Assembly (NCBI GenBank): GCA_964441235.1
Contig: CAYTUQ010000002.1
Span: 1,705-65,704, forward strand
DNA length: 64,000 bases
DNA from: an uncultured bacterium
Lineage (GTDB): Bacteria; Fidelibacterota; UBA2242
Direction of reading: 5' to 3'
Shown here: positions 1 through 64,000 of the stretch, one piece after another
How positions within the stretch are numbered: position 1 is the first letter of the stretch
Layout of the letters: each line of letters begins with the position of its first letter
Notes under the pieces: model-generated
What the model saw: the letters and a program-made list of their open reading frames with translations, nothing else
Databases searched by the model: none
What the model was told of the DNA's origin: nothing
Position numbers and translations under genes: made by a program

Positions 1-1
1 G

Positions 2-100
2 ATCGACAAAATTGATGTAGTCGTAACCGACGCAAACATACTTGAAAAGGACAGGAAAAACCTCGAAAATGCGGGTGTACAGGTTATTATTGTAGATTAA
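2..100 (+). CDS. 3' end of a DeoR/GlpR-family transcriptional regulator (partial, starts outside window)
   Basis: Frame 2 is open from the window edge to TAA at 98-100. The tail IDKIDVVVTDANILEKDRKNLENAGVQVIIVD looks like the C-terminal end of DeoR-type sugar-binding domains. Only 32 aa are visible. Confidence 0.35.
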   Translation: MDKIDVVVTDANILEKDRKNLENAGVQVIIVD

Positions 101-112
101 AAGATGGATTCA

Positions 113-265
113 AGTTCTAAGTGCAACAATCTAAGTAAAGTATTTTCACATAAATTCATTTTCCCCAAAACCCTCCAATATTGTGCGAGAGGATTTTGGG
201 AAAAATGAATTATAGAATCTCAGTGTTATACAGTATTATAATGTGTTGCACTTATTACTTGAACT
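113..265. repeat. Nested inverted repeat / long imperfect hairpin in intergenic spacer
   Basis: Inner arms AATTCATTTTCCCCAAAACCCTC (153-175) and GAGGATTTTGGGAAAAATGAATT (189-211) are near-perfect reverse complements. Outer arms AGTTCTAAGTGCAACA (113-128) and TGTTGCACTTATTACTTGAACT (244-265) also pair. Confidence 0.6.
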
Positions 266-271
266 CACGTG

Positions 272-1180
272 ATGTATAAAAGAGTAATCCTCATTATAAT
301 CGGTTTGTTTCTTTTATATACGTCGGTACTTGCAGATGGTTCAAAGCGTGACAAGTTAAATATCCAAATTCAATACCCTGAAAAGTACGAAGAAATAGCA
401 AAATATACTGAGTCAACGATTAGGAAAAACTTTTCAAAGATCTATTCTATATTTAGTAATCCTAAAGATACTATAATTTATATTCTGGTGGATTCTGAGA
501 AGCAATTCAGAAAATATACAGGTCCCTCTCTTCCCTCATGGGCAAATGGTGTGACTCTTTTTCCTCAAGGGGTAGTAGTTATTAAAACCCCTGATCTTAG
601 TCGTTCCACTCTTAAAAATTATAGAACGACAATCGTTCATGAGCTTGTCCATATCATTCAGGGTCAACAGGTACCTCTTAATCTAACGCCGGTGTGGTTT
701 AATGAAGGGTTAGCAGTATATTTTTCGGAAGATTATAATTTGCGAAGCAAAATAATTCTCTCAAGAGCCATTGCAAAGAAAAAATTAATACCACTGAATG
801 AACTGTCTGATATATTAAATTTCGGTGATCTAAAAGCAGAACTTGCATACGATGAAAGTGCTTCAGTAATTGAATATCTTGTTCAGGTTTACGGTTTTAA
901 AGTTTTAAAGGAGATATTTGAGAATATGCGGTCAGGGAACAGATTCGAAAAAAGTATTACAATCGCAACAGATATTGATTATTCAAACTTCTCATATTTT
1001 TGGGAGCGATATGTTTCCAGGACATACAGGTGGATATTTATTCTGGATATTCAATATATTTTGTGGCTTATTATGTCGTTACTTCTTATTTTAGCCTATC
1101 TGAGTATTCGTCGTCGAAACAGGGAAACTGCAAAAACATGGGAAGACCAAGAAAATAATGCGAACAGTATCAGTGCGTAA
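272..1180 (+). CDS. Membrane-anchored MA-clan zinc metallopeptidase-like protein
   Basis: ORF 269-1180 (GTG, then ATG at 272). N-terminal signal/anchor, HELVH zinc motif followed by WFNEGLAVYF (gluzincin-type third ligand), C-terminal TM helix (ILWLIMSLLLILAYL). Confidence 0.65.
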   Translation: MYKRVILIIIGLFLLYTSVLADGSKRDKLNIQIQYPEKYEEIAKYTESTIRKNFSKIYSIFSNPKDTIIYILVDSEKQFRKYTGPSLPSWANGVTLFPQGVVVIKTPDLSRSTLKNYRTTIVHELVHIIQGQQVPLNLTPVWFNEGLAVYFSEDYNLRSKIILSRAIAKKKLIPLNELSDILNFGDLKAELAYDESASVIEYLVQVYGFKVLKEIFENMRSGNRFEKSITIATDIDYSNFSYFWERYVSRTYRWIFILDIQYILWLIMSLLLILAYLSIRRRNRETAKTWEDQENNANSISA

Positions 1181-2090
1181 ATATGTTGGATTTTACCTGA
1201 TAATTGCTGTTTTTGGTATTGTCAGTATGATGCAGGCACAGGCTCTATTTCAGGGTCTGAATCACCCTCTTAATTCACGTGGCTGGGGAATGGGTTCAGC
1301 CGTCTGCGGTTTAGTAAATGATGGGACGGGCATTTCATCTAACCCGGGTACTCTTTCCAGGGCACCGCTCTCCTGGCAGGTTAACTATACTTCATTCGTT
1401 CTTGATATTTATTCAACAACTGGTTTTGTAATTCTAAATGCCCCAGTAAAAGGGAAATATGCAGTTATGATACATTACCTTGATTATGGCTCTTTTAGTG
1501 AACGAAATCGTGAGGGTGAGGCTACAGGAAATTTTTGTGTTAATGATTTAAATATGGGTATAGCTTACGGAACTGATATAACACAGAAACTGAGTGCTGG
1601 CGCTTCAGCCTCAGTTGTTCATTCAAATCTTAATCTATTGTCCGCAAATGCTGTTCTTGGGACAATTGGAATTCTTTACTATGATAGCAATTCAAGTCTT
1701 GCTATTGGCTTTGCCTACAATAACTTTGGTACTCTGTTATCCGGATATAAAACAGAAGATGAACCTCTTCCCAGAACTTTCATAATTGGAGTATCTAAAC
1801 ATCTTGCTCACCTTCCTATGATTTTATCTTTTGATGTGTACCAAGCGTATAAAGATGAGTACATTGCTCGGATAGGTGGAGAATTTCATTTTCATAATCG
1901 TTTCTTTCTCCGGTGGGGTACATCAACCCGAAGATTTCAGATAAATACACAGCAAACTTTTAAAGACTTTTTAGCTGGTTCTTCAGCGGGAGTAGGGATA
2001 AAGTTAAGCAGGTTCCATTTTGATTTAGCATTCATGAGTTTTGGGAATATTGGAACGATTTCATCAATTAGCATATCGCAAAGTCTTTAA
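1158..2090 (+). CDS. Outer-membrane beta-barrel protein, PorV/PorQ-like
   Basis: Signal peptide ends MMQAQA. The following GLNHPLNSRGWGMGSAVCGLVNDGTGISSNPGTL matches the N-terminal signature I associate with PorV/PorQ (UPF0164-like) barrels. Amphipathic strand pattern throughout. Confidence 0.5.
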   Translation: MRTVSVRKYVGFYLIIAVFGIVSMMQAQALFQGLNHPLNSRGWGMGSAVCGLVNDGTGISSNPGTLSRAPLSWQVNYTSFVLDIYSTTGFVILNAPVKGKYAVMIHYLDYGSFSERNREGEATGNFCVNDLNMGIAYGTDITQKLSAGASASVVHSNLNLLSANAVLGTIGILYYDSNSSLAIGFAYNNFGTLLSGYKTEDEPLPRTFIIGVSKHLAHLPMILSFDVYQAYKDEYIARIGGEFHFHNRFFLRWGTSTRRFQINTQQTFKDFLAGSSAGVGIKLSRFHFDLAFMSFGNIGTISSISISQSL

Positions 2091-2103
2091 AGGAGTAATC
2101 CTT

Positions 2104-2490
2104 ATGAAGAAAATTACATTTATATTCGTGAGCCTTGGAATTTTAATTATTACCGTTGCTTCTGTTTTAAGTTGTGAACCTGATGAAAAATACGATGTAA
2201 GTTTTTCTTATGATATTCAACCGATTTTTAACATAAAGTGTCTGGATTGCCATGGTGCAGGTGGAAATGCAAATCTTGACCTGTCCTCTTATTCAACCTT
2301 GATGAGCGGAGGAAATAATAATCCTCCTGTACTAATTCCATTTCAATCAGACCAGAGCTTATTATATGAGAAAGTTTCGCAACAATCTCCGAGTATTGGT
2401 GATAGAATGCCTCTTGGTAGAAATCCTTTAATTAATTCGGATATTATACTTATCAGAGATTGGATAGACCAGGGCGCGAAAGGTAATTAG
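2104..2490 (+). CDS. Small secreted protein with PSCyt1-like CxxCH heme-binding motif
   Basis: ATG at 2104 lies 8 nt after AGGAG (2091-2095). Signal/lipoprotein-like N-terminus (FIFVSLGILIITVASVLSC). IQPIFNIKCLDCHG ... MPLG ... IRDWIDQGA follows the Planctomycete-cytochrome-C (PSCyt1) domain pattern. Confidence 0.65.
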   Translation: MKKITFIFVSLGILIITVASVLSCEPDEKYDVSFSYDIQPIFNIKCLDCHGAGGNANLDLSSYSTLMSGGNNNPPVLIPFQSDQSLLYEKVSQQSPSIGDRMPLGRNPLINSDIILIRDWIDQGAKGN

Positions 2491-2642
2491 ATTTTCCTCT
2501 GTGAATTTGTATATAGGAATCAAACTATATTTTACCGATTGACCATGAAGGTTACATAAAGTTATTAGTGATTGTTTTGATAAAAGAATAAAAAAGGCAA
2601 TATAAAAACATCACCTTTTTAAAATCTATCATGGTTTTTGCG

Positions 2643-3302
2643 TTAGCTCCTTAGTTTGAAAATTACAGGAATTGAAATATAAACACCAACTTTCCTGTCT
2701 CTTTGCATAGCAGGGATGAAACGGGTCATTTTTATGGCTTTAACTGCAGCCTCGTCAAGCCCGGTATTCGGCACACCTTTAAGTATTACGCAGTCTTGCA
2801 CTTTCCCCTTTTTATCTACAAATGCTTGAACGATAACTGTTCCCTCTATTCCGGCTTCCTGAGCAATTTCCGGGTAAACAACATTTTTTTGAATAGCTTC
2901 AAAACCACCAATAGGTTTTGGTGGTTCATCATAAGGGATAAAACGAATAGTTGGACCTGTATTTTCTTCGGGAGGTGCAGGTGGAGCTTCCCATGCTACA
3001 TAATCATCAAAATCCATGTCTATATCCATGGAAATGTCCTCGGAAAAATCTTCATCCTCCGATTCAACCGGGATTGCAGGTCTTGACGGAGGCTTTGCCA
3101 TTTCAATTTTTTGTTCTGTTATTGGAATATCGGTGGTTTCAATGATTATTTGGACCTCTTTCTGTGTTCTACTTCTTTGTTCGAGCTTAGGGAATAGTAC
3201 CATTACAGCGATAATAAAAGCAAGACTAACCACGAGTCCTACTCTAAGGACTAAATTATATCTTAATTTTAGACTGGCTTCGGGATATTTTCTAAGAATC
3301 AT
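2643..3302 (-). CDS. tonB: TonB-family energy transducer
   Basis: N-terminal TM anchor, Pro/acidic-rich linker (KPPSRPAIPVESEDED, APPAPPEE), C-terminal TonB_C pattern GIEGTVIVQAFVDKKGKV...IPVIFKL. Last gene of the exbB-exbD-exbD-tonB operon. Confidence 0.85.
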   Translation of the reverse strand: MILRKYPEASLKLRYNLVLRVGLVVSLAFIIAVMVLFPKLEQRSRTQKEVQIIIETTDIPITEQKIEMAKPPSRPAIPVESEDEDFSEDISMDIDMDFDDYVAWEAPPAPPEENTGPTIRFIPYDEPPKPIGGFEAIQKNVVYPEIAQEAGIEGTVIVQAFVDKKGKVQDCVILKGVPNTGLDEAAVKAIKMTRFIPAMQRDRKVGVYISIPVIFKLRS

Positions 3303-3314
3303 TTGATAAAACCT

Positions 3315-3722
3315 CTAAATGGCAGTCTTTGTAGAATAATTTACTTTCAGAGCATCTGCCAATCTTAATTCTTTGTGAATCTTGTTCATAAGTCCCATAT
3401 TTACTCGTTGATCTGATCTTATGGATACAATAAGGTGTGGATCAGCTGTCCGTTTTTCATACATAACATTCCTGATACTTTTAACATCTAAGAGTTTACC
3501 ATCAATTGAAATCAATTCTTCTTTTGATACCCATAAATAAGTTACGTGCACTTTTGAGGCGAGTTTCTCAATCTGCCTGGCTTTGGGCAGGACGACATTT
3601 AATCCCTCGTATTCACGCAGAACAGAAGACACCATAAAAAAGAAAATCAACATAAAAATAATATCAGGCATTGATGCAGTTGGAATTCCAGTTTTCATCT
3701 TGCTTTTTTTCTTCAATTTCAT
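3315..3722 (-). CDS. exbD: ExbD/TolR biopolymer transport protein
   Basis: About 135 aa with a single N-terminal TM (DIIFMLIFFFMV) and a periplasmic domain. Sits in an operon with exbB and tonB. Confidence 0.85.
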   Translation of the reverse strand: MKLKKKSKMKTGIPTASMPDIIFMLIFFFMVSSVLREYEGLNVVLPKARQIEKLASKVHVTYLWVSKEELISIDGKLLDVKSIRNVMYEKRTADPHLIVSIRSDQRVNMGLMNKIHKELRLADALKVNYSTKTAI

Positions 3723-3734
3723 CTTTTTTCTTTC

Positions 3735-4127
3735 CTATTCAGCAATTGAAACTTTTGCACTTGTCTGTTTTAACTGATCAAGAACCTCAATATATGTGTG
3801 GTATTTGGTTCTTGCATGTGTTTTTACTGAAAATATCATCTTCGGATTTTTCAGTATAATACCCTCAACTGTAGATTTAATTTTGCTGATTTCTATTTCT
3901 TTGTTATCCAGTAATACTCTTCCTGTAGGATCAATTATGAGGTTTGTGATATTTTTCTTAGATATCTCAACCTGGTCTCCTTCTGCAGGTAGAATCAGTT
4001 GTATTCCTTTATCCATGTCAATAGTTGTAGCGACCATAAAGAAAATAAGAATAAGAAAAGCAATATCAGCCAGTGAGCTTGATGGTATTTCCGCTTCACG
4101 GATTCCTTTATTTTTTAATAAACTCAT
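3735..4127 (-). CDS. exbD: ExbD/TolR biopolymer transport protein (second copy)
   Basis: 130 aa. N-terminal SLADIAFLILIFFMV motif typical of ExbD/TolR. Adjacent to exbB. Confidence 0.85.
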   Translation of the reverse strand: MSLLKNKGIREAEIPSSSLADIAFLILIFFMVATTIDMDKGIQLILPAEGDQVEISKKNITNLIIDPTGRVLLDNKEIEISKIKSTVEGIILKNPKMIFSVKTHARTKYHTYIEVLDQLKQTSAKVSIAE

Positions 4128-4138
4128 AATTATTGCCT

Positions 4139-4756
4139 TTAATCTTTTTTCACTTCATTTGCAGATAAGATATCTAAAAGATTTACTGAATTTTCTTCCA
4201 TATCAATGATAATACCATCTACACGTGCTGTAAAGAGATTATAGAAAATCGAGATAGTAATACCGACAATAAGACCAAATAAAGTGGTCAAAAGTGCTTC
4301 TGAAATACCACCTGCAACAACAGCAGGAGATATATCATTAGCAGCAGCAATATCTTGAAATGCTCTTACCATACCTGAAACTGTTCCGGCAAATCCTAAC
4401 ATGGGGGCAAGTGTGATAACTGTAGATAACCAGATCATTCCTTTCTCAAGGAAAGCCATTTCAATAGAACCTGCAGTTTCAATAGCTTTTTCAACAACCT
4501 CAACACCCTGGTCTGCACGAGAAAGACCGGCGTGAAAAACCTCAGCAATAGGTCCGGGAGTTTTCTTGCAAACTTCAAGAGCCTCAGCTACACCTTTATC
4601 ATTCAATGCCTTATTTATCTTTGGAATAAATTTTTTAGTAACCACAGAGGCTTTCGTTAAAGTGTAAATTCTTTCAAGTGTAACCATTAAACCGAAAATT
4701 AAGAGCCCCAAAATCGGCCACATAAAAATTCCACCCTGTAGAAAAAGATCAACCAT
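4139..4756 (-). CDS. exbB: MotA/TolQ/ExbB proton channel protein
   Basis: Three predicted TM helices. Conserved C-terminal region PMLGFAGTVSGMVRAF ... GGISEALLTTLFGLIVGI typical of ExbB/TolQ. Confidence 0.9.
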   Translation of the reverse strand: MVDLFLQGGIFMWPILGLLIFGLMVTLERIYTLTKASVVTKKFIPKINKALNDKGVAEALEVCKKTPGPIAEVFHAGLSRADQGVEVVEKAIETAGSIEMAFLEKGMIWLSTVITLAPMLGFAGTVSGMVRAFQDIAAANDISPAVVAGGISEALLTTLFGLIVGITISIFYNLFTARVDGIIIDMEENSVNLLDILSANEVKKD

Positions 4757-5303
4757 TGAATTACTCCTTTAGTTATATAGTTATTCAGTTAAATCAAACG
4801 GCTGTTTATTTTAAGTGAATATTTTCTAAAAGTCAACATTATTTTCTATTTTATTTTCCGACAGTAAATAGCTTTTCACAATTATGTGTTAAATTAGAGT
4901 CAAGTTTATTAAAAATATTGGATATCAAAAATAATAAGTCCTCAAAAAAAATTCAAGTCGATGTTACTTCTATAAAAATATTTGATGGGATTGGCGGAGA
5001 CTCAGCTAAGGACTGATTTAATTAGAAATAATTAACGATTTATATTGCCATATTAATCTGAAAATACTACTTTGAACCGAAATCTTGATTTTTGATTTTG
5101 TGTGAAATAAAACCCAATTTCTGAGTTATTTATGATAGCGGGCATTTTTAACCTGAATAATTCGTGAATAAATGAATTTATAAGTTATTGGAGTTAAATT
5201 TCAAACAGTAAAAATAGGGAGGACTTAAAAGATTTATTTTCCTATCTTGGTATAAGTGCGAAAAATCCATAAGTTTTACTAGAACAGTGAGTAAAAGATT
5301 TAG

Positions 5304-6239
5304 ATGTACATAATTTATTTTTTAGCTGGATTAGTTTTACTCTACTATGGTGCTAATTTTCTTGTAAATGGCAGTTCCGCTATTGCAGTATCCCTCGGAG
5401 TTAAAAAAATTGTAGTTGGTCTAACACTTGTTGCTCTTGGTACATCAATGCCTGAGTTTGTTGTAAGTTTATTTGGTGCTGTTGAAAAGGTAGACGATGT
5501 AAGCGTTGGAAATATTGTTGGTAGCAATCTGGCAAATATTCTATTAGTTCTTGGAATCTCATCTTTTATTCATCCAATAAAAGCGAAGAGGAGGATATTT
5601 TTTCTTGACTTTCCAGTTCTCTTAATAATAACTGCTATTTTTATAATTTTTTGTTATGATGGGCGTTTAGTTTTTTACGAAGGTACCATTCTTCTAACCT
5701 TATTTGTCGCTTATATGTCATATATCATCGTTAATCGTAAAGTACAGGAAGAAAATGTTGTCGAAGTAAAAAATATTGAAAAGGGGCATATTTCAAAGAA
5801 TATAGCTTTATCTATTTTGGGATTAGGAGCATTGATAATGGGTGGGAATCTAACAGTTAGAGGAGCTATTGGATTGGCACGTGCTTTTGGTATTTCAGAA
5901 CTTATAATTGGTCTTACTATAGTTGCGCTTGGTACTTCTTTACCAGAACTCTTTACAAGTGTAATAGCAGTTATTAAAAGGGAAGATGAAATCTCTATAG
6001 GCAATATTATTGGGAGTAATCTTTTTAATACGGCATTTGTGTTAGGAATTATACCAATGGTCTATTCACTTAAAATAGATAAAAGCATAATCAGGATCGA
6101 GAATCCCTTTATGATGATTATTACTCTCATATTATTAATTTTTTTATTTATTGGGAAGAAATTGTCAAGAATTGAAGGAGTTTTTTTATTAATACTATAT
6201 GCCCTATTTATACTGAATCTGGGATATAGAATAATTTAG
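5304..6239 (+). CDS. Ca2+/Na+ antiporter (CaCA family, YrbG-like)
   Basis: About 10 TM helices with two alpha-repeat signatures: GTSMPEF...GNIVGSNLANILLVLG and GTSLPEL...GNIIGSNLFNTAFVLG. Confidence 0.9.
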   Translation: MYIIYFLAGLVLLYYGANFLVNGSSAIAVSLGVKKIVVGLTLVALGTSMPEFVVSLFGAVEKVDDVSVGNIVGSNLANILLVLGISSFIHPIKAKRRIFFLDFPVLLIITAIFIIFCYDGRLVFYEGTILLTLFVAYMSYIIVNRKVQEENVVEVKNIEKGHISKNIALSILGLGALIMGGNLTVRGAIGLARAFGISELIIGLTIVALGTSLPELFTSVIAVIKREDEISIGNIIGSNLFNTAFVLGIIPMVYSLKIDKSIIRIENPFMMIITLILLIFLFIGKKLSRIEGVFLLILYALFILNLGYRII

Positions 6240-6513
6240 GGGGTGTGATAAAATAACCTTTAGGGGGTGTGTCGATCCTTAGGATTCCTTCGGAAAGACA
6301 TCCCTCTGGGAAGAAGAAATAAAATGGATTTTTGTATTATTCTAAGTTCAATCGCCAGACGGATCTCCGAAAAAATATTATGAATATAATTCTGTAAATG
6401 GTAATTAGTTTTTTCTCACCCCCTGAACATTTTTAGTATTGTAAATTCATCCCGAAGTTTCGGGACACAATGATAGTTAACCATGAATGACAACTTTATT
6501 CTATCACACCCCC
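6239..6513. repeat. 275-bp non-coding element bounded by 12-bp terminal inverted repeats GGGGGTGTGATA / TATCACACCCCC
   Basis: GGGGGTGTGATA at 6239-6250 (extra GGGGGTGTG at 6263-6271) and its exact reverse complement at 6502-6513. Internal GC hairpin CCCGAAGTTTCGGG. A related pair occurs at 43255-43318. Confidence 0.75.
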
Positions 6514-6537
6514 TTAGTGAAAAATTTGGAGTTAAAA

Positions 6538-8898
6538 ATGCCCGTAAAAATTATTACCGATGAGTCTTCAAGTTTAGATGAGGTAGATATTAAAAAATAT
6601 GGAATATCAATAATTCCATTCCTGATTAGCGATGCAGCTGGTAAGGAAGTGATAATTAAAGGTGAGCCAAATACGTATAATTCACAAGAGAATCAGACTA
6701 ATATCAGGAATTTTTCCTCGTTAAATGATTATTGTAGCTTTTTGGGTGGAATAAGAAACAAAGATGAGGCTCCAGTATCTGCAGCTCCAGATATTCATTG
6801 GTGTAAGAAATTTCTCGAAGATATTGTTCAGAAGGATGAAGGGGATATATGTTGCATTTTGCTGGCTAAGAATTTAAGCAAAATATATGATAATATTGAG
6901 ATTGCTTCTAAAGACATCAGTAAAAAGTATAATAGAAGAATAGAAGTAGTTGACTCAAATCAGGCATTTTGTCCTGAAGGACTGCTTGTGGTTGAAGCAG
7001 CAAAGATTGCAAAGCAGGGAAAAAGTCTTGATGAAATTATTGGCCATATTGATGATACAAAACATAAGATATTTTTCATCGCTTCTCTTGACAACTTAGA
7101 ATATTTGAGGAGATCTGGAAGGGTTCCTCTGCATAAAAGTATACTTACTAAGATAGCAGACCTTTTGGGAGTTGTTACAATTATTAGTTTTGCAGATAGT
7201 GTTCCACGTCCGATTTGCACTGTCAGAAAAGCTGATGTCAAAAAAAGGATGCTTCAAGAAATACGCGGAAGAATTGGGGATATGGAAACAATTGAACTTG
7301 TACTTGACTATTCAACCGAAAAACAGAGACTTTTTTTAGAGGAACTTAGTGAGACAGTTAAAAAAGAGTTCAATGTAGAAAAGATTTCATATAGACAGGC
7401 AAATAGGATTGTTGCTACTCATACTGGACCTCATATTTATAGTGCATCAATCCTCAGACTCGGTTATAACTCAATTAATACCTCCCTATTAATTAGAATG
7501 TTCAAGGAATCGGAAAAAAAATTAAGAAGATATCGGGGAATTATAGATAGTATAAATATTTTTCCTGTTAATGATTCAGATACTGGTAAAAATATATTGA
7601 GACCAATTGCTGGCGTAACTACAGGCTTAAGTGAAAAGGATATTGTAGTAAGAACGATCGATAAGATTTCAGGGAAAGCGTTTATGAAGGGGGGCGGTTG
7701 TTCTGGTAATGCACTATCCCAATATCTTTTAGGAATTAGTGATTATGTCAAATCTCATCTTTCTAAAGATAAGGATTTGGATCCTGAGACTTTTGTTTGT
7801 GCATTAAGAAAGGGAACCGAAAGCGTTTATGCTTCATTCAGCGACCCAAAAGAGGGAACGATACTTTCAGTGATGAAAGTGTTTGGCAAACAAGCTGAGG
7901 AAGCCCTTAAGAGAAAATATGAGTTTTCATATATTATTAAGAAGGCTTATTCTGCTAGTGTAAAAGAGCTATTAAATCCGATTGTGCAGGGAGTTAAAAT
8001 TCTGAGAGATAGTGATATTTCGGATTCTGGTGGCCTTGGCTTCATAATTTTTCTTCAGGGCTGGTTAGACACTCTAGGAATTTCTATGGACCCGAAAATC
8101 CAGAAACTCAATAGAAATCTGGAGAGGGAGATTAAAGACCAGATAGCCAGTCTAAAATATAAAGCAAAATATCCCGGTTTTTGTGTAGAATGTAATATTA
8201 AGGGCACTGTGGAGAGAGAAGAAATAAGCGACAGATTAAAGTCTCTTCCAAATAAAATTGACTATAATGCTTTGATAATAAGATACGGCGGCGGGTGCAC
8301 TTATATTCACATTCATGTATCTGATAGGGATTTAGTGGATAAAGTCAGACATATATGCAAGAGTTATGGTTACGAAGTCGAAGCAAAAACCCCGACCAGT
8401 TTATCTCAAAAAAAGATCGATATTTATAAACATAAGATTTTAAAATCATTGAAAAAATTAAAAGAAGTACCTTTCCTTTTTATGTACTGGTTTACACCTT
8501 TACCAAGGATATTCTTTGTAAGAAGCGAAATTAGAAAAAAGAAGAAGTATAAAGATATTTCAGAAGAAAGGGATTATCTCAAGCTTGTCTCAAGAGCTCT
8601 GGAGATAAAAACTGACGAAATGAGGACAATGATTCTAGTCTGTAATAAAAAAGGTGAAGTAATATATCTGAATAAGTTGGCAAGAGAATTTTACAACGTT
8701 GAAGATGGATATATAAAAGAGAAATTGAGCAAATTTTTATCTGAGGAAACATTTATATCTGCTGAGGAAAAGATAATTACAGGCTTGAGAGAGGAACATA
8801 TAATTAAAAACGATAATTCTACTTTATTGCTTAAACCAATACGAGTGAAAAGAAAAAATCTTGGAATAATGCTTGAAATAAAAGTAGAGGGAAATTAG
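6538..8898 (+). CDS. DegV-family domain fused to DAK2 (DhaL-like) domain with C-terminal PAS-like region
   Basis: ORF 6487-8898. ATG at 6538 is preferred because the upstream part overlaps the inverted-repeat element. N-terminus KIITDESSSLD...ATHTGPHIY follows the DegV pattern. INIFPVNDSDTGKNI is the Dak2 signature. The tail (MILVCNKKGEVIYLNKLAREFYNV) is PAS-like. Confidence 0.7.
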   Translation: MPVKIITDESSSLDEVDIKKYGISIIPFLISDAAGKEVIIKGEPNTYNSQENQTNIRNFSSLNDYCSFLGGIRNKDEAPVSAAPDIHWCKKFLEDIVQKDEGDICCILLAKNLSKIYDNIEIASKDISKKYNRRIEVVDSNQAFCPEGLLVVEAAKIAKQGKSLDEIIGHIDDTKHKIFFIASLDNLEYLRRSGRVPLHKSILTKIADLLGVVTIISFADSVPRPICTVRKADVKKRMLQEIRGRIGDMETIELVLDYSTEKQRLFLEELSETVKKEFNVEKISYRQANRIVATHTGPHIYSASILRLGYNSINTSLLIRMFKESEKKLRRYRGIIDSINIFPVNDSDTGKNILRPIAGVTTGLSEKDIVVRTIDKISGKAFMKGGGCSGNALSQYLLGISDYVKSHLSKDKDLDPETFVCALRKGTESVYASFSDPKEGTILSVMKVFGKQAEEALKRKYEFSYIIKKAYSASVKELLNPIVQGVKILRDSDISDSGGLGFIIFLQGWLDTLGISMDPKIQKLNRNLEREIKDQIASLKYKAKYPGFCVECNIKGTVEREEISDRLKSLPNKIDYNALIIRYGGGCTYIHIHVSDRDLVDKVRHICKSYGYEVEAKTPTSLSQKKIDIYKHKILKSLKKLKEVPFLFMYWFTPLPRIFFVRSEIRKKKKYKDISEERDYLKLVSRALEIKTDEMRTMILVCNKKGEVIYLNKLAREFYNVEDGYIKEKLSKFLSEETFISAEEKIITGLREEHIIKNDNSTLLLKPIRVKRKNLGIMLEIKVEGN

Positions 8899-8937
8899 CC
8901 GGAATTATTATTTCTGCCCTATAGGTTAAAAAAGATT

Positions 8938-9732
8938 ATGAAACTTGGAATTTTTCAGTTTGCTCCCATCTGGGGAAGTAAAGAAAAAAATCTTAAAAAA
9001 ATTGAAGGCACTATTTCTTCATATTCTGGTATTGATCTCTGGATTCTGCCAGAATTATGCATTACTGGTTACCAATTTAACTCCAAAGATGAAATTGAAG
9101 AACTCGCTGAAGAATTCCCCCTGGGCAAGTCTTCAAAAGTTCTACAAGAACTTTCGGAGAGCACTCAATCAGCGATAGTAATTGGGATTATGGAACGGGC
9201 TGATAATAGTTTTTTTAACAGTGCAGCTGTTTTTGATAAAGGAGAATTTTTAGGGACCTATCATAAGATTCATCTTTTTTACGAGGAAAAAATTTGGCTT
9301 TTACCTGGAACTGAAACTCCTTCTATTTTCGATATTAACGGAGTTAAAGTCGGAGTTATGATTTGCTTTGATTGGATTTTTCCGGAGATGGCGCGGACTC
9401 TTGCTCTGCAAGGAGCTCAAATAATTGCTCACCCTGCTAATCTGGTATTGCCCTATTGTCAGGATGCGATGATTACAAGAAGCATCGAAAACCGAGTTTT
9501 CACAGCTACTGCAAATAGAATTGGTACAGAAGTGATAAAAGGAAAACAACCTCTTACTTTTACTGGAAAAAGCCAGGTAATAGACCCGGGTGGAAAACGA
9601 CTCGGCAACCTCTCGGAAAATGAAGATGGCGTACTGATTGTTAATATCAATCCTGAAGAAGCTCTTAATAAAATGATTACACCAGTGAATGATATTTTTA
9701 AAGACCGTAATCCTTCGGTTTATCAATTATGA
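8938..9732 (+). CDS. Carbon-nitrogen hydrolase (nitrilase superfamily)
   Basis: 264 aa. LWILPELCITGY (catalytic Glu region), YHKIHLF (Lys), GVMICFDWIFPE (catalytic Cys). This is the typical CN-hydrolase triad order. Confidence 0.85.
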   Translation: MKLGIFQFAPIWGSKEKNLKKIEGTISSYSGIDLWILPELCITGYQFNSKDEIEELAEEFPLGKSSKVLQELSESTQSAIVIGIMERADNSFFNSAAVFDKGEFLGTYHKIHLFYEEKIWLLPGTETPSIFDINGVKVGVMICFDWIFPEMARTLALQGAQIIAHPANLVLPYCQDAMITRSIENRVFTATANRIGTEVIKGKQPLTFTGKSQVIDPGGKRLGNLSENEDGVLIVNINPEEALNKMITPVNDIFKDRNPSVYQL

Positions 9733-9774
9733 ATAACTAATTCTGGAAAGGAATCTTTTAAAGAGTAATAATAT

Positions 9775-10056
9775 ATGTTAGTAAACGCCTCCGAAAAAAA
9801 ATATGAAGAAGAACAAAAGATTCAATGGCTCAGGAGATATTCTGATCTTGTTGTAAATAAATTAAGATCTGAAGATTTTACTGAAATAGAAGCTGCTGAA
9901 TTCCTTGAGTCAGTTAAACGAGAAATTCTGGAGCGATTTCCTGATAAAGAAGAGCAATATAACATAATTTATGAAAGGCGTTTTAAGAGGATTCTTCTAA
10001 AAAAAGGAATTTGCCTCAAACTTTACTCTGAAAATAGCACGAATGATTATAACTAA
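9775..10056 (+). CDS. Hypothetical protein
   Basis: 93-aa ORF in the gap between co-oriented genes. No recognisable motif. Confidence 0.4.
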   Translation: MLVNASEKKYEEEQKIQWLRRYSDLVVNKLRSEDFTEIEAAEFLESVKREILERFPDKEEQYNIIYERRFKRILLKKGICLKLYSENSTNDYN

Positions 10057-10076
10057 AAATTATTTGGAGGGTGGAA

Positions 10077-10643
10077 ATGGATAGAGAAAAAGCATGGAAT
10101 CTTTTATGCAAGTACACAAAAACTGAAAGTTTAAGAAAACATGCTCTTGCTGTCGAAGCAGCTATGCGTTACTATGCCGATTTTTATGGTGAAGATGTTG
10201 AACTTTGGGGGATAACAGGTCTGCTACATGACTTTGACTATGAGAAATATCCCGATGAGAAAAATCACCCTTATCGTGGAAATGAAATTCTTGAAAAGGA
10301 AGGTTATCCAGAAGAAATGCGCCATGCAATAATGGGGCATGCTTCATATACCGGGGTAACGAGAGACTCACTAATGGCAAAAGCGCTTTTCGCTGTTGAT
10401 GAACTTACAGGTTTTATAATTGCTGTTGCATTGGTTCGACCCTCTAAAAGTATCCTTGATGTGAAGCCGAAATCAGTGAAGAAAAAATTTAAGACAAAAG
10501 CTTTTGCGGCTAAAGTGAGTCGAGAAGAAATCAAACAGGGAATTGAGGAACTGGGCGTTGATGAAACCGAACATATTCAGAGAGTTATTGATGCACTCAA
10601 AACTATCGCAGATGATCTCGGTCTTGCAGGAGTAAAGGAATAA
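10077..10643 (+). CDS. HD-domain metal-dependent phosphohydrolase
   Basis: ATG at 10077 follows GGAGGG. KHALAVE...LLHDFDYEKY...GHASYTG gives the H...HD...H pattern of HD/HDIG hydrolases. Confidence 0.8.
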   Translation: MDREKAWNLLCKYTKTESLRKHALAVEAAMRYYADFYGEDVELWGITGLLHDFDYEKYPDEKNHPYRGNEILEKEGYPEEMRHAIMGHASYTGVTRDSLMAKALFAVDELTGFIIAVALVRPSKSILDVKPKSVKKKFKTKAFAAKVSREEIKQGIEELGVDETEHIQRVIDALKTIADDLGLAGVKE

Positions 10644-10645
10644 TA

Positions 10646-10915
10646 ATGAAAAAATGTAGATATTGCGGACATATTTTAGAAGAAGATGTGCTGCTTTGTC
10701 CTAATTGTGGACGTCGAATATATTTAAAGCGGTTTTACAGGTCCAGGAATGACAGGAAATTTTTAGGTATCTGCGGCGGGCTTGGAGAATATTTTGGAAT
10801 TGATTCAAACTTAATTCGTGTTATTGTCGCTTTAATTATTCTATGGACGGGAGTGTTACCCGGTTTTATTGTTTACTTTATACTTGGTGTCATAATTCCT
10901 TATTCAGATGAGTGA
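10646..10915 (+). CDS. PspC-domain protein with N-terminal zinc ribbon
   Basis: CRYCGH...CPNCG zinc ribbon, then RSRNDRKFLGICGGLGEYFGIDSNLIRVIVAL (PspC domain) and a TM helix. Confidence 0.8.
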   Translation: MKKCRYCGHILEEDVLLCPNCGRRIYLKRFYRSRNDRKFLGICGGLGEYFGIDSNLIRVIVALIILWTGVLPGFIVYFILGVIIPYSDE

Positions 10916-11520
10916 AGTATCCCGGCATATTCTCAATATCACCCTAAACAGTATTGAATATTGAATAATGAACAGGGAATAATGAATTTTGAAGTTTTTT
11001 AAAATTAAAAGTTGTATTCTGAATGATTTGCTCTTCTTTATTCGACGTTCGTTGTTCGATATTCATCATTCAAAAGCACATTTATAAAAATTTGTGCCAC
11101 TTCGACTTCGCTCGGAGACCCGTCTGTCGTCAGGGCATTCTTTGTGCCTCGTATACTAAAAGTGGTCTTATTCATGGGTAGAAGAGATTTTAAAAATCTG
11201 TATCTTATTCTCTTTGATTATTACTTCTTATTTAAGAACAAGTTGAAAATCCCAAGTTGTCGGGGGATCAACGATTTTAAATTTTAGATGTTATCCATTC
11301 TCCCTCCTGCTCACTTACTCACTTGACTTTTAGTATAGTATCTCGTGGCTAATAACATCTCAAATATATATTGTTAAAATCGTAAATTTTAAGTAATATT
11401 CAGAGCATTGAAAATTGATTTTCATCTCATGATAAAAACTATCAGAAGGGTTTGGATGAATTAAATTATTTAATCAGCCAATACTCTGAATAGATAAAAA
11501 GATTTTATTGGAAGACTGTT

Positions 11521-14040
11521 TTGACTAAAAATATTCACTCTATCAATTATGATAGAGAGATTTTGCCTTTTGTGGAAAAGCCCGGTCGTTATGTAGGGCA
11601 TGAATTTAATATACAGCATAAAGACCTTTCAAAGGTAAAAGCATCTATTGTGCTTGGCTATCCTGACCTGTACGATGTCGGCATGTCTTATCATGGATTT
11701 CAGATACTTTATCATATTCTAAACAAAGACCGAGAAATAGCTGGAGAGCGTGTTTATGCTCCATGGCCGGATTTTGAAAAGCAACTCAGAAAGCATTCTG
11801 TTCCTTTATACAGCCTTGAGTCTTATACTTCTCTTCGCCAATTTGATATAGTAGGATTTACACTTCCTTATGAACTTACATTTACGAATATTCTGAATAT
11901 GCTGGATCTTTCCGGGATCCCGATATGGTCATACCAGCGGAAAGTAGATGATCCTTTTGTCATTGCAGGTGGGGTTGGGGCTTATAATCCGGAACCATTA
12001 GCTCCTTTTATTGACTTCTTCGTTATTGGAGATGCTGAGGAGGTAATAGTATCAATAGTGAAATTTGTTGCTGATAAACGAAGAAAAAAAGTGCCGCGCA
12101 TTGAGATTCTTAAAGAGCTGACTTACAGATTTCCCGGTATATACGTTCCTGCTCTTTATGAAATTGATATGGAAGAAAAGGACCTATTAAATCCAGCTCA
12201 TCCAATATTTGAGTATGTTCCTGAAAAAGTGAAATCTCTTAGAGTTTCAAAGCTTTTACCTGATTTTTACCCGGATTTTCCTATCATGCCGCTTGTTGAA
12301 ATTGTGCAGGATCGTCTGGTGATTGAGATTATGCGTGGATGTACACAAGGATGTAGGTTTTGCCAGGCAGGTATGATCTATAGACCTGTTAGGGAGCGAC
12401 CTTATAAAGACCTCGTAGACCAAATTCAGAAATCACTACCGAAAACTGGTTATAACGATATATCTTTGCTTTCTCTTTCTACATCAGATTATACAGGATT
12501 AGATAATCTTGCTAGCAAAGTTTTAGATAATTTGATTGCTCAGCATATATCAATTTCTCTCCCATCCCTTCGGCTTGATAGTTTTACTGAGAGAATAACA
12601 AAGTTGGCTAAGCAGACACGGAAGTCAGGATTAACATTTGCTCCTGAAGCTGGATCCTCAAGACTCAGGCATGTTATTAATAAAAATGTTACAGATGAGG
12701 ATTTGTTACAATCTACAGAAATAGCATTGCGGAATGGTTGGAGATTAATAAAACTCTACTATATGTTAGGTCTTCCAACAGAGACTGAAGCTGACATTGA
12801 TGCTGTTATTGAGCTTTCAGGAAAGGTTCTTCAAATTGGAAAGGGGAGACTTTCTCTCAATGTAACGCTTTCGACATTTATTCCTAAGCCGTTTACTCCC
12901 TTTCAATGGGAAGAACAAGATTCTGTGGAAAAGATCCAGAACAAACTGGACTTTGTAAAACCTGAACTCAGGTCGCTAAGAAAAATAAAAGTGATGGCTC
13001 GTGATCCTATATGCTCACAAATAGAAGGCGTGATTTCAAGGGGCGATAGAAGAATAGCAAATGTAATATTTGAGGCATGGAAACATGGTGCAAAGTTCGA
13101 TTCCTGGCATAAATATTTTTCAGCTGAAGTCTGGGACACTGCTTTTAAGAAAGCTGGCGTTGATTCTCAAAAATACATATCAGAAAGAAAAGAGGATAAA
13201 GCCTTATCATGGGATATTATAGACCCTTTAATAAGTAAAAAGTATCTTCTTAGTGAACGAGAAAAATCATATATGGGTGAGATAACACCTGACTGCCGCA
13301 ATGGATGTACCGGATGCGGTGTTTGTAAACCTAACATTTTGGATATGATAATTGTTGGCGGTAATAAGGGGACAACATCTGATAATCTTATTGAGAAAAA
13401 TGATAAAGAGGTTGAACCTGTAAAATACCGCCTGAAATATCGAAAAGGAAAGGAGATGAAATTTACATCACAGCTCGATATACTTCGAATATTTCAACAA
13501 GCTTTTAGGAGAGCTAAATTGAACCTTATCTATTCCCAGGGGTTTAATAAAAGGCCAAAGATTTCTACGGGTTTTTCACTACCTCTTGGATACACTTCAG
13601 AGGAAGAATATATCGAAATAACCTTAAAGAATAGAGTTCCTGAGCTATGTGAATGTATTAATGATAATCTTCCTAATGGTTTAAAAGTTATCAATTCTTT
13701 AGAAATACCATTAAAATCTCCTGCAATCTCCAGTTTAACTAATGGAATAGATTATGAAGTGACTTTTTATGCTGAATTGCCGCGAAATATTGATGATGCC
13801 ATAAATAATTTGTTGTTTAAGAAAGAACTTGCTATCAGCAGGAAGCGAGGTGAAGAAACAAAGCGAATTGATATTCGTAAATATATCAGTTCTATTTCAA
13901 GAAAAGATCGAAAATTACTTGTAAAAGTAAATGTAGAAGATGGGAAAACTGTAAGAATAATTGAGATACTTAAGAAATTAAATATAGAGAAATTTCCCAC
14001 TCAGGTACATAGATTAAAAACATATTTAAAAGAGTTATAA
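11521..14040 (+). CDS. B12-binding-domain radical SAM protein fused to a DUF2344-like domain (TIGR03960/TIGR03936 type)
   Basis: 839 aa, TTG start. MRGCTQGCRFCQAG is a CX3CX2C cluster. The C-terminal third (YRLKYRKGKEMKFTSQLDILRIFQQAFRRA) resembles DUF2344. Conserved position upstream of RNase G/E. Confidence 0.8.
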   Translation: MTKNIHSINYDREILPFVEKPGRYVGHEFNIQHKDLSKVKASIVLGYPDLYDVGMSYHGFQILYHILNKDREIAGERVYAPWPDFEKQLRKHSVPLYSLESYTSLRQFDIVGFTLPYELTFTNILNMLDLSGIPIWSYQRKVDDPFVIAGGVGAYNPEPLAPFIDFFVIGDAEEVIVSIVKFVADKRRKKVPRIEILKELTYRFPGIYVPALYEIDMEEKDLLNPAHPIFEYVPEKVKSLRVSKLLPDFYPDFPIMPLVEIVQDRLVIEIMRGCTQGCRFCQAGMIYRPVRERPYKDLVDQIQKSLPKTGYNDISLLSLSTSDYTGLDNLASKVLDNLIAQHISISLPSLRLDSFTERITKLAKQTRKSGLTFAPEAGSSRLRHVINKNVTDEDLLQSTEIALRNGWRLIKLYYMLGLPTETEADIDAVIELSGKVLQIGKGRLSLNVTLSTFIPKPFTPFQWEEQDSVEKIQNKLDFVKPELRSLRKIKVMARDPICSQIEGVISRGDRRIANVIFEAWKHGAKFDSWHKYFSAEVWDTAFKKAGVDSQKYISERKEDKALSWDIIDPLISKKYLLSEREKSYMGEITPDCRNGCTGCGVCKPNILDMIIVGGNKGTTSDNLIEKNDKEVEPVKYRLKYRKGKEMKFTSQLDILRIFQQAFRRAKLNLIYSQGFNKRPKISTGFSLPLGYTSEEEYIEITLKNRVPELCECINDNLPNGLKVINSLEIPLKSPAISSLTNGIDYEVTFYAELPRNIDDAINNLLFKKELAISRKRGEETKRIDIRKYISSISRKDRKLLVKVNVEDGKTVRIIEILKKLNIEKFPTQVHRLKTYLKEL

Positions 14041-14062
14041 AAGATTTTAACAGGATTTTACA

Positions 14063-15616
14063 ATGGACAAGACAATACTTATTAGTGAAACATCAAAAGA
14101 GACAAGAATAGCCATTCTTGAAAATGAAGATTTAGTAGAATTCTTTGTTGAGAAACCGGGAAGAACAAGAATGGTTGGCAATATTTACAAAGGAAAAGTT
14201 GAAAATGTTGTGCAGGGAATTCAAGCTGCTTTTATTGATATTGGTGATACTCAGAATGCATTTCTCCCTTTTTCGGAGATAGGTGACCCAACATCGGTTA
14301 CTACGATGATGGAAAGTATAAGTCATGATGATGAAGAGGACAGAGAAGAAAAGAAAGGTCTAAAACCTCGCAGACGTAGAGTTCCTCAAACTGGAGAAAT
14401 TAATCTAATAAAAGGACAGGATGTACTTGTACAGGTGATTAAAGAACCTTTCGGTACAAAAGGAGCTAGAGTTACAACTGATATCTCTATTCCCGGAAGA
14501 TTTCTTGTACTTGTTCCAGATGTTGATTTTATCGGAATTTCAAAAAAGATATATAACGTCTCTGAAAAAAAGCGTCTGAGAAGGATTGCGGATTCAATAA
14601 GACCTAAAAATTTTGGTCTGATCATAAGAACAATTACTAAGGGGAAAGATAAAAAAACACTAAATGCTGAACTTCAAAATTTGATGAAAATATGGCACGG
14701 CATAGAGGAGAATGTAAAAGAAAAAACCGCACCAATTTGTGTTTATAGCGATATGGAAATGGCAGCATCTGTTATTCGTGACCTGCTTACTCCAGATGTA
14801 AATAAAATCATTGTTGATACTAAGTATCTGTATAAAAATTTACATGCATATATTAAGTCAGTATCACCAGAATTTATTGATAAACTAAAATATTACCATT
14901 CGAGAAATCCTCTTTTTGAGCAAAATAATATTGAAAAGGAATTTGAAAAATCCCTTGATAAAAAAGTCTGGCTGAAAAGTGGTGGATTTATCGTAATTGA
15001 ACATACTGAAGCAATGGCTACAATTGATGTAAATAGTGGAAAATTTATAGGGAAAAAAGACCACGAAAAGAATTCATTAAAGATTGATCTCCAGGCAGCA
15101 AAAGAGATCGCCAGGCAGCTCAGACTTCGCGATATCGGTGGATTGATTGTAATTGATTTTATTGATATGGAAGAGGAGGAAAATAAAAAGAAAATATATC
15201 AGGAACTTGAACGTGAATTGAAAAAAGATAGAGCAAAAGTATCTTTGTCCCCAATTTCGGAATTTGGTCTACTCGAAATGACACGGCAGAGAGTTCGCGT
15301 AAATCTATTATATACTGTAAGTGAGGAGTGTCCAACATGTCATGGCTCAGGTCGAATTACTTCAAAAGAGTCTTTAGTAACTAAAATTGAAAGCTGGTTT
15401 AGACGCTTTAAAGTAAAGTCTAAAGAAAGAAGGTTGCATTTGCATGTTCAACCCGAAATTGCAGAGTATCTTAGAAAATCAACCGGGAACCTACTTAAAA
15501 GAATACAGTTGATAAATTTACTCCGGATAAAAATTTACGAAGATTCTTCAGTAAATATTAATGAGTTTAGAGTGTTTTCTGTAAAAACAGGAAAAGATAT
15601 TACTGATGAATATTAG
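14063..15616 (+). CDS. Rne/Rng-family ribonuclease (RNase G/E)
   Basis: N-terminal S1 domain (GNIYKGKVENVVQGIQAAFIDIG), catalytic core (TEAMATIDVNSGKF, GGLIVIDFIDM) and Zn-link CPTCHGSG. Confidence 0.9.
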   Translation: MDKTILISETSKETRIAILENEDLVEFFVEKPGRTRMVGNIYKGKVENVVQGIQAAFIDIGDTQNAFLPFSEIGDPTSVTTMMESISHDDEEDREEKKGLKPRRRRVPQTGEINLIKGQDVLVQVIKEPFGTKGARVTTDISIPGRFLVLVPDVDFIGISKKIYNVSEKKRLRRIADSIRPKNFGLIIRTITKGKDKKTLNAELQNLMKIWHGIEENVKEKTAPICVYSDMEMAASVIRDLLTPDVNKIIVDTKYLYKNLHAYIKSVSPEFIDKLKYYHSRNPLFEQNNIEKEFEKSLDKKVWLKSGGFIVIEHTEAMATIDVNSGKFIGKKDHEKNSLKIDLQAAKEIARQLRLRDIGGLIVIDFIDMEEEENKKKIYQELERELKKDRAKVSLSPISEFGLLEMTRQRVRVNLLYTVSEECPTCHGSGRITSKESLVTKIESWFRRFKVKSKERRLHLHVQPEIAEYLRKSTGNLLKRIQLINLLRIKIYEDSSVNINEFRVFSVKTGKDITDEY

Positions 15617-15692
15617 ACTTGACAAATCTCAATGGAATACATAAATTCACCAGCTTTTTTAAAGAGGAAAGTAAGAGAGTCTTATGGAAAAA

Positions 15693-16118
15693 ATGAATTA
15701 CGCTATCGCAGAAATTGCAGGTCAACAGGTTATTTTAGAGCCCGGGAAAAAGGTTTCGGTACCGAAGATTGATGTTGAAGAGGGAACTAAATATACTGCG
15801 GACAAAATTCTTTATATTCGACAGGATGGAAAAGTAAAAATTGGGAAACCTTATGTCAGAGGTGTCTCTGTCGAAACTGTTGTTAAAAAGCACAAACGAG
15901 CAGATAAGATAATTGTATTTAAAAAGAAACGTAGAAAAGGATACAAAGTAAAACGTGGACATCGTCAACCTTTCTGTGTACTTGAAGTAGGTGAGTTCAA
16001 AACAGGGGCAAAAAAAAAGCAGACAAAAAAGGCGGTTTCAAAAGTAAAGCCTAAGCCCGAAGAAGCACAAGTCGAGAAATTAAATGAGAATATAGGAGCT
16101 GATAAAAATGGCACATAA
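15693..16118 (+). CDS. rplU: 50S ribosomal protein L21 with Lys-rich C-terminal extension
   Basis: [18 protein letters not shown]...[23 protein letters not shown] is the canonical L21 sequence. Directly upstream of rpmA. Confidence 0.9.
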
Positions 16119-16359
16119 AAAAGGTGTTGGAAGTTCAAGAAACGGTCGAGATAGCAATGCTCAGAGGTTAGGTATAAAACGATTCGGTGGACAAAATGTT
16201 ACCGCTGGCTCTATCATAGTCCGTCAACGAGGCACAAGAATCCACCCCGGAGATAATGTCGGTGTTGGTGGTGATTACACACTTTTTGCTCTTATTGATG
16301 GTACAGTAAAGTTTGGAAGAAAAGGACGTGACAGGAAAATAGTCAGTATTGTAGCTTAA
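16108..16359 (+). CDS. rpmA: 50S ribosomal protein L27
   Basis: [29 protein letters not shown]...[13 protein letters not shown] is the canonical L27 sequence. Confidence 0.95.
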
Positions 16360-16363
16360 ATAC

Positions 16364-16423
16364 ATCCCGCAATTTCAGTAAAGGGTTCCTCCCACTTACC
16401 CTTATATTTTGCGGGATTTTTAT
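16364..16423 (+). terminator. Putative intrinsic terminator after rpmA
   Basis: ATCCCGCAA (16364-16372) pairs with TTGCGGGAT (16409-16417), followed by TTTTAT. The loop is unusually long (36 nt) with an inner AAGGG/CCCTT stem. Confidence 0.4.
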
Positions 16424-16477
16424 ATTCTTAGCAAATGCAATAATCCCTGGAGGATTCTTTACATGATGAATCGGGAT

Positions 16478-16572
16478 CGTCTCTAAGAGACCTCTGTCCC
16501 AAAGGGATCTCTTCGAGACGAGGCAATGACAGCTAATTCAGACTTTTTATCTCATGGAGATCCCATTGGGAC
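16478..16572. repeat. 95-bp GC-rich palindromic-module repeat, copy A
   Basis: CGTCTCTAAGAGACCTCTGTCCCAAAGGGATCTCTTCGAGACGAGGCAATGACAGC... Its reverse complement recurs at 26718-26812 with about 3 mismatches by manual alignment. A partial third copy lies at 22201-22224. Confidence 0.85.
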
Positions 16573-16738
16573 GAATTCATCAATTTTGTTTCAAAAACAT
16601 AATTTGCAATTTAGACTATTCCATATACTATGTTCAAAAAAAGAAGTATTAACAATCATTATTAGTGAATCTTTTGCAAAATTAATATAGTCTAAAATTT
16701 ACCTTTCGAAAGTACCCTCTTTTACTCTCGACTTTCGC

Positions 16739-18025
16739 TTACCCCTTTAAATCCTTATTTATTTCACCAGCCTTTTCTAAACCAATTTTAGTCAATATAG
16801 GACCGATAATCTCAAAGAAAATACAGGTTGCGGTAACAATAGTTATTACTATTGCACCAAGTTTATCTCCTGAAGTAATATTAGTGCCATTAACAACTTC
16901 TACAATTTTGCCAAGCCCTTTGAATTCATGCTTAACAATTAGAGCTAAACCAATAGCAACACCTGCCTGAGATAAAATCCCCAACCCAAGATATTTTCTT
17001 ATTTTATCTTCAGCCTTACCAACTATTGCACCTATTTTTGCACCTGCGATGAGCCCACCTGAACGAGTTAAAACATATACAATTCCTAAAATCCCAAGTG
17101 AAGGTAGAACATTTAAATGAAGATTAGCTCCCGCCAAGGTGAAAAACAAAATAAATAACAAAGGCATAACAAGTGGTAATCTATCATGTATTTTTTGAAG
17201 TAATGAATGAGACTGGGTATTGACAACTATCATTCCAAATACCATATTTGTAAGAATGAGAGAAAGATGAAAAACTGTACAAATCCCATTTGAAGCAAGA
17301 ATAAATCCAAATATTAAAATTAAAATATCCCCGGCATTCTGCAACTTCCTTGTCAATAAAGAAAATATTGTTGCTATGATTCCACCAAGTAAAAAACTAA
17401 ATATAATTTCTTTGAATGGATAAAGCATCATTGACCAGAAATTCTCAGAAACCGCACCGGTTTCCCGCAAAAGAACAGCGCGGACAATAGCCGCAGCAAA
17501 TCCAAAAATAATTATCCCCAAACCGTCATCAAAGCCAACTACGGCATAAAGCGCTTTAGTTAAGCTCCCTTTTGCTTTATATTCCTGTATCACGGCAACC
17601 GTACCAGCCGGAGCGCTTGCAGGAGCAATTGCAGCAAAAATTAATGCAAGTGGTAAATTGCGAGTCAGTAAATATAATCCTGAAAATACCAATATAAATG
17701 CTCCAAAGGACTCAGCAAAAATAATGTAAATGATACTAATACCTAATTTTTTTAATGAAGAAAATTTAAGTTCCAGTCCAATACTAAATGCAACAAAACC
17801 TAAAGCTATTTCAGTAATAAATGATAACTGCTCCTGCAGTCCGTCGCTCATTATGTTTAAAATTGATGGACCTAAAATAACACCCAAAAGCATATAACCT
17901 ATTATTGATGGCAATTTTATAAACTTCATATTACGGCCAAAGTAAAATCCGAATATAATCGTAAGCCCAATCAATAATATTATCGGCATCGTAAAGTCAT
18001 TTAAATAGTTTATTAACCCCTCCAT
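16739..18025 (-). CDS. Cation:proton antiporter (Na+/H+ exchanger family)
   Basis: 428 aa, about 12 TM helices. N-terminal region LPSIIGYMLLGVILGPS is typical of CPA-type Na_H_Exchanger proteins. Confidence 0.8.
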   Translation of the reverse strand: MEGLINYLNDFTMPIILLIGLTIIFGFYFGRNMKFIKLPSIIGYMLLGVILGPSILNIMSDGLQEQLSFITEIALGFVAFSIGLELKFSSLKKLGISIIYIIFAESFGAFILVFSGLYLLTRNLPLALIFAAIAPASAPAGTVAVIQEYKAKGSLTKALYAVVGFDDGLGIIIFGFAAAIVRAVLLRETGAVSENFWSMMLYPFKEIIFSFLLGGIIATIFSLLTRKLQNAGDILILIFGFILASNGICTVFHLSLILTNMVFGMIVVNTQSHSLLQKIHDRLPLVMPLLFILFFTLAGANLHLNVLPSLGILGIVYVLTRSGGLIAGAKIGAIVGKAEDKIRKYLGLGILSQAGVAIGLALIVKHEFKGLGKIVEVVNGTNITSGDKLGAIVITIVTATCIFFEIIGPILTKIGLEKAGEINKDLKG

Positions 18026-18038
18026 TCCAGACCTTTAT

Positions 18039-18851
18039 TTAAATGTTAAGTGAGCCATTGAAATAAAAAACATCGTGTACTAAAACCAAAATGCCTGATT
18101 TTTCCTCTAAGTCCTCAATAACCATATTGATTCTTCTCAATACTTCATTTGAAAGGGATTTTTTTACTCCGGCAATTATTACTCTGCTGAAACCCTTATC
18201 TTTATCGCTCCAAAAACTTGAAAAAAGAGGTAGCGAATAAAGATACTTACTTGCATCATTGGCTTCAATAACAGTAACTGAACATTCATCGGTCTCGGTA
18301 AATATTTCAAGTATGTCATTAAATTTTTCTTCCAGTTGAATAACCACATAAAACAGACTATACTCCTTTGTTTCTTTAACTTCTTCCTCGATAACTGTAT
18401 GACGTAAAAAACTTTCACGAACAACTGAAGGACTTTTCCCTGATAACATTTCATTCACCTTTTCCGGATCGCGTAAGACACTGGAGATTTTAGATAATAA
18501 CCGTATGTGCTCGTTTCTCCTATCATTCGGCACAACAATAAAAACAAACAGTTCTGTTTTTTTTCTATCTAATGATTCGAAATCTACACCGTCAGGAACT
18601 GTTATAATGCCTATTACAAAATCAGATATTCCGTCTAAAGCACAATGTGGAATAGCAATATAATTACCAAATCCAGTTGAGCCTAATTTCTCTCGATCCT
18701 GTAATCCTTGTAAAATTTCATCTTCACTTTTATTGTCAAGTATGGAATTCCTTTTGGATAATTTCGCAATTTCTTTCAAAACTGAAATCTTATCAGAAGG
18801 TTTAAAATCGACTCGAATACATTCTTCGTGTAAAATTTCATATAAATTCAT
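18039..18851 (-). CDS. PTS EIIA type-2 (PtsN/EIIA-Ntr-like) domain protein with uncharacterised C-terminal domain
   Basis: GSTGFGNYIAIPHCAL contains the EIIA-2 active-site His context. The C-terminal ~120 aa has no motif I recognise. 13 nt upstream of the antiporter gene on the same strand. Confidence 0.7.
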   Translation of the reverse strand: MNLYEILHEECIRVDFKPSDKISVLKEIAKLSKRNSILDNKSEDEILQGLQDREKLGSTGFGNYIAIPHCALDGISDFVIGIITVPDGVDFESLDRKKTELFVFIVVPNDRRNEHIRLLSKISSVLRDPEKVNEMLSGKSPSVVRESFLRHTVIEEEVKETKEYSLFYVVIQLEEKFNDILEIFTETDECSVTVIEANDASKYLYSLPLFSSFWSDKDKGFSRVIIAGVKKSLSNEVLRRINMVIEDLEEKSGILVLVHDVFYFNGSLNI

Positions 18852-19261
18852 AACCTACCCCCAATGAAAAAAGGTTCATTAATAATAGTACTTATTGCAA
18901 AATACATTATAATCGTAATTATTTAGAAAAAATAACCCTATATTTACAAATCGAGTAATAATGAAAAGTAACAAACAGTAAAAGCAAAAAATAGGGCATT
19001 AACAACAAGCAATAGAAATTTACCATATTATTGGCAAAGAATTCAAGATACTTTGTTTTGCGAATGACAATGATAATCTAAGAAATTTACAGAAAAACGA
19101 AATCAATCATAGTTTATTTCACTATCAATTGTATCACTGGATTTTTTATATGTAGGCAGACCCAATTCATTGTTTTGATAATAAAAATATGTGTTTAATT
19201 TTAACCGGATTCTTTGAATGGATGATAAATAAAATTAAAATCGAGGTAAAGGCATAAAAAT

Positions 19262-21019
19262 ATGTTAAAAAGAACAGTAACGTGCGGTGAATTAAGAAGA
19301 GAAAATTCAGGACAAACCGTTGTTTTAAACGGCTGGGTAAACCGCAAACGGGATCACGGCGGACTGAGTTTTATAGATTTGCGTGATAGATATGGGCTAA
19401 CACAAATTGTCTTCGGTCCCGAAATGGGAGAAAAACTTCTAAATAAGGCGAAGAAGTTAGGTGCTGAAGATGTTGTAGCTGTTAGAGGAGTTGTAAGGAT
19501 TCGCCCTCAAGCCTCCCCAAATCGTGAAATGTCCACAGGTGAAATTGAAGTTCTCGCACAAGAGTTAGAAATTCTGAATAAGGCAAAAACATTGCCCTTC
19601 CTTGTAACTGACCGCTCTACCGGTCTCGAAGACTTGCGACTAAAATATAGATATCTTGATCTGCGTACAAAGGATTTACAACGAACAATTGCAATTAGAC
19701 ATTCTGCCGCTCAAAGTGTACGAAAATATTACATAAAGAACAATTTCTACGAAATCGAAACTCCTTTTTTGATGAAAAGTACTCCCGAAGGAGCAAGGGA
19801 TTATCTTGTACCGAGCAGAATTCACAAAGGCAAATTTTATGCTCTTCCTCAATCTCCGCAGACTTACAAACAACTCTTGATGATCTCAGGATTTGATAAA
19901 TATTTCCAGATTGTCAAATGCTTTCGCGATGAAGACCTCCGTGCTGATAGACAGCCGGAATTCACACAGATTGACGTCGAAATGTCATTTATTGAAGAAG
20001 AAGATGTAATTCAATCTACAGAGTCAATGCTCAGACATGTATTTAAAGAAGTAATCGGAATTGAACTGGTAAATCCCTTCCCGCGCATGACATACGAAAA
20101 GGCAATAGAACTTTACGGCTCTGATAAACCTGATATGAGATTCGGTATGGAAATTCACAAACTAAATAAAATTACCTACAAAACAGATTTTAAAGTCTTC
20201 AAATCTGTAATTGATAATGACGGAGTTGTTGCTGGAGTATGCGTTCCTGGTAGAGCAAAACTTTCCAGAAAAGAAATTGATAAATTAACTGAAAAGGCTC
20301 GGAATCTTGGTGCTAAAGGATTGGCATTTACAAAAGTCACCGAAAATGGCTTAGAGAGTGGAATTGCCAGATTTCTTTCTTCTGCTGATAAAGAAATAAT
20401 ACACGAGTTTAAAGCAGACATCGGTGATTTATTGCTGTTTGTAGCAGACCAAAAGAATATTACATATTCGGCACTTGGAAATCTACGTTTAGAAGTCGCA
20501 AAAAAATTAGATTTAATACCAACGGATACTTTTCAACCGGTTTGGGTGATACGCTTTCCCCTGCTTGAGTGGAGTGAAGAAGAAAAGCGTTATCTTGCAA
20601 CTCACCACCCGTTTACTTCATCAGTTCCTGAAGATACGGAGCTGCTGGATAAAGAACCGGAAAAAGCTCATTCACGCTCTTACGATATTGTAATTAACGG
20701 GCAGGAAATTGGTGGCGGCAGTATTAGAAATCATAACGTAGAGATGCAGGAAAAAATGTTTGAAGTATTGAGAATAAGTAAACAAGAGTCACGCAAAAAG
20801 TTCGGTTTCCTTCTGGATGCTCTGTCTTATGGTGCTCCACCCCATGGCGGAATAGCTCTCGGATTTGACCGACTTGTAATGATTTTAGCGGGAGTTGATA
20901 ATATCAGGGAGGTAATAGCCTTCCCAAAAACAACAAGCGCTTCATCTTTAATGGACGGCTGCCCTACAGATGTGGATGAGCAGCAGTTAAAAGAATTAGG
21001 AATTGCAATAAAACAGTGA
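19262..21019 (+). CDS. aspS: Aspartate--tRNA ligase
   Basis: 585 aa. OB-fold N-terminus (GWVNRKRDHGGLSFIDLRDRYG) and class II motifs (FRDEDLRADRQPEFTQID; GGGSIR; GFDRLVM). Confidence 0.95.
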   Translation: MLKRTVTCGELRRENSGQTVVLNGWVNRKRDHGGLSFIDLRDRYGLTQIVFGPEMGEKLLNKAKKLGAEDVVAVRGVVRIRPQASPNREMSTGEIEVLAQELEILNKAKTLPFLVTDRSTGLEDLRLKYRYLDLRTKDLQRTIAIRHSAAQSVRKYYIKNNFYEIETPFLMKSTPEGARDYLVPSRIHKGKFYALPQSPQTYKQLLMISGFDKYFQIVKCFRDEDLRADRQPEFTQIDVEMSFIEEEDVIQSTESMLRHVFKEVIGIELVNPFPRMTYEKAIELYGSDKPDMRFGMEIHKLNKITYKTDFKVFKSVIDNDGVVAGVCVPGRAKLSRKEIDKLTEKARNLGAKGLAFTKVTENGLESGIARFLSSADKEIIHEFKADIGDLLLFVADQKNITYSALGNLRLEVAKKLDLIPTDTFQPVWVIRFPLLEWSEEEKRYLATHHPFTSSVPEDTELLDKEPEKAHSRSYDIVINGQEIGGGSIRNHNVEMQEKMFEVLRISKQESRKKFGFLLDALSYGAPPHGGIALGFDRLVMILAGVDNIREVIAFPKTTSASSLMDGCPTDVDEQQLKELGIAIKQ

Positions 21020-21052
21020 TTATGAAATCATCTTTATTAAGGATTAAATATA

Positions 21053-22009
21053 ATGACATCAAAAGTTATTGAATTAAAGGGAGTGAACCCCTTTTTGGTA
21101 TTCGGAGTGAACGATGTTTTTCTTAAACTTATCGAGAAAAGCTTCCCATTGAACATCTTTGCAAGGGGAAATAAAATAACCCTCGAAGGCGATGAGAAAT
21201 GTATTCAGCAGGTAGATCGGATTTTAGGCGAAATGCTTTTAACAATTAATCAAAAAGGATTTGTAGATGAAAACGATGTTGTAGCACTAATTAATGTGGA
21301 AATCGGTGGACAAAAGTTAAAAGGAGAAATTACACCTGATACCGTTATACTATTTACAAAAAACGGTGCTGTGAAACCTCGCTCACCTAATCAAGAAAAG
21401 TATTACCAGTCAACACTCAAAAACGATATTGTATTTGGTATAGGACCGGCTGGAACCGGAAAAACCTATCTTGCTGTTGCAATAGCTATATCTGCATTCC
21501 GCAATCACGATGTTAAGCGGATAATACTGACTCGACCGGCGGTTGAAGCTGGCGAAAGTCTGGGATATTTACCGGGAGACCTCAAAGAAAAAATTGAGCC
21601 GTACCTCGCTCCATTATATGATGCTCTTCAAGATATGCTACCCTTAGAAAAAATAAAATCTCTGACCGAGCAACATGTAATCGAAATTCTACCGTTAGCA
21701 TATATGAGGGGGAGAACATTAAACAACGCCTTTGTTATTCTCGATGAAGCACAAAATACAGCCAGTATGCAAATGAAGATGTTTCTTACACGACTCGGTG
21801 TTAATTCGAAAGCAATTATTACAGGTGATATTACACAAATAGATATTCCGAATAGACAGAATTCAGGATTGATAGAAGCTAAAAATATTTTAAGAAATAT
21901 AGACGGTATAGATTTTATTTATTTCGACGAAGGAGATGTCGTTCGACATAGGTTGGTGAAGGAGATTATTAAAGCTTATAACGGTAAAAATAGTGCCAAT
22001 AATTTTTGA
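21053..22009 (+). CDS. phoH: PhoH-family ATPase
   Basis: GIGPAGTGKTYLAVA Walker A, FVILDEAQN Walker B, ITGDITQIDIP. Typical PhoH. Confidence 0.9.
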   Translation: MTSKVIELKGVNPFLVFGVNDVFLKLIEKSFPLNIFARGNKITLEGDEKCIQQVDRILGEMLLTINQKGFVDENDVVALINVEIGGQKLKGEITPDTVILFTKNGAVKPRSPNQEKYYQSTLKNDIVFGIGPAGTGKTYLAVAIAISAFRNHDVKRIILTRPAVEAGESLGYLPGDLKEKIEPYLAPLYDALQDMLPLEKIKSLTEQHVIEILPLAYMRGRTLNNAFVILDEAQNTASMQMKMFLTRLGVNSKAIITGDITQIDIPNRQNSGLIEAKNILRNIDGIDFIYFDEGDVVRHRLVKEIIKAYNGKNSANNF

Positions 22010-22299
22010 GAAACTTAAAATCAAAGAAAATAAAGGGAATAAGGTAAAAGGGTATAAGGGAATTTCAAATTTCAAATATCAAATATCAAAGTGCCTAAAA
22101 GAGGCTCCTTCGGAGCAAATTTCAAACAAACCCATTTTAAAGCGAGCGTAGCGAGGTCAAATGGGCTTTGGTTTTACGGGAATAAAGGGATACCAAATTT
22201 CCCCAAAGGGGTCTCTTGCGAGACAAATCGCAGGAAAATTATTGCAATCACAAATAAACTCGCTTTAATCCGTCAGCTGTGACAATCAAATAGGATTTT

Positions 22300-22770
22300 C
22301 TAATCCTTGATCAAAACATCAGCAGTCATCTCTTTGGGAATTTCCAAACTGAGTAAATACAAAACAGTAGGCGAAATATAGGACAGTTTTCCTCGGTCAA
22401 GAAGTTTTCTACCTAAAGAATCTCGGGCAACATATATCAATTCAACAGGAAATGTAGTATGGCTCGTTTTCAGTATCCATGTTTCATAATCGATCATCTG
22501 CTCTGAATTGCCATGGTCAGCTGTAATAAGTATATGAGCATCTAACTCCAGAAGTCTCTTGACTATTTTTCCTACATATTCATCTACAATTTCCACTGCT
22601 TGTTTTGCCGCATTAAAATCACCGGTGTGACCAACAATATCGCCATTTGCATAGTTGATCACTATAAAGGCGTAGAAATTATTTTTAAGACATTTTAACA
22701 GCGCTTCGGCTACATTGTATGTTTCCAGTTTGTTGGTATCATTAAAGTTAGACAGTTTATTTGTTTTCGC
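22300..22770 (-). pseudogene. gpmI: 3' fragment (about the last 155 codons) of 2,3-bisphosphoglycerate-independent phosphoglycerate mutase
   Basis: Frame is open from a stop at about 22771. It encodes ...EALLKCLKNNFYAFIVINYANGDIVGHTGDFNAAKQAVEIVDEYVGKIV...ITADHGNSEQM...HTTFPV...PTVLYLLSLEIPKEMTA, the C-terminal third of iPGM. The N-terminal ~350 aa and a start codon are absent. Confidence 0.75.
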
Positions 22771-22805
22771 TGTTCAGTCATCCGCAAGGCTATCCTATAA
22801 TCTTC

Positions 22806-22834
22806 TTGACTTCCAGGATTGAAAGATATATATT
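22806..22834 (+). promoter_or_regulatory. Candidate sigma70-type promoter for the riboswitch-btuB-like transcript
   Basis: TTGACT (22806-22811), 17-nt spacer, TATATT (22829-22834), about 25 nt upstream of the riboswitch core. The lineage's promoter consensus is unknown. Confidence 0.4.
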
Positions 22835-22857
22835 AAACCGTTACTTTAAAACGTGAT

Positions 22858-22998
22858 TAAAAATAGGGAAACATGTGAAAATCATGTGCAGCCCCGCTAC
22901 TGTAACCGGAGCGTTTTCTGCATTATGTCACGATCCAAATAAATAGGGATTGGAAGGCGCAGAGAGCTGGATGCCGGAAGCCAGGACACCTGTTTGAA
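22858..22998 (+). promoter_or_regulatory. Cobalamin (B12) riboswitch
   Basis: AATAGGGAAACATGTGAAAATCATGTGCAGCCCCGCTACTGTAACCGG (22862-22909) matches the conserved core (AATAGGGAA..GTGAAAATC..GCAGCCCCGCxACTGTAA). GCCGGAAGCCAGGACACCTG (22973-22992) matches the B12 box. Lies directly upstream of a TonB-dependent receptor. Confidence 0.8.
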
Positions 22999-23038
22999 AT
23001 TACTTTAATCCAAAATGCGCGGGCATTAGAGGGTTGAA

Positions 23039-25195
23039 TTGTTTAAAAAATTATTAAAATCTTCACACTACTACTTTTTCAAATCCACTCTTAAATTTTT
23101 CATAGGCAACTACTGCATTCATCATATTGAATATCCCTTGAGGAATACCTTAATTTTAGCATTAGTCGTATATCCCCTGCTTACACTTAATGCTGGAAAC
23201 CAGTGGAAAGGTATGGTTGTCGATTCTTGCAACAATTCCGTTTCCTATGTTTTTATTAATAATTCAACAAAAAATTTATGGACAATTACCGACGAAAACG
23301 GTGAATTCACACTTCCATTTTCCTTTGAAGAAAACGATTCAGTAAGATTTTCCCGCATTGGTTTCAAAACAAAAACAATCAGATTATCAGAAAAGAATAA
23401 CTTACTTTACATAATACTTACAACAAATCCAGTTTTGCTAAAAGAGATAAAAGTATCTGCTAAAAAAGACCAAATAGACATCAGGAACCACAAAATGGCT
23501 GAGATATTCAAATCACCTGAATTAGGAGATATTGAGCACCGACAATTACTTGCTGTCATTCCCGGACTTTCAATCCGATCCTACGGAGGACCAGCTGGAA
23601 TTACTACATTAAGTCTTGATGGAGGACCTTCTTCACAAACCAAAGTTATGGTTTCTGGATTTGATCTGACCAATGCCCAAAATGGTGAAATGGACCTGTC
23701 CCAACTTCCCGGTCCTTTTGTGGAGAACGTAAGTTATATACCCCAGGATGAAAATTTTTACGGCTCGGGTAGCAATGAAAGTACTATACATCTAAACCCC
23801 TGGTCTGGGAAAACCGGATTGTCACTAAGCACTGGAAGTTATGAACATAGTTCTATCCATGGCACTTTAAACCTCAACAAAAACCAGTGGTTTGGAAACT
23901 TTTTGATAGGGAAACGACATGATGATGGCAATTATCCTTTCAAATGGAGAAATGAAAGTTTCAAGCGTGAGAACAACTACTTTGACCAAAAATTCATATC
24001 AGCCCGGTTTAACACAGTTATTCAGAAACGCGCATTTCTTCGTTTTCTCTACTTATTGTCTAATCAGAACAGAGGTATAGCCGGACAGTCGTGGAATCCG
24101 AGCAAAAATGCTAGTAGAGATGATAAACTACAAATAATTGGTGTAAAATTCGGATGGACTAACAAAAAGGGACATGGTTATATCCAAACTATGTATAGAT
24201 ATTCATATGAGCAATACAAAAATCCAATGATTGCAGTAAATAGTTTTCATAGGCTAAGCACATGGCAGGTAATACTGAATCAAGAGAAAAAAATTAACGA
24301 AAAAATTGGGGTAAATTTGCTTTTTGAAACTAAAAAAGATGGGCTTAAAAGCAAAGATACACATAATCATTCTAGAATTAGTTATAGCACTGCAATTACA
24401 ATTCCTTATCATATTTCAAAAACGTTTAAATTTCAACCTGCTTACTGTTACGACATTTCGCCGAATCTATATCATGAAAGCACTTATGAACTGAAATTGC
24501 TGACGTCATTCAATTTTCTTTTTATCAAATCATTAACTATTCATCAAGGCAGATATTTTCGCTATCCTACCTTTAATGATCTCTATTGGATTCCTGGTGG
24601 GAACCCGAATTTGAAGCCGGAACATACCGACAATATAAGTCTTGATATCAAATGTCATTTAATCCAGGATTCCGATCTTGAAATTTTATTATTTTATAAA
24701 TCCAGTGATGATTTAATTCAATGGACACCAATTAGTTCTTATTGGCAGCCTAAAAATATTCAGCATGCAGTCAGGAATGGATATAAAATAATTTATCGCT
24801 GGAATAGTCCAAATTTACCATTAAAAGCTTTTGCTCATTATAGCAGCAATAGAACCAAAGACTTATCTCCAGGTGATTGCTATGGAAAACCGCTTCGATA
24901 TGCACCGGAACAAACCGCTGCAGTAGGTATAAACTGTGAGCCCGAACCGCTATCCTTTCATCTTCAAATACATCATACAAGCGAAAGAATATCTATGTAT
25001 TCCTGGCCAGAAGATGTGATATTATCGGAAGTAGTACTCATATTTACCAGCTGTGCATATACATGGAAAAGACCTTCTGGAGATATAATTATTGTTTTTG
25101 CCATGGATAACCTGGCAAATAAAAGATATGAAACAATCAAGGGTTATCCAGAACCAGGTAGAACATTTAGAATGACAATAAGCTATCAACATTAA
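23039..25195 (+). CDS. TonB-dependent receptor (BtuB-like, riboswitch-controlled) with N-terminal carboxypeptidase-regulatory-like domain
   Basis: 718 aa, TTG start. GMVVDSCNNSV...TDENGEFTL...RFSRIGFKT (CarbopepD_reg-like domain), plug region (IPGLSIRSYGGPAGITTLSLDGG), C-terminal barrel ending NLANKRYETIKGYPEPGRTFRMTISYQH. Confidence 0.8.
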   Translation: MFKKLLKSSHYYFFKSTLKFFIGNYCIHHIEYPLRNTLILALVVYPLLTLNAGNQWKGMVVDSCNNSVSYVFINNSTKNLWTITDENGEFTLPFSFEENDSVRFSRIGFKTKTIRLSEKNNLLYIILTTNPVLLKEIKVSAKKDQIDIRNHKMAEIFKSPELGDIEHRQLLAVIPGLSIRSYGGPAGITTLSLDGGPSSQTKVMVSGFDLTNAQNGEMDLSQLPGPFVENVSYIPQDENFYGSGSNESTIHLNPWSGKTGLSLSTGSYEHSSIHGTLNLNKNQWFGNFLIGKRHDDGNYPFKWRNESFKRENNYFDQKFISARFNTVIQKRAFLRFLYLLSNQNRGIAGQSWNPSKNASRDDKLQIIGVKFGWTNKKGHGYIQTMYRYSYEQYKNPMIAVNSFHRLSTWQVILNQEKKINEKIGVNLLFETKKDGLKSKDTHNHSRISYSTAITIPYHISKTFKFQPAYCYDISPNLYHESTYELKLLTSFNFLFIKSLTIHQGRYFRYPTFNDLYWIPGGNPNLKPEHTDNISLDIKCHLIQDSDLEILLFYKSSDDLIQWTPISSYWQPKNIQHAVRNGYKIIYRWNSPNLPLKAFAHYSSNRTKDLSPGDCYGKPLRYAPEQTAAVGINCEPEPLSFHLQIHHTSERISMYSWPEDVILSEVVLIFTSCAYTWKRPSGDIIIVFAMDNLANKRYETIKGYPEPGRTFRMTISYQH

Positions 25196-25210
25196 AAAGA
25201 GGAGAGAAAA

Positions 25211-26530
25211 ATGAACAAACTATTACTTGTGATTTTGCTAATCCCTGTAACCATTCTTGCACAAACCAATGTATTTATTCTGTGTGAGGGAAACATGACT
25301 CAATTAAATTCTTCACTATGGATTTTAAATGAAGACTTAAATCAAATTACAGGTCCTATTCATTGGGATTCCATTGCAAATCCTCTCGGAGACGTTGGCC
25401 AATCAATGACTATTTACAACAATAAGCTTTATATCATTATGAATAACTCACATACAATAGAAGTTGTGGATTTATCAGATAGCATTCATTATGAAATGAC
25501 TATCTCTGTTCTGGGAGCAAGTCCACGTGAAATGGAAGTTGTTGAAGGAATTGGATACTTAACATGCTGGAATTTACATGGTATTTTAGTTATAGATCTT
25601 GATAGTGGTACTTTACTAGATACTCTTGTTTTATCCGATGTTGGGCAACCAGAGGATATAGTATTCAGTGACGGCAAATTATATACCTCAATTAAACAGA
25701 ACTCAGACTGGTCGGCAGGTCATCAAATTTTTGAAATTTCTATAAATACTGAACCTACTATTACGGACACATTTGAGGTTATTGACGGTCCAGGTCAAAT
25801 GTTAATTCATGACGGATTTCTGTATGTTGTAAGTACTTACTTTGATGCTTCATATAATTCATATATTGGCATGTCAAGGATAGACCTTTTAACAGGTGAA
25901 GTAACCAAGAAAGATTACGGACAGACGTATATCTATGATTCTGACATAACTTTCTATAATGATAAAATATATTTTACTTATTCTACCGGTATTGTGCCAT
26001 TGTCCGATTCCCTGACGATTGAAGAATCAGGGCTAATTGGTAATCTCAGTGGCATTTATTCAATGGCATCTTACAATGGTTATATTTATTTCGGCTTAAG
26101 TGATTATATTGCACCTGATGATATTATAGTGTTAGACTCTTTGGGTAACCAAATAGGAAGTTTTACAGTTGGGGCATGTCCGGGTTCCTTTGCATTTTAT
26201 TCCTCCCAACAAAATTCAATAAAAGATAACTCAAGTAATATACAAACTGCATCTTTATACTCACTACATCAAAATTTTCCCAATCCGTTTAATTCTTATA
26301 CAACAATTCCATATTACATTGGGGGAAAAAGCCATATTACGATTTCAATCTATGATCTTTTAGGACATCACATCGTTGATCTTGTTAATACGAACCAGAA
26401 TAAGGGTAACAAATCAATATCGTGGAATGGTAAAGATAAATTTGGCAAAACAGTCCCGGGGGGAATCTATATCTACGAGTTAAAAACAGGGGGAGTCTTC
26501 TTAGCGAAAAAATTGGTTTATATCAAATAA
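25211..26530 (+). CDS. Secreted YncE-like/DUF5074-like beta-propeller protein with T9SS C-terminal sorting domain
   Basis: Signal peptide MNKLLLVILLIPVTILAQT. NVFILCEGNMTQLNSSLWILNED...LGDVGQSMTIYNNKLYIIMNNSHTIEVVD resembles YncE/DUF5074-type propellers. The last ~85 aa (FPNPFNSYTTIPYYI...ISIYDLLGHHIV...GIYIYELKTG...KKLVYIK) form a typical T9SS CTD. Confidence 0.75.
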   Translation: MNKLLLVILLIPVTILAQTNVFILCEGNMTQLNSSLWILNEDLNQITGPIHWDSIANPLGDVGQSMTIYNNKLYIIMNNSHTIEVVDLSDSIHYEMTISVLGASPREMEVVEGIGYLTCWNLHGILVIDLDSGTLLDTLVLSDVGQPEDIVFSDGKLYTSIKQNSDWSAGHQIFEISINTEPTITDTFEVIDGPGQMLIHDGFLYVVSTYFDASYNSYIGMSRIDLLTGEVTKKDYGQTYIYDSDITFYNDKIYFTYSTGIVPLSDSLTIEESGLIGNLSGIYSMASYNGYIYFGLSDYIAPDDIIVLDSLGNQIGSFTVGACPGSFAFYSSQQNSIKDNSSNIQTASLYSLHQNFPNPFNSYTTIPYYIGGKSHITISIYDLLGHHIVDLVNTNQNKGNKSISWNGKDKFGKTVPGGIYIYELKTGGVFLAKKLVYIK

Positions 26531-26717
26531 GCCGTCCCGTTTCAATATTTAAAATTGAAACTTATAAGGATATTAAAATTTCCCACAGAGGTTCCAATTG
26601 AGAATTTAGCAATACCACAATCATTTTTAAAAAGAAGCCCGGCAATTGTTTGTCAGACTTCTTCAGTATATTATCATAAACCTACAAATTTATTTTTTTA
26701 TTAATTTGGATAAAATT

Positions 26718-26812
26718 GTCCCAACGGGATTTCCATGAGATAAAAAGTCTGAATTAGCTCTCATTGCCTCGTCTCGAAGAGATCCCTTTGGGACAGAGGT
26801 CTCTTAGAGACG
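26718..26812. repeat. 95-bp GC-rich palindromic-module repeat, copy B (inverted relative to 16478-16572)
   Basis: GTCCCAACGGGATTTCCATGAGATAAAAAGTCTGAATTAGCTCTCATTGCCTCGTCTCGAAGAGATCCCTTTGGGACAGAGGTCTCTTAGAGACG is the reverse complement of copy A, with about 3 mismatches. Confidence 0.85.
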
Positions 26813-27090
26813 TTCCTGATTTATCAGAAGGAGCAATCTCCCGGGTCATAAGTACTTGTTTTTAATAGATTGCTCCGCCTGCCTGTCCTGCGGACACAGA
26901 CAGGGATACGCACAGGTAGACGTAGACAGGTCTCTCTGCTCCTCGTCTCGTGGAGAATCCTAAAGAACAAAGCAAAAATTCTGGTTACTAAAAACATGTA
27001 TTAAATCTTTCGAAATGTCAAAAGTGTCTCTGAATTTTAACAATTAAATTTGTATATTATATTTGTGAATAACATAAAGGAAAGTTATAA

Positions 27091-28551
27091 ATGAAAAAGT
27101 CTATTGTACCACTACTTGATTATATTCCAGAGAAAATGGAAAATGCATTTGCTGATTTTCAAAATAATTTTCCCTCTTTTAAAAGAACAAATTCCTTAGA
27201 CAACTTACGTAAGTTAGAATATTCTCGGTTAGACATTAATAACCAGATTTATCTTGATTACACTGGTGGTGGACAGTATGCCGATTTGCAACTCCGAAAG
27301 CATTTAGAGATATTGAGACAGGGCGTATTCGGTAATCCTCATTCTAATAATCCAAGTTCATTAGCATCAACAGCATTAGTACAGAAAGCTCGTTCCTGCG
27401 TACTTGAATTCTTCAACGCATCGCCCGATGAGTATGTGATAATTTTTACTACGAATGCTACCGGAGCAATTAAACTTGTAGCAGAATCCTATCCTTTTTC
27501 ATCAGGTAGTCAACTTCTAATGACTTTTGATAATCATAACTCCGTTAACGGTATTCGTGAGTATGCCCATGCTAAAAACTCTACGGTAAATTATGTACCC
27601 ATCACACCACCAGATTTGAGAGTAGATACGGATAAATTATTTGATTATTTTGAACGCTCCCAAAAAGACCATCATAATTTGTTTGTTTATCCCGCCCAAT
27701 CTAACTTTTCCGGTGTACAGCATCCGTTGGAATGGATTGCCATCGCACAGGATAAAGGTTGGGACGTTATTATAGATTCTGCGGCTTTTGCTCCTACAAA
27801 CCGTATTGACTTAAGTTTGTGGCATCCCGATTTTGTACCAATTTCTTTTTATAAAATGTTTGGATATCCGACTGGCGTGGGTTGTTTACTTGCTCGAAAA
27901 GAGAAATTGCATAAACTTAAGCGTCCCTGGTTTTCCGGAGGAACTATTACTATTTCTTCGGTACAGGGAGAAGGACATTACCTGGCAGAGGATGAAGTGG
28001 CTTTTGAGGATGGTACGGTTAATTACCTCAATCTGCCAGCCGTAGAAATAGGACTCAAGCATATAGCAATTATCGGAATAGAAATAATCCATGAACGTGT
28101 TAACTGTTTAGCAGATTGGCTGTTAAAACAATTATTGTCTTTACATCATAGTAATGGACTACCACTGATTCGGATTTATGGACCGACAGATATGAATATG
28201 CGTGGAGGAACAATTGCATTCAATTTCTATGATCCGCAGGAAAAACTTATCGATTACCGGCAAGTTGAAGCATTAGCCAATAGGGCAAATATTTCATTAC
28301 GTACCGGCTGTTTTTGCAATCCTGGTGTAAGCGAATCAATTCACGGTCTAACTGAAAATGAATTAAAAGATTGTTTCAAGAATAAAGAAAGAATGACATT
28401 CGAACAATTTATCACGGTGATACAGAAAATTGATGGAAAGAGCGCAGGTGCAATTCGTGTTTCGTTGGGTTTAGTAACAAACTTTCCGGATGTATATAGA
28501 TTCATGCAATTTGCCAAAGGTTTTCTGGATAAGCCAGCGGCAGAGACTTAA
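27091..28551 (+). CDS. Class V aminotransferase-fold PLP enzyme, NifS/Moco-sulfurase N-terminal-domain-like
   Basis: 486 aa. LDYTGGGQYADLQLRKHLEILRQGVFGNPHSNNPSS and SFYKMFGYPTGVGCLLARK (PLP-Lys context) resemble the NifS-like domain of molybdenum cofactor sulfurases. No MOSC domain follows. Confidence 0.6.
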   Translation: MKKSIVPLLDYIPEKMENAFADFQNNFPSFKRTNSLDNLRKLEYSRLDINNQIYLDYTGGGQYADLQLRKHLEILRQGVFGNPHSNNPSSLASTALVQKARSCVLEFFNASPDEYVIIFTTNATGAIKLVAESYPFSSGSQLLMTFDNHNSVNGIREYAHAKNSTVNYVPITPPDLRVDTDKLFDYFERSQKDHHNLFVYPAQSNFSGVQHPLEWIAIAQDKGWDVIIDSAAFAPTNRIDLSLWHPDFVPISFYKMFGYPTGVGCLLARKEKLHKLKRPWFSGGTITISSVQGEGHYLAEDEVAFEDGTVNYLNLPAVEIGLKHIAIIGIEIIHERVNCLADWLLKQLLSLHHSNGLPLIRIYGPTDMNMRGGTIAFNFYDPQEKLIDYRQVEALANRANISLRTGCFCNPGVSESIHGLTENELKDCFKNKERMTFEQFITVIQKIDGKSAGAIRVSLGLVTNFPDVYRFMQFAKGFLDKPAAET

Positions 28552-28636
28552 GCACCAATCTGTCATCCAATGGAAAGGCACAAATGAAAAAAGTGATTGG
28601 AAGTAAGTATATATGACATAGAAAATATTTAACAAT

Positions 28637-29369
28637 ATGAAGCTAATAATGAAAAGGATATTAACGCTGCTGATTTTTATGTTTTACACACTTTATTCCC
28701 ATGAAAAAATTGGGCTGGATTTTATATTCGCACATCCCAGAATCTGTTGGACTCCCCGGAAGAAATCAGATGGTCACCGGACGATTCTAAAATTGCATTC
28801 CTATGGAATAATTCAGGAGAACAATTCAGGGACATTCATCCGAGAGATAAAATGGTTACTTTATGACAATTTCCTTGCATTTAAAACTATCACCCACGAC
28901 TTGAAAAAGAGATACATCATTTTATCAAATACAAAATCAGGTGATCTGGGCACATTAATATTGCGAACACAGTAAAAAATGGATCGGCGACTTCGGAAAT
29001 AATCTCTTCTGGATTGAGAGCGGGGAAAAGATGTCATTTGGTGCCGGCAAAAATGGCTTTAACCATCTATACGCAATTCCAATCGAAAGCAGGCAGATTA
29101 TTGCTTTAACATGCGGTAAATGGAATGATATTGATTATAAAGTAGATGATTCCGGTCAGCATATTTTCTTTACCTCAACAAAAGATATCCCTAACGAACA
29201 CCACCTCTATTCTATTTCTATTACAAACGGAAAATCTGTTGATTTCATTTTCTATCCGTGTGAAAGCGATTGTATCAAATTAGATGGAAGCTATATAAAT
29301 TTATTCCAGAAGGTTTGTGAATATTTTGAAAGGAATTTAAAATGCTGCGGCGACCCACCGGAAAATTAG
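28637..29369 (+). pseudogene. Decayed N-terminal (beta-propeller) part of an S9/DPP-IV-like peptidase
   Basis: Homologous pieces lie in different frames. EEIRWSPDDSKIAFLWNNSGEQFRDIH is read in a frame other than ORF 28637-28975. ORF 29031-29369 encodes GFNHLYAIPIESRQIIALTCGKWNDIDYKVDDSGQHIFFTSTKDIPNEHHLYSISITNGK (DPPIV_N-like). No catalytic alpha/beta-hydrolase domain follows. Confidence 0.5.
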
Positions 29370-29390
29370 ATACCTGGTTTTTACTAATCT

Positions 29391-29714
29391 TCAGTTAGGC
29401 AATTTATCAGGTGGAATTGGCTGAATACCGAACGGCAAATTTCTCTCTTTATCGGGCATTTTGACTTCACCAAACTTTGACTCAAACTTAGCAATGTTGT
29501 CTCTAAGTGTATAAAGCAGAGTTTTTGCATGTATTGGAGTCATAATAATCCTGCTTTGAACGACAGCTTTGGGAGCTCCTGGCATAACTCTGGCAAAATC
29601 AATGACAAATTCTGCGCCTGAATGTGATATTACCGTAAAGTTGCTATAGTTACCTTCAGCTTTTGATTCGGGTAGCTCTATTTTTATCTGAGTAACCTGC
29701 TTTTTTTGATCCAC
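29391..29714 (-). CDS. DUF3467-family protein
   Basis: 107 aa. YSNFTVISHSGAEFVIDFARVMPG...RIIMTPIHAKTLLYTLRDNIAKFESKFGE matches my recollection of DUF3467. Confidence 0.65.
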   Translation of the reverse strand: MDQKKQVTQIKIELPESKAEGNYSNFTVISHSGAEFVIDFARVMPGAPKAVVQSRIIMTPIHAKTLLYTLRDNIAKFESKFGEVKMPDKERNLPFGIQPIPPDKLPN

Positions 29715-29752
29715 AATATCTCCTTGTTAAAAATCCCAAATTGTAAACCTGA

Positions 29753-30211
29753 TTATTTTTTCTTCTTTTTAGGTTTTTTCTTGGGTTTATCGGAAGATTC
29801 ATTTACTGAATTATCTTCATGGGATTCGTCCTCCCAATCATCAATAATTGCGATGTTATCCCCAAAAATATTCCATGCATCTTCTTCATTCTCATTTTGA
29901 AGACTTTTTTCGCGTTCTAATTCCTCTTCAAATTCGTCCCAGACTTCCTTACGCTTTTCAAACTTAGACGGATCTATTTCAGGCTCATCATAATCTTCCA
30001 GTTCTTCCTTTAACATTTCATCTCCATATAGACTCATATCAAAGAAATCTATATCATCTACTATATCATAGAAAACGAGTAACTCGAGGAAATTTAAATA
30101 TTTGGGATTTCGTAAATTTTTCTTACAGTGTGGACAAATTAAAGATTTTTTTAATTGTTCTTCCGATAATGGCTGACCACATTCTGGGCAAGCTAAATCT
30201 TCCATTGTCAC
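29753..30211 (-). CDS. Zinc-ribbon protein with acidic middle and Lys-rich tail (hypothetical)
   Basis: CPECGQ...CPHCKK zinc ribbon, highly acidic central region, KPKKKPKKKKK C-terminus. Confidence 0.5.
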   Translation of the reverse strand: MTMEDLACPECGQPLSEEQLKKSLICPHCKKNLRNPKYLNFLELLVFYDIVDDIDFFDMSLYGDEMLKEELEDYDEPEIDPSKFEKRKEVWDEFEEELEREKSLQNENEEDAWNIFGDNIAIIDDWEDESHEDNSVNESSDKPKKKPKKKKK

Positions 30212-30395
30212 TCCTCAATAATTGCGGCGGTAAATATAAACTGTTAAGCCCAGTTGGTCAAGAGAAATTTTAGATTTTTTTAATATTTTATTTTATGTAA
30301 AAATATTACTCTTAAAACGCATGAAACGCTTATTTTAATTACCTTTTATAATAAAATTCATACAGAACTTTTATATTGTGTATTACTGAAATTTT

Positions 30396-30929
30396 TCAAG
30401 TATTATTCTCAGTCGTCTGTTTATGTATAGATGTTATCAGGCTCTTTATTTGGATGTACCCGGATTCAATGGAATTATCTTCCTTCTTGTCAATTTGCAT
30501 ATTAAAACAGAAATCGGAATAATCTGATTTAAAGCCGATTCGTAATTGTACATTGCTATTATTAACGAAATATGCTGTCGTTAAATTGAAATCAATATTT
30601 AAATCAGCTGCTGCAATATAATTGTACTGAAAAATTTCTTTTACCAGACTATCTGAGGGTAGCAGAGACCTGCCAATATCAGAATTTAAAACAGGTATAA
30701 AACGGTTTGGGTCAATATTCTTGATAATCGGAAAAAATGCCTGGTGAATTATTGCCTTTATTTTAATACTATGCTCATCTATTAATGGGAAAAATACACG
30801 CTGTGCAATTTTAAATGGTATCGTATCAAATGGTAAACAAATGAGTATATATTCCTCATCTGAAGAATGCTGTGGACTGAGATTTCCGGTGCCCAATAAT
30901 TTTTTAACAGTTCGCTTTGATGTACTCAA
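30396..30929 (-). CDS. Hypothetical protein
   Basis: 177-aa ORF with no recognisable motif. First gene-sized ORF of the accessory island. Confidence 0.4.
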   Translation of the reverse strand: MSTSKRTVKKLLGTGNLSPQHSSDEEYILICLPFDTIPFKIAQRVFFPLIDEHSIKIKAIIHQAFFPIIKNIDPNRFIPVLNSDIGRSLLPSDSLVKEIFQYNYIAAADLNIDFNLTTAYFVNNSNVQLRIGFKSDYSDFCFNMQIDKKEDNSIESGYIQIKSLITSIHKQTTENNT

Positions 30930-31150
30930 TTATATCTCAATATTTTATCCTTATATCAAAATGCCTTTTTTTATATGGTACGCCTATAAGTCGAAGGGAA
31001 CGATTTTAAAAGACCTTTTTTCTTATCACTCACTAAACATTCCTTATTTTTTATTGGGTGGAAAATAAGTTATTCAGATGAAAAACAAAAGATATTTTAA
31101 ACCTGCACAGTAATTCACCAAGTTATAGGTTTTGCTCGTACCACGAAGCT

Positions 31151-31178
31151 CTGCTTCGCAAGCATATTTGCGAAGCAG
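31151..31178. repeat. Perfect 11-bp-stem GC-rich palindrome
   Basis: CTGCTTCGCAA (31151-31161), loop GCATAT, TTGCGAAGCAG (31168-31178). Partially pairing flanks (GTACCACG / CGCGGTAC). Confidence 0.8.
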
Positions 31179-31408
31179 TACGTAGGACGCGGTACATTTA
31201 TCCGTTTTAGTAAGAAGATCAGAAGACACGTCTGTGCCCGTAACTGACTCATTACCTTGCAAAACCAGGATAATGTTATCACTCATCAAACTTGTTATAT
31301 TATCTTAGATGATAAATAACAAAAGTTTTTATAGAAATTTAATTTATTGTCTTTTTACTTATTATCTGTAATTTTGTTTTCTGTGAAGATTTAAATAGGG
31401 AAATAACG

Positions 31409-31860
31409 ATGAGCATTAAAATAAAAAAGTTCGGCACTTTTGAGGGAGTTTTGACTCTACGCTCCTTGCTACTCTATTTTATTTACGGCAATAATTATAG
31501 AACTAAGCCTGCTGGTTATTCCGTAAATGATATTGGAAAAATAGATTTCTCCAAATTACGTAATGTTACAATTGGTAGGATTTTTTCTGAATTAAATATA
31601 ATTGAGCAGTGGGGACGGGAATTTACAAATATTATTGAATCTTGTAGGCAATATAAAAATATCGTTCCGGAATTCAAAGAAGAATTATTGTAGTTTAAGA
31701 TTATTTTTTGGAATAAGAAAATAGATAAAAAAGTCGGAGATAAGCTCGGAGAAAAGGTGGTCAGAAAATCTTGCAAAAAGCTAAAAATATATTAGACTTA
31801 GTTAAAACAAATCCACATATTTCAAAAAGTGAACGCACTGCGTTCAGAATTGAGCTGGAC
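31409..31860 (+). pseudogene. Frameshifted C-terminal remnant of an AlbA_2/HATPase_c_4-type (RecG-like) putative transcriptional regulator
   Basis: GRIFSELNIIEQWGREFTNIIESCRQYKNIVPEFKEE resembles the conserved ...E.WG.GI..I...C......P.F segment. Downstream, in other frames, KVGDKLGEK... and QKILQKAKNILDLVKTNPHISKSE resemble the C-terminal wHTH. The N-terminal AlbA_2 part is absent. Confidence 0.45.
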
Positions 31861-32020
31861 GCATTATAGTCTATTGTTGAAGGTAGAAATTGATGTTGTT
31901 GACCATATTATTGCCACCAAAACTGAATATTTTAGTTTTAAAGATAGAAAATTATTGCAATGTTGCTGAAAGTTTAATATTTTCATTTACCTGTATAAAT
32001 TTATACAGGAATTATAAAAT

Positions 32021-32602
32021 ATGAAAAATATAAAGGCTATAGAAATCTTACAAAATTCAGGGAAGAAGATTTTCACCCTTTCTGAAATAAAGAATATTTT
32101 AGGCATTGAGAAAGATAATACAATCTACAAAAAAGTAGAATCTTTGATAAAAGATCGGATATTAAAAAGGGCAATTAAAGGAATCTATTATTTTACTTAT
32201 AATTCACCGTCAGATTTTGAATTAGCTAATCATCTTTATCAACCGTCTTATGTCTCTCTTACTTCGGCGTTAAATTTCCATGGAATTTTAGTCCAGGTGC
32301 CATATAAAATAACTTCTGTTACTCCTAAATTAACACGGGAAATTTATATTAACGAAAAGACCTTTAAATATTCTCATATCTCAAAAGATTATTTTTGGGG
32401 ATATCAAAAAGTAGAAGGATTTCTAATTGCAGAACCAGAAAAAGCATTTTTGGATGTTCTGTTCTTTATGAGCTTGGGGAGGATTATTATAAGTTACGAT
32501 GAACTTTTGTTAGATAGGATTGATTATGAAAAATTTTCAGAAATGACCAAAAAAATTAAAAACCCTAACTTTCACAGATTTTTAAAAAAATTAAAATTAT
32601 GA
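32021..32602 (+). CDS. AbiEi-family type IV TA antitoxin / transcriptional regulator
   Basis: 193 aa with an N-terminal wHTH-like region. Its stop overlaps the start of the AbiEii gene (ATGA). Size and position are typical of AbiEi. Confidence 0.65.
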   Translation: MKNIKAIEILQNSGKKIFTLSEIKNILGIEKDNTIYKKVESLIKDRILKRAIKGIYYFTYNSPSDFELANHLYQPSYVSLTSALNFHGILVQVPYKITSVTPKLTREIYINEKTFKYSHISKDYFWGYQKVEGFLIAEPEKAFLDVLFFMSLGRIIISYDELLLDRIDYEKFSEMTKKIKNPNFHRFLKKLKL

Positions 32603-33399
32603 TTACACCTGAACAGATTCAAGATTTATCAAAAAAAAAGAGGATAAATCAAGATACTATACTGCGAGAATATCTTCAACTTTTATTTTTGCAGAATCTT
32701 TATAGCGAAAAGTTGTCACAGAAAATTTATTTTAGAGGCGGAACAGCAATTCATTTGCTTTTAGGTTCTTCACGATTTTCAATGGATTTGGATTTTACTT
32801 CAGAAATTTCTACAACTTGTCTGGAAAAATTAATAAAAAAGATTGTTGATAGAATGAATTTGGAAATTCCAGATATCAGATTAAAATCATCAAGAAAAAG
32901 AATCAATCACTCATTTTCTAAGATTCTATCCTATTATCCAAAAGAGAAGAAATACCCTGTTAATATTGCAATTGATTTCTCTTTAAGAGAAAAACCTGTG
33001 AAAAAAACTCAAATAACAGTATTGAAAACTGATTTTCCAATAAGTGGTTTACCTGTAATTTCACATCTACATTGGCAGGAAATCTTAGCAGAAAAAATCA
33101 GGGCAATCTTGATTCGTGGAAAAGGAAGAGATTTATATGATATTTATTATTTGGTTATGAAAAATATCCGCCAGCTGGCAGATTGGGATGTGGTGAAAGA
33201 AAAAATGAAGATATATCCAGAAGTTGATATTGATACAAATATGAATACTCTTATTAGTAGAATTGAAAAATTGGGAAACAAAGAGCTTAAAAATGATTTA
33301 GCCCAGTTTTTACCTGATTCTGAAAGAAATTCTCTTTTGCCAATATTGAAAGACGAGTTAATTAAAGAACTTGAAAAATATAAACAAACACGAGGATGA
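32599..33399 (+). CDS. AbiEii/AbiGii-family nucleotidyltransferase toxin
   Basis: FRGGTAIHLLLGSSRFSMDLDF (GGTAL...R.S.DLDF signature) and GKGRDLYDIYYL are both typical of AbiEii. Confidence 0.8.
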   Translation: MITPEQIQDLSKKKRINQDTILREYLQLLFLQNLYSEKLSQKIYFRGGTAIHLLLGSSRFSMDLDFTSEISTTCLEKLIKKIVDRMNLEIPDIRLKSSRKRINHSFSKILSYYPKEKKYPVNIAIDFSLREKPVKKTQITVLKTDFPISGLPVISHLHWQEILAEKIRAILIRGKGRDLYDIYYLVMKNIRQLADWDVVKEKMKIYPEVDIDTNMNTLISRIEKLGNKELKNDLAQFLPDSERNSLLPILKDELIKELEKYKQTRG

Positions 33400-33490
33400 G
33401 TTTATAATTCGGTGAAAATTATGAACAAAAATAATTACCAAAATTGGACAAATGATGCTTATAATAATTAAATAGGACCATGAAATAGTT

Positions 33491-34216
33491 ATGGATGAAA
33501 AGAGTTGGATAAAAAATAGACCGGAGTATGAAAGACCTCGTGAAAAACTTTTGAAGTTTGGTTCTAAGAATCTTTCTAATTCGGAATTACTTGCTATCTT
33601 TCTTAGAATAGGTGTTAAAGACAAAAGTGCAATTCAACTTGCAGCAGAAATATTAGAAAAATTTGGTGGGATTAGAGGAATTTGTACTGCCAAAATAGAA
33701 GATTTACTTACAATAAAAGGATTGGGTATAGCAAAGATTGCTCAATTAAAAGCAACTTTAGAACTCGCTGAAAGGTATCTTAAAGAAGATGTTAAGCAAA
33801 AATCAATTGTAGAAAGCTCAAAGGAAGTTTTAAATTATCTTCATCATTCAATGCAAGATTTAGATCATGAATTAATGAAAGTAATCCTTTTGAATGGTCA
33901 AAATCAAATAATAAATATTGTAGATTTATTTAGAGGCTCTATAAGTTCATCAAGTGTTTATCCAAGGGAGATAATCAAATTGGCTCTTAAATATTCAGCT
34001 TTAGCAATTGTTATTGTTCATAATCATCCTTCTGGAATTTCAAAACCAAGCGAAGGTGATAAAAAACTTACAAAAGAAATTATTTTTGCATGTATTTCTA
34101 CAGGTATTAAAGTTCACGACCATATAATAATTGGCAATAAAAAGCATTATAGTTTTGCTGATGAGGGAATTATTGAAGTTTACGAAAAAGAATATGAAAA
34201 GAGGATGAAACTATGA
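33491..34216 (+). CDS. radC: RadC-family JAB-domain protein
   Basis: N-terminal PEYERPREKLLKFGSKNLSNSELLAIFLRIG, HhH region (IKGLGIAKIAQLKATLEL) and JAMM motif VHNHPSG...PSEGD. Confidence 0.9.
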   Translation: MDEKSWIKNRPEYERPREKLLKFGSKNLSNSELLAIFLRIGVKDKSAIQLAAEILEKFGGIRGICTAKIEDLLTIKGLGIAKIAQLKATLELAERYLKEDVKQKSIVESSKEVLNYLHHSMQDLDHELMKVILLNGQNQIINIVDLFRGSISSSSVYPREIIKLALKYSALAIVIVHNHPSGISKPSEGDKKLTKEIIFACISTGIKVHDHIIIGNKKHYSFADEGIIEVYEKEYEKRMKL

Positions 34217-36096
34217 GTCCAGTAAAATATCAAAGAGTGGATGAAATAGAAAAAAGGGGATATTTAAGAGATTATGCAACGGGAAAATGGGTTAGGTCAA
34301 GGCCCGAAGAAGGACCAAGACAAATATTTGAAAAAAGGTTAGTTGGAGAATATGGCTACGACAAAGGTCAAATTGAAATTGAGTTCTTAATACAAAAAGG
34401 AGCTAGAAAAATCGGTCCTGCTGATATAGTTGTTTTTCACGATTCAAAAAGAAAAACATTTGATAACATAAAAATAGTGGTTGAAACAAAGAGAAAAGAA
34501 AAAAATGATGGAAAAGATCAATTAAGATCTTATTCAATATCACCATCCCAAGAATTTGCAGTTTGGTTTAACGGAAAAGACATTCTATTTCTACAGGTTC
34601 TGAAAAAAGCACCATGGTTTAGAGAAATCCCAGATATTCCTAAAAAAGGTGAGACATTAGAAGATGTAGGGCTTTATTATAAGAAGGATTTAAAACCTGC
34701 AACAGAACTGAAAACTGTTTTTGAGATTTGTCACAATTATATTTATGCAAATGAGGGACTCTTGAAAGAGAAGGTATTTAATGAGGTGCTAAAACTAATT
34801 TTTATCAAAATGGCTGATGAAAAGAAATCAAATCCCAAATGTGAGTTTAGAATTACTGACAAAGAATTAAAAGAATTAGAAGAGGGCAAAGAAAATGCAT
34901 TTGTGAATAGGATTTTGAATCTTTTTAGTGAAGTAAAAACAAGATATAGTGATGTTTTTGAGAAAAATGAAAGAATATATCTAAGACCTTTAACAATTGC
35001 CTTTATTGTCAGTCAATTCCAAAAATATAGTTTGATTAACACTAAAGCAGATGTTAAAGGAACAGCATTTCAAACATTTGTTTATGCTCATCAAAGAGGA
35101 GAGAGAGGGGAGTTCTTTACACCACATCCAATTGTTGAATTAGCAGTAAATATGCTAAATCCAAAAGACAATGAAAGATTTATTGACCCTGCTTGTGGTT
35201 CTGGCGGTTTCCTTGTTAAAGGAATGAATTATATTAAAGAAAAATTTATTAAAGATAATCCTCATAGGATAACTGAAGCAGATAAATTTATAGGTGAATA
35301 TGCACATTCTTATGTTTCTGGAATTGATATTAATCCTGATTTGGCAAAAGTTGCAAAGATGCACATGATTTTGTATGATGATGGACACACGGGAATTTTT
35401 TCAGCGAATACTTTAGAGAGTTTTGATAATTTGGTAAAAACTGCACAAGAAATGGGAGTTCCAAGAGCAATACAACCAAGACCAAATACTTTTCAAGTTT
35501 TGATGACCAATCCACCTTTTGGGACAAAGGGAAAAGTAACGAATAAAAGAATCTTGGAAAACTTTGAACTTGGCCATAAATGGAAAAACGATAAAGAAAT
35601 AGGAGGATGGATAAAAACAAATAAAATCTTGGATGGGCAAGTTCCAGATATTTTATTCATTGAGAGATGTTTGCGGTTATTGGACAATCATGGTAGAATG
35701 GCAATTGTTTTGCCTGACGGTGATTTAACAAATCAAAATACAGAGCATATAAGAGAATTTATTAAACAAAAAGCAAGATTACTGGCAGTAGTTTCTATGC
35801 CTATTGGAACATTTATGCATGCTGGAGTTAATCCAAAAGCAAGTGTATTGTTTTTACAAAAATTGGATGAAGAAAAATTAGAAGAGTTGAATAGAAAAGA
35901 TTATCCCATCTTCATGGCCATTGCTGAGAGGATAGGCTATGATTTAACAAGTAAAACACCTAAAATACTTTACAAAAGAGATGAGAAGGGAGAGATAATT
36001 AAATATAAAGAAGGAAAACCAATTATTGAATCTGATATTCCAGAAATAATAGAAGCGTTTAACGGATTCAAAAGGAAATATAACTTGAGGTTTTAA
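34213..36096 (+). CDS. hsdM: Type I-like N6-adenine DNA methyltransferase (HsdM-like) with N-terminal PD-(D/E)xK-like (HsdR_N-type) domain
   Basis: Motif I IDPACGSGGFLV, motif IV LMTNPPFGTKG. The N-terminal ~130 aa carries GPADIVVF...IKIVVETKRK (D...E-x-K arrangement). Start overlaps the radC stop (ATGA). Confidence 0.85.
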   Translation: MSPVKYQRVDEIEKRGYLRDYATGKWVRSRPEEGPRQIFEKRLVGEYGYDKGQIEIEFLIQKGARKIGPADIVVFHDSKRKTFDNIKIVVETKRKEKNDGKDQLRSYSISPSQEFAVWFNGKDILFLQVLKKAPWFREIPDIPKKGETLEDVGLYYKKDLKPATELKTVFEICHNYIYANEGLLKEKVFNEVLKLIFIKMADEKKSNPKCEFRITDKELKELEEGKENAFVNRILNLFSEVKTRYSDVFEKNERIYLRPLTIAFIVSQFQKYSLINTKADVKGTAFQTFVYAHQRGERGEFFTPHPIVELAVNMLNPKDNERFIDPACGSGGFLVKGMNYIKEKFIKDNPHRITEADKFIGEYAHSYVSGIDINPDLAKVAKMHMILYDDGHTGIFSANTLESFDNLVKTAQEMGVPRAIQPRPNTFQVLMTNPPFGTKGKVTNKRILENFELGHKWKNDKEIGGWIKTNKILDGQVPDILFIERCLRLLDNHGRMAIVLPDGDLTNQNTEHIREFIKQKARLLAVVSMPIGTFMHAGVNPKASVLFLQKLDEEKLEELNRKDYPIFMAIAERIGYDLTSKTPKILYKRDEKGEIIKYKEGKPIIESDIPEIIEAFNGFKRKYNLRF

Positions 36097-37034
36097 TGAT
36101 GGAAAAAGAAAAAATGACTTTTGAGGATTTTTGGAATCATGAAACAGAATATTTTAAAGAAACGGCAAAAGAAAGTTTTAAAAAAAATAAACAGGGAGTT
36201 GAATATTTTATAGAATATCTCGATAATTATATAGATCTATTTGGCATAAACAAGTATTACCAAAAAGATGAAATAACAAATTCTATTTCTGCTATGTTTC
36301 TCTTTTACTCCTTTAAACAATTGCGATGGGTTAATCATGAGATTCTATCAGGTGCTTATTTTGAGGCAATCAGAGATTTAAGATTTGCATTTGAAACTAT
36401 TGTTTGGGCACATTTTTTAGATGAGTGGATTAACGAAAAAACAAAAGAATACCTAAAAGTAAGTATAGGAGCAGGAATATCTTTAAAATATGAGATTTTA
36501 AAGTTAAGAGATGAGATATATGATGTCAAAGGTTATAGAAAAAAGAAAAATGAAAGAGAGAAAATAGTTAAGGAAAATGTTGGCAAATTCATAAAAAAGC
36601 ATGCCCAAGATTTTACAAACGAAGAAACGTGGAAATATAAAGAACTTTATTTTGAAATCTTGAAGAACTTGGGAGTTGGATTTACTGGAAAAAATGGATT
36701 AATTGCTAAACTTCCCTTAGAAGAGGAAGATGAAAAGAAGTTGGACAAACTTTATTCAGAATTATCAAAATATATCCATCCATCAAACAGAATAATAAAA
36801 CCGTTTTATGAAGACGATATTGGTTTAATCTTTAATTTTTGCTATAATAAAATATTATTTAATAGCTGTATGAGGTTTCTTGTAGATGTTATGGACTTAT
36901 TTTATGCCATTCTTTACGTCCATTTTGAGAAACTTAGAGAAGTGATTAAAGAAAAAATTGTAGATTTTTGTAAGGTTAATTTTAATATGGAATTTCCGAT
37001 AACTGAAAAATTAATACGGGATGACCTAGTATGA
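36096..37034 (+). CDS. Hypothetical all-alpha protein inserted between hsdM and hsdS
   Basis: 312 aa. Start overlaps the hsdM stop (TAATG) and the stop overlaps the hsdS start (ATGA). No catalytic motif recognised. RDLRFAFETIVWAHFL and LSKYIHPSN faintly recall HEPN/AbiV-like helical proteins. Confidence 0.6.
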   Translation: MMEKEKMTFEDFWNHETEYFKETAKESFKKNKQGVEYFIEYLDNYIDLFGINKYYQKDEITNSISAMFLFYSFKQLRWVNHEILSGAYFEAIRDLRFAFETIVWAHFLDEWINEKTKEYLKVSIGAGISLKYEILKLRDEIYDVKGYRKKKNEREKIVKENVGKFIKKHAQDFTNEETWKYKELYFEILKNLGVGFTGKNGLIAKLPLEEEDEKKLDKLYSELSKYIHPSNRIIKPFYEDDIGLIFNFCYNKILFNSCMRFLVDVMDLFYAILYVHFEKLREVIKEKIVDFCKVNFNMEFPITEKLIRDDLV

Positions 37035-39439
37035 TAATTTCAGAAGCAAAATTTTCAGAAGCTTATACCAAACTAAGATTTGATGCTGAATATTTTAAAA
37101 CAGAATTCATTGAAACACGATATAGATTAGAAAAAATTAATGCATCCAAACTTACTTCTATTGCTGAAATATCAAAATTAAGGAGGGATCCTACAAAAGA
37201 ATCGGATAAAGAATTTATATACATTGATATAAGCAATATTGATACATCTGTTGCTGATGTCAGTACACAGAAAATAATAGGTTATAAAGCACCAACAAGA
37301 GCGAGAAAATTAGTTCAAACAGGAGATGTTATAGTATCTACTGTACGACCGAATAGAAATGCCGTCGCAATTATACCAAAAGAATTAGATAATAGCGTTT
37401 GTTCTACAGGCTTTTGTGTTTTAAAACCGACGGAAGTAAATTTGCATTATTTGTTTGTTTTCTTAAAAACAAAATATGCAATAAATCAACTAGTAAGAGA
37501 AACTATGGCTTCTATGTATCCCGCAGTTAGTGAAGATCAAATTAAAAAGATATTGGTGTTTTTACCATCTTTTGAATTCCAGTTTCACGTAGAAAAACTC
37601 GTCAAAGAAGCATTTTCAAAACGAAAACTTGCTGATGAAAAATACAAACAAGCAAAACAACTTTTAGAAAAAGAATTAGGACTTGATAAATTAAAATTAA
37701 AAGAAGAAAAAACATTTGAAGCAAAATCATCAGAACTATTTGGAAGTAGAAGATTTGATTCTGAGTACTACAAGCCGAAGTGCAAACAAATCATAAGGTT
37801 TCTTAAAAATTCTGGGTTTGAAGTAAAGAAATTAAAAGAGATTGTAAAAATTTCAAATAAGAAAATTGACCCAACAAAGGAGCCAACCAAAAGGTTTAGA
37901 TATGTTCCAATAGCAAAGATAAATTCAAATGGAGAAATTGATGAGTGGGATGAATTTAATGGTTGGCAGGCACCAAGCAGGGCAAGAATGCTTATTAAAA
38001 AAGGGGATGTTTTAGTCTCATCATTAGGTGGTTCGCTTAACAAAATAGCATTAGTTCCTGAAGAATTAAATAATTCAATTGCTACAACAGGAACCTTTGT
38101 CATCAATTCTGAAAACTTTTATAGTGAATTCTTATTTTTATTATTCAGAACAGAACTAATCAAATTGCAGTTGGAGCGGAAAACAGCAGGTGCAATAATG
38201 ACTGCTGTTCCTAAAACAACTTTTGGAAATTTACTAATTCCAATTATTCCAAAACAAAAGCAAGAAAATATTGCAAAATTAATAAACCAATCTTTTACTT
38301 TGAGAAAAGAAGCAAAACAACTTTTAGAAGAGGCAAAAGAAAAGGTGGAAAGTATGATAGAAAATCCTTTAGAAATCTCTGAAACCCAACCCGTTCTCCG
38401 TAGTCCTGATAAAATTGGGACGAAGGGTGAACCTGAGATTATTATCCCTTTTCCTATTCCTTCAAAATTAATAAGCCTTAAACCGCCTGTCAAAGTAAAA
38501 TATAAAGATTACCAAATGCTTGATGGTTCAATAAAGAAATTGGTTCAACAAATAGGAGATGGTTCAATCATTAAAAGATTTGAAAAAACACCAATACCTA
38601 AAAGTAAAATAGATGTAGTTTGTCCTCATTTTCTTGAATTAAAATGGGCAACAGGATGTCCTTATGATTGTTCCTGGTGCTATCTGAAAGGAACTTTTAG
38701 ATTCTTGCCGTATAAAGCGAAACCACATATTAAGGATTTTGATAAGATAGAAAAACATACAAAGACATTTTTGGAATATGTTCAAACTCCTGAAGTATTA
38801 AATACAGGTGAGCTGGCAGACTCACTAATGCTTGAAGTAAAGAATAAATCATTTGTTAAGTTTATTGTTCCACTTTTTGAAAACCAAAATAAGCATAAGA
38901 TTCTCTTTTTGAGTAAATCAAACAAAATAGAAAATCTTTTATTACTTAATACACATCGTCAGGTTATAGTAAGTTTTAGTCTTAATGCTATTCCTGTGGC
39001 ACAAAGATGGGAAAAGAAAGCACCTTCAGTTGAAGACCGCATAAAAGCAGCAGGGATTCTATACAAACAACGATTTGAAGTAAGGATAAGGATAGACCCA
39101 ATGATCCCTGTGGAAAACTGGGAGCAACTTTATACTGATTTAATAGACCGCATATTTAATTCGTTTATACCTGAAAGAATTACTTTAGGTTCTCTTAGAG
39201 GATTACAGAGTACTATCAATGGAACATCAGATAAGTCCTGGGTAAAATATCTATCTGAACGCTCAAACTGGGGAAGAAAAATAGATATTAATTTAAGGCT
39301 TGCTATGTACAAAACAATTATCTCTTATTTAAATGAAAAGTATAAATATAATAAGGTCGCTCTTTGCAAAGAAACTTTGGCAATTTGGGATATACTAAAT
39401 ACGAATTATAAAAATATAAAATGTAATTGTGTGTGGTAG
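37031..39439 (+). CDS. hsdS: Type I restriction-modification specificity subunit (two TRDs) fused to a C-terminal radical-SAM-type (CX3CX2C) domain
   Basis: - aa 1-~440: two TRDs (RFDAEYF...STGFCVLKP...; RFDSEYY...TTGTFVINS...) separated and followed by the conserved S-subunit coiled-coil spacers (EKYKQAKQLLEKEL; EAKQLLEEAKEKVESMIEN).
- aa ~440-500: Pro-rich linker.
- aa ~500-802: VVCPHFLELKWATGCPYDCSWCYLKG (CX3CX2C), then an alternating beta/alpha pattern (ILFLSKSN, VIVSFSLN, RIRIDPMIP) reminiscent of SPL/COG1533-type radical SAM enzymes. Confidence 0.75.
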   Translation: MIISEAKFSEAYTKLRFDAEYFKTEFIETRYRLEKINASKLTSIAEISKLRRDPTKESDKEFIYIDISNIDTSVADVSTQKIIGYKAPTRARKLVQTGDVIVSTVRPNRNAVAIIPKELDNSVCSTGFCVLKPTEVNLHYLFVFLKTKYAINQLVRETMASMYPAVSEDQIKKILVFLPSFEFQFHVEKLVKEAFSKRKLADEKYKQAKQLLEKELGLDKLKLKEEKTFEAKSSELFGSRRFDSEYYKPKCKQIIRFLKNSGFEVKKLKEIVKISNKKIDPTKEPTKRFRYVPIAKINSNGEIDEWDEFNGWQAPSRARMLIKKGDVLVSSLGGSLNKIALVPEELNNSIATTGTFVINSENFYSEFLFLLFRTELIKLQLERKTAGAIMTAVPKTTFGNLLIPIIPKQKQENIAKLINQSFTLRKEAKQLLEEAKEKVESMIENPLEISETQPVLRSPDKIGTKGEPEIIIPFPIPSKLISLKPPVKVKYKDYQMLDGSIKKLVQQIGDGSIIKRFEKTPIPKSKIDVVCPHFLELKWATGCPYDCSWCYLKGTFRFLPYKAKPHIKDFDKIEKHTKTFLEYVQTPEVLNTGELADSLMLEVKNKSFVKFIVPLFENQNKHKILFLSKSNKIENLLLLNTHRQVIVSFSLNAIPVAQRWEKKAPSVEDRIKAAGILYKQRFEVRIRIDPMIPVENWEQLYTDLIDRIFNSFIPERITLGSLRGLQSTINGTSDKSWVKYLSERSNWGRKIDINLRLAMYKTIISYLNEKYKYNKVALCKETLAIWDILNTNYKNIKCNCVW

Positions 39440-39451
39440 AAAGGAAAGATT

Positions 39452-40549
39452 ATGTCTATTAAAGAAACAATATGGAAGATTGAACTGCACACACAGGCAA
39501 AGCATGAAATACTAAAGCGGTATCTTCAAGCGTGGCTTCCAATAATGAGTACTGTTAGTGGGCGTATTTTGTATATTGATGGCTTTGCAGGTCCAGGAAA
39601 GTATTTAGACGAAAATAATCAGCCAACTATTGATGGCTCTCCACTTGTGGCTATGAATGCAGCAATAAAGCACAAGTTACCGCTAAAGGCGGAGATAGTA
39701 TTTCTTTTAATTGAAGCAGACCCTAAAAGATTTGACTATCTTAAAAATTTGCTTTCAGAAATAACTTTTGCAGATAGTATGAAATATAAAGTAGTATGTA
39801 GTAAATTTGATGAAACTCTTACATCTATTCTAAACGACTTTGATGAGCAGAAGAAACAATTAGCTCCAACTTTTGCATTCATTGACCCATTTGGATATTC
39901 CGATACACCTCTTGCAGTTGTTAAACGAATAATGGAGAGCCCAAAGTGTGAGGTCCTTATTACATTTATGTATAGTTTTATAAAAAGAGCTATTGTCAAA
40001 CTCGACCAAGAAGATCATCTAGACATTCTTTTTGGTACCCAAGAATGGAGAAAAATTCGAGATATTGGTTATCCTTCAAAGAAACGAGAATTTGCCCAGC
40101 AACTTTATAAAAAACAATTGGAAAAGGAAGCCAATATAAAATATGTGCGTTTTTTTGAGATGATTAATAAGTTCAATCAAACTGAATATTTTTTATTTTT
40201 CGGAACTAATAGTCTTGAAGGACTTAGATATATGAATTCGTCAATGTGGAAAGTTGATCCGAGTGGAACATTTCAATTTTCTGATAGAACAAATCCTAAT
40301 CAAACAGTGCTCTTTACTCTAGAGCCTAACTATAACTTACTTAAAAGATTAATTGTCAGAGAATATAAAGGTAAAACGGTCTCAGTTGAAGAAGTTGATG
40401 AATTTGTATTAGTGGCTGGTTTCACTCATTTCAAAAAGAATATTTTGGAACCTATGGAAAGAGCAAAACCTGCTCAGATAGAAGTGATTAAGAGTAATAG
40501 GAAGAGAAGATATACTTATCCACCAAGAACTATAATTAAATTTTTGTAA
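39452..40549 (+). CDS. TcmP-like (three-Cys-motif partner protein family) protein, possible RlmJ-like methyltransferase fold
   Basis: 365 aa, 12 nt after the fusion gene and preceded by AAAGGAAAG. HTQAKHEILKRYLQAWLPIM, RILYIDGFAGPGKY, DGSPLVAMNA and FAFIDPFGYSD match my recollection of TcmP (TIGR04474) N-terminal halves. The same motif order occurs in RlmJ-type methyltransferases. Confidence 0.5.
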   Translation: MSIKETIWKIELHTQAKHEILKRYLQAWLPIMSTVSGRILYIDGFAGPGKYLDENNQPTIDGSPLVAMNAAIKHKLPLKAEIVFLLIEADPKRFDYLKNLLSEITFADSMKYKVVCSKFDETLTSILNDFDEQKKQLAPTFAFIDPFGYSDTPLAVVKRIMESPKCEVLITFMYSFIKRAIVKLDQEDHLDILFGTQEWRKIRDIGYPSKKREFAQQLYKKQLEKEANIKYVRFFEMINKFNQTEYFLFFGTNSLEGLRYMNSSMWKVDPSGTFQFSDRTNPNQTVLFTLEPNYNLLKRLIVREYKGKTVSVEEVDEFVLVAGFTHFKKNILEPMERAKPAQIEVIKSNRKRRYTYPPRTIIKFL

Positions 40550-40643
40550 AAGAATTTAAAACATATTTTGATACAAAAATTAAATTTAATATCAGGTCAG
40601 TTTTAAAGTGAAATGCTAAATAAAAATTAAGGTGAGGAATAGG

Positions 40644-40922
40644 ATGAAGAAAAATCAGAAAACTGGCTACCAATATGAAAAATCTCAAGCAAAAAAACAC
40701 CGAGGTAAACATCTTGGTGGCCCAGGAAAACCGGATTATCAAAGAGGTAAAATTAAGGGTGAAGTAAAAGACTGGAAACATCCCGTACATAGCGGAGTAA
40801 TTAAAAAAGCCATAAAAAATGGTGTAAAAGAAGTTGTAAGTAAAAGTGGTTTCACAAAACCAGCTATACAATTGGCTAAAAAGAAAAATATAAAATTTAT
40901 AAGACGAGGAAAAAAAGTTTAG
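40644..40922 (+). CDS. Mini restriction-endonuclease-like (Mrr_cat / PD-(D/E)xK) protein
   Basis: ATG at 40644 follows AAGGTGAGG. 92 aa. GYQYEKSQAKKHRGKHLGGPGKPDYQRGKIKGEVKDWKHPVHSGVIKK...VVSKSGFTKPAIQLAKKKNIKFI follows the Mrr-catalytic-domain order (G..yE...D...E-x-K...sGFT..A...A). Confidence 0.5.
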   Translation: MKKNQKTGYQYEKSQAKKHRGKHLGGPGKPDYQRGKIKGEVKDWKHPVHSGVIKKAIKNGVKEVVSKSGFTKPAIQLAKKKNIKFIRRGKKV

Positions 40923-41087
40923 AAAAAAATATAATTCTCCTATTCAGTCATTATAAATAAGATAAAAAATTTCTTATTTATAATGCAAATTTATTAGAAG
41001 CAATTGTTACTAAAAATCTTATTATTATGAAAAAAACATAGACATTTAGAGATTTGCCGATATAAGAGCAATAAATAGCATAAATGC

Positions 41088-41168
41088 AAAAGAAAAGCAA
41101 AATAGCTTTTTGAAGAAGCAAAAAGAAAAATTGAGAAGATGATTTTAAGATCATCTACAAGAAAATGA
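41088..41168 (+). pseudogene. Remnant of an hsdS 3' end (conserved C-terminal coiled-coil), copy 1
   Basis: ...KRKAK*LFEEAKRKIEKMILRSSTRK* aligns at nucleotide level with the intact RKEAKQLLEEAKEKVESMIEN region (38304-38366). The CAA codon is replaced by TAG. Confidence 0.65.
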
Positions 41169-41524
41169 CTTTATTTATAGAGAACAAAATGAATAGAGAT
41201 AAAAATATCAGAAAAATAATTTCAAGAATGGTAGAGAAAATCAAAACTGAATATCAACCAGAAAGGATAGTTCTCTTTGGTTCTTATTCTTGGGGAAAGC
41301 CAACAAGGGATAGTGATGTAGATTTACTTATTATTAAAAAGACAAATGAAAGACATTTAGAGAGAGCAATTAGGGTTAGAGAAATTGTTGATAAAGAAAA
41401 CCGAATGGTTCCACTAGATATTGTGGTATATACTCCACAAGAGCTCAAACAGAGATTGAAAGCAAGAGATTGTTTTATAAAAACAATATTAACAAAAGGA
41501 GATGTAGTTTATGAACAAGAATGA
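41165..41524 (+). CDS. MNT-type nucleotidyltransferase (type VII TA antitoxin-like)
   Basis: RIVLFGSYSWGKPTRDSDVDLLI is the minimal nucleotidyltransferase GS...D.D motif. Overlaps the downstream HEPN gene by 14 nt. An alternative ATG lies at 41189. Confidence 0.85.
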   Translation: MTLFIENKMNRDKNIRKIISRMVEKIKTEYQPERIVLFGSYSWGKPTRDSDVDLLIIKKTNERHLERAIRVREIVDKENRMVPLDIVVYTPQELKQRLKARDCFIKTILTKGDVVYEQE

Positions 41525-41894
41525 AGCATTTAGATGGTTCAAACGAGCTCAAAAAGATATTGAAGATGCAGAATTCCTCTTGAAAGAAAGCCGAACTTTA
41601 GAAAATGTAGCACTCCTTATTCAACAAGCAATTGAAAAATATCTCAAAGGATTCATAATATATCATGATTGGGAATTGGAGAAAATCCATGATTTGATAA
41701 CGCTTATTAACTATGCGAGTAAAATTGACAAATCCTTTGAGAAGTTTGTTCCTTCTCTCAGAATTATCACTAATTTCTATTTTGAAAGCCGCTATCCTAT
41801 TACCTATGAACCAGATTATACAAAAGAAGAAATAAGAGAATCTCTTAAAGAAGCAAAGAAACTTATTGCTCTAATTAAAGAAAAAGTAAAATAA
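41511..41894 (+). CDS. HEPN-domain protein (type VII TA toxin-like)
   Basis: 127 aa, all-alpha. A..D...A..L...........QQAIEKYLKGF...H.L and a FESRYP motif typical of HEPN partners of MNT. Confidence 0.8.
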   Translation: MNKNEAFRWFKRAQKDIEDAEFLLKESRTLENVALLIQQAIEKYLKGFIIYHDWELEKIHDLITLINYASKIDKSFEKFVPSLRIITNFYFESRYPITYEPDYTKEEIRESLKEAKKLIALIKEKVK

Positions 41895-42008
41895 TGCTTT
41901 GATTACTTGTTCAATCCCCTGAAGCAACAAGAAGCAAAGCAACTCTTAGAAGAAGCAAAAAGAAAAGTTGAGAAGATAATGGATAGAGAAAGTGATAAAA
42001 ACAGGTAG
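41895..42008 (+). pseudogene. Remnant of an hsdS 3' end, copy 2
   Basis: Immediately after the HEPN stop: CFDYLFNPLKQQEAKQLLEEAKRKVEKIMDRESDKNR*. The EAKQLLEEAK.KVE..M core is nearly identical to the intact hsdS spacer at 38304-38366. Confidence 0.7.
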
Positions 42009-42013
42009 GAAAA

Positions 42014-43051
42014 ATGTTTAAACCCAAATTTACATACACAAATAAAATTGTAAGGTTGCTTACCAGAATATCTGCAGCGAGAGAGATAATTCTTAATTCG
42101 CCTTTGATCCCGGGGTGGAATGTTACATTAAGGCAGGAAGCAATAATCCACAGTGCTCATTCGTCCACGCGTATTGAGGGAAATAGATTATCATTGGAAC
42201 AAGTAAGCGAATTATCTCTTGGAAGAGAAGTAATGGCGACTCGAAGAGATAAACAGGAAGTTTTGAACTATCTGAATGTGCTAAAAAATATTGATAAGCT
42301 GATAAAAGGAAATTCTATAAGTGAGAAAGATATCTTAAATATTCACCGTATGGTAACAGAAGACACATTAGACAATTCTAATGATTGTGGGGTTTATCGT
42401 AACCGTTATGTTGTGGTTGGAAATAGATTTACAGGGGAGATTTTCTTTAAGCCACCGCAAAATGAGGATGTTCCCGGGTTAATAGAAGATTTGATTGAAT
42501 GGATAAACTCTGAGGAATCAAAATCACTCGAGCCTGTTATTGAAGCGGGTATTGAGCATTATGAATTTGTCAGAATTCATCCTTTTGTTGATGGTAATGG
42601 GAGAACTGCAAGAGTTCTGGCAACTTTGATTCTCTACATGCGAGATTTCGACACAAAACAATTTTTTTGCCTTGATGATTATTACGATTCTGATAGACAA
42701 GCATACTATTTAGCATTACAAAGTGTTAAACAAGACACATTAGACCTGACAAACTGGTTGGAATATTTTGTCGAGGGAGTAAGTGTAAGCACTGAGGCTG
42801 TCAAAGAAAGAGTGATAAGGTTAAGTAGTGAGAGACTGAGAAGATCAAAAGGCGGGCAAATAGCTTTAACCGAAAGACAGATAAGAATTGTGGAATTTAT
42901 TAATAAAAATGGTAAAATAACTAATAGAGATGTACGGGGAATGTTTAAACTTTCGGATGAAGGTGCATTGAGAGAGATTAAAAAACTAATGGTGTTGAAA
43001 GTTATTCAAAGCCAGGGTAAAGGGAGAGGGTTGCATTATGTCCTTAAATAA
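42014..43051 (+). CDS. Fic-family protein (AMPylase-type) with C-terminal wHTH
   Basis: HPFVDGNGRTARVLATL is the Fic motif HxFx(D/E)GNGRxxR. Fic_N-like N-terminus (STRIEGN). C-terminal LTERQIRIVEFINKNGKITNRDV is a wHTH. Confidence 0.9.
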   Translation: MFKPKFTYTNKIVRLLTRISAAREIILNSPLIPGWNVTLRQEAIIHSAHSSTRIEGNRLSLEQVSELSLGREVMATRRDKQEVLNYLNVLKNIDKLIKGNSISEKDILNIHRMVTEDTLDNSNDCGVYRNRYVVVGNRFTGEIFFKPPQNEDVPGLIEDLIEWINSEESKSLEPVIEAGIEHYEFVRIHPFVDGNGRTARVLATLILYMRDFDTKQFFCLDDYYDSDRQAYYLALQSVKQDTLDLTNWLEYFVEGVSVSTEAVKERVIRLSSERLRRSKGGQIALTERQIRIVEFINKNGKITNRDVRGMFKLSDEGALREIKKLMVLKVIQSQGKGRGLHYVLK

Positions 43052-43122
43052 GGTTGGCGATTAGGTTGGCGATTAGGTTGGCGATTAGGTTGATGATTAG
43101 GTTGATGATTAGGTTGATGATT
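43052..43122. repeat. 12-bp tandem repeat, 6 units (AGGTTGGCGATT x3, AGGTTGATGATT x3)
   Basis: Read directly. The array starts at the Fic stop codon. Confidence 0.95.
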
Positions 43123-43254
43123 TGACAATTTTATTTTGTCTAAATTTACCCTACAACGTCATTTGTCGCAGACATCTCTTTGAGATAGCAAATCAGGCAA
43201 ATGCCTGATATAGTTCGTACCATCAACTGTAAATACTACATCCGGTATATTTAA

Positions 43255-43318
43255 GGGGGTGTGATAGAATGAAGTTTTCACTCAGTCAACTTACTAAAGG
43301 TTATATTATCACACCCCC
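43255..43318. repeat. Second copy of the GGGGGTGTGATA / TATCACACCCCC inverted-repeat pair (40-nt spacer)
   Basis: GGGGGTGTGATA at 43255-43266 and TATCACACCCCC at 43307-43318. The flank AACTTCATTCTATCACACCCCC (reverse complement of 43255-43276) resembles 6492-6513. Confidence 0.8.
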
Positions 43319-43360
43319 TAAATTTTTATATTACGTAGTAGGGTTAATAGTGGTGTAATA

Positions 43361-44200
43361 ATGAAACGATTATATTTTCAAAGAAATCTTTTTAGAATCC
43401 TTTGCATACTACCAGTTCTTATCTTCTTCTCATTTACTTCTGCTGCTCAGATAGATACTGTCGAAATTAAAAGTGAAGCGATGCAGAAGTCGCCAAAAGC
43501 GGTTGTAGTATTGCCTGAAAAATATTTAAGCAGCGACAGCAATTTCCCCGTACTCTATCTCTTACACGGTTGGAGTGGATGTTATGGGGATTGGAGCAAG
43601 CATATAGATTTGCGTCCTTTAGCGGATGAATACAATTTGATAATTGTCTGTCCTGACGGCGGTTATGCCGGCTGGTATATAGATAGTCCTCTGGTTGAAG
43701 ATTCTCAATATGAAACCTATATTTCCAATGAAGTGGTTGCTTTTGTTGATAAAAATTATAGAACAATTGAAAAGACAGATGGCAGGGTGATTTGTGGTTT
43801 AAGTATGGGTGGGCATGGTGCGATTAGTCTGCTTGCCAAACATCCTGATATTTACTGTGCTGCGGGAAGTATGAGTGGCGTAATGGAATTGACTTCATCA
43901 AGTAAAAAATACGGGCTTACTAATTTGCTTGGTGATTACAGGACGAATAAAAATAAGTGGAGAAAGAATTCTTGTATTAATTTGGCTGGTAAATTAGTTG
44001 GGAAAAATAGAGGAGTTATTATTGATTGCGGTGTAGATGATTTTCTCGTTAAAGGTAATAGGAAAATGCACAAGAAACTTCTGAAATTGAAGATAGAACA
44101 CGATTATTATGAGAGAACGGGGAAACACAGTTGGAGCTATTGGACAAATGCTCTGGAATACCATATTTTATTTTTTAGCAAGTTTTTAAGGCATGAATAG
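43361..44200 (+). CDS. Secreted esterase-family alpha/beta hydrolase (esterase D / putative-esterase family)
   Basis: Signal peptide. YLLHGWSG..., nucleophile elbow GLSMGGHGA, C-terminal H in GKHSW. Typical of the PF00756-type esterase pattern. Confidence 0.8.
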   Translation: MKRLYFQRNLFRILCILPVLIFFSFTSAAQIDTVEIKSEAMQKSPKAVVVLPEKYLSSDSNFPVLYLLHGWSGCYGDWSKHIDLRPLADEYNLIIVCPDGGYAGWYIDSPLVEDSQYETYISNEVVAFVDKNYRTIEKTDGRVICGLSMGGHGAISLLAKHPDIYCAAGSMSGVMELTSSSKKYGLTNLLGDYRTNKNKWRKNSCINLAGKLVGKNRGVIIDCGVDDFLVKGNRKMHKKLLKLKIEHDYYERTGKHSWSYWTNALEYHILFFSKFLRHE

Positions 44201-44277
44201 TAATATGAATCTTTTTATCAGAGAAAAAGGAATCATTTTACTTATAGTTTCAAAATCAGATCAATTTGAGGAATAGT

Positions 44278-45306
44278 ATGAAAGCTATGGTATTGAATGC
44301 TATTTGTGATATAAGGGGAAATAAAACTCCTTTAGAACTTGTAGATATGCCGAAACCAAAGCCTGGTGAAAAAGAGATTTTGATTAAGGTTACTGCATGC
44401 GGTGTATGTCATACAGAATTAGATGAAATTGAAGGGAGAACACCTCCCCCTAAATTCCCGGTGGTTCCTGGACATGAGGTAGTTGGCAAAGTTGAAGAAG
44501 CTGGTAGTCAGGCTAACCGTTTTAAGATTGGAGACAGAGTGGGAGTCGCATGGATATTTTCCTCGTGTGGGAAATGTAAATTCTGCCTATCCGGAAATGA
44601 AAACCTCTGCCCGGACTTTAAAGCAACCGGGAGAGATGCAAACGGAGGTTATGCACAATATATGACGGTACCGGAAGATTTTGCTTATTCTATTCCAGAT
44701 ATTTTCAGTGATACCGAAGCAGCTCCACTTTTATGTGCCGGGGCAATTGGATATCGTTCGTTGAAGTTATCGGGTTTGAAAGATGGACAGAATCTTGGGC
44801 TCACCGGGTTTGGAGCTTCCGCTCACCTGGTATTGAAAATGGTAAAACACAAATATCCTAATACGAATGTCTATGTGTTTGCGAGGAGTGAAAAGGAGCA
44901 GATATTTGCGAGGGAACTTGGAGCAGTATGGGCAAGTGACACAGAAAAAACTTCCCCTGTCAAACTAGATTCTATTATAGATACAACCCCAGTATGGAAA
45001 CCAATAGTCGAAGCGATGAAAAATCTTGAGCCCGGTGGAAGATTGATCATAAATGCAATACGCAAAGAGGAGATAGATAAAGAATATTTACTAAAATTAA
45101 ATTATCCAACACATCTCTGGATGGAAAAAGAGATAAAGAGCGTTGCTAATGTTGCGAGTAACGATGTCAGCGAGTTTATTAAATTGGCTGCTGAAATTCC
45201 AATAAAGCCGGAAGTTCAGGAATATAGCCTTGAGGAAGCCAATAAAGCTCTGCTTGAACTTAAGGAACAAAAAATCAGGGGAGCGAAAGTTTTAAAAATA
45301 GAGTAA
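44278..45306 (+). CDS. Zinc-dependent alcohol dehydrogenase
   Basis: ATG at 44278 follows GAGGAA. ACGVCHTELDEIEG, PGHEVVG, structural-zinc CGKCKFCLSGNENLC and GLTGFGASAH Rossmann motif. Confidence 0.9.
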   Translation: MKAMVLNAICDIRGNKTPLELVDMPKPKPGEKEILIKVTACGVCHTELDEIEGRTPPPKFPVVPGHEVVGKVEEAGSQANRFKIGDRVGVAWIFSSCGKCKFCLSGNENLCPDFKATGRDANGGYAQYMTVPEDFAYSIPDIFSDTEAAPLLCAGAIGYRSLKLSGLKDGQNLGLTGFGASAHLVLKMVKHKYPNTNVYVFARSEKEQIFARELGAVWASDTEKTSPVKLDSIIDTTPVWKPIVEAMKNLEPGGRLIINAIRKEEIDKEYLLKLNYPTHLWMEKEIKSVANVASNDVSEFIKLAAEIPIKPEVQEYSLEEANKALLELKEQKIRGAKVLKIE

Positions 45307-45394
45307 ACAATTGATTAAAACAGTATGATTTGTTAAAATGAATGCGAATGATCACGGCTCAAGTTGAAAATATTAGTCAGGGGAGATATAAGAA

Positions 45395-46417
45395 ATGAAT
45401 TACACAAAAACACTGCAGGGAAAACATCTAATTACAACACAGGATTGGGGAAAAGTAGAATTAGATATTGTCCTTGGACTTGCAAAGGAAATGAAAAAAA
45501 ATCGTTTCCATCACCCGTTAAACAAATCCCTGGAGAATAAAAGTTTCTTTATGTTTTTTTACAATCCATCAGTAAGGACCCGGCAATCATTTGAAGTTGC
45601 AGCTACAGAGTTGGGTGGGCATGCTCTGTTTCTGGAGCCTAAATCCATGAGGCTTAAAACAGCAACGACCGCGGGAGAAACAATTGAAGATGCTGCTAAG
45701 GTAATGTCAAGATATGCTTGCGGTTTGGGCATAAGAATACTTGAAGATAAAATTCCACATTATGGGGCTGGAGAAGAGCTGGTTCGTGAATATGCTAAAT
45801 ATTCGACTATCCCAATTGTATCTATGGCACATGATAAATACCACCCATGTCAGGGATTAGCAGACATTATGGGGATTCAGGAGCATTTAGGCGAACTTAA
45901 AGGGAAAAAAACTTTATTAACATGGGGATGCAGTGCTCTTGCCCGGTCATGGTGTTCTGTTCAGGAGTATTTATTGATTGCTTCGCGATATGGTATGTCT
46001 GTTAACCTTGCTTTCCCTGAGAGTTATGATTTGGATCCGGAAATAATTGAGCAGGCGAAAAAGAATTGTGAGCAGAATTCTCAGGAATTTAATATCACAA
46101 ATGATGTGAAAGAGGGATATGAGGACGTTGATGTTGTCTATTCCAGAAACTGGATGAGTCCGCAGGCGTATAGAGACAACAAGTTGCATAAGGATGAGGA
46201 GATTGAAAAAGCATTACAGTTCAATGAATGGATATTTGATGCGGAGAAAATGAGATTAACAAATGATGCGTTATTTATTCATCCGATGCCTATTGATAGG
46301 GAAAATGAAGTTACAGATGAGATAGCATCAGGTTCACGTTCTATCATATATGATGTTGCCGAAAACAGACTTCATGTTCAAAAGGCGGTAATGGCGTTGA
46401 CAATGGGTGAATTCTAA
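45395..46417 (+). CDS. Ornithine/aspartate-carbamoyltransferase-family enzyme (substrate unknown)
   Basis: SVRTRQSFE (carbamoyl-phosphate site S-x-R-T-R), HPCQGLAD (HPxQ), FIHPMP (HCLP-equivalent). Confidence 0.8.
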   Translation: MNYTKTLQGKHLITTQDWGKVELDIVLGLAKEMKKNRFHHPLNKSLENKSFFMFFYNPSVRTRQSFEVAATELGGHALFLEPKSMRLKTATTAGETIEDAAKVMSRYACGLGIRILEDKIPHYGAGEELVREYAKYSTIPIVSMAHDKYHPCQGLADIMGIQEHLGELKGKKTLLTWGCSALARSWCSVQEYLLIASRYGMSVNLAFPESYDLDPEIIEQAKKNCEQNSQEFNITNDVKEGYEDVDVVYSRNWMSPQAYRDNKLHKDEEIEKALQFNEWIFDAEKMRLTNDALFIHPMPIDRENEVTDEIASGSRSIIYDVAENRLHVQKAVMALTMGEF

Positions 46418-46447
46418 TCAGTGTTCGCAAGGTTTAAGGAGAGTAGT

Positions 46448-47530
46448 ATGGGAATTAAGAGAATTAGAATATTTGCATTAGGTGGAAATGAAGTATCCCC
46501 AATTGATATTAAAGATAAAAATGGAAGTTCTGTAAGAGCTGATATCCCAATGCAGTGGCAACGGACAGCGGATACATGTAAAGAAATAGCCAATATTATT
46601 GAGGAGTTCCCGGAAGATTCCTTTATAATAACACATGGGAACGGTCCACAGGTAGGGAATATTTTGTTAAGAGCCGAACACTCTTTGGATATATTACCAC
46701 CTTTGCCTTTAGATGTATGCGGAGCTGATAGTCAGGGTGCAATTGGTTATATGATTGGTCAGCTTTTGAATAATGAATTAAGAACGAGAAATATCAAAAG
46801 GAACGTTGATACTATTATAACACAGGTAGTCGTTGATAGAAACGACCCTAATTTTAAAAATCAGACCAAATTTATCGGACCTGCCTTTACGAAAGAAGAG
46901 GCGCTGGAGAGAAAAGAAAAAGCAGGTTGGATTGTGAAACTTTACAAAAAAGACCCTGAGGGATATGAGATATGGCGGAGAGTCGTACCTTCTCCTCAAC
47001 CCATAGATATTGTTGAACTTGATCTGGTTCAATCTACTTTGGAAAAAGGGATTATACCTATTACAGTTGGTGGCGGTGGTATCCCGGTTATAGAAGTTGA
47101 GGCAGATAATAGAGGAGTTTACAAATGTAATTATAACATAAAGTATCAAAATGAAAGAGATTTGAAAATTTTCACCGGTGTTGAAGTTGTTATTGATAAA
47201 GACCTTGCATCCGCACTTCTTGGAGTATTATTAATACAAAGATATAAAAGATATGGCGAGTGTGTTGAGGTAATGTTGACGATTTTCACGGCCGAAGATG
47301 GAGCTAAACTATATTATCAGAAACCAGATCAGAGTGATTTAAGAATTGTAACACTCGACGAGATAAAAGAGTATTATAATGCTGGACATTTTCCGCCAGG
47401 TAGTATGGGCCCCAAAATCAAAGCCATTATTAATTTTATGGAGGGTGGCGGTGAGAGAGCCTATATTTCACTTACTAAGAAATATAAAAAAACAATTAGA
47501 GGTGAAGCGGGAACTACTATTGTCAAGTAA
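46448..47530 (+). CDS. Carbamate kinase(-like)
   Basis: ATG at 46448 follows AAGGAG. RIFALGGNE, ITHGNGPQVG, GGGGIPV. Typical amino-acid-kinase-fold carbamate kinase motifs. Confidence 0.85.
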   Translation: MGIKRIRIFALGGNEVSPIDIKDKNGSSVRADIPMQWQRTADTCKEIANIIEEFPEDSFIITHGNGPQVGNILLRAEHSLDILPPLPLDVCGADSQGAIGYMIGQLLNNELRTRNIKRNVDTIITQVVVDRNDPNFKNQTKFIGPAFTKEEALERKEKAGWIVKLYKKDPEGYEIWRRVVPSPQPIDIVELDLVQSTLEKGIIPITVGGGGIPVIEVEADNRGVYKCNYNIKYQNERDLKIFTGVEVVIDKDLASALLGVLLIQRYKRYGECVEVMLTIFTAEDGAKLYYQKPDQSDLRIVTLDEIKEYYNAGHFPPGSMGPKIKAIINFMEGGGERAYISLTKKYKKTIRGEAGTTIVK

Positions 47531-47585
47531 CAATGATTTATAAATTGAAAAAGAATATTAACAAATAGAAAATAGGAGGATCAAA

Positions 47586-48662
47586 ATGAGATCAAATAAA
47601 TTTTTAGGGAAAGATTGGATTGATGCCGAATTGGATTTTACAAAAGAGGAATGGGAAACATTAATTGACGTGGCGCTTTATTTAAAACGCCGTCACGCCA
47701 TGAATGAAGATCAAAGCAATATTCTAAAAGGTAAAACTTTATTTACGATGTTTTTCAATCAATCACTGAGAACTCGCAGTACTTTTGCAGTGGGGATTCA
47801 GCAGTTGGGCGGTATTCACGTGGATTTAGAACCTGGAAAAACATATACTCCGGCAAGGAAAGGTTTTGATATTCCATATAAAACCGAGAGAATTTCTGAT
47901 GTAGCGAGAATGTTAAGCAGAGTTGGTGATGCTATAGCTATTCGTATGTATGGTCCGCCGGCTTACTGGATATACGGATTTGCAAATGCTACGGTAAAAG
48001 AGTTTGCGGAATATGCTGGAATTCCTATCATTAATATGGAATGTGATAAATACCATCCGACACAAGCCCTTGCAGATCTCATTACTATTAAAGAAAAATT
48101 CGGTACGTTTAAGGCTGTGAATCTTACAATGTCCTGGGCATATTCGGGCTCTATCGAAAAACCGAGAGCTGTACCTCAAAGCGTCATACTTGCTGCAACT
48201 AAAATGGGAATGAATGTAACTTTAGCACATCCTGAAGGGTTTGAATTAGACCCTGAAGTCAACAAGGCATGTCAGAAGTTTTCAGAACAGACAAATGGTT
48301 CATTCAAGATAACCAATGATTTTGAGGAAGGTTTTAAAGGTGCAGATGTTGTATATCCTAAATCCTGGGGCGCCGCTTCCTGCTTTAATTATACGGATGA
48401 AAAAGGCAATACTATTAAGAAACAAGATCATGAGGAAGCGGAAAGATTGAACAATGCCAGTAAAAATTGGATGACTACAGAGAAACAGATGCGATTAGTT
48501 AATAAAAATGGTGTCTATATGCACTGTCTCCCGGCAGATAGAGGACAGGAAGTGACTGACGAAGTGATTGACGGACCCAATTCTGTTGTTATTGATGAAG
48601 CGGAGAACAGACTGCACGCTCACAAGGCTATTATGGCGATGATCATGGGGGGAAGGCTGTAG
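47586..48662 (+). CDS. YgeW-like carbamoyltransferase
   Basis: SLRTRSTF, HPTQALADL, YMHCLPADRG. The block MSWAYSGSIEKPRAVPQSVILAATKMGMNVTLAHPEGFELDPEV...GSFKITNDFEEGFKGADVVYPKSW closely parallels my recollection of E. coli YgeW. Confidence 0.75.
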   Translation: MRSNKFLGKDWIDAELDFTKEEWETLIDVALYLKRRHAMNEDQSNILKGKTLFTMFFNQSLRTRSTFAVGIQQLGGIHVDLEPGKTYTPARKGFDIPYKTERISDVARMLSRVGDAIAIRMYGPPAYWIYGFANATVKEFAEYAGIPIINMECDKYHPTQALADLITIKEKFGTFKAVNLTMSWAYSGSIEKPRAVPQSVILAATKMGMNVTLAHPEGFELDPEVNKACQKFSEQTNGSFKITNDFEEGFKGADVVYPKSWGAASCFNYTDEKGNTIKKQDHEEAERLNNASKNWMTTEKQMRLVNKNGVYMHCLPADRGQEVTDEVIDGPNSVVIDEAENRLHAHKAIMAMIMGGRL

Positions 48663-49004
48663 GATTGTAGATTGTGATTAGAGATTTTCGATTTGAAATA
48701 CAGAAGACTGAAATTAGACAAATATGGTTATTTCATTGTAGAGCACAACTTACATAACCACAGCGGTGAATTGTCGCAGATTGCACCTGGATCATTCAAG
48801 TTAAGCCCAACAAGTTATTCTCATTGTATTCTACCAGACCCGTTTGTTTTGAAAAACGGTCAAACAATTTACAAGCCAAAGGATTGGTGATGCAGGTTTC
48901 GATTGTTAAATATTCAGAGTTTGCGAATGTCTATCTTCAGTTGTATTTTGTTTTAATGAACTATTTCCAGAATCTCGTTAATTTCATTAACATAGAAGGA
49001 TTAT

Positions 49005-50213
49005 ATGAAGTTTTATTACAAATGTATCGATTGTGATGCTGAATATTCATCGGATAAGATCCTTTACCTTTGTCCAAAATGTGAGAAAGAGCAAATATCC
49101 GGCGAATTTCAAAAAGGTGTTCTCCGGACTAAGTTGGATGAAGATTATCTCAAATCACTTCAACGAAAATTTGAAATCAGTCCCGATGACTTCTCTGTTT
49201 ATAAAATTCCACATTCTGAATCCTATCCGGTTGGGGGTACACCGTTTATTTCACCAATACGTTTGAGACAGAAAACCGGGTTTAAATATCTTTATTTTAA
49301 GAATGACAGTACAAATCCATCCGGTTCTTTGAAAGACAGAGCGTCACGGCTCGTAGCAGCGCAGGCAATTTACCACAAAGAAAAAACCGTAACCCTTGCA
49401 TCAACGGGCAATGCAGGCTCAGCCATGGCTTGTGCCGGTGCTGCTTATGGATTAGATATTGTGCTTTTTGTACCGGAGAGTGCTCCGAAAGCAAAATTGA
49501 TTCAATCACTGTTATATGGTGCTAAAGTAATACCGATAAAAGGCACTTATGATGATGCATTTCGGCTTTCGATAGAATTTACAAATATGTATGGTGGAAT
49601 AAACCGAAATACTGCCTATAATCCGCTGACAATAGAGGGCAAAAAAACGGTATCGGTTGAAATTTACAATCAATTAAATAAAACTGCTCCTGATATTGTC
49701 TATTTACCAGTTGGTGACGGCGTAATATATTCCGGTGTGTATAAAGGATTTTCGGATTTACAAGAGGCAGGACTTATTGAAAATATACCTCAAATTGTAG
49801 GTGTTCAATCAGTAGGAAGCAATGCGATTTCCAGGGCATTTCATACTGGGAAAATGAAAGCGCTCGAATCTGCGAACACAATAGCGGATTCGATTTCCGT
49901 CGCCTCACCTGCGTGTGGTAGAATGGCGGTTAAATATTTAAAGAGTTGTAAGGGTTGGATGACTGAAGTTACAGATGACGAAATTTCCAAAGCGCAATTG
50001 CAGCTCTGCCGCGATTCGGGAATCTTCGTAGAGCCAGCTGCTGCTGCATCGTGGGCTGGATTTTTAAAAGACAGCGACAAACTGGATAAAGATAAAACAA
50101 TTGTTATTCTTTTGACGGGAACTGGTTTAAAAGATATGAAAGCGGTGGAAGATATTGTGTCAATTCCTGATTCAATTAAGCCCGAATTAAAAGAGGTTGA
50201 AAAGTTATTTTGA
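49005..50213 (+). CDS. Fold-type II PLP enzyme, threonine-synthase-like, with N-terminal zinc ribbon
   Basis: YKCIDCDAEY...CPKCEKE zinc ribbon. NPSGSLKDRAS holds the PLP-lysine context, and STGNAGSAMA and TGTGLKD are typical of the Thr-synthase/TrpB-like family. Confidence 0.75.
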   Translation: MKFYYKCIDCDAEYSSDKILYLCPKCEKEQISGEFQKGVLRTKLDEDYLKSLQRKFEISPDDFSVYKIPHSESYPVGGTPFISPIRLRQKTGFKYLYFKNDSTNPSGSLKDRASRLVAAQAIYHKEKTVTLASTGNAGSAMACAGAAYGLDIVLFVPESAPKAKLIQSLLYGAKVIPIKGTYDDAFRLSIEFTNMYGGINRNTAYNPLTIEGKKTVSVEIYNQLNKTAPDIVYLPVGDGVIYSGVYKGFSDLQEAGLIENIPQIVGVQSVGSNAISRAFHTGKMKALESANTIADSISVASPACGRMAVKYLKSCKGWMTEVTDDEISKAQLQLCRDSGIFVEPAAAASWAGFLKDSDKLDKDKTIVILLTGTGLKDMKAVEDIVSIPDSIKPELKEVEKLF

Positions 50214-50782
50214 ATATCGAAGCGATTGTACTTGCAGCCGGCAAATCAAGCAGGATGACTGGATTTAAACCGTTACTCCTATATGGAAATTCCACGATCA
50301 TTGAAACTGTCATAGAAAGTGCGCTTTCCGTCGCAGAAAGGGCAATTGTTGTTGTAGGATATTATAGCGATAGAATACTGAATTTAAAAAATTGGGATGA
50401 CAGAATCCTATTTGTAAAAAACCCAAATCCCGAATTCGGGATGTTTTCTTCAGTAAAGATTGGCGTAAAAGAAATTACAACCCCGAGATTTTTTATAGTC
50501 TTAGGTGATCAGCCGCAGGTCTCAAAGAAAGTTTATAAACAGTTGTTAGAAGTCACTGATGCCGATGTAGTTTCGCCAAGGTATAAAGAAATATCCGGTC
50601 ATCCGGTACTATTGTCAGAAGCCGTAAGGATACGTATTTTGCAAGCAGATGAAAAAGATAGTTCAGTTACTTTAAGGACCATTTTATCAGAATTTAAGCA
50701 CAAATATATAGAAGTAAATGATGAATGGATTTTGTGGAATATTAATACCGATGATCAATACCGGGAAATATTAAAAAAATAG
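50210..50782 (+). CDS. MobA/MocA-like molybdenum cofactor nucleotidyltransferase
   Basis: IVLAAGKSSRMTGFKPLL N-terminal NTP-transferase motif and ...LGDQP... TTG start overlaps the previous stop. Confidence 0.75.
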   Translation: MNIEAIVLAAGKSSRMTGFKPLLLYGNSTIIETVIESALSVAERAIVVVGYYSDRILNLKNWDDRILFVKNPNPEFGMFSSVKIGVKEITTPRFFIVLGDQPQVSKKVYKQLLEVTDADVVSPRYKEISGHPVLLSEAVRIRILQADEKDSSVTLRTILSEFKHKYIEVNDEWILWNINTDDQYREILKK

Positions 50783-50857
50783 ATATAGGCAGTTGATATT
50801 GCCGATTTTCTATTTTTGGGTAAATTCTAAACAATAAGGAGGTTATTAAAGGGAATT

Positions 50858-51655
50858 GTGGACATTTTTAAAGAAATCACTGCTATCAGAAATTCCGGAA
50901 CTCCTTGTGTTCTTGTCACAGTTATTAAAACAATAGGTGCTTCACCAGGGAAAAAATCCTTCAAAATGATTGTTCTGCCCGATGGGAAGACATTTGGAAC
51001 CGTTGGAGGAGGTGATGTTGAACAAATGGCTTTGCAAGAAGCTCTTAAAGTCCTGAAGAGTGAAATTTCCGGATTAAAGGAATATGACCTTGATAAACTT
51101 CAGATGGAGTGCGGCGGAAGTATTTCGCTGTTTTACGATTTCATTCCACCAGAACGCCAATTGTTAATCTTTGGTGGAGGACACGTAGGACAGGCGCTTT
51201 ATAGGATTGCGAGGAATGTTTCATTTTATACGAGAGTTTATGACGATAGAGAAAGTTTGAAATCAAATTTTGACGCACAAGATTTTGTTCTTTGTAATTT
51301 TGAAAATCTGCCAGTGGAAATGTTTCCTGTTTCAAATTCTTATGTGGCTATTATGACCTATAATCACAAATACGATTATACAGTTTTAAAACAAGTTTTG
51401 AAATGCGGGGAGTCTTTTAAATATATTGGCTTAATTGGATCAAATAAAAAAGTCGAGGCTACTCATAAAAAGTTGCTTAAGGAGGGAATTAATATACCTG
51501 ATAATCTATATGCGCCAATTGGATTGGATATCGGAGCAAAAACCGCTGAAGAAATAGCAGTAGCAATAATGGGAGAAATCATCGGCGTAGCAAATAAAAA
51601 AGAAGTTGATTCTATGAGGAAATCAATTACCCACAAAACACACGAAAAACACTAA
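50858..51655 (+). CDS. XdhC/CoxI-family molybdoenzyme maturation factor
   Basis: N-terminal XdhC_CoxI pattern (PCVLVTVIKTIGASPG...VGGG) and C-terminal Rossmann-like LLIFGGGHVGQAL. Confidence 0.8.
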   Translation: MDIFKEITAIRNSGTPCVLVTVIKTIGASPGKKSFKMIVLPDGKTFGTVGGGDVEQMALQEALKVLKSEISGLKEYDLDKLQMECGGSISLFYDFIPPERQLLIFGGGHVGQALYRIARNVSFYTRVYDDRESLKSNFDAQDFVLCNFENLPVEMFPVSNSYVAIMTYNHKYDYTVLKQVLKCGESFKYIGLIGSNKKVEATHKKLLKEGINIPDNLYAPIGLDIGAKTAEEIAVAIMGEIIGVANKKEVDSMRKSITHKTHEKH

Positions 51656-51721
51656 TAGTATTTGTAGAAAGATTTTACCATTTTAGAGTGTTTCGTGGGA
51701 AAAGAGAAAGTTGTTATTTAA

Positions 51722-53944
51722 ATGGGATATGTAGGGAAAAGTATAAATAGAGTTGATGCACCTGACAAGATTCGAGGGAAAGCGAAGTACATTGATGATT
51801 TAACTTTTCCGTATATGTTATTTGGGATAACCGTTCGTTCTACGAGGCAGCGTGCTCACATTGTTGACATAAAAATACCCGAATTGCCCAAAGATGTTTT
51901 TACTTTCACTGCTGATGAAATTCCCGGTGATAACTATGTAGCACTATTTAAAGAAGACCAACCGTTTTTAGCATGTGGTATTGTACAGTATATAGGTGAG
52001 CCTGTACTTTTGCTTGCAGGTCCCGATAAAAATATACTCCGTGAAGTTGAAGACAAAATTAAGATAAATTACGAGGATATTCCAGCGATCAATACTATTG
52101 AAGAAGCGCTGTCCGGCAAATTTCTTCCAATTTATGGCGAAGAAAATATTTACAAAAAGTATGGCTACGTAAAAGGTGATCCCAATTCCATTTTCAAGGA
52201 GAAAGAAAAAAGTAAAAAGTATAAAATATTTTGTGGCACTTATAAAACTGGTTACCAGGAACATGTCTATATGGAAACACAGGGCATGATAGCAATGCCG
52301 TATGGAAGTGGTGTAAAAATCTTGGGTTCTATGCAATGTCCTTTTTATATCAATAGGGCTCTGGCAATTGGATTGGGACTTAAGCCTGACGATGTTGTAA
52401 TAGAGCAGGTTTGTACCGGGGGCGCATTTGGTGGGAAGGAAGAATTTCCCTCGTTAATAGCGGGTCATGCTGCATTTCTTGCCTTAAAAACCGGAAAACC
52501 GGTCAAAATGGTCTATGATCGCCAGGAAGACCTTTTAGTTACTACCAAACGTCACCCTTCAAAAACAGCTCAAAGAATTGCATTTGATTCTGATAATAGA
52601 ATTGTAGCCCTGGACACTGATTTCACTCTTGATGGAGGAGCACACAGCACTTTATCAGAAGTAGTATTAGCACGAGGAGCGCTGGCCGCAACAGGAGTTT
52701 ATCGCTGTAAGAACTCTAAACTATCGAGTCGGGTGGTCAGTACAAATAATGTTCCCTCCGGTGCATTTAGAGGTTTTGGTGCACCGCAAGCTTTTTTCGC
52801 CATTGAACAATCAATCAACCATTCAGCATATAGACTGGGGGTAAATCCTTACGACCTGCGAAAAATTAATATATTAAGAAAAGGTGACATCTCAACAACA
52901 GGACAATTGCTAAGCGAGTCTATTGGTTTGGAGAGAGTTTTAGATGCAGTTGAAAAGGCAACTGATTTTAAAAGAAAGTATAAATCTTATAAAAATAGAG
53001 AACCTGATGATAAACCGTTAAAAGGGATAGGTATTTCCTCATTTTTCCATGGAATCGGATTTACAGGCAAGGGAGAAGAAATTATAAAAGCAACGGCTAC
53101 GGTTGAATATTCAATAAAGTACGGCGCCGTTATCAAAATTGGCACAGTGGAAATGGGGCAGGGAATGAATACAGTCATAAGGCAAATCGGAGCAGATTCT
53201 TTACATCTTCCGATTTCTGAAGTTCATATCTCTGCACCCGATACTTCAAGGGTTCCCAATTCAGGTCCAACAGTTGCATCAAGAACGACAACAATTGTAG
53301 GTGGATTGGTTTATCAGTGCTGTATGGAATTGAGAGAAAAAGTTAATGCAAAAGATTTTTCCAGAGATTTTTCCTTTTTGGCGAAAGAGAATTTACGTAA
53401 GGAAGAAGTTATTTCATCTACGAAAAGTTATAAAATTCCGAAGGATGTTCACTGGGACGATGATAATTTTATTGGAAGTGCATATCCTACTTATTCATGG
53501 GCAGCGGCAGTTGTAGAAGTCGAAGTTGATCCGACAACTTTTGAGGTTTCCGTAGAGAAAATTACAGCGGCACATGACATTGGAAAAGCAATTAATCCGA
53601 TTTTAGTAGAAGGACAGATAGAAGGCGGCTCAGTTCAGGGACTGGGTTACGCTTCGATGGAAGTGATGACGATAACTAATGGTAAAATTAATAATCCTAA
53701 TTTGACTGATTATATAATTCCTACATCACTTGATACTCCGGAGATTGATTCAATTATTGTAGAAGAAAGATACCCTCGCGGTCCATTTGGTGCGAAAGGC
53801 GTCGGCGAGCAGCCTCTGGTTGGAGTTCCACCTGCTTATATCGGAGCGGTGGAAAATGCACTTGGCGTGGAATTTTATAAAATACCATTAACGCCAGAAA
53901 AAATCTATAATAAATTAAAAGATACTAACCGCAGAGGACGCTGA
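51722..53944 (+). CDS. Xanthine dehydrogenase-family molybdopterin-binding (large) subunit
   Basis: 740 aa. GKAKYIDD, QEHVYMETQ, GGAFGGKE, GFGAPQ, VASRTT and FGAKGVGEQP are hallmark motifs of the aldehyde oxidase/XDH Mo subunit. Confidence 0.9.
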   Translation: MGYVGKSINRVDAPDKIRGKAKYIDDLTFPYMLFGITVRSTRQRAHIVDIKIPELPKDVFTFTADEIPGDNYVALFKEDQPFLACGIVQYIGEPVLLLAGPDKNILREVEDKIKINYEDIPAINTIEEALSGKFLPIYGEENIYKKYGYVKGDPNSIFKEKEKSKKYKIFCGTYKTGYQEHVYMETQGMIAMPYGSGVKILGSMQCPFYINRALAIGLGLKPDDVVIEQVCTGGAFGGKEEFPSLIAGHAAFLALKTGKPVKMVYDRQEDLLVTTKRHPSKTAQRIAFDSDNRIVALDTDFTLDGGAHSTLSEVVLARGALAATGVYRCKNSKLSSRVVSTNNVPSGAFRGFGAPQAFFAIEQSINHSAYRLGVNPYDLRKINILRKGDISTTGQLLSESIGLERVLDAVEKATDFKRKYKSYKNREPDDKPLKGIGISSFFHGIGFTGKGEEIIKATATVEYSIKYGAVIKIGTVEMGQGMNTVIRQIGADSLHLPISEVHISAPDTSRVPNSGPTVASRTTTIVGGLVYQCCMELREKVNAKDFSRDFSFLAKENLRKEEVISSTKSYKIPKDVHWDDDNFIGSAYPTYSWAAAVVEVEVDPTTFEVSVEKITAAHDIGKAINPILVEGQIEGGSVQGLGYASMEVMTITNGKINNPNLTDYIIPTSLDTPEIDSIIVEERYPRGPFGAKGVGEQPLVGVPPAYIGAVENALGVEFYKIPLTPEKIYNKLKDTNRRGR

Positions 53945-54073
53945 GACCGCAGAGCGAGAAAATTAAAAAAATGTTTGGGAAAACGTTCATACTTTTATTG
54001 TCTATAAAGAATGCTAATCCTAATTATTGTAGAGACTCATCTATATTCTCAGCGTTCTCTGCGAACTCTGCGG
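53929..54073. repeat. Imperfect inverted arrays of CGCWGAG modules flanking an AT-rich ~90-bp core
   Basis: Left arm CCGCAGAGGACGCTGAGACCGCAGAGCGAG (53929-53958) overlaps the last codons NRRGR* of the Mo-subunit gene. Right arm CTCAGCGTTCTCTGCGAACTCTGCGG (54048-54073). Same module family as 62357-62582. Confidence 0.75.
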
Positions 54074-54092
54074 TGAGAAAAGTGAGGAAGTT

Positions 54093-54533
54093 TTGAAGAT
54101 TATAGTTAATGGAATTGAATATCTCCCAACCGTTTCCCCAACAATGAGGTTACTTGATTATCTAAGAAAAGAAATAAAACTAACCGGTACAAAAGAGGGC
54201 TGCGATGAAGGTGAATGTGGAGCGTGTTCTGTTCTTATAGATGGCAAATTAGTGAACTCATGTATGGTTTTATTAGGGCAGGTTGATGATAAATCGGTTA
54301 CGACGATTGAAGGTATTGACGAGCCGGAACTGTTCAGAGCATTTGAAGAAACAGGGGCGGTGCAGTGCGGATTTTGCACGCCGGGAATGATTATGGCGGC
54401 AACTGCTCTGTTGAGAAAAAATCCAAATCCATCTGTTTATGAAATTAAAGAAGCAATTTCCGGAAATCTCTGCCGCTGTACGGGATATAAGAAAATTGTG
54501 GAAGCGATTTCGAAAGTGAAACGTGAATTGTGA
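54093..54533 (+). CDS. (2Fe-2S)-binding small subunit of XDH-family enzyme
   Basis: GCDEGECGACSV (plant-type 2Fe-2S cluster) and QCGFCTPGM...CRCTGY (second cluster). Confidence 0.9.
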   Translation: MKIIVNGIEYLPTVSPTMRLLDYLRKEIKLTGTKEGCDEGECGACSVLIDGKLVNSCMVLLGQVDDKSVTTIEGIDEPELFRAFEETGAVQCGFCTPGMIMAATALLRKNPNPSVYEIKEAISGNLCRCTGYKKIVEAISKVKREL

Positions 54534-54633
54534 ATCGTGAACATAAAATTATCAATAGTCAATAATCAATGGTCAATAGTCAATAATCAATAGCCAATAG
54601 TCAATAATCAATGGTCAATGGTCAATAGACAAT
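54514..54633. repeat. 7-bp-periodic micro-arrays: NNGTGAA x4, then NNTCAAT x12
   Basis: AAGTGAA ACGTGAA TTGTGAA TCGTGAA (54514-54541, covering the last codons and stop of the 2Fe-2S gene). Then ATCAAT AGTCAAT AATCAAT GGTCAAT AGTCAAT AATCAAT AGCCAAT AGTCAAT AATCAAT GGTCAAT GGTCAAT AGACAAT (54551-54633). Confidence 0.9.
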
Positions 54634-54643
54634 CGAGTAAGGG

Positions 54644-55465
54644 ATGTGGTACGAATCACTAAAATTTGAGAATCCGAAAACCGTAGAAGAAGCATTAAAC
54701 TGTCTGGAAACTGATGGTGCAGAAATCATTGCCGGGGGTACGGATGAACTCATTCAGATAAGAGAAAAGAAAAAATGTATAAAAAAATTAGTCAATATTG
54801 GAGATATAAAATCTCTTAAAAAGATAAAGAAAAAAGATAATACTCTAATTATTGGAGCATGTGTAACATATTCGGAGTTTCTTGAACTTGCTTCTGAAAA
54901 TTTGCCTCCATTGACAGATGCCGTAAAGCAAATTGCATCTCCCTCGATAAGAAATATTGCTACTTTTGGAGGAAATATTGTGAACGCTTCCCCTGCAGGT
55001 GATACTTTACCTGTTTTGTATGCTTTTAATGCGGAATTGGTTCTGGAGTCTTTGCAGGGCAAGAGAGTTGTAAAGATAAGCGATTTTATTGTCGGCCCAG
55101 GCAAAACAATACTGAATAATATAGAACTTCTAACCGAAATTCGGGTAAATATTCCATCCTTCACTTGTTACTATCGAAAATTCGGTCCACGTAAAGCATT
55201 AGCACTTTCGAAGGTTTCTTTTTGCGGAGTTCACCTGACTGATTACGATGAAATCCGATTGGCGTACGGCTCGGTGGGGCCTACTGTCATAAGGGCTTAT
55301 GAAGCAGAGGAATTATATAAAAAAGGTCAAAAAGACAAAATCCCAAAGTTAATAAATAAATTAGTTCAGCCAATAAATGACCAGCGCTCTACTGCGGAAT
55401 ATCGGAGATATCTGTGCGTGGAAATGACGAGGGAGTTTTTAAAAAAGTGTGAAAATTTGTCTTAA
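54644..55465 (+). CDS. FAD-binding (medium) subunit of XDH-family enzyme
   Basis: IIAGGTDELIQI and ATFGGNIVNASPAGD are typical of FAD_binding_5 / CO-dehydrogenase flavoprotein subunits. Confidence 0.85.
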   Translation: MWYESLKFENPKTVEEALNCLETDGAEIIAGGTDELIQIREKKKCIKKLVNIGDIKSLKKIKKKDNTLIIGACVTYSEFLELASENLPPLTDAVKQIASPSIRNIATFGGNIVNASPAGDTLPVLYAFNAELVLESLQGKRVVKISDFIVGPGKTILNNIELLTEIRVNIPSFTCYYRKFGPRKALALSKVSFCGVHLTDYDEIRLAYGSVGPTVIRAYEAEELYKKGQKDKIPKLINKLVQPINDQRSTAEYRRYLCVEMTREFLKKCENLS

Positions 55466-55716
55466 ATTTTCTATTGATTGTTTCATTTTATTTGGTTACA
55501 CTAACTAATAGTATAAGTGATAAAGAGGAGAAATGAGATTTTATTACTTTAAATTTATAAATCAGAAAGATTTTGTAGATTATCCTAAATTTTCTTCAAT
55601 AATATCTAAATATGTCGAATATAGTAGAAGTCTGTATTAGGTATATGTTGTATTTATAATTTTTCAGGATTCTTTCGTGAGTAATGTTGGATTTTTAGAA
55701 ATTTATAATCGTTAAT

Positions 55717-56388
55717 ATGGAAAATAAAATGAATTTTGATGATCTTTATTTAAATAGAGTGATTTTGGAATTTAGATATGATGGAGGATTTCTATATTGG
55801 GACAAATGTGGAGAAACAATTTTAGATATTCAGAGTAATTTTCCTGAGTGGAATTGGGAAGGAATTTCAACTGAATTAGCAAGGTTGAAAAACCATACAA
55901 GAAATATGGAACTTGTGTTTAATTATAAAAATATACGCTTCATTCAAAATGAAGTCGAGAATCTGAACCAGTTCAAAGAAGCAGCAAGTAAGATTACACC
56001 AATAATTGTCAAAAGCCTTGAGATAAACAAATTCAAGCGAATAGGTAACAGATATCAGTATGTTTTTCCTCTGGAGAATCCTGAGCAGGGCAAGAAAATC
56101 ATAAGAGAGAGTTCCTTGATTAAAATACCTGAGGGAAAACTGGCCTTGTTTGGAGAGAATTCCATTAAAACTAATTTTATTGTCCACATTGAAAACGAAA
56201 ATTATCGTTACAGGATTGAACTTGTAGGCATCGAGCGAGTTGAGGTGCCAAAGAATATTAAGATTGATGAGCGGTTTAACCCCAAATATGGACTGCGTGT
56301 TGATGTAGATATTGCTACTATTAATAAAGTTAATGCTTTAGATTTTGATTGCAGTAGCTTTATTCAATCAAGCAAGAAGTTCCTGTAA
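55717..56388 (+). CDS. TIGR04255-like family protein
   Basis: LNRVILEFRYDGG near the N-terminus and FKRIGNRYQYVF parallel the ...VIEAVFEIRF... and ...NRTGLRYINHI... motifs of the clearer family member at 58883. Confidence 0.5.
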   Translation: MENKMNFDDLYLNRVILEFRYDGGFLYWDKCGETILDIQSNFPEWNWEGISTELARLKNHTRNMELVFNYKNIRFIQNEVENLNQFKEAASKITPIIVKSLEINKFKRIGNRYQYVFPLENPEQGKKIIRESSLIKIPEGKLALFGENSIKTNFIVHIENENYRYRIELVGIERVEVPKNIKIDERFNPKYGLRVDVDIATINKVNALDFDCSSFIQSSKKFL

Positions 56389-56439
56389 AATAATTTAATT
56401 AAATTTATCTAAGAATCAGTGATAAAGGAGGTAGTTCTT

Positions 56440-57087
56440 GTGAATAACACAACCACTGAGACAAGAATTGATGAGAGAGGTGAAGGAATCGCCAAATATG
56501 TTCTCTCAAGAGGAATGACTCAGGTTGAAACTGTAGGCACGTTCCCAAAAGAGCAATTTGCACCGTTCTATTTGCCAACAGAGGAAGAAGAAACTCATAA
56601 GGAATTAGAAGAAACAGATATGACTTTATCAACATCTCCTACAGGTGAAATTGAAAGAGAAATTATACCCACTATAAAAAGGCTAGTTGAAATCATTGAA
56701 TCTGCAATTAGTTTGCTTGATGAGGTATTGGAAGTTTATGATGATGAGATTGAAAGGATAAACACGTTTTCACTCTTTGAAGAAGAAATTAAATCTCTGT
56801 GGGAGTTACGGGAAGAGGCAAACAAGAACTTTGTAGATGTTCTCGTTCTTTTAGAAGTAGCAGCTAAAAATTCACATTATAAAAATTATCAGAAACATCA
56901 GTACCAATCTATAAAAATGGTTTTAGAAAAAATTAAGAGTATCTATATCACACCCCAGAACGCAAGAGAATGTAGAAGATTATTAATGGACAATGGGATT
57001 GACCTTTTTGCTCCTATCAGAAACTGGGAGAATTATACAGTTGAAATAAAGAAAAATAGTATCCTCTCAATAAAGCATGGTAAATAA
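56440..57087 (+). CDS. Hypothetical acidic coiled-coil protein
   Basis: GTG at 56440 lies 9 nt after AAGGAGG (56424-56430). No recognisable motif. Immediately downstream of the TIGR04255-like gene. Confidence 0.5.
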   Translation: MNNTTTETRIDERGEGIAKYVLSRGMTQVETVGTFPKEQFAPFYLPTEEEETHKELEETDMTLSTSPTGEIEREIIPTIKRLVEIIESAISLLDEVLEVYDDEIERINTFSLFEEEIKSLWELREEANKNFVDVLVLLEVAAKNSHYKNYQKHQYQSIKMVLEKIKSIYITPQNARECRRLLMDNGIDLFAPIRNWENYTVEIKKNSILSIKHGK

Positions 57088-57326
57088 ATTCTAAATTCTA
57101 ATATCTAAACTCTAAACAATTTTAAAATTCAAATGTTCAAATGCTCAAAATTCGGCAGATGCTGGACCGATGATTAAATGGATTCCCGTCGATACTTTTG
57201 GTCATTTTGATTTTGGGTTTTTAATTTGTTTAGTATTTCGGATTTCGTACTTCGGATTTTACCTTGTTGGAAATTTACTAATATCAAAGAAACTTACCAT
57301 AAGATATTGAGCGGATACGAAAAATA

Positions 57327-58019
57327 TTGAAACAAAATAGAAAGTTATTTTTAGAAACCACTATCCAGATAGATCGGTTCTCTGCTGACCTAGATAAAAA
57401 GGAAAGAATAGATAAGATAATTTCCCAGTTTAGCCAGATTCTAAGTTCTACTTACGTGAAGATGGAATTCAGAAGAAGGTTTATCCAGGATTTAGTTTAC
57501 CTTTACAATGAAGCCATTTGGGGTGCTGAAACTTTTGCCGATGTCTATGCTAGAATTGACAAACTACATTCTGATTTCCATAAAAGGAAAATTAAAGGGA
57601 TAGTTGCCAGTTTTTACAGATTTTTTTCAGATACCAAAGATGAAGAAATTTCAGGAACATTAGGTAAGATAATTTTAGAAAAAGTAAGACCGTATTTTAA
57701 ACAAATTATATTAGCTGCCTGGGAAAGTTTTGATTTTGGGATCAATACAATACTAAATGAGATTAATTGCTATCATGGATTGAGAGGTCCAGTTCAAAAA
57801 GGCGGGAAGTTTGATAATAGGATGAGCAAGTGTAAAAAAGCAGATATAAGATGTAAGATTCAGGAATTCTTCAATAGAAATATGGAAACTTTCAGAAAAA
57901 TATATGACAAATTTTCTCAAATGGACTGTTTGGATAGTGAACAACAAAAGATGAAGAAATTCTTGAAAAATATAATTCGCTTGAAGGGCTTGCAAATCAG
58001 CCACTTGAAAATTTATTGA
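57327..58019 (+). CDS. Hypothetical protein (weak PIN-like N-terminal pattern)
   Basis: 230-aa ORF, TTG start. LFLETTIQIDRF...LSSTYVKMEF is loosely like the first two acidic positions of PIN domains. Not convincing on its own. Confidence 0.4.
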   Translation: MKQNRKLFLETTIQIDRFSADLDKKERIDKIISQFSQILSSTYVKMEFRRRFIQDLVYLYNEAIWGAETFADVYARIDKLHSDFHKRKIKGIVASFYRFFSDTKDEEISGTLGKIILEKVRPYFKQIILAAWESFDFGINTILNEINCYHGLRGPVQKGGKFDNRMSKCKKADIRCKIQEFFNRNMETFRKIYDKFSQMDCLDSEQQKMKKFLKNIIRLKGLQISHLKIY

Positions 58020-58108
58020 AAATTAAAGGCATATCCGACGTGAAGATAATACGAATAGCTGCAGCTTTTGAAATAGCACTGAGACTGATAGAAAGAAAGA
58101 AGAAATAA
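57971..58108 (+). pseudogene. RadC N-terminal (HhH) fragment
   Basis: In a frame different from ORF 57327-58019: YNSLEGLANQPLENLLKIKGISDVKIIRIAAAFEIALRLIERKKK*. This parallels IEDLLTIKGLGIAKIAQLKATLELAERYL of the intact RadC at 33491. No JAB domain follows. Confidence 0.6.
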
Positions 58109-58158
58109 TTTGTCTAATAAGAAAACCAGGCTAACTGAAAGAGCAACAAGTTATTTTA

Positions 58159-58536
58159 AAAGGGATTATTACTGAGAGTGGAACATATTATTATGAAACA
58201 AATAATATAAATGAGGCATTATATTTACTATCTGTTCTAAATTCGGTAATAGTAGATAAACTTGTCAAACCACTTCAAGTGCGTGGGCTATGGGGATCCC
58301 GTCATTTTCATAAAAAAGTTCTCAAGCTGCCCATTCCGCAATTTGGTGTAAATAATACGCATCATCATAGACTAGCAGAAATTGGTAAAGAATGTAGTAA
58401 AAAAGTAGAAAAATGGTTAAAATGTGGTGGAGTGGGAAAGATTAGAAGTATTGGGAAGTTGCGGAGTATGGTGAGGGAAATGTTGAGGGGAGAGTTGGGG
58501 GAGATTGATGGGGTGGTGGAAGGGATTCTTAGATAA
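58159..58536 (+). pseudogene. C-terminal fragment of a TRD-like / DNA-methyltransferase-associated protein family (AT-rich copy)
   Basis: Frame is open from 58159 without a start. GTYYYETNNINEALYLLSVLNSVIVDKLVKPLQVRGLWGSRHFHKKVLKLPIPQFGVNNTHHHRLAEIGKECSKKVEKWLKCGGVGKIRSIG is a paralogue of 60309-60740. Confidence 0.55.
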
Positions 58537-58882
58537 AAAAAAGCACAAAGGATAAAACAGAAGTTATTTGCGAAATATTATAACTCGTTTCATAATGAAT
58601 TATCAAATTGATTTTTTAATAAAGATTTAGACGAGGGAGTTTTTAAATGACTTATGCAAAATTTCTTGTTGATTTATTTATTTCATTTACTTAAAATAAT
58701 TATAGGAAAGATGTACAAGAGAAGAAATATTGCCTTATCATTTAAATCTGTTGTATTATTGGGTATTAATTTTACGATTTTTGATTACTTTTTGAACAAT
58801 TGAGTGAGGAAAGTAGTCAAGAGATTGGGAATAGAATATTAAACTTTTAATCAGAATTGGTTAAAGTAAATCTGAGGACAAA

Positions 58883-59581
58883 ATGAATACTAAATATATT
58901 GATCCTCCTGTTATAGAGGCTGTTTTCGAAATTAGATTTCCTGCAGAATTATCTATAGAATCTCAAAGAGATAAGTACTATGAAAAGATTAGAGAATATT
59001 TCCCCGATATTTCCGTTCCTAAGGTTGAAAGTCCAGAGCCTTATCCTCTAAAACCTTATCGGTTTGAAACTTCTGATAAATTAAAGATGATCCAATTTTC
59101 AATCAATAGATTTTCTTTTCATACTAAGAAGTATAATACATTTAATGAATTCAATACGGAAGTGATTAATTATATTGAATCTTTTTGCGAGCTGTATAGA
59201 ATATCAAAACTCAATAGAACAGGATTAAGATATATCAATCACATTCCTATAGAACGAGAAAATGGAGTTTTGCAAATATCTAAATATTTGAAATTTGGAT
59301 ATATTTTACCTGATATTATTCCAAGCAACTTAGAACTGTTTCAAACGGTCTTATTGTCACGAATTGAAGAGGGGAAATTAAGGATATTAATTGCTTCTCA
59401 AAATGCAATAGGTACCGGGGATGGAGAGATTATGGTGCTTGACTTTGATTTCTTTTTTGAGGGTGATCTTTCTGTAGATTTGTTAAAGAATTATTTACAA
59501 AATTCTCATATACATACTAAGAAAGTTTTTGAAAGTTTGATTAGTAAAGAATACAGAAGTATTCCAGAGAAAGGGGATTAA
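58883..59581 (+). CDS. TIGR04255-family protein
   Basis: N-terminal YIDPPVIEAVFEIRFPAEL and internal LNRTGLRYINHIP match my recollection of the TIGR04255 signature (PPL.EVV.ElrF...R.GLRYiN). Confidence 0.65.
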   Translation: MNTKYIDPPVIEAVFEIRFPAELSIESQRDKYYEKIREYFPDISVPKVESPEPYPLKPYRFETSDKLKMIQFSINRFSFHTKKYNTFNEFNTEVINYIESFCELYRISKLNRTGLRYINHIPIERENGVLQISKYLKFGYILPDIIPSNLELFQTVLLSRIEEGKLRILIASQNAIGTGDGEIMVLDFDFFFEGDLSVDLLKNYLQNSHIHTKKVFESLISKEYRSIPEKGD

Positions 59582-60061
59582 ATGGATGTTTCTGGTGAAA
59601 CAGTTGAAAAGTTAACTTATCACAATATGTATGATTATCCGGGTGGACAGATTGAGACTTACAAGGGATGGACAGGACCCGGCAAATTTATTGCTCAGGG
59701 AGGTTCCTATGTACCTTTAGCCTATGTTCCGATAAGGCGTGAAGTTCTAACTATGCTTTTATCAGTTGATTCCCAGGTACAAGGCATTATTGAAAAAATA
59801 AATGGCTTGGAAAATAGAGTTTCTACGTTGGAAAAAGGAATTTCATCGGTAGGGATGATTGAGATTTCTGAATCAAATCCAATTGAAGGTAATATTAGGA
59901 TAACAAAAACGGAGGCGAGGAAAAAGATATTAAAACACTTTCAGCTAAGAGGTGAGTTAGATTACTTTGACATAGTAGAAGATCTTGGTCTAGACTTGAA
60001 ATTTGTTGTTGAAATTTGTGAAGAACTAGAAAATGAGAAAGAAATAAAAGCAGTAAAATAA
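59582..60061 (+). CDS. Hypothetical protein with C-terminal wHTH-like region
   Basis: ATG follows the upstream stop directly (TAAATG). Central coiled coil. The C-terminus KKILKHFQLRGELDYFDIVEDLGLDLKFVVEICEELENEKEI looks like a winged helix. Confidence 0.5.
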   Translation: MDVSGETVEKLTYHNMYDYPGGQIETYKGWTGPGKFIAQGGSYVPLAYVPIRREVLTMLLSVDSQVQGIIEKINGLENRVSTLEKGISSVGMIEISESNPIEGNIRITKTEARKKILKHFQLRGELDYFDIVEDLGLDLKFVVEICEELENEKEIKAVK

Positions 60062-60308
60062 TGCCAATATATTTCAAAGAGGGGGATGCAATTCAGGGTG
60101 AAAAATTAGTTTTCACTTGTAGGAAATTTAGTATCTCTAAGAAACCTGTAAAACGAACATCAGCTCATAGAGCACAGAGTGGGAAATTAGATAACGCATA
60201 TTGTGTAATAAATAAGCGTTTTAGGCACATACCAGAGAAATGAAGGTAAAAAAGTATCAATTATATGCTATTTTAAAATAAAATCATCATGTAATTTACA
60301 AATATCGA

Positions 60309-60740
60309 GTGATTTGTAATACTTCGGGGACATTTCTTACTGCTGCAACTGTTGAAAATGAACCTATAGCATTTGAGATTAACGGTCAGAAAATTATATC
60401 AAATGGATTCGTAGCTGATTATGTAACTTACTATTTCGAAACATCAAATTTTAAAGAAGCATACTATCTTAGTTCAATTCTGAACTCTCCTATCCTGAAC
60501 ATTCTGATCAAGCCTATGCAAGCACGGGGCTTATGGGGTCCTCGGGATATTCATAAAAAAGTTCTCGAGTTGCCCATTCCGCAGTTTGATGCGGAAAACT
60601 CCCAACATCGGCAATTGACTGAATTGGGCCAAGCCTGCTCTGCCAAAGTCAGGCAGTGGGTCAACAGCGGCGGTCTCGGCAATATTCGCAGCATCGGTAC
60701 GCTGCTCACACGATGGAAACGTTATACGAAACCGGTATAA
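60309..60740 (+). pseudogene. C-terminal fragment of the same TRD-like family (GC-rich copy)
   Basis: VTYYFETSNFKEAYYLSSILNSPILNILIKPMQARGLWGPRDIHKKVLELPIPQFDAENSQHRQLTELGQACSAKVRQWVNSGGLGNIRSIG. The 3' half is visibly much more GC-rich than its surroundings. No N-terminal catalytic part. Confidence 0.55.
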
Positions 60741-60778
60741 TTTAATTTTGGGTTATTTTTAAAGTAAGGAAGTGTATT

Positions 60779-60967
60779 ATGGTTGAACAATTAAGTAAGG
60801 AAATTCTTGCTTTTGAAAGTGATCATATATGGGTACATGAGAATTTTGATGATTTGCTTAAAGATTATCAAGACCGGTGGATTGACAAATTTCAAGTTTC
60901 AATCATAGCCTCAGCCTTTGTAGTCAATGGGACAGGCAAGTTTCAAGTATCACGTTTTACGTATTAA
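60779..60967 (+). pseudogene. Possible truncated DUF5678-like small (antitoxin-like) gene
   Basis: ILAFESDHIWVHENFDDLLKDYQDRWI resembles the start of DUF5678-type proteins. The rest is encoded by a CAARTTTCAAGTWTCA duplication and looks non-native. Confidence 0.25.
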
Positions 60968-61312
60968 TTTATATGAAAGTAACCACGAATTACACTAATT
61001 ACACTAATTGAAACCGTTCACCCCGTTAGATACTTACTATTTTAAACAATGAATATCTATCAGGGGTTGTTATCTTACGGGGTTCATGGTTTACAGTTTA
61101 TGGTTAACGGTCTCTTAATCCCACCCCGATTTGTATAAGTTAGTTTTGAACATTAGACATTGAGATTTGTAATTTGTTTGAAATTTGATCCGCCAGCTGG
61201 TGGATTAATATTTGCAATTTGCAATTTGATATTTATTTTGTCTCAGCCTTTTTAAATTTCACGCTTCGTTGTGGTGAAAAATCATGGGTGTTATTAACAA
61301 TATGTTGCTAAT

Positions 61313-62281
61313 ATGTACTTTGAAGCTGAATTAAACGAAGCCATTCGGTTGAAACAGAAGAAGGAATATCACCGGGCATGGGAACTGTTTGATGAGATTT
61401 CAAAGTCCAATCCCCGGTCGGCTTATTTCTGGTCCAATTATGCCCATTTGGCATTCCTGATGAACCGATATCAGAAAGCAAAGGAGTTTTCGGAAACGGC
61501 TTTGAGCATTGACCCCCTGTCCAGATTTGTGAGGTCGTTATATTCATCTATCCTGCTTCACACTAATGATACAGCGTCTTCTCTGGAATTAATACAGGAA
61601 CTCATCGAAGAAAAAATGGAAGTTCCTCTTTTGAAAAAATTGGTGAAAGCCGGTGAATCTCTGGGAATTCTCAACGATCTTGAGCCGTATTTCAATGATT
61701 GGATTCTACGATTTCACAGTGATAGAGAATTTGTTTCAACAGCGGCTGAGTATTACCATAAAATTGGTAAGACAGAGAAGACAATTGAACTTTATCAACG
61801 ACTGGTATCGGAAGAAAAATCAAACGATTTTATTTATGAACGTTTGATAGCACTTAAGACACTGGGCAAGTCAAGTCAGGAAAAAATCCGCGAACTGGAA
61901 ATAATACTGAAGCTTCCATCTCAGGAGAGGAATATTCACCTACTTGGTCTGTTGGCACGAGAGTACAAGAAAAGCAAGGAGTGGGGAAAGGCAGAACAAA
62001 CATATCGCAAGATACTTTCCATTAATCCTGATGATTTGTTTCAAAAGAAACAGATGGGATTTCTCTACGCCCGGAGTGGCAATCTGGAACAGGCTGTTGA
62101 AATCTTGAAAGATTGTTTATTTAAAGACCCAGACGACCATTTTGTCCGTAGTTCCCTGCTCTCAGCTTTTAAAAAGATGAACAGTAAGGAAAAAGCTCTT
62201 CAATTCATTGATCAGTTGCTCCTCCATTATCCTGAGAAGAAGAGTTATCTGGGTATTCGGAAAAGAGTTGAGAAGTGGTAA
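61313..62281 (+). CDS. TPR-repeat protein
   Basis: 322 aa with repeated 34-aa A/Y/L patterns (e.g. WGKAEQTYRKILSINPDDLFQKKQMGFLYARSGNLEQAVEILKDCLFKDPDD). Confidence 0.7.
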   Translation: MYFEAELNEAIRLKQKKEYHRAWELFDEISKSNPRSAYFWSNYAHLAFLMNRYQKAKEFSETALSIDPLSRFVRSLYSSILLHTNDTASSLELIQELIEEKMEVPLLKKLVKAGESLGILNDLEPYFNDWILRFHSDREFVSTAAEYYHKIGKTEKTIELYQRLVSEEKSNDFIYERLIALKTLGKSSQEKIRELEIILKLPSQERNIHLLGLLAREYKKSKEWGKAEQTYRKILSINPDDLFQKKQMGFLYARSGNLEQAVEILKDCLFKDPDDHFVRSSLLSAFKKMNSKEKALQFIDQLLLHYPEKKSYLGIRKRVEKW

Positions 62282-62356
62282 TTGATAATTGGTGAGTGGT
62301 GTTTACTTAAATGTAAAAATTCAGTAAACTACGTCTGACTTAAAAAAAGATTAAAA

Positions 62357-62582
62357 CGCAGAGGCGCAGAGAACGCAGGGAGAAAAAGAAATATTGTAAA
62401 TAGATAAGATGTCGAAAATAGTATCATTAATTAGACGCTAAGGAAAGTTGAAAGATTATGAACATATATTTTAAACAGAGATTGTGAAATGAATAGGAAA
62501 ATTAACATAACTAATCATAAAAATTCTGCGTCTAAAGAATATTATATATCATTTAAATCTCTGCGTTCTCTGCGCCTCTGCG
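62357..62582. repeat. 226-bp element with 24-bp terminal inverted repeats of CGCAGAG modules
   Basis: CGCAGAGGCGCAGAGAACGCAGGG (62357-62380) against CTCTGCGTTCTCTGCGCCTCTGCG (62559-62582): 23/24 complementary. The AT-rich 178-bp core has an extra CTGCG. Ends 56 nt before the BrxC-like start. Confidence 0.85.
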
Positions 62583-62638
62583 TTTATAAATTTGGTTCTT
62601 TTTTTGTTCTGGTTTGTCCAAGTTAGGTGCACAACACT

Positions 62639-64000
62639 ATGAATAAACATGACCTAAAAATAGCTGATCTCATCACCGTTCCACCAGTGGAGACGGTAAT
62701 TCAACTTGAAACGGCGGACAGCAGAGATTTAGATCTCAGCCGGGGACTCCTCACCTCATTCGTACTCACTGATGAAATCGAAAATGCCCTTGCTCAACTT
62801 TTTACGCACATTCTGGAAAAGAAGGGTGCAGGGGCATTCCTGAAAGGGAATTACGGCTCCGGTAAATCTCATTTTCTGGCTGTCGTCTCATTGTTGTTGG
62901 AATCAAACCAGTGCTGGCAGTTTATCACTCACCCTCTACTCAAACAGTTTTCTGACATTCAGAAGCAACAGACTTTAATCGTAAAAATTGCTCTACATAA
63001 CTATTCAGCCGGAGAACCTCTGGAAGCTATTATTCTGGAAGAAACAGAAAAGGCGCTTCAAGACCGAACTGGTAAACCCATACTTCTCCGCAGTAAGGCT
63101 TTGCTGATTGAGCATTTCAACCGATATATCCTTCCACAGCATTCAGAATTCTTAAAATCCGCTGACCACTCCAGAGAGAGTTGGAAACGTTTTTGTAAAA
63201 CTGATCTGTCCCAAGCAGTGAAAAAGGTCACTGCCTTCATCCAATCCCATGGTATTCCTCTAAAAGCGCAATTCGATCGCCGTCAATCCCTTAGAACACT
63301 CCTATCATTTTTGAAGAACGAGCAATTTGCGGGGATATTCTTCGCCGTAGATGAACTATCGGAATTCCTGAAATCCAAAAGCAATTCATCCCTCCTCTCT
63401 GAAGACCTTCGCTTTTTACAGTTTCTTGGGGAAGCATGCAAACAGAACCCTTTCTATCTGGTAGCTACCCTCCAAGAAAATATTGAACAAACGGGGTATG
63501 TGGAAGATGACCTGGTATACCGGATCAAGGACCGTTTCCCCTTAAGATTTAGCCTGTCTGCACACCACGTCAACCAGTTGATTTCCAAACGTCTTGTACA
63601 AAAGAAAGCAGGTTCGGATAAACCCATCCAGGTTGTGTACGACCGTTTCCGGTCATCTTTTCCAAAACTTGAAGTGGGACCAAAGACATTTACCGAAATA
63701 TATCCGGTTCATCCGGATACGGTTACTATGCTGGAAGGTCTGACACCTATCTTCTCCCAACACCGAGGAGTGGTGGACTTCATCTATCACCAGTTGACAG
63801 GTGATGAAAACAGGCAATGGGATGGAATGCTTTCACTTGGTGCCGATTGCCTGATGACTCCCGACACCATCTTTGACCATTTCCGCGAGCGAATCAAAGA
63901 GCACCCGGATTTAGAAGCCTATTCGGAAGTTGTATTCAAAACTATAGAGCGTGAAATCCCTGCTTTGTTTGAATCAGAGAAGGATCAACATATTGCCCTT
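62639..64000 (+). CDS. Large P-loop ATPase, BrxC/PglY-like (DUF499/DUF6079-type), 5' part only (runs off window)
   Basis: Open frame from ATG 62639 to the window end (454 codons; absent from the ORF track because it has no stop). IADLITVPPVETVIQLETAD...FVLTDEIENAL...LKGNYGSGKSHFLAVVSLLLE (Walker A), FFAVDELSEFL (Walker B), IYPVHPDT, FSQHRGVVDF. This pattern matches the N-terminal thirds of BREX-type ATPases. Confidence 0.55.
   Translation, partial: MNKHDLKIADLITVPPVETVIQLETADSRDLDLSRGLLTSFVLTDEIENALAQLFTHILEKKGAGAFLKGNYGSGKSHFLAVVSLLLESNQCWQFITHPLLKQFSDIQKQQTLIVKIALHNYSAGEPLEAIILEETEKALQDRTGKPILLRSKALLIEHFNRYILPQHSEFLKSADHSRESWKRFCKTDLSQAVKKVTAFIQSHGIPLKAQFDRRQSLRTLLSFLKNEQFAGIFFAVDELSEFLKSKSNSSLLSEDLRFLQFLGEACKQNPFYLVATLQENIEQTGYVEDDLVYRIKDRFPLRFSLSAHHVNQLISKRLVQKKAGSDKPIQVVYDRFRSSFPKLEVGPKTFTEIYPVHPDTVTMLEGLTPIFSQHRGVVDFIYHQLTGDENRQWDGMLSLGADCLMTPDTIFDHFRERIKEHPDLEAYSEVVFKTIEREIPALFESEKDQHIAL

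Follow-up and report, generated by a model that had tools for sequence, protein, structure and literature searches.

Distant kinship between a three-Cys-motif partner protein and the rRNA methyltransferase RlmJ, in an operon with a fused specificity and radical-SAM subunit

INTRODUCTION

What kind of protein is TcmP (three-Cys-motif partner protein), and why does one stand beside a radical-SAM domain fused to a type I specificity subunit? The family is represented by 4,352 clusters at 50% identity. In the literature that we searched, TcmP occurs only as an annotation label; we found no functional statement on the family, no link between TcmP and RlmJ, and no mechanism for the pairing of TcmP with a radical-SAM enzyme.

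The TcmP studied here is encoded in a window of 64,000 nucleotides (the whole stretch of DNA analyzed). The original prediction, made from the order of motifs in this protein and in RlmJ, was that TcmP proteins may be RlmJ-fold enzymes in which the catalytic tetrapeptide DPPY has become DPFG, and hence either divergent adenine-directed transferases or non-catalytic base-flipping or adaptor partners of the three-Cys protein. RlmJ is the 23S rRNA m6A2030 methyltransferase (Pfam PF04378), with structures in the PDB 6qe5/4blu series and, for the Legionella protein LPL1258, in 2oo3.

RESULTS

Domain layout of the TcmP gene product

The TcmP gene (39452–40549, forward strand) starts with ATG and encodes 365 amino acids in an uninterrupted frame; stop codons abound on the opposite strand. 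Its product matches TIGR04474 (NCBIfam, three-Cys-motif partner protein) with 218.9 bits versus a cut-off of 53, over model positions 2–262 of 263. All six peptides quoted in the original prediction are present in the translation: HTQAKHEILKRYL (residues 13–25), RILYIDGFAGPGKY (38–51), DGSPLVAMNA (61–70), LLIEADPKRFDYL (85–97), TFAFIDPFGYSD (140–151) and VLITFMYS (168–175).

The N-terminal ~270 residues are a class I SAM-dependent methyltransferase domain, with an alternating β/α fold in which motif I is rich in glycines, strand 2 ends on an acidic residue, and motif IV comes after strand 4. This domain spans residues ~10–270 (39479–40261) and is covered by no Pfam model. The remainder, residues ~276–365 (40277–40546), is a winged helix-turn-helix, as judged from a match to PF22560 (GMT-wHTH) and from the helix/strand pattern of the predicted model. 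That match is the sole Pfam hit on the protein and is weak (E = 0.0013); 88 of 120 family members match the same model, the best with E = 7.7e-13. The winged helix is presumed to bind nucleic acid. We traced the GMT of its Pfam name through the Gamma-Mobile-Trio literature, where no clear link was found.

TcmP is a distant homologue of RlmJ

For comparison with RlmJ we used the actual E. coli sequence (NC_000913, b3499). BLASTP of TcmP against it yields only short motif matches (E = 0.039 and 0.43). Searches of the PDB sequences by phmmer and hmmsearch, with TcmP or its profiles as query, return no methyltransferase, RlmJ included. PF04378 does not match the window TcmP at E ≤ 0.1, and it is absent from the 25 families that 120 TcmP members hit most frequently (E ≤ 10). 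BLASTP, HMM-versus-sequence searches and Pfam all miss the relation; the homology between the two families is remote.

Profile–profile alignment does recover it. The TcmP profile comprised 141 sequences, collected in a search of 50%-identity representatives. A homologue search for RlmJ gave only sequences >83% identical, so diversity was drawn instead from genome contigs, and the resulting RlmJ profile holds 81 sequences reaching down to 50% identity. Alignment of the two with hhalign gave a P value of 5.4e-7 and a probability of 92% over 132 columns, pairing TcmP residues 17–182 with RlmJ residues 18–189. Controls run with the same TcmP profile were far weaker: P = 0.13 for reversed RlmJ, 0.48 for E. 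coli RsmJ, and 0.15 for the HsdM-like protein of the window. Profile depth mattered, in that a shallow TcmP profile of 46 sequences gave no significant result (probability 34% over 21 columns in one alignment, P = 0.0055 in another), and the global mode of hhalign failed for this pair. In a comparison of folds, the RlmJ-type fold is the closest structural neighbor of TcmP. Foldseek against the PDB returned generic methyltransferases, with RlmJ not within the best 50; against viral structures it was uninformative for TcmP.

The two families agree in detail as well. Counting the aligned positions conserved at ≥80% in both, TcmP and RlmJ have the same residue at 16 of 23. In the region of motifs X and I these pairs are K17=K18, H18=H19, D43=D40, G47=G44, G49=G46 and Y51=Y48 (TcmP residue first); around the GSP tripeptide they are G62-S63-P64=G99-S100-P101 and A67=A104; and in motifs II and IV they are E88=E118, L97=L127 and D145-P146=D164-P165. 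These data show that the co-linear motif match exceeds chance and that the methyltransferase domain of TcmP is distantly homologous to the RlmJ lineage, in support of the original prediction.

Roles have been assigned to many of these residues in RlmJ by structures and mutagenesis (PMC3814359). K18 and D164 form the catalytic pair, and alanine at either position abolishes activity; H19, S100 and D164 keep the methionine moiety of SAM in place, S100 through a hydrogen bond to the amino-acid part of SAM, and E118 does so for the ribose (PMC3814359). In TcmP, the catalytic pair corresponds to K17 and D145, and the SAM ligands H19, S100 and E118 correspond to H18, S63 and E88, all of them conserved in 89–100% of the family.

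The motifs can be placed on the gene accordingly. Motif X, Lys17-His18 (39500–39505, forward strand), aligns with the catalytic K18 and the SAM-binding H19 of RlmJ; K17 is invariant and H18 is ≥90% conserved. Motif I, the glycine-rich SAM loop RILYIDGFAGPGKY (39563–39604, forward strand), is the counterpart of RlmJ LYLDTHAGAGRY; here D43 and Y51 are invariant, and G44, F45, G47, P48 and G49 are ≥90% conserved. Gly62-Ser63-Pro64 (39635–39643, forward strand) answers to G99-S100-P101. Motif II, LLIEAD (39704–39721, forward strand), presents Glu88 at the place of the ribose ligand E118; the glutamate is found in 89% of TcmP and 100% of RlmJ sequences. Motif IV, FIDPFG (39878–39895, forward strand), aligns Asp145-Pro146 with D164-P165; D145 is invariant, and P146, F147 and G148 are ≥90% conserved. 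Across 139 diverse TcmP sequences, 32–73% identical to that of the window, just five residues never vary, namely K17, D43, Y51, G62 and D145; H18, S63, E88 and the glycines of motif I are conserved at ~90% or more.

The RlmJ motifs given in the original prediction are exact (LYLDTHAGAGRY, GSPLIA, ELHPSDYPLL, LILIDPPYE and ALWYP), apart from a spacing after KH that was slightly off. The pairings drawn from them were reproduced by hhalign, with one exception: VLITFMYS was not aligned with ALWYP. That pairing would suit the order of secondary structure (strand 5) and would set F172 opposite the base-stacking W195 of RlmJ, and it stays at the level of inference because hhalign did not recover it.

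TcmP departs from both RlmJ and Trm1

RlmJ has an inserted helical subdomain of ~40 residues ahead of GSP, which appears as a gap in the hhalign alignment. Motif I and GSP are thus separated by ~50 residues in RlmJ versus ~10 in TcmP, whose model shows no helices there. The N-terminal tail of RlmJ carries Y4 and H6, which are essential for activity and lie outside the aligned region. They have no evident counterparts in TcmP: the TcmP tail has H13 and T14 conserved at ≥90%, and W8 in closer homologues, with no Tyr/His at the RlmJ spacing. In motif IV, the second proline and the tyrosine of DPPY are gone. The adenine-binding D143 of RlmJ aligns with a position that is not conserved in TcmP. TcmP, unlike RlmJ, adds a helical/β extension and the C-terminal winged helix. 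Given the missing PF04378 match, the lack of the helical subdomain and of evident Y4/H6 counterparts, the DPFG motif, and the added extension and winged helix, TcmP is a distant, divergent relative of RlmJ that falls outside the RlmJ family proper. The two also differ in setting, RlmJ being a housekeeping rRNA enzyme whereas TcmP genes are mobile and come with a radical-SAM partner.

The DPFG sequence itself is shared with Trm1, the tRNA m2,2G26 dimethyltransferase and an active guanine-N2 methyltransferase (PDB 2dul, 3axs/3axt). We verified motif IV of Trm1 as IDLDPFGSP or VDLDPFGTP; its DPFG is identical to that in FIDPFG of TcmP. Beyond this motif, Trm1 (Pfam TRM) shows no sequence-level family match to TcmP, does not have the closest fold, differs in the N-terminal region and the C-terminal domain, and works alone on tRNA. 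We rejected DPFG as the mark of an inactive enzyme, since it is the motif IV of an active one. By analogy with Trm1, DPFG need not mean a loss of catalysis in TcmP.

The operon fuses a specificity subunit to a radical-SAM domain

A tight cluster of genes, all on one strand (34213–40549), ends with TcmP. The first gene (34213–36096, forward strand) encodes an HsdM/MAD2-like N6-adenine DNA methyltransferase (N6_Mtase, E = 1.3e-34) with an HSDR_N_2 domain at its N-terminus (E = 1.8e-16). An ORF of 312 amino acids follows (36096–37034, forward strand), its ends overlapping both neighbors; it matches nothing in Pfam, NCBIfam or PADLOC, and it is conserved in an independent metagenome contig (L198). 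The third gene (37031–39439, forward strand) encodes the partner protein, an 802-residue fusion of a two-TRD HsdS with a radical-SAM domain of the spore photoproduct lyase (SPL) clade, as seen from matches to Methylase_S (in two stretches), SPL and Radical_SAM, and from MAD5-like and TIGR04070-like matches in NCBIfam. Its radical-SAM cluster motif, the 'three-Cys motif' CxxxCxxC, reads CPYDCSWC (38657–38680, forward strand). This gene ends 12 bp upstream of TcmP.

The fusion is unusual. We considered an assembly artefact as its source and rejected this, as contig L198 has the same 802-residue gene in the same operon, with a TcmP 97% identical to that of the window. Over its C-terminal 332 residues, the fusion shares 73% identity with an SPL-like protein that stands alone in another genome (L082), where it adjoins a TcmP that is also 73% identical to the one in the window.

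As in type I restriction-modification systems, one operon encodes both an N6-adenine methylase, here HsdM-like, and an HsdS with two TRDs, and PADLOC reports MTase_I and Specificity_I for the two genes. Type I systems have HsdR, whereas here the specificity subunit carries a radical-SAM domain and TcmP follows it. No ORF for HsdR (SF2 translocase plus nuclease) was found between positions ~22 and ~46 kb in the window or in contig L198; the only HsdR-related piece in the region is the HSDR_N_2 domain of the HsdM-like protein. We therefore rejected membership among canonical type I systems, HsdR being missing. MADS was rejected on scores: MAD2 and MAD5 are the best NCBIfam matches of the methylase and specificity proteins, but the scores fall far below the cut-offs (476 versus 720 bits for the former, model NF047738, and 134 versus 400 for the latter), and PADLOC gives no matches to other mad genes.

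The radical-SAM domain has CxxxCxxC in common with SPL itself (PF20903, TIGR04070) and matches the SPL families with E values of 1.5e-15 and 5.9e-20, yet at 71.5 it scores far below the equivalog cut-off of 400. Unlike SPL, it is fused to HsdS, paired with TcmP, and found in no sporulation or UV-repair context. Genes for AbiEi-like/AbiEii, RadC, MNT-HEPN and Fic proteins flank the operon, which thus sits in a defence-island setting.

PADLOC further assigns the window TcmP to PDC-M30A (E = 3e-60) and PDC-M41A, components of candidate defence systems in which TcmP is joined with a DUF5131 protein; DUF5131 partners at related loci match PDC-M30B and PDC-M41B. In the window, by contrast, the partner is an SPL-like radical-SAM domain fused to HsdS, and an HsdM-like methylase is present in addition. 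PADLOC gave no match to any model for the SPL-type radical-SAM domain alone, and the literature searched yielded no characterization of PDC-M30 or PDC-M41.

TcmP is almost always adjacent to a three-Cys protein

We then surveyed 117 TcmP loci. An adjacent three-Cys protein is encoded at 103, so that TcmP almost always adjoins a three-Cys radical-SAM protein. At each of the other 14 loci, the sequence on one or both sides of the gene is <1.7 kb long, and given such short flanks a partner may have been missed. Partners fall into three types: DUF5131 proteins with a Cx6CxxC motif (57 loci), Radical_SAM proteins weakly related to DUF5131, with CxxxCxxxC or Cx6CxxxC (27 loci), and SPL-like proteins with CxxxCxxC (about 19 loci). 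SPL and DUF5131 share one radical-SAM megacluster in RadicalSAM.org (PMC9477430).

At 12 of the 117 loci, with all three partner types represented, an HsdM-like methylase lies upstream of TcmP in the same operon, often accompanied by HsdS; one example (L087) has the gene order RadC-Fic-M-S-TcmP-rSAM. Coupling of TcmP to modules for DNA methylation and specificity thus recurs, in the window by gene fusion. The gene is patchily distributed and mobile, occurring on viral and prophage contigs, beside recombinases and in defence islands. Other recurrent neighbors are a small PolX-like gene (directly downstream in seven loci), a LexA-like (LexA/S24) repressor (upstream in seven), a T5orf172-ResIII helicase, and recombinases.

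DISCUSSION

The explanation that we favor, with a probability of roughly 0.6, is that TcmP is a SAM-binding, base-flipping DNA subunit that partners a radical-SAM enzyme of the SPL clade. With the SAM ligands and the catalytic Lys/Asp pair retained, TcmP most likely binds SAM and accepts a flipped-out base, which would enter a pocket of the amino-methyltransferase type. The domain has lost the helical subdomain of RlmJ and carries a DPFG of the Trm1 type, and the protein has gained the C-terminal winged helix. TcmP would act as an obligate partner of the three-Cys enzyme, and the substrate of the pair would most likely be DNA. As the radical-SAM domain forms one protein with HsdS and shares a transcript with an HsdM-like methylase, in a defence island that lacks HsdR, the HsdS part would deliver the pair to defined DNA sequences. 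There, the pair could either modify the DNA or damage DNA that is unmodified, taking the place of a classical restriction subunit. This division of labor between TcmP and the radical-SAM enzyme is inferred. A replacement of HsdR by the pair is not forced by the data, since the methylase protein has a nuclease-like HSDR_N_2 domain of its own.

Some observations count against a base-flipping DNA subunit of this kind. Y4 and H6 of RlmJ lack evident counterparts, and the match to D143 is not conserved. Moreover, were TcmP an ordinary base methyltransferase, its radical-SAM partner and its retention beside HsdM would be left unaccounted for. PolX-like and LexA-like neighbors at some loci would fit a role in DNA repair instead.

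A more specific version is tentative, and we put it forward as a possibility well short of even odds. It holds that the pair is a two-part DNA machine of a kind without earlier description, in which TcmP would flip, and perhaps methylate, a base at the site chosen by HsdS, and the radical-SAM subunit would then act on that base or methyl group, with the fusion as the physical link that gives the complex away. What results would be a new DNA hypermodification, or else restriction by radical chemistry in the place of HsdR.

Might TcmP instead be catalytically dead, an adaptor with a methyltransferase fold whose part is only to bind or flip the substrate, or to serve the radical-SAM enzyme as a scaffold? 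This was the second option of the original prediction. The change of the canonical (D/N)PP(Y/F) to DPFG speaks for it, as do the poor conservation of the essential Y4/H6 tail, the nearly constant pairing with a three-Cys protein, and the presence at HsdM loci of a DNA methylase already. However, pseudo-enzymes normally lose their cofactor-binding and catalytic residues, whereas TcmP keeps K17 and D145 without exception, and the SAM ligands and motif I glycines nearly so, in sequences as little as 32% identical to the window protein; and DPFG works as motif IV in Trm1. This pattern of conservation makes a dead adaptor rather unlikely.

Unlikelier still is that the resemblance to RlmJ comes down to the generic class I methyltransferase fold and convergent motifs, with TcmP no nearer to RlmJ than to Trm1, CmoA or O-methyltransferases.

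Next comes a DNA-repair or lesion-reversal module, in which an SPL-like lyase would work with a lesion-flipping partner, a reading that we regard as improbable. The homology of the partner to SPL and the PolX-like and LexA/S24 genes beside TcmP would suit it, but it does not accord with the linkage to HsdM and HsdS, the location in defence islands, or the listing by PADLOC as a candidate defence system, and it leaves the fusion to a specificity subunit unexplained.

Least likely of all, although both of its closest characterized structural relatives act on RNA, is that TcmP, in the manner of RlmJ and Trm1, methylates rRNA or tRNA, with incidental DNA-related neighbors, given its patchy and mobile occurrence on viral and prophage contigs, near recombinases and in defence islands, its operons with DNA methylase and specificity subunits, and a partner that is fused to a DNA specificity subunit and belongs to a clade that includes the DNA-repair enzyme SPL.

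For TcmP, a large family known by an annotation label and possessing a catalytic-looking domain that has no Pfam model, kinship with RlmJ provides a testable hypothesis. TcmP together with DUF5131 makes up two catalogued, uncharacterized candidate phage-defence systems. Both the fusion of HsdS with a radical-SAM domain and the recurrence of M-S-TcmP-rSAM operons hint at radical-SAM chemistry directed to specific DNA sequences. They also provide a natural experimental handle, since the target site is set by the specificity subunit. If true, sequence-directed radical-SAM chemistry would amount to modification or restriction of a new kind.

A methylase and an HsdS::radical-SAM fusion in the TcmP operon

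The operon is headed by an HsdM/MAD2-like N6-adenine DNA methylase (M; window 34213-36096, +) with an N-terminal, nuclease-like HSDR_N_2 domain. Its score falls well under the equivalog cut-off for the methylation-associated defence system (MADS), and we therefore class it as a relative rather than a MADS member. Farther downstream (37031-39439, +), a two-TRD type I specificity subunit (S; HsdS/MAD5-like) is fused in frame to an SPL-clade radical-SAM domain in a single protein of 802 aa; the CPYDCSWC motif of the radical-SAM domain maps to 38657-38680 (+). The same fusion was found in L198, an independent metagenome contig, and L082 encodes a version of its radical-SAM part as a stand-alone protein.

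Two further ORFs lie in this region. The first, of 312 aa, separates M from S and overlaps each of these neighbours at its start and stop codons (36096-37034, +). It had zero matches across Pfam, NCBIfam and PADLOC, and shows no similarity to the positionally equivalent 315-aa gene of L082; L198 retains a counterpart. The second, strongly basic and 96 aa long, lies immediately 3' of TcmP (40632-40922, +) and matched only Mrr_cat and FdhD, both weakly and below threshold. At the corresponding position, L198 has a 92-aa gene call.

Genomic setting

Defence-island neighbours of the operon include an AbiEi-like/AbiEii pair (32021-33399), RadC (33491-34216), an MNT-HEPN pair (41165-41894) and Fic (42014-43051), all on the forward strand. 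RadC and Fic likewise flank the M-S-TcmP-rSAM operon (rSAM, the radical-SAM partner) of L087, an unrelated contig. Elsewhere in the window, a TonB-dependent receptor with a CarboxypepD_reg domain and a protein bearing a C-terminal T9SS sorting tail (23039-26530, +) suggest a Bacteroidota-like (FCB group) host. Among named TcmP homologues, the closest belong to Aerophobetes and further uncultured lineages.

Other modules associated with TcmP

At four surveyed loci (L154, L156, L185 and L197), the SPL-like partner of TcmP (CPAECSFC; e.g. L154:5212-6756) carries an N-terminal extension of ∼220 aa for which Pfam returned no match. By analogy with the HsdS fusion, this extension may be another targeting domain. 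In four others (L109, L111, L113 and L165), TcmP is directly preceded by an 839-aa protein combining T5orf172 (GIY-YIG-like) with a ResIII helicase (e.g. L165:1563-4082). A small PolX-like protein (∼177 aa; DNA polymerase β palm and thumb domains) is encoded ∼13 bp 3' of TcmP, on the same strand, at seven loci (L141, L147, L148, L153, L157, L163 and L182; e.g. L153:4091-4624), which hints at a link to DNA repair or gap filling.

The module 5' of the SPL-TcmP pair in L082 (L082:3206-9098) differs from that of the window, consisting of a GHKL-type HATPase_c_3 protein (525 aa), the 315-aa protein and a second radical-SAM protein (CPRHCPFC). Because of this difference, the data suggest that several kinds of systems accept the SPL-TcmP pair as a plug-in.

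What the first reader, a model, noticed from the sequence alone, without database searches (positions are those of the whole stretch)
55717..60061. Two TIGR04255-like genes, each followed by a small unrelated partner, in a decayed accessory region
Seen:
- 55717-56388 and 58883-59581 share family-type motifs (..V[IL]E..F..R[FY].. near the N-terminus, and R-[IT]-G-[NL]-R-Y in the middle).
- Each is followed closely by a gene of 160-215 aa. The first (56440, strong AAGGAGG) is acidic coiled-coil. The second (59582, TAAATG junction) is coiled-coil plus a wHTH.
- The modules are surrounded by RadC and TRD-like fragments and a possible PIN-like ORF.

Established: TIGR04255 is a sporadically distributed family with no assigned function.

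Inference: these are two-gene cassettes of the TA or abortive-infection type. The duplicated architecture in a defence-type neighbourhood hints at a conflict-system role.
Basis: partly seen in the sequence, partly recalled or inferred. Interest (0 to 1): 0.5.

Follow-up and report, generated by a model that had tools for sequence, protein, structure and literature searches.

The report
Two three-gene toxin-antitoxin-like cassettes
The two "TIGR04255-like" genes each head a conserved three-gene operon (one intact, one broken) that resembles a toxin-antitoxin pair plus an uncharacterised third protein, which gives the first testable idea of what this widespread family does.

Summary
The ORFs and motifs are real. 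Only 58883-59581 (B1) is a TIGR04255 member (109.6 bits, cut-off 30). 55717-56388 (A1) scores 15.2 bits and is a distant relative: hhalign 82%, E 1e-5 over the full length, with the same TBP/AdoMetDC-like predicted fold.

Both cassettes have three genes, not two.
- **Module B** is B1, B2 (59582-60061, coiled coil plus wHTH) and a missed 60-aa gene B3 (60061-60243). All three recur in the closest relatives.
In related loci 38/40 keep A2 and 35/35 keep A3.

In sister clades the same first gene sits upstream of HicB-like/HicA-like pairs or coiled-coil/PIN pairs. My best reading is a tripartite TA-like module. The TIGR04255-type protein would be an accessory controller of an interchangeable antitoxin/toxin pair, analogous to SecB in TAC systems but unrelated in fold.

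Module A in this window is decayed: a nonsense codon in A1, a 260-nt MITE between A2 and A3, and A3 missing about 50 C-terminal residues. Module B looks intact.

Apart from this locus, which lies next to a BREX-like gene and methylase fragments, neighbours are mostly housekeeping genes. I found no defence-island enrichment. Toxicity is untested. No paper in the searched library mentions TIGR04255.

The parts
55717..56388 (+). A1: distant TIGR04255-like protein and first gene of module A. It is 223 aa from this ATG; homologues suggest the real start is 55729. It ends at a premature TAA (56386-56388).
   Evidence: - NCBIfam TIGR04255: 15.2 bits against a cut-off of 30.
- The family has 47 clusters of about 229 aa.
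- hhalign against the B1 family: 81.7%, E 1.1e-5, 185 collinear columns.
56389..56412 (+). Residual in-frame tail of A1 (NNLIKFI*) lying after the nonsense codon.
   Evidence: Homologues end in ...KKFLENNLIKFI. tblastn with the L046 A1 protein aligns through the stop codon to 56409.
56440..57087 (+). A2: second gene of module A, with a variable acidic N-terminal half and a conserved helical C-terminal half. The last 9 codons and the stop are supplied by the inserted MITE.
   Evidence: - An A2 homologue follows A1 in 38 of 40 related loci.
- Alignment A8 shows the domain layout.
- There is no Pfam or PDB family.
- AAGGAGG lies 8 nt upstream.
- In L045, A2 is fused in frame to A1.
57059..57318 (.). 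260-nt MITE-like insertion that splits the A2/A3 junction. It is flanked by the 8-bp target duplication GAAAAATA (57051-57058 and 57319-57326) and has terminal inverted repeats GTATCC[T/G]CTCAATA.
   Evidence: One search shows the repeats. Removing the element restores an A2 stop that overlaps the A3 start, as in homologue L046.
57327..58019 (+). A3: third gene of module A, here truncated. It is 230 aa against 267-290 aa in homologues, and it lacks the conserved C-terminal CxxC...GDAII...TTN.KHF block.
   Evidence: - tblastn finds a homologue directly after A2 in 35 of 35 loci with enough sequence.
- Alignment A6 shows the missing block.
- Similarity ends at 57980, and the missing C-terminus is nowhere else in the window.
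- PIN membership is inconclusive.
58135..58536 (+). Fragment 1 of the C-terminus of a type IIG / N-6 DNA methylase (PglX-like) gene. No N-terminal part is present.
   Evidence: It is 55% identical over 106 aa to fragment 2. It matches the 3' parts of plasmid genes annotated 'N-6 DNA methylase', E down to 2e-21.
58883..59581 (+). B1: genuine TIGR04255 family protein and first gene of module B (232 aa, full length).
   Evidence: - TIGR04255: 109.6 bits against a cut-off of 30, covering profile positions 2-248 of 252.
- 118 homologous clusters.
- AF2 pLDDT is 90.
- The fold is TBP/AdoMetDC-like and two-lobed.
59582..60061 (+). B2: second gene of module B, with a variable N-terminus, a coiled coil and a C-terminal winged helix-turn-helix.
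   Evidence: - Homologues of 51, 39 and 33% identity sit directly after the three closest B1 relatives (L109, L112, L113; alignment A5).
- The middle region gives coiled-coil hits.
- Homologues give weak HTH_24 / HTH_47 hits.
60061..60243 (+). It is a 60-aa basic protein with invariant C20, H36 and C48, and its ATG overlaps the B2 stop (TAATG).
   Evidence: - Homologues of 73, 53 and 52% identity occupy the same position, with the same stop/start overlap.
- Substitutions against L109 fall 12/9/32 by codon position, with 24 synonymous and 16 non-synonymous codon changes.
- No Pfam, NCBIfam or PDB match.
60309..60740 (+). Fragment 2 of the C-terminus of a type IIG restriction-methylase (PglX-like) gene.
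   Evidence: It matches PADLOC REase_MTase_IIG models, E 4e-7, at profile positions 977-1052 of 1100. It is paralogous to fragment 1.
62639..64000 (+). Start of a large BrxC/PglY-type (BREX-like) ATPase gene that runs off the end of the window. It is context, not part of the cassettes.
   Evidence: The sister contig L001 calls a 1748-aa product here with PF19557 BrxC-PglY_N and a faint PglZ hit.

Best explanation
Each module is a tripartite toxin-antitoxin-like operon.
- **Gene 3** (B3; A3) is the growth-inhibiting effector.
- **Gene 2** (B2 with a wHTH; A2) is its neutralising partner, and in B2 probably also the autoregulator.
- **Gene 1** is the TIGR04255-type protein. It would be an accessory controller, acting as a chaperone or sensor on gene 2, probably through gene 2's variable N-terminal extension. 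This would make neutralisation conditional, as SecB does in toxin-antitoxin-chaperone (TAC) systems.

The conserved E/R, R-x-G-x-R and D-x-D residues sit at i/i+2 positions on three strands of a TBP-like sheet. This points to a ligand- or partner-binding face.

Shown here:
- the three-gene architecture and its conservation;
- translational coupling between the genes;
- swapping of the gene 2/3 pair under a conserved gene 1;
- PIN (firm) and HicA-like (weak) identity of gene 3 in sister clades;
- the fold class of gene 1.

Inferred only: which protein is toxic, that gene 1 acts on gene 2, and any link to phage.

In this window module B is intact. Module A is a decaying copy.
For: **Architecture**
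- Module A family: 38 of 40 loci keep A2 and 35 of 35 keep A3. The genes abut or overlap.
- Module B subclade: B2 and B3 are conserved in all 3 independent relatives, with conserved stop/start overlaps. B3 is under purifying selection.

**Swapped pairs under the same first gene**
- 33 genome loci carry a 130-170-aa partner in one BLAST cluster. It gives weak PHD_like / HicB-type hits.
- In 27 of those loci a tightly coupled 93-109-aa third gene follows. It hits HicA_toxin in 6 of 26, best E 1.9e-4.
- L004 and L105-L108 carry a coiled-coil partner plus PIN: PF01850 at 31.9 and 42.6 bits (cut-off 23.6) in L105 and L108, and E 3.3e-7 in L004.
- L070 combines an A-type core (263 bits on the A1 HMM) with a HicB-like/HicA-like pair.

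**Physical link**
- A1 and A2 are fused in frame in L045.

**A1 and B1 are one superfamily**
- hhalign E 1.1e-5.
- Cross-HMM hits.
- Both have high-confidence models with the same structural neighbours.

**Precedent**
- SecB-like chaperones attach to the HigBA, MqsRA and HicAB families through non-conserved antitoxin extensions (PMC5105189).

**Distribution**
- The cassettes sit sporadically among housekeeping genes, as mobile TA cassettes do.
Against: - No toxicity or neutralisation data exist.
- B3 and A3 match no toxin family. A3's PIN-like motif order is not statistically supported.
- The HicB-like and HicA-like assignments in the sister clade rest on sub-threshold hits.
- TIGR04255 shows no similarity to SecB or to any chaperone.
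- Its strictly conserved Arg/Asp/Glu residues look more like an enzyme or ligand site than a passive chaperone surface.
- Gene 1 comes first in the operon, whereas SecB comes last in TAC.
Confidence: 0.5

Rival explanations
1. Three-component abortive-infection or defence system. The TIGR04255-type protein senses a phage cue (protein, nucleic acid or nucleotide) on its TBP-like sheet. Gene 2 is an adaptor or inhibitor, and gene 3 is the effector released on infection.
For: - In the window the modules lie next to a BREX-like BrxC/PglY gene and methylase fragments.
- The Thermus plasmid copy lies next to VapC/CopG, a DNA methylase and Cas6.
- L111 lies next to an SNF2/SWIM/methyltransferase cluster.
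- Conserved charged residues on gene 1 suggest ligand binding.
- TA modules, including hicAB, are increasingly linked to phage defence (PMC10865869).
Against: - PADLOC finds nothing for any of the six proteins.
- In 51 related loci the nearest neighbours are mainly housekeeping. Among families seen in two or more proteins, only SNF2 (3), ResIII (2), integrase (2) and DUF433 (2) are conflict- or mobile-element-type, plus a single BrxL hit.
- This reading differs from the best explanation mainly in the trigger, so the two are hard to separate by sequence alone.
Confidence: 0.2
2. One reading: a two-gene TA in which the TIGR04255-type protein is the toxin or effector and the next gene is its antitoxin. 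The third gene would be incidental.
For: - Gene 1 and gene 2 are tightly coupled and always adjacent.
- Gene 1 carries invariant Arg/Asp residues compatible with catalysis.
- A1 and A2 are fused in L045.
Against: - The third gene is as conserved as the second: 35 of 35 in the A family, 3 of 3 in the window's B subclade, and 27 of 33 plus PIN variants in the distant B clade.
- In sister clades that third gene is a recognised toxin domain, PIN or HicA-like, so a second toxin is not needed.
- Gene 1 stays constant while genes 2 and 3 swap together. This is the behaviour of an accessory part, not of the toxin of a cognate pair.
Confidence: 0.12
3. Type VII-like variant. The TIGR04255-type protein is an enzyme using ATP or another nucleotide on its antiparallel sheet. 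It would covalently modify the toxin or antitoxin to switch the system.
For: - The motifs E-x-R, R-x-G-x-R-Y and D-x-D lie on strands.
Against: - Non-enzymes such as TBP and Med20 score equally well.
- No nucleotide-binding motif was identified, and there is no sequence match to any solved enzyme.
Confidence: 0.1
4. Not a conflict system: a small regulatory or housekeeping operon of unknown physiology that happens to be patchily distributed.
For: Neighbours are mostly housekeeping genes. None of the window's six proteins has a functional annotation.
Against: - Distribution is sporadic across many phyla, and the locus differs in every genome.
- Partner pairs are swapped, and PIN or HicA-like proteins occur in the same slot.
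- One copy here is decaying through a MITE insertion, a nonsense codon and a deletion.
Confidence: 0.08

Closest known systems
NCBIfam TIGR04255 ('sporadically distributed' family of unknown function)
   Same: B1 is a full-length member (109.6 bits). A1 shares the motif order, length, predicted fold and operon position.
   Different: A1 falls below the curated cut-off (15.2 bits against 30). It belongs to a separate, unannotated sister family: 47 close clusters, and 977 representative proteins reached by its profile.
TAC: tripartite toxin-antitoxin-chaperone modules with a SecB-like chaperone (PMC5105189)
   Same: One conserved accessory gene is attached to several unrelated TA pairs, including HicAB. 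The antitoxin-side partner carries a poorly conserved extension.
   Different: The accessory protein has a TBP/AdoMetDC-like fold, not SecB. It is the first gene, not the last. The variable extension of gene 2 is N-terminal. It also carries invariant Arg/Asp/Glu residues that suggest more than chaperoning. Function is untested.
hicBA 'Class 8' of Gerdes 2024 (PMC10865869): HicA of about 95 aa with two extra C-terminal helices, plus a 342-356-aa HicB made of an unknown N-terminal domain, a LysRS-like middle domain and a HicB fold
   Same: The distant B1 clade has a 93-109-aa HicA-like gene 3 with a C-terminal extension. Its gene 1 (about 235 aa) plus the HicB-like end of gene 2 would add up to such a long 'HicB'.
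   Different: This is only a lead, because the Class 8 sequences could not be fetched and compared. The window's own modules carry B2/B3 and A2/A3, not HicB/HicA.
VapBC-type PIN toxin-antitoxin modules
   Same: Some B1 relatives end in a true PIN protein (L004, L105-L108). A3 homologues show PIN-like motif order: FL[ED]T, S.Y..ME, GDAII, TTN.KHF.
   Different: A3 has a four-Cys insertion and fails the Pfam PIN cut-off and profile comparison. The window's A3 has also lost the C-terminal motifs. An extra first gene is present.

Membership tests
TIGR04255 (NCBIfam) | Whole-protein score at or above the curated cut-off of 30 bits | tested here: met
   B1 (58883-59581) scores 109.6 bits, E 2.1e-31, covering profile positions 2-248 of 252.
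TIGR04255 (NCBIfam) | The same cut-off applied to A1 (55717-56388) | tested here: not met
   A1 scores 15.2 bits, E 0.014, with a partial match. Only 3 of 26 close A1 relatives touch the model, best E 0.005. Of 62 wider relatives, 7 hit it, best E 5e-6.
TIGR04255 superfamily (wider sense) | Collinear full-length profile-profile similarity and the same fold | tested here: met
   - hhalign: 81.7%, E 1.1e-5, positions 11-218 against 12-209.
- The B1-family HMM gives A1 24 bits and the bridging L070 core 36 bits.
Type II toxin-antitoxin module | Small adjacent, translationally coupled genes that are patchily distributed | tested here: met
   Junctions are TAAATG and TAATG, or ATGA overlaps, in relatives. 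The host loci are unrelated to one another.
Type II toxin-antitoxin module | One product belongs to a recognised toxin family | tested here: not met
   In the window, B3, A3, A2 and B2 have no toxin family hit. The feature is met only in sister clades, with PIN above cut-off and HicA_toxin at weak level.
Type II toxin-antitoxin module | Toxicity of one product and neutralisation by its partner | not testable with these tools
   This requires expression experiments.
TAC (toxin-antitoxin-chaperone) | The third component is a SecB-like chaperone | tested here: not met
PIN domain (for A3) | Pfam PIN-clan score above the gathering cut-off, or significant profile similarity to PIN proteins | tested here: inconclusive
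   - PIN and PIN_12 hit only at E 0.03-0.19 in 2 of 25 members each.
- hhalign against true PINs gives probabilities of 0.3% and 2%, although the N-terminal FLET/FLDT segment aligns.
- The PDB profile search finds nothing.
- The motif order is PIN-like by eye.
Known anti-phage defence systems (PADLOC-DB 2.0) | A match to any defence-system protein model | tested here: not met
   A1, A2, A3, B1 and B2 have no significant hit at E up to 1; A2's only match, PDC-M09A, has E 0.065. Only the methylase fragment 60309-60740 matches a model significantly. B3 was not scanned against PADLOC.
Defence-island resident | Enrichment of defence genes among the neighbours of family members | tested here: inconclusive
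   I scanned the two nearest ORFs on each side in 32 B-type and 19 A-type loci. They are mostly housekeeping, with few SNF2, ResIII, integrase or BrxL hits. There was no background set, and only the 25 commonest families were visible, so this is not a formal score.

The most novel reading that the evidence does not exclude
TIGR04255-type proteins, including the unannotated A1 sister family, are a widespread and previously unrecognised class of third component. They plug into interchangeable toxin-antitoxin pairs. They act as a ligand-binding sensor or enzyme on a TBP-like sheet, not as a SecB-type chaperone. B3 (60-70 aa, Cys/His-bearing) and A3 (a Cys4-containing PIN-like protein) would be two new toxin families.
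Probability: 0.3. Interest if true: 0.75.

Novelty: new variant of a known kind. Interest (0 to 1): 0.55.

Why it matters
TIGR04255 is a broadly scattered family with no assigned function. I found no paper mentioning it in the 8-million-paper library. The results here give it a concrete, testable role:
- it always heads three-gene operons;
- the two downstream genes swap as a pair;
- in some lineages those two genes are PIN- or HicA-type TA pairs.

If confirmed, this would add a second, structurally unrelated example of "accessory-protein addiction" of TA systems alongside SecB-TAC. It would also provide two candidate new toxin families, and it might explain the oversized "Class 8 HicB" proteins. 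For genome annotation, about 1,000 representative clusters of A1-like proteins currently carry no family label.

Tried and rejected
- **Direct BLASTP of A1 against B1 and of A2 against B2:** nothing significant.
- **Word-indexed homologue search for B2:** it found only B2 itself. Homologues were recovered instead by reading the loci of B1 relatives.
- **PADLOC on the ORFs of the region (B3 not included):** no system found.
- **Profile searches of B1, the A1 superfamily, A2, B2, B3, A3, the HicB-like partner and the HicA-like gene against PDB sequences:** no significant hit.
- **hhalign of A2 against B2 and of A3 against PIN proteins:** not significant.
- **NCBIfam on B3, A3 and other partners:** nothing.
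- **AFDB Foldseek library:** unavailable.
- **Promoter and terminator scan:** no more sites than in shuffled sequence.
- **RadC fragment:** not confirmed by tblastn against plasmids.
- **"Duplicated architecture":** rejected, because the modules are only distantly related and their partners are unrelated.
- **"B3 is a HicA remnant":** rejected, because I saw no resemblance on comparing the sequences by eye and no HicA hit.
- **"Defence-island enrichment":** not supported by the limited neighbour survey.

Full report

Both ORFs exist at 55717-56388 (A1, 223 aa) and 58883-59581 (B1, 232 aa). Each is followed closely by a second ORF.
- A2 is 56440-57087. It has a GTG start, with AAGGAGG 8 nt upstream.
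- B2 is 59582-60061, joined to B1 by a TAAATG junction (sequence).

NCBIfam gives B1 109.6 bits on TIGR04255 (cut-off 30) across almost the whole profile. A1 gets only 15.2 bits (E 0.014), a partial match. BLASTP between A1 and B1 finds only the RIGNRY/RTGLRY patch. A2 and B2 are unrelated.

**2. Is A1 related to TIGR04255 at all?**

A1 has 47 close homologue clusters, all unnamed and without a Pfam domain. The evidence for a distant relationship is as follows.
- A profile of this family aligns with a profile of B1 relatives over 185 collinear columns (11-218 against 12-209). hhalign gives 81.7% probability and E 1.1e-5. The alignment matches V-ILE-R-Y to VFEIRF, R-x-G-x-R-Y to R-x-G-x-R-Y, and D-x-D to D-x-D.
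- The A1 profile reaches 977 representative proteins in a 1.84-billion-protein library. Seven of 62 sampled members touch TIGR04255, best E 5e-6.
- A local HMM of the B1 family gives A1 24 bits. It gives 36 bits to a bridging protein, L070, which scores 263 bits on the A1 HMM.
- The AlphaFold models are confident (pLDDT 91 and 90).
- Foldseek, run on the B1 model, likewise ranks AdoMetDC and TBP first, with TM 0.26-0.44.

I conclude that A1 is a divergent sister family of TIGR04255 with a two-lobed TBP-like fold. It is not a member by the model's cut-off.

**3. The cassettes have three genes.**

*Module B.* The three closest B1 relatives with enough sequence (L109, L112, L113; 56-65% identity) each carry two further genes.
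- A B2 homologue (51, 39 and 33% identity) starts at the B1 stop.
- A 64-70-aa gene follows, homologous to the window ORF 60061-60243 (73, 53 and 52% identity). Its ATG overlaps the B2 stop.
- Substitutions in this gene, which I call B3, fall 12/9/32 by codon position against L109, so it is a real coding gene.
- B2 has a variable N-terminus, a coiled coil and a C-terminal wHTH.
- B3 is basic, has invariant C20, H36 and C48, and matches no family.

A2 itself is present in 38 of 40. The two exceptions are informative.
- In L045, A1 and A2 are fused in frame.
- In L070, an A-type first gene is followed by the partner pair typical of the distant B clade.

Independent gene callers also report the 229/199-209/270-272-aa trio in public genomes and metagenomes.

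**4. What sister clades show.**

More distant B1 relatives in 33 genome loci are followed, usually with an ATGA overlap, by a 130-170-aa protein. These proteins form one BLAST cluster. They carry a C-terminal FFAENE..L...G.G.T..EA motif and give weak hits to PHD_like antitoxins (E 0.003) and to PDB 3k6q (E 0.02).

In 27 of these loci a tightly coupled 93-109-aa third gene follows. It hits Pfam HicA_toxin in 6 of 26 cases, best E 1.9e-4.

Other relatives (L004, L105-L108) carry a coiled-coil second gene and a true PIN third gene. PF01850 scores 31.9 and 42.6 bits against a cut-off of 23.6, and E 3.3e-7 in L004.

An Acinetobacter contig has a 260/181/270-aa trio. A Thermus plasmid copy lies beside VapC/CopG, a methylase and Cas6.

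So the first gene stays constant while genes 2 and 3 change together. Where they can be named, they look like antitoxin/toxin pairs.

**5. Mechanism.**

The best-supported reading is a tripartite TA-like module.
- Gene 3 is the effector.
- Gene 2 is its neutraliser. B2's wHTH suggests that it also autoregulates the operon.
- The TIGR04255-type protein is an accessory controller.

The closest precedent is TAC. There, SecB-like chaperones serve the HigBA, MqsRA and HicAB pairs through non-conserved antitoxin extensions (PMC5105189). Here the gene-2 proteins have poorly conserved N-terminal regions, which could play that role. This is inference.

There are clear differences from TAC.
- The fold is TBP/AdoMetDC-like, not SecB.
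- The gene comes first in the operon.
- Invariant E/R, R-x-G-x-R and D-x-D residues sit at i/i+2 positions on strands. This suggests a ligand-binding or catalytic face.

For these reasons a sensor variant or an enzymatic (type VII-like) variant remains open. The longest structural alignments are to guanidino kinases, including the protein-arginine kinase McsB, but only at fold-class level.

A3 homologues show a PIN-like motif order with four conserved Cys. Pfam, PDB and hhalign tests are not significant.

**6. State of the copies in this window.**

Module B has full-length genes and intact junctions. Module A is decaying.
- A1 ends at a TAA where homologues have Glu. The old tail NNLIKFI* is still readable in frame. 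This allele occurs on 12 contigs.
- A 260-nt MITE-like element (57059-57318) separates A2 from A3. It has the 8-bp target duplication GAAAAATA and terminal inverted repeats.
- Removing the element restores the overlapping stop/start seen in homologues.
- A3 loses similarity at 57980. It lacks the C-terminal 50 or so residues (CxxC, GDAII, TTN.KHF), which are nowhere else in the window.
- A sister assembly carries a further deletion of about 35 nt inside A2.

**7. Context.**

Module B is flanked by two 55%-identical C-terminal fragments of type IIG / N-6 methylase genes. A BrxC/PglY-type gene starts at 62639. This particular locus therefore does look like an accessory, defence-type region.

Elsewhere the picture is different. 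The two nearest ORFs on each side in 32 B-type and 19 A-type loci are mainly housekeeping: sugar transferases, tRNA synthetases, gyrase, aconitase and the like. Only a few are SNF2, ResIII, integrase or BrxL. PADLOC recognises none of the six proteins. I therefore see no evidence of defence-island enrichment, though the test was informal.

**8. Novelty.**

No paper in the searchable library contains TIGR04255 or its InterPro names. Gerdes' survey of HicA contexts describes a "Class 8" (PMC10865869).
- Its HicA is about 95 aa, with two extra C-terminal helices.
- Its HicB is 342-356 aa: an unknown N-terminal domain, a LysRS-like middle domain and a HicB fold.

This could be a fused form of the distant B clade. 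I could not fetch those sequences to test it.

Overall this is a new variant of a known kind: a tripartite TA with a new accessory family. In this window there is one intact and one degraded example.

Noticed in passing
window 57051-57326: A 260-nt MITE-like element with the 8-bp target-site duplication GAAAAATA and imperfect terminal inverted repeats (GTATCC[T/G]CTCAATA...). No other copy occurs in the window.
   Followed up: partly
window 55426-55540 and 58630-58740: An exact 18-nt direct repeat (GACGAGGGAGTTTTTAAA) lies within about 110 nt of roughly 70% similarity. The first copy is the 3' end of the FAD-binding dehydrogenase subunit gene (54644-55465). The repeats bracket module A, the supposed RadC piece and methylase fragment 1. 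This looks like an att-type duplication left by a 3.2-kb insertion, but no integrase is present.
   Followed up: partly
window 58135-58536 and 60309-60740: Two direct-orientation, 55%-identical C-terminal fragments of a type IIG / PglX-like methylase flank module B. No intact N-terminal part is present. A 21-nt repeat (58792-58812 and 60783-60803, 90% identical) follows each fragment. Their origin is unexplained; possibilities are a tandem duplication around the cassette or silent specificity cassettes for the nearby BREX-like system.
   Followed up: partly
window 62639-64000 (continues in L001 12050-15840): A BrxC/PglY-type P-loop ATPase gene whose 1748-aa product also has a faint PglZ hit, which would be an unusual fusion if real. 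A 28-nt inverted repeat, 96% complementary, lies just upstream at 62354-62381 and 62558-62585.
   Followed up: no
L001 about 6381 (window 56930-56965): The sister metagenome assembly is otherwise identical but lacks about 35 nt inside A2, which truncates A2 to 171 aa. This is either a population polymorphism or an assembly error.
   Followed up: partly
L045 147-1484; L025 6696-7418: There are in-frame fusions between neighbouring cassette genes. A1 and A2 form one 445-aa ORF in L045. The HicB-like and HicA-like genes form one 240-aa ORF in L025. These could be real fusions or sequencing errors.
   Followed up: no
L070 370-1928: A hybrid cassette: an A-type first gene (263 bits on the A1 HMM, 36 bits on the B1 HMM) followed by the HicB-like/HicA-like pair typical of the distant B clade.
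   Followed up: partly
Its identity is unverified.
   Followed up: partly
window 60779-60967: A 62-aa ORF (MVEQLSKEILAFESDHIWVHENFDDLLKDYQDRWI...) with no family hit. A DUF5678 gene occupies a similar position downstream of the cassette in L109, so this may be a remnant of such a gene.
   Followed up: no

Follow-up and report, generated by a model that had tools for sequence, protein, structure and literature searches.

A two-gene cassette of a TPR protein and a BrxC-PglZ fusion, probably derived from the BREX core, in uncultured bacteria

A decade after BREX was described (Goldfarb 2015), how it stops phage replication is still unsettled. Two of its components stand closest to the locus that we examine here. 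BrxC has been described with winged helices and a coiled coil following its ATPase (PMC12839542), and binding of the BrxB:PglZ complex by its AAA+ domain depends on ATP (PMC13326643). PglZ, in turn, is a metal-dependent nuclease (PMC12205998). Homologues of the two proteins also co-occur outside the known BREX types (PMC12839542).

The DNA under study is a stretch of 64,000 nucleotides from an uncultured bacterium (contig CAYTUQ010000002.1), referred to as the window. Its right end had been read as the probable edge of a BREX-like locus continuing beyond the window, a reading that we refer to as the original prediction. With the sequence extended past the window, we find instead that both BREX core components, BrxC/PglY and PglZ, are present at the locus as a single fused polypeptide, hereafter the giant protein, and that no other BREX gene follows in the added 8.3 kb. 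The fusion is preceded by a gene for a tetratricopeptide-repeat (TPR) protein, and the resulting BrxC-PglZ/TPR cassette recurs in many uncultured bacteria as an undescribed arrangement: no description of it was found in the searchable literature. The features of the locus are collected in Table 1.

Table 1. Features of the right end of the window, in window coordinates.
Feature	Position	Strand	Basis or remark
Left limit of traceable cassette	61000..61020	.	contig starts
TPR partner gene, first cassette gene	61313..62281	+	322 aa; many Pfam TPR family matches
232-bp element with 28-nt terminal inverted repeats	62354..62585	.	arms, fold z-score
Giant gene (BrxC-PglZ fusion)	62639..64000 in window, to window-equivalent 67885	+	ORF calls, identical contigs
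Walker A GNYGSGKS, aa 70-77	62846..62869	+	G70, G73, G75 and K76 invariant in 46 full-length members
Walker B D238-E239	63350..63355	+	both invariant in 46 members

Architecture of the fused protein

The open reading frame is as originally described, with an ATG at base 62639 and 454 codons that reach base 64000, the last of the window. Its remainder is supplied by contig L001 and five further contigs, all 100% identical to the window over 61020-64000, which give a total length of 5247 nt (1748 aa). The extension past the window amounts to 8.3 kb, to window-equivalent position 72281, with ~4.4 kb of it lying 3' of the giant ORF; exact-match scans of the JGI metagenome collection for sequence beyond 72281 returned no contig. 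All six Logan short-read contigs retrieved with the cassette start at base 61020, beside a short tandem (TTACACTAA)x2, and a Logan contig from the left side (L136) stops at the same point (~61020). The junction is spanned by an independent JGI contig (L134), which corresponds to window-equivalent 50549-70061 at 99.99-100% identity, and the gene arrangement is therefore no assembly chimera. It is also extremely improbable that the giant gene is a decaying remnant, or that an assembly or frameshift error produced the fusion. In long-read or low-coverage metagenome-assembled genomes, several related loci do have the giant split into 2-4 gene calls, but the 5247-nt ORF is unbroken and identical in six independent assemblies and is present in the JGI contig as well, its architecture is shared by over 100 cluster representatives with lengths of 1600-1850 aa, and all catalytic residues are invariant.

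The 454 codons within the window encode an ORC/Cdc6-type AAA+ ATPase module. Every motif block quoted in the original prediction (VPPVETVIQLE, FVLTDEI, GNYGSGKSH, VDELSEF, IYPVHPDT, and FSQHRGVVDF) is found in the translation, and the same blocks are conserved in the family alignment. Besides the Walker residues, R299 and R376 are invariant among the 46 members, and D238-E239 lines up with the part of Acinetobacter BrxC that holds Walker B. Profile searches with the 454 aa agree with the proposed assignment to the BrxC/PglY-type (DUF6079) ATPases (Pfam DUF6079, also named BrxC-PglY_N, E = 4.4e-39; PADLOC BrxC, E = 2e-32), and the full-length protein scores better still (DUF6079, E = 4.7e-46, well over the gathering score; PADLOC BrxC PDLC02482, E = 2e-38). 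The DUF6079 match is found in all 28 scanned family members. Against the NCBIfam models, the 454-aa fragment, the only part compared, scores 86.7 bits for BREX_BrxC (cut-off 400) and 25.1 bits for PglY (cut-off 1700), and identity to canonical BrxC is 20-24%, confined to the first ~360 aa. These low scores and identities suggest that the ATPase of the giant protein is a branch separate from canonical BrxC.

The two structure models available to us are of homologues of the window protein. For homologue P0002, which shares 40% identity with the window protein, the N-terminal AF2 model (pLDDT 92.5) has its best PDB matches in BrxC (9zll and 9zdx, E = 1e-13, TM 0.6), with ORC/Cdc6 next (E = 1e-5). 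Following the ATPase, the homologue models contain a domain of the winged helix-turn-helix (wHTH) type, an alpha+beta domain, one or more wHTH domains, and a long coiled coil that ends in a small distal subdomain. Three cysteines in the coiled coil (C1153, C1167, and C1169) are invariant among the 46 members. At 1748 aa, the giant protein does not have the size of a stand-alone BrxC (~1200-1300 aa), and it carries a fused extension of ~450 aa that comprises a helical linker and PglZ.

The PglZ identity of this extension is marginal by Pfam (PF08665 of the alkaline-phosphatase/NPP superfamily, 25.6 bits versus a cut-off of 25, E = 1.4e-5), and the Pfam match reaches E = 1e-3 or better in only 5 of 28 family members. 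When the last 232 aa were compared by sequence with the PDB, PorX likewise appeared only below threshold (E = 0.5), a result superseded by two further tests. First, a profile built from the family C-terminus retrieves the canonical PglZ ORFs of canonical BREX loci (E = 1e-13 to 2e-8). Second, a fold test on a homologue model gives an NPP-type alpha/beta fold with PorX and PglZ as the closest structures. The PglZ site (D1582, D1587, D1673, H1677, D1716, H1717, and H1728) is invariant among the 46 members, and the Thr nucleophile, T1619, is conserved in at least 90% of them. The set of metal ligands and Thr nucleophile is complete in the giant protein, its residues align with the PorX motif blocks, and the same motifs are found in the divergent loci L007, L010, and L011. 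Judged by its residues, the PglZ domain appears catalytically complete, making it a predicted phosphodiesterase or nuclease; its substrate could be DNA or, by analogy to PorX, oligonucleotides. The PglZ part is nonetheless minimal, with a helical linker of ~220 aa leading into a core of ~190 aa and the protein stopping ~20 residues after the HGG motif. BREX-type PglZ is flanked by a BrxB-binding domain at its N-terminus and by an Ig-like or wHTH domain at its C-terminus, and the giant protein lacks both. From N- to C-terminus, the giant protein is thus ordered as a BrxC-type AAA+ ATPase, winged-helix and alpha+beta modules predicted to bind DNA, a Cys-knob coiled coil, a helical linker, and a minimal PglZ, and the PglZ end is in frame with the giant in 38 loci.

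Composition and neighbourhood of the cassette

The rise in G+C noted at the right end is real. From a background of 0.345 over 1-61019 (1-kb windows, sd 0.032, maximum 0.412), G+C rises to 0.401 in the TPR gene and 0.444 in the in-window part of the giant ORF; the whole ORF has a G+C of 0.435 (z = 3.7 versus 5.2-kb background windows). This rise is limited to the two cassette genes, with the spacer between them at 0.305 and the genes 3' of the giant at 0.32-0.33. GC3 is ~0.42 in both cassette genes (0.424 in the TPR gene) and 0.21-0.35 in the other window genes. The earlier claim of an acquired region is in keeping with the foreign composition of both genes, and the two-gene cassette was probably acquired horizontally. 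It stands here among restriction-modification remnants, toxin-antitoxin-like genes, and Pbe genes. Elsewhere in the window, a T9SS sorting domain is encoded, a hint at the Bacteroidota/FCB group.

A palindromic element 5' of the ORF had also been reported; it is present, but measures 232 bp rather than 226 bp. Its arms (62354-62381 and 62558-62585, 28 nt each with 176 nt between) are 96% complementary, and the arm sequence occurs at these two sites only within the window, with 0 occurrences expected by chance. The fold z-score of the element is -8. It has no match in Rfam, and Rfam and promoter/terminator scans of 60.7-62.7 kb returned nothing usable. In the orthologous locus L007, the element is missing and the TPR-giant spacer is ~75 nt. 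The element is an insertion in this spacer and lies outside the conserved cassette.

On the 3' side, the giant gene is followed by a DUF7718/DUF5647 pair and then by PbeA (E = 1e-236), a 62-aa PbeB-sized ORF, and PbeC (E = 7e-65), with pbeA beginning ~1.2 kb from the giant. Pfam and PADLOC profiles detect no PglX, BrxA, BrxB, BrxL, BrxP, or PglW gene in the 4.4 kb after the giant, and BrxHI/HII, BrxD, and iSTAND genes have no match at the locus and do not recur in related loci. A cryptic iSTAND or BrxA-like fold may be contained in the TPR partner or the giant protein. No modification enzyme (PglX/BrxX methyltransferase or, as in type 4, BrxP PAPS reductase) is found between 61020 and the point where the 8.3-kb extension stops. 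Of the intact methyltransferases found, the closest is encoded at 34213-36096, 27 kb upstream in a different cluster, and among 108 neighbouring genes of related loci, neither a methyltransferase nor any Brx gene recurs.

These neighbours bear on the view that the ORF is the brxC or pglY gene bordering a canonical BREX/Pgl locus of several genes, with pglX, pglZ, and brx genes beyond the window. Its N-terminus does match BrxC/PglY profiles and the region is compositionally foreign, but PglZ is fused in the same ORF, the genes that come next are those of the DUF7718/DUF5647 pair and Pbe, and none of PglX, BrxA, BrxB, BrxL, BrxP, or PglW recurs in 38 related loci. Since PglZ is part of the ORF and no other BREX gene follows within the 8.3-kb extension, the right end therefore does not represent the edge of a canonical BREX locus, and we consider that view very improbable. 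As to whether PglX- or PglZ-type genes follow, a point that the original prediction had left to be seen, PglZ was found, though as a domain of the ORF itself, and no PglX gene lies in the extension. The qualifier "possibly atypical" that accompanied the prediction was apt, given the fusion.

The proximity of pbeA to the giant also invites the idea that the giant and the Pbe module form one phosphorothioate-linked system resembling SspC or type 4 BREX. Type 4 BREX relies on phosphorothioates, with a BrxC that is homologous to SspC (PMC12839542), and the giant has weak matches to PADLOC SspC models (E = 1e-12 to 1e-5). However, the best matches are to BrxC (E = 2e-38 for BrxC models versus E = 7e-11 for SspC models), and GC3 is 0.42 in the cassette versus 0.24-0.26 in the Pbe genes. 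Each module is also found without the other: in L007 the TPR gene and the giant occur with no Pbe genes beside them, all other loci examined likewise lack Pbe, and Pbe modules that are 87% identical stand beside a PRTase-CE gene with no giant. No dndC, sspD, or PAPS-reductase gene is present in the 8.3 kb. A joint system is thus quite improbable, and the cassette is independent of the neighbouring Pbe module. Judged from the 87%-identical relatives only, pbeD, a radical-SAM gene, or dnd genes may come after pbeC.

Related loci and the TPR partner

The fusion family comprises ~247 clusters at 50% identity, mostly of 1600-1850 aa. Its members are found only in metagenome-assembled genomes, in a patchy distribution over ~18 named lineages at 22-35% identity, and are annotated in databases only as "DUF6079 family protein" or "hypothetical protein." The family was revealed by an exhaustive representative search, which was needed because a word-indexed protein search was insufficient: for the N-terminus it returned nothing but fragments of <800 aa, and for the C-terminal half just 2 matches. 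The 454-aa fragment has no match in 185,579 species genomes; when the family alignment was used to search species genomes, the best locus was 31% identical. Among 2.9 million viral contigs, no family member was found, and only canonical BrxC-like N-termini were retrieved.

The TPR gene, treated as incidental in the original prediction, is instead a conserved partner of the giant. A homologous TPR gene (~292-402 aa) lies directly upstream of the giant in 30 of 45 related loci, mostly on the same strand and often overlapping the giant start by 3-18 nt. These partners have a mutual identity of 13-25% and a common basic C-terminal tail (G..KK..K). By these identities, the TPR protein is fast-evolving, and we propose by analogy that it may act as a sensor or regulator.

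Beyond the TPR gene, housekeeping genes make up most of the surroundings of the giant in related loci, with RecQ (3 loci) or SNF2 (4 loci) occasionally adjacent to it. RecQ was considered as a third core component and rejected, with none in the window or its extension and only 3 loci in total. Enrichment in defence islands is unconvincing as well: a handful of the 108 neighbours match PADLOC defence models, every model in a single neighbour and none twice. We also observe a PglZ-less subgroup in a conserved housekeeping neighbourhood and one giant copy that is broken by an IS21 element without apparent replacement.

Such surroundings could be expected if the cassette were a chromosomal DNA-maintenance or repair machine, a functional analogue of Rad50-Mre11/SbcCD that would unite an ATPase, a Cys-knob coiled coil, and a metallo-phosphoesterase and work with RecQ or SNF2. 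The mostly housekeeping neighbours with few matches to defence models, the adjacent helicases, the lack of members in viral contigs, the setting of the PglZ-less subgroup, and the modelled coiled coil with its three invariant cysteines are all compatible with this role. On the other hand, a maintenance function sits poorly with the patchy spread over ~18 divergent lineages, with the foreign composition and the neighbours of the cassette in the window, with a TPR partner that evolves very fast, and with the IS21-broken copy, and the closest relatives of both halves of the giant protein are BREX immunity proteins. On balance, we regard a repair role as unlikely.

Proposed mechanism and comparison with known systems

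We favour, with moderate confidence, the explanation that the right end is a self-contained two-gene cassette (TPR gene and BrxC-PglZ fusion) derived from the BREX core and working as follows. The ATPase and coiled-coil part would bind DNA and oligomerise in an ATP-dependent manner, like BrxC, with the covalent fusion standing in for BrxB, which in type 1 BREX acts as the bridge that brings PglZ to BrxC. The TPR partner would license the enzyme as its sensor or regulator, upon which the PglZ domain would nick or cleave invading DNA, or hydrolyse a nucleotide signal. A RecQ or SNF2 helicase, where present, would assist. The expected outcome is a block to the replication of phage or other mobile DNA without epigenetic self-marking. 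The defence role itself we infer from homology. A more specific proposal, that the TPR gene and the fusion constitute an unrecognised "minimal BREX" immune system with no methyltransferase, widespread among uncultured bacteria, in which BrxC as scaffold and PglZ as effector suffice for restriction and the TPR partner replaces epigenetic self-marking as the control on the trigger, is possible but more doubtful, and we advance it tentatively.

If this proposal is true, restriction in BREX would be driven by BrxC and PglZ, and the cassette would be the simplest system for working out the BREX mechanism. A natural BrxC-PglZ fusion is independent evolutionary evidence that the two proteins act as one unit, and here it occurs without BrxB, the BrxB-binding domain of PglZ, a methyltransferase, or any other Brx gene. 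In such a two-gene system, ATPase, DNA binding, and phosphodiesterase would be separable from the methylation branch. How the cell then spares its own DNA with no modification to mark it becomes a question, and the obvious candidate for this task is the TPR partner, which is conserved and evolves fast. Tools that demand the full BREX gene set would presumably miss the cassette as BREX.

When compared to type 1 BREX (PDB 9zll, 9zdx, 9zn5, and 9nv3; Acinetobacter, E. coli, and Salmonella), the giant protein shares the N-terminal ORC/Cdc6-type AAA+ fold and the winged helices and coiled coil that follow the ATPase in BrxC, and both PglZ and the giant C-terminus are of the binuclear metallo-phosphoesterase type with a Thr nucleophile. 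BrxC (~1200-1300 aa) and PglZ (~840-880 aa) are separate proteins in type 1 BREX, whereas here they form one chain of 1748 aa. The fusion thus unites partners whose ATP-dependent association is known (PMC13326643). Type 1 PglZ also has BrxB-binding and Ig-like domains, while the giant keeps only the linker and the ~190-aa core. In place of BrxB, BrxA, BrxL, and PglX, all present in type 1 BREX, the cassette has its TPR partner; with no PglX at the locus, there is therefore no evident epigenetic self-discrimination.

The type-3 BREX-related (BR) and HerA/FtsK-centred systems (Rakesh & Krishnan 2026, PMC12839542) likewise reuse, outside classical BREX, a pared-down PglZ alongside an ORC/Cdc6-type ATPase, there of the DUF499 or DUF6079 family. 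In these systems, however, PglZ is encoded by a separate gene, accompanied in type-3 BR by a methyltransferase, a helicase, and an iSTAND protein, and in the HerA/FtsK-centred system by HerA/FtsK, GNAT, TGT, STAND, and DUF4007. None of these partner genes is found at our locus or recurs in related loci, and the text of PMC12839542, when searched, mentions neither a BrxC-PglZ fusion nor TPR or RecQ.

The remaining comparisons are more distant. PbeABCD, a phosphorothioate-dependent defence system (Xiong et al. 2019, PMC6459918), is the direct downstream neighbour of the cassette and a separate module of distinct composition. Avs/AVAST systems resemble the cassette by analogy, combining an ATPase, TPR, and a nuclease-type effector with a fast-evolving TPR and no modification enzyme. 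In Avs, though, a STAND NTPase carries the TPR in the same chain, whereas here the ATPase is of the ORC/Cdc6 clade and the TPR is a separate small gene. Finally, in the type IX secretion system the phosphodiesterase with a PglZ domain is PorX (PDB 7pv7 and 8ted), a signalling protein that bears a receiver domain and whose substrates are oligonucleotides, both cyclic and linear. The PglZ domain of PorX is ~290 aa, whereas that of the giant protein is ~190 aa and is placed on an AAA+/coiled-coil scaffold predicted to bind DNA.

A two-gene cassette at the right end of the window

As originally noted, a reading frame opens with an ATG at 62639 and runs uninterrupted for 454 codons until the window ends, and all of the blocks quoted for it (VPPVETVIQLE, FVLTDEI, GNYGSGKSH, VDELSEF, IYPVHPDT and FSQHRGVVDF) are found in its translation. 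To this giant gene and the TPR gene upstream of it we refer as the cassette. Exact-sequence lookup of the complete TPR protein retrieved six Logan contigs that carry it, match the window over 61020-64000 at 100% identity, and run 8.3 kb past its end (window position = coordinate + 61019 on L001, the contig used for extension). The giant ORF ends at window-equivalent 67885, in numbering continued past base 64000, giving a product of 1748 aa.

The frame had been read as the probable edge of a BREX-like defence locus, with a BREX-like system continuing beyond the window; the 8.3-kb extension lacks PglX, BrxA, BrxB, BrxL, BrxP, and PglW. What follows the giant gene is a small-gene pair and the beginning of a phosphorothioate-linked Pbe defence module: a helicase matching PADLOC PbeA (E = 1e-236), a 62-aa PbeB-sized ORF (PbeB itself has 66 aa in the founding Pbe system, PMC6459918), and the start of the PbeC gene (E = 7e-65), which closes the extension. 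The sequence covered shows no dnd genes. In relatives whose Pbe modules are 87% identical to this one, PbeD (PF27807) and a radical-SAM gene come next and a PRTase-CE gene adjoins, while the giant gene is absent. The closest orthologous locus, L007 (64% identity for the TPR protein, 59-70% for the giant), has the TPR and giant genes with a 75-nt spacer and no Pbe genes. It is therefore the pair of TPR and giant genes that forms the portable unit, consistent with the foreign GC3 that the two have in common (~0.42, versus 0.21-0.35 in other window genes).

The reported rise in G+C at the right end is real, but it is narrower than first described. Against a background of 0.345 over 1-61019 (1-kb windows, sd 0.032), G+C is 0.401 in the TPR gene and 0.444 in the in-window part of the giant ORF (0.435 over the whole ORF, z = 3.7 versus 5.2-kb background windows), whereas no enrichment is seen in the intergenic spacer (0.305) or in the genes that follow the giant ORF (0.32-0.33). 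The palindromic element upstream of the giant ORF likewise exists, with a size of 232 bp rather than 226. Its arms are 96% complementary, lie 176 nt apart, and occur at these two sites only within the window (chance expectation 0). The element has a fold z-score of -8, matches no Rfam family, and is missing from L007. It could represent a MITE-like insertion, now separating the TPR and giant genes, which in most relatives overlap.

Base 61020 is the shared start of all six cassette-bearing short-read Logan contigs, and a contig approaching from the left stops there too; a short TTACACTAA tandem repeat adjoins the junction (61000-61020). Ga0315538_1000339, a JGI contig of 30,351 nt that is independent of these, spans this junction and is 99.99-100% identical to window-equivalent 50549-70061, and the arrangement is therefore genuine. 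The junction itself may represent strain-level variation or an insertion boundary.

Elsewhere in the window, two homologous C-terminal remnants of type IIG restriction-methyltransferases (55-60% amino acid identity) match PADLOC positions ~977-1052 of 1100 with E = 4e-7. A block of unannotated genes precedes each remnant, a pattern that looks like repeated insertion events, every one leaving behind another copy of one 3' gene end. Small to mid-sized ORFs interleaved with these restriction-modification remnants, between xanthine-dehydrogenase-type genes and the cassette, have no Pfam or PADLOC match. A second defence-like cluster lies further to the left.

Features of the window and its extension, in window or window-equivalent coordinates
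Feature	Coordinates	Details
Second defence-like cluster	32599-40549	AbiEii toxin, RadC, mad2-like N6 methyltransferase with HSDR_N domain
Type I specificity subunit fused to radical-SAM/spore-photoproduct-lyase-like domain	37031-39439	in second defence-like cluster
PDC-M30A candidate protein	39452-40549	in second defence-like cluster
Unmatched ORFs	55717-60243	223, 222, 230, 232, 159, 60 aa
Type IIG remnant	58144-58536	
Type IIG remnant	60309-60740	
TPR gene	61313-62281	
AT-rich element	62354-62585	28-nt terminal inverted repeats (62354-62381, 62558-62585); between TPR gene and giant gene
Giant gene (+)	62639-67885	BrxC-PglZ fusion
DUF7718/DUF5647 small-gene pair, then PbeA, 62-aa ORF, PbeC	68261-72281	L001 7242-11262

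Anatomy of the giant protein

The N-terminus matches Pfam DUF6079 (E = 4.7e-46; BrxC-PglY_N in newer Pfam annotations) and PADLOC BrxC (E = 2e-38), and SspC models match it more weakly than BrxC. Acinetobacter BrxC constructs are the sole solved relatives detectable by sequence. When the N-terminal AlphaFold2 model computed for P0002, a homologue with 40% identity (790 aa, pLDDT 92.5), was searched with Foldseek, the nearest structures were BrxC 9zll and 9zdx (E = 1e-13, TM 0.6), followed by ORC/Cdc6 proteins. The C-terminus scores marginally against Pfam PglZ (25.6 bits, cut-off 25), but its assignment as a PglZ domain agrees with further tests: the blocks DAMRWD, SPTNTE, TSDHGF, and HGG are collinear with PorX in alignment, and an HMM of the last ~190 residues of the family retrieves canonical PglZ ORFs from canonical BREX loci (E = 1e-13 to 2e-8).

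An alignment of 46 full-length members shows invariant residues in both halves. These include G70, G73, G75, and K76 of Walker A, D238 and E239 of Walker B, R299 and R376, three cysteines in a CxCGF motif (C1153, C1167, C1169), and the phosphoesterase residues D1582, D1587, D1673, H1677, D1716, H1717, and H1728; T1619 is kept in at least 90% of members. Combining two structure models, both of homologues, the predicted order is an AAA+ ATPase and lid, a wHTH with an alpha+beta module, two wHTH domains, a ~360-aa coiled coil bearing a Cys knob rich in loops, a small terminal alpha/beta unit (where PglZ-less relatives stop), a ~220-aa helical linker, and a ~190-aa PglZ core.

The family, its TPR partner, and its neighbours

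An exhaustive HMMER search with the protein P0074 yields 247 clusters at 50% identity, most of 1600-1850 aa with Walker A near residue 65 and a DHGF...HGG ending; the sources give members no name beyond "DUF6079 family protein" or "hypothetical protein", and every one of them comes from a MAG. When the family alignment is run against one genome per species, we find ~59 family loci, again all from MAGs, in ~18 named lineages (Halanaerobiales, Bacillota, Fermentibacteria, Actinomycetota, Spirochaetota, Fibrobacterota, Calditrichota, Planctomycetota, Desulfobacterota, Bdellovibrionota, Myxococcota, Gammaproteobacteria, Acidobacteriota, Nitrospirota, Gemmatimonadota, Eremiobacterota/Xenobia, Dormibacterota, and Armatimonadota); the other loci returned are canonical BrxC. 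The ATPase and PglZ end share one reading frame in 38 loci.

Two departures from this layout are observed. A sub-branch of ~1340 aa (L008, L032, L034, L045) lacks the PglZ end, is preceded by a low-complexity 219-236-aa protein in place of the TPR protein, and has conserved surroundings of housekeeping genes, among them those for ATP synthase and peptidyl-prolyl isomerase; this suggests vertical descent and, perhaps, another function. At an Acidobacteriota MAG locus (L009/L036), an IS21-type element splits the giant gene after ~residue 590; the C-terminal part, including the PglZ end, is inverted and lies upstream, and the TPR gene remains in place.

All-against-all clustering of 481 neighbouring ORFs reveals one dominant neighbour family, the TPR protein (~292-402 aa). 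Its gene lies directly upstream of the giant in 30/45 loci, on the same strand in most, and often overlaps the start codon of the giant by 3-18 nt. Where tblastn found the PglZ end (28 loci) and the sequence extended 1 kb or more upstream, 21 of 25 loci have the TPR gene. The partners are mutually only 13-25% identical; apart from the positions of the TPR scaffold and a basic tail at the C-terminus, they conserve little. Beyond the TPR gene, just one class of neighbour recurs, the SF2 helicases (RecQ in 3 loci, SNF2 in 4), neither of which is in the window; the rest are varied housekeeping genes, with very few defence-model matches and no recurring methyltransferase or Brx family. Such housekeeping neighbourhoods, the helicase genes, and the absence of the family from viral contigs favour the main alternative to defence, a chromosomal DNA-maintenance machine analogous to Rad50-Mre11. 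The patchy distribution of the family, the horizontal-transfer signature of the cassette in the window, the fast evolution of the TPR partner, and the copy disrupted by IS21 speak against it.

Proposed mechanism and relation to BREX

We place high confidence in the anatomy of the giant protein and its conserved pairing with the TPR gene, and moderate confidence in a defence function and the following mechanism, which extrapolates from published BREX work. There, binding of BrxB:PglZ by the AAA+ domain of BrxC depends on ATP, and BrxC forms dimers and binds DNA (PMC13326643), while PglZ performs metal-dependent DNA nicking and cleavage (PMC12205998). The covalent link of the fusion would dispense with BrxB and with the BrxB-binding domain of PglZ. 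Driven by ATP, the ATPase and coiled-coil scaffold would assemble on DNA and place the PglZ domain, which could then nick or cleave DNA or hydrolyse a nucleotide. The fast-evolving TPR partner might gate this activity as a sensor or inhibitor, a substitute for the absent self-marking methyltransferase.

Full-text literature searches found no description of a DUF6079/BrxC-PglZ fusion or of its TPR pairing. The most comprehensive recent survey reports that BrxC and PglZ homologues co-occur outside known BREX systems (PMC12839542), and text searches of it turned up neither a fusion of BrxC with PglZ nor TPR or RecQ. Compared to BREX PglZ, the PglZ part of the giant has no N-terminal BrxB-binding domain and no Ig-like domain at its C-terminus. 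Because it has neither the modification enzyme nor the accessory genes by which BREX is also recognized, the cassette should not be classed with BREX types 1-6, the type-3 BR systems, or the HerA/FtsK-centred system; what it shares with BREX is the combination of BrxC plus PglZ.
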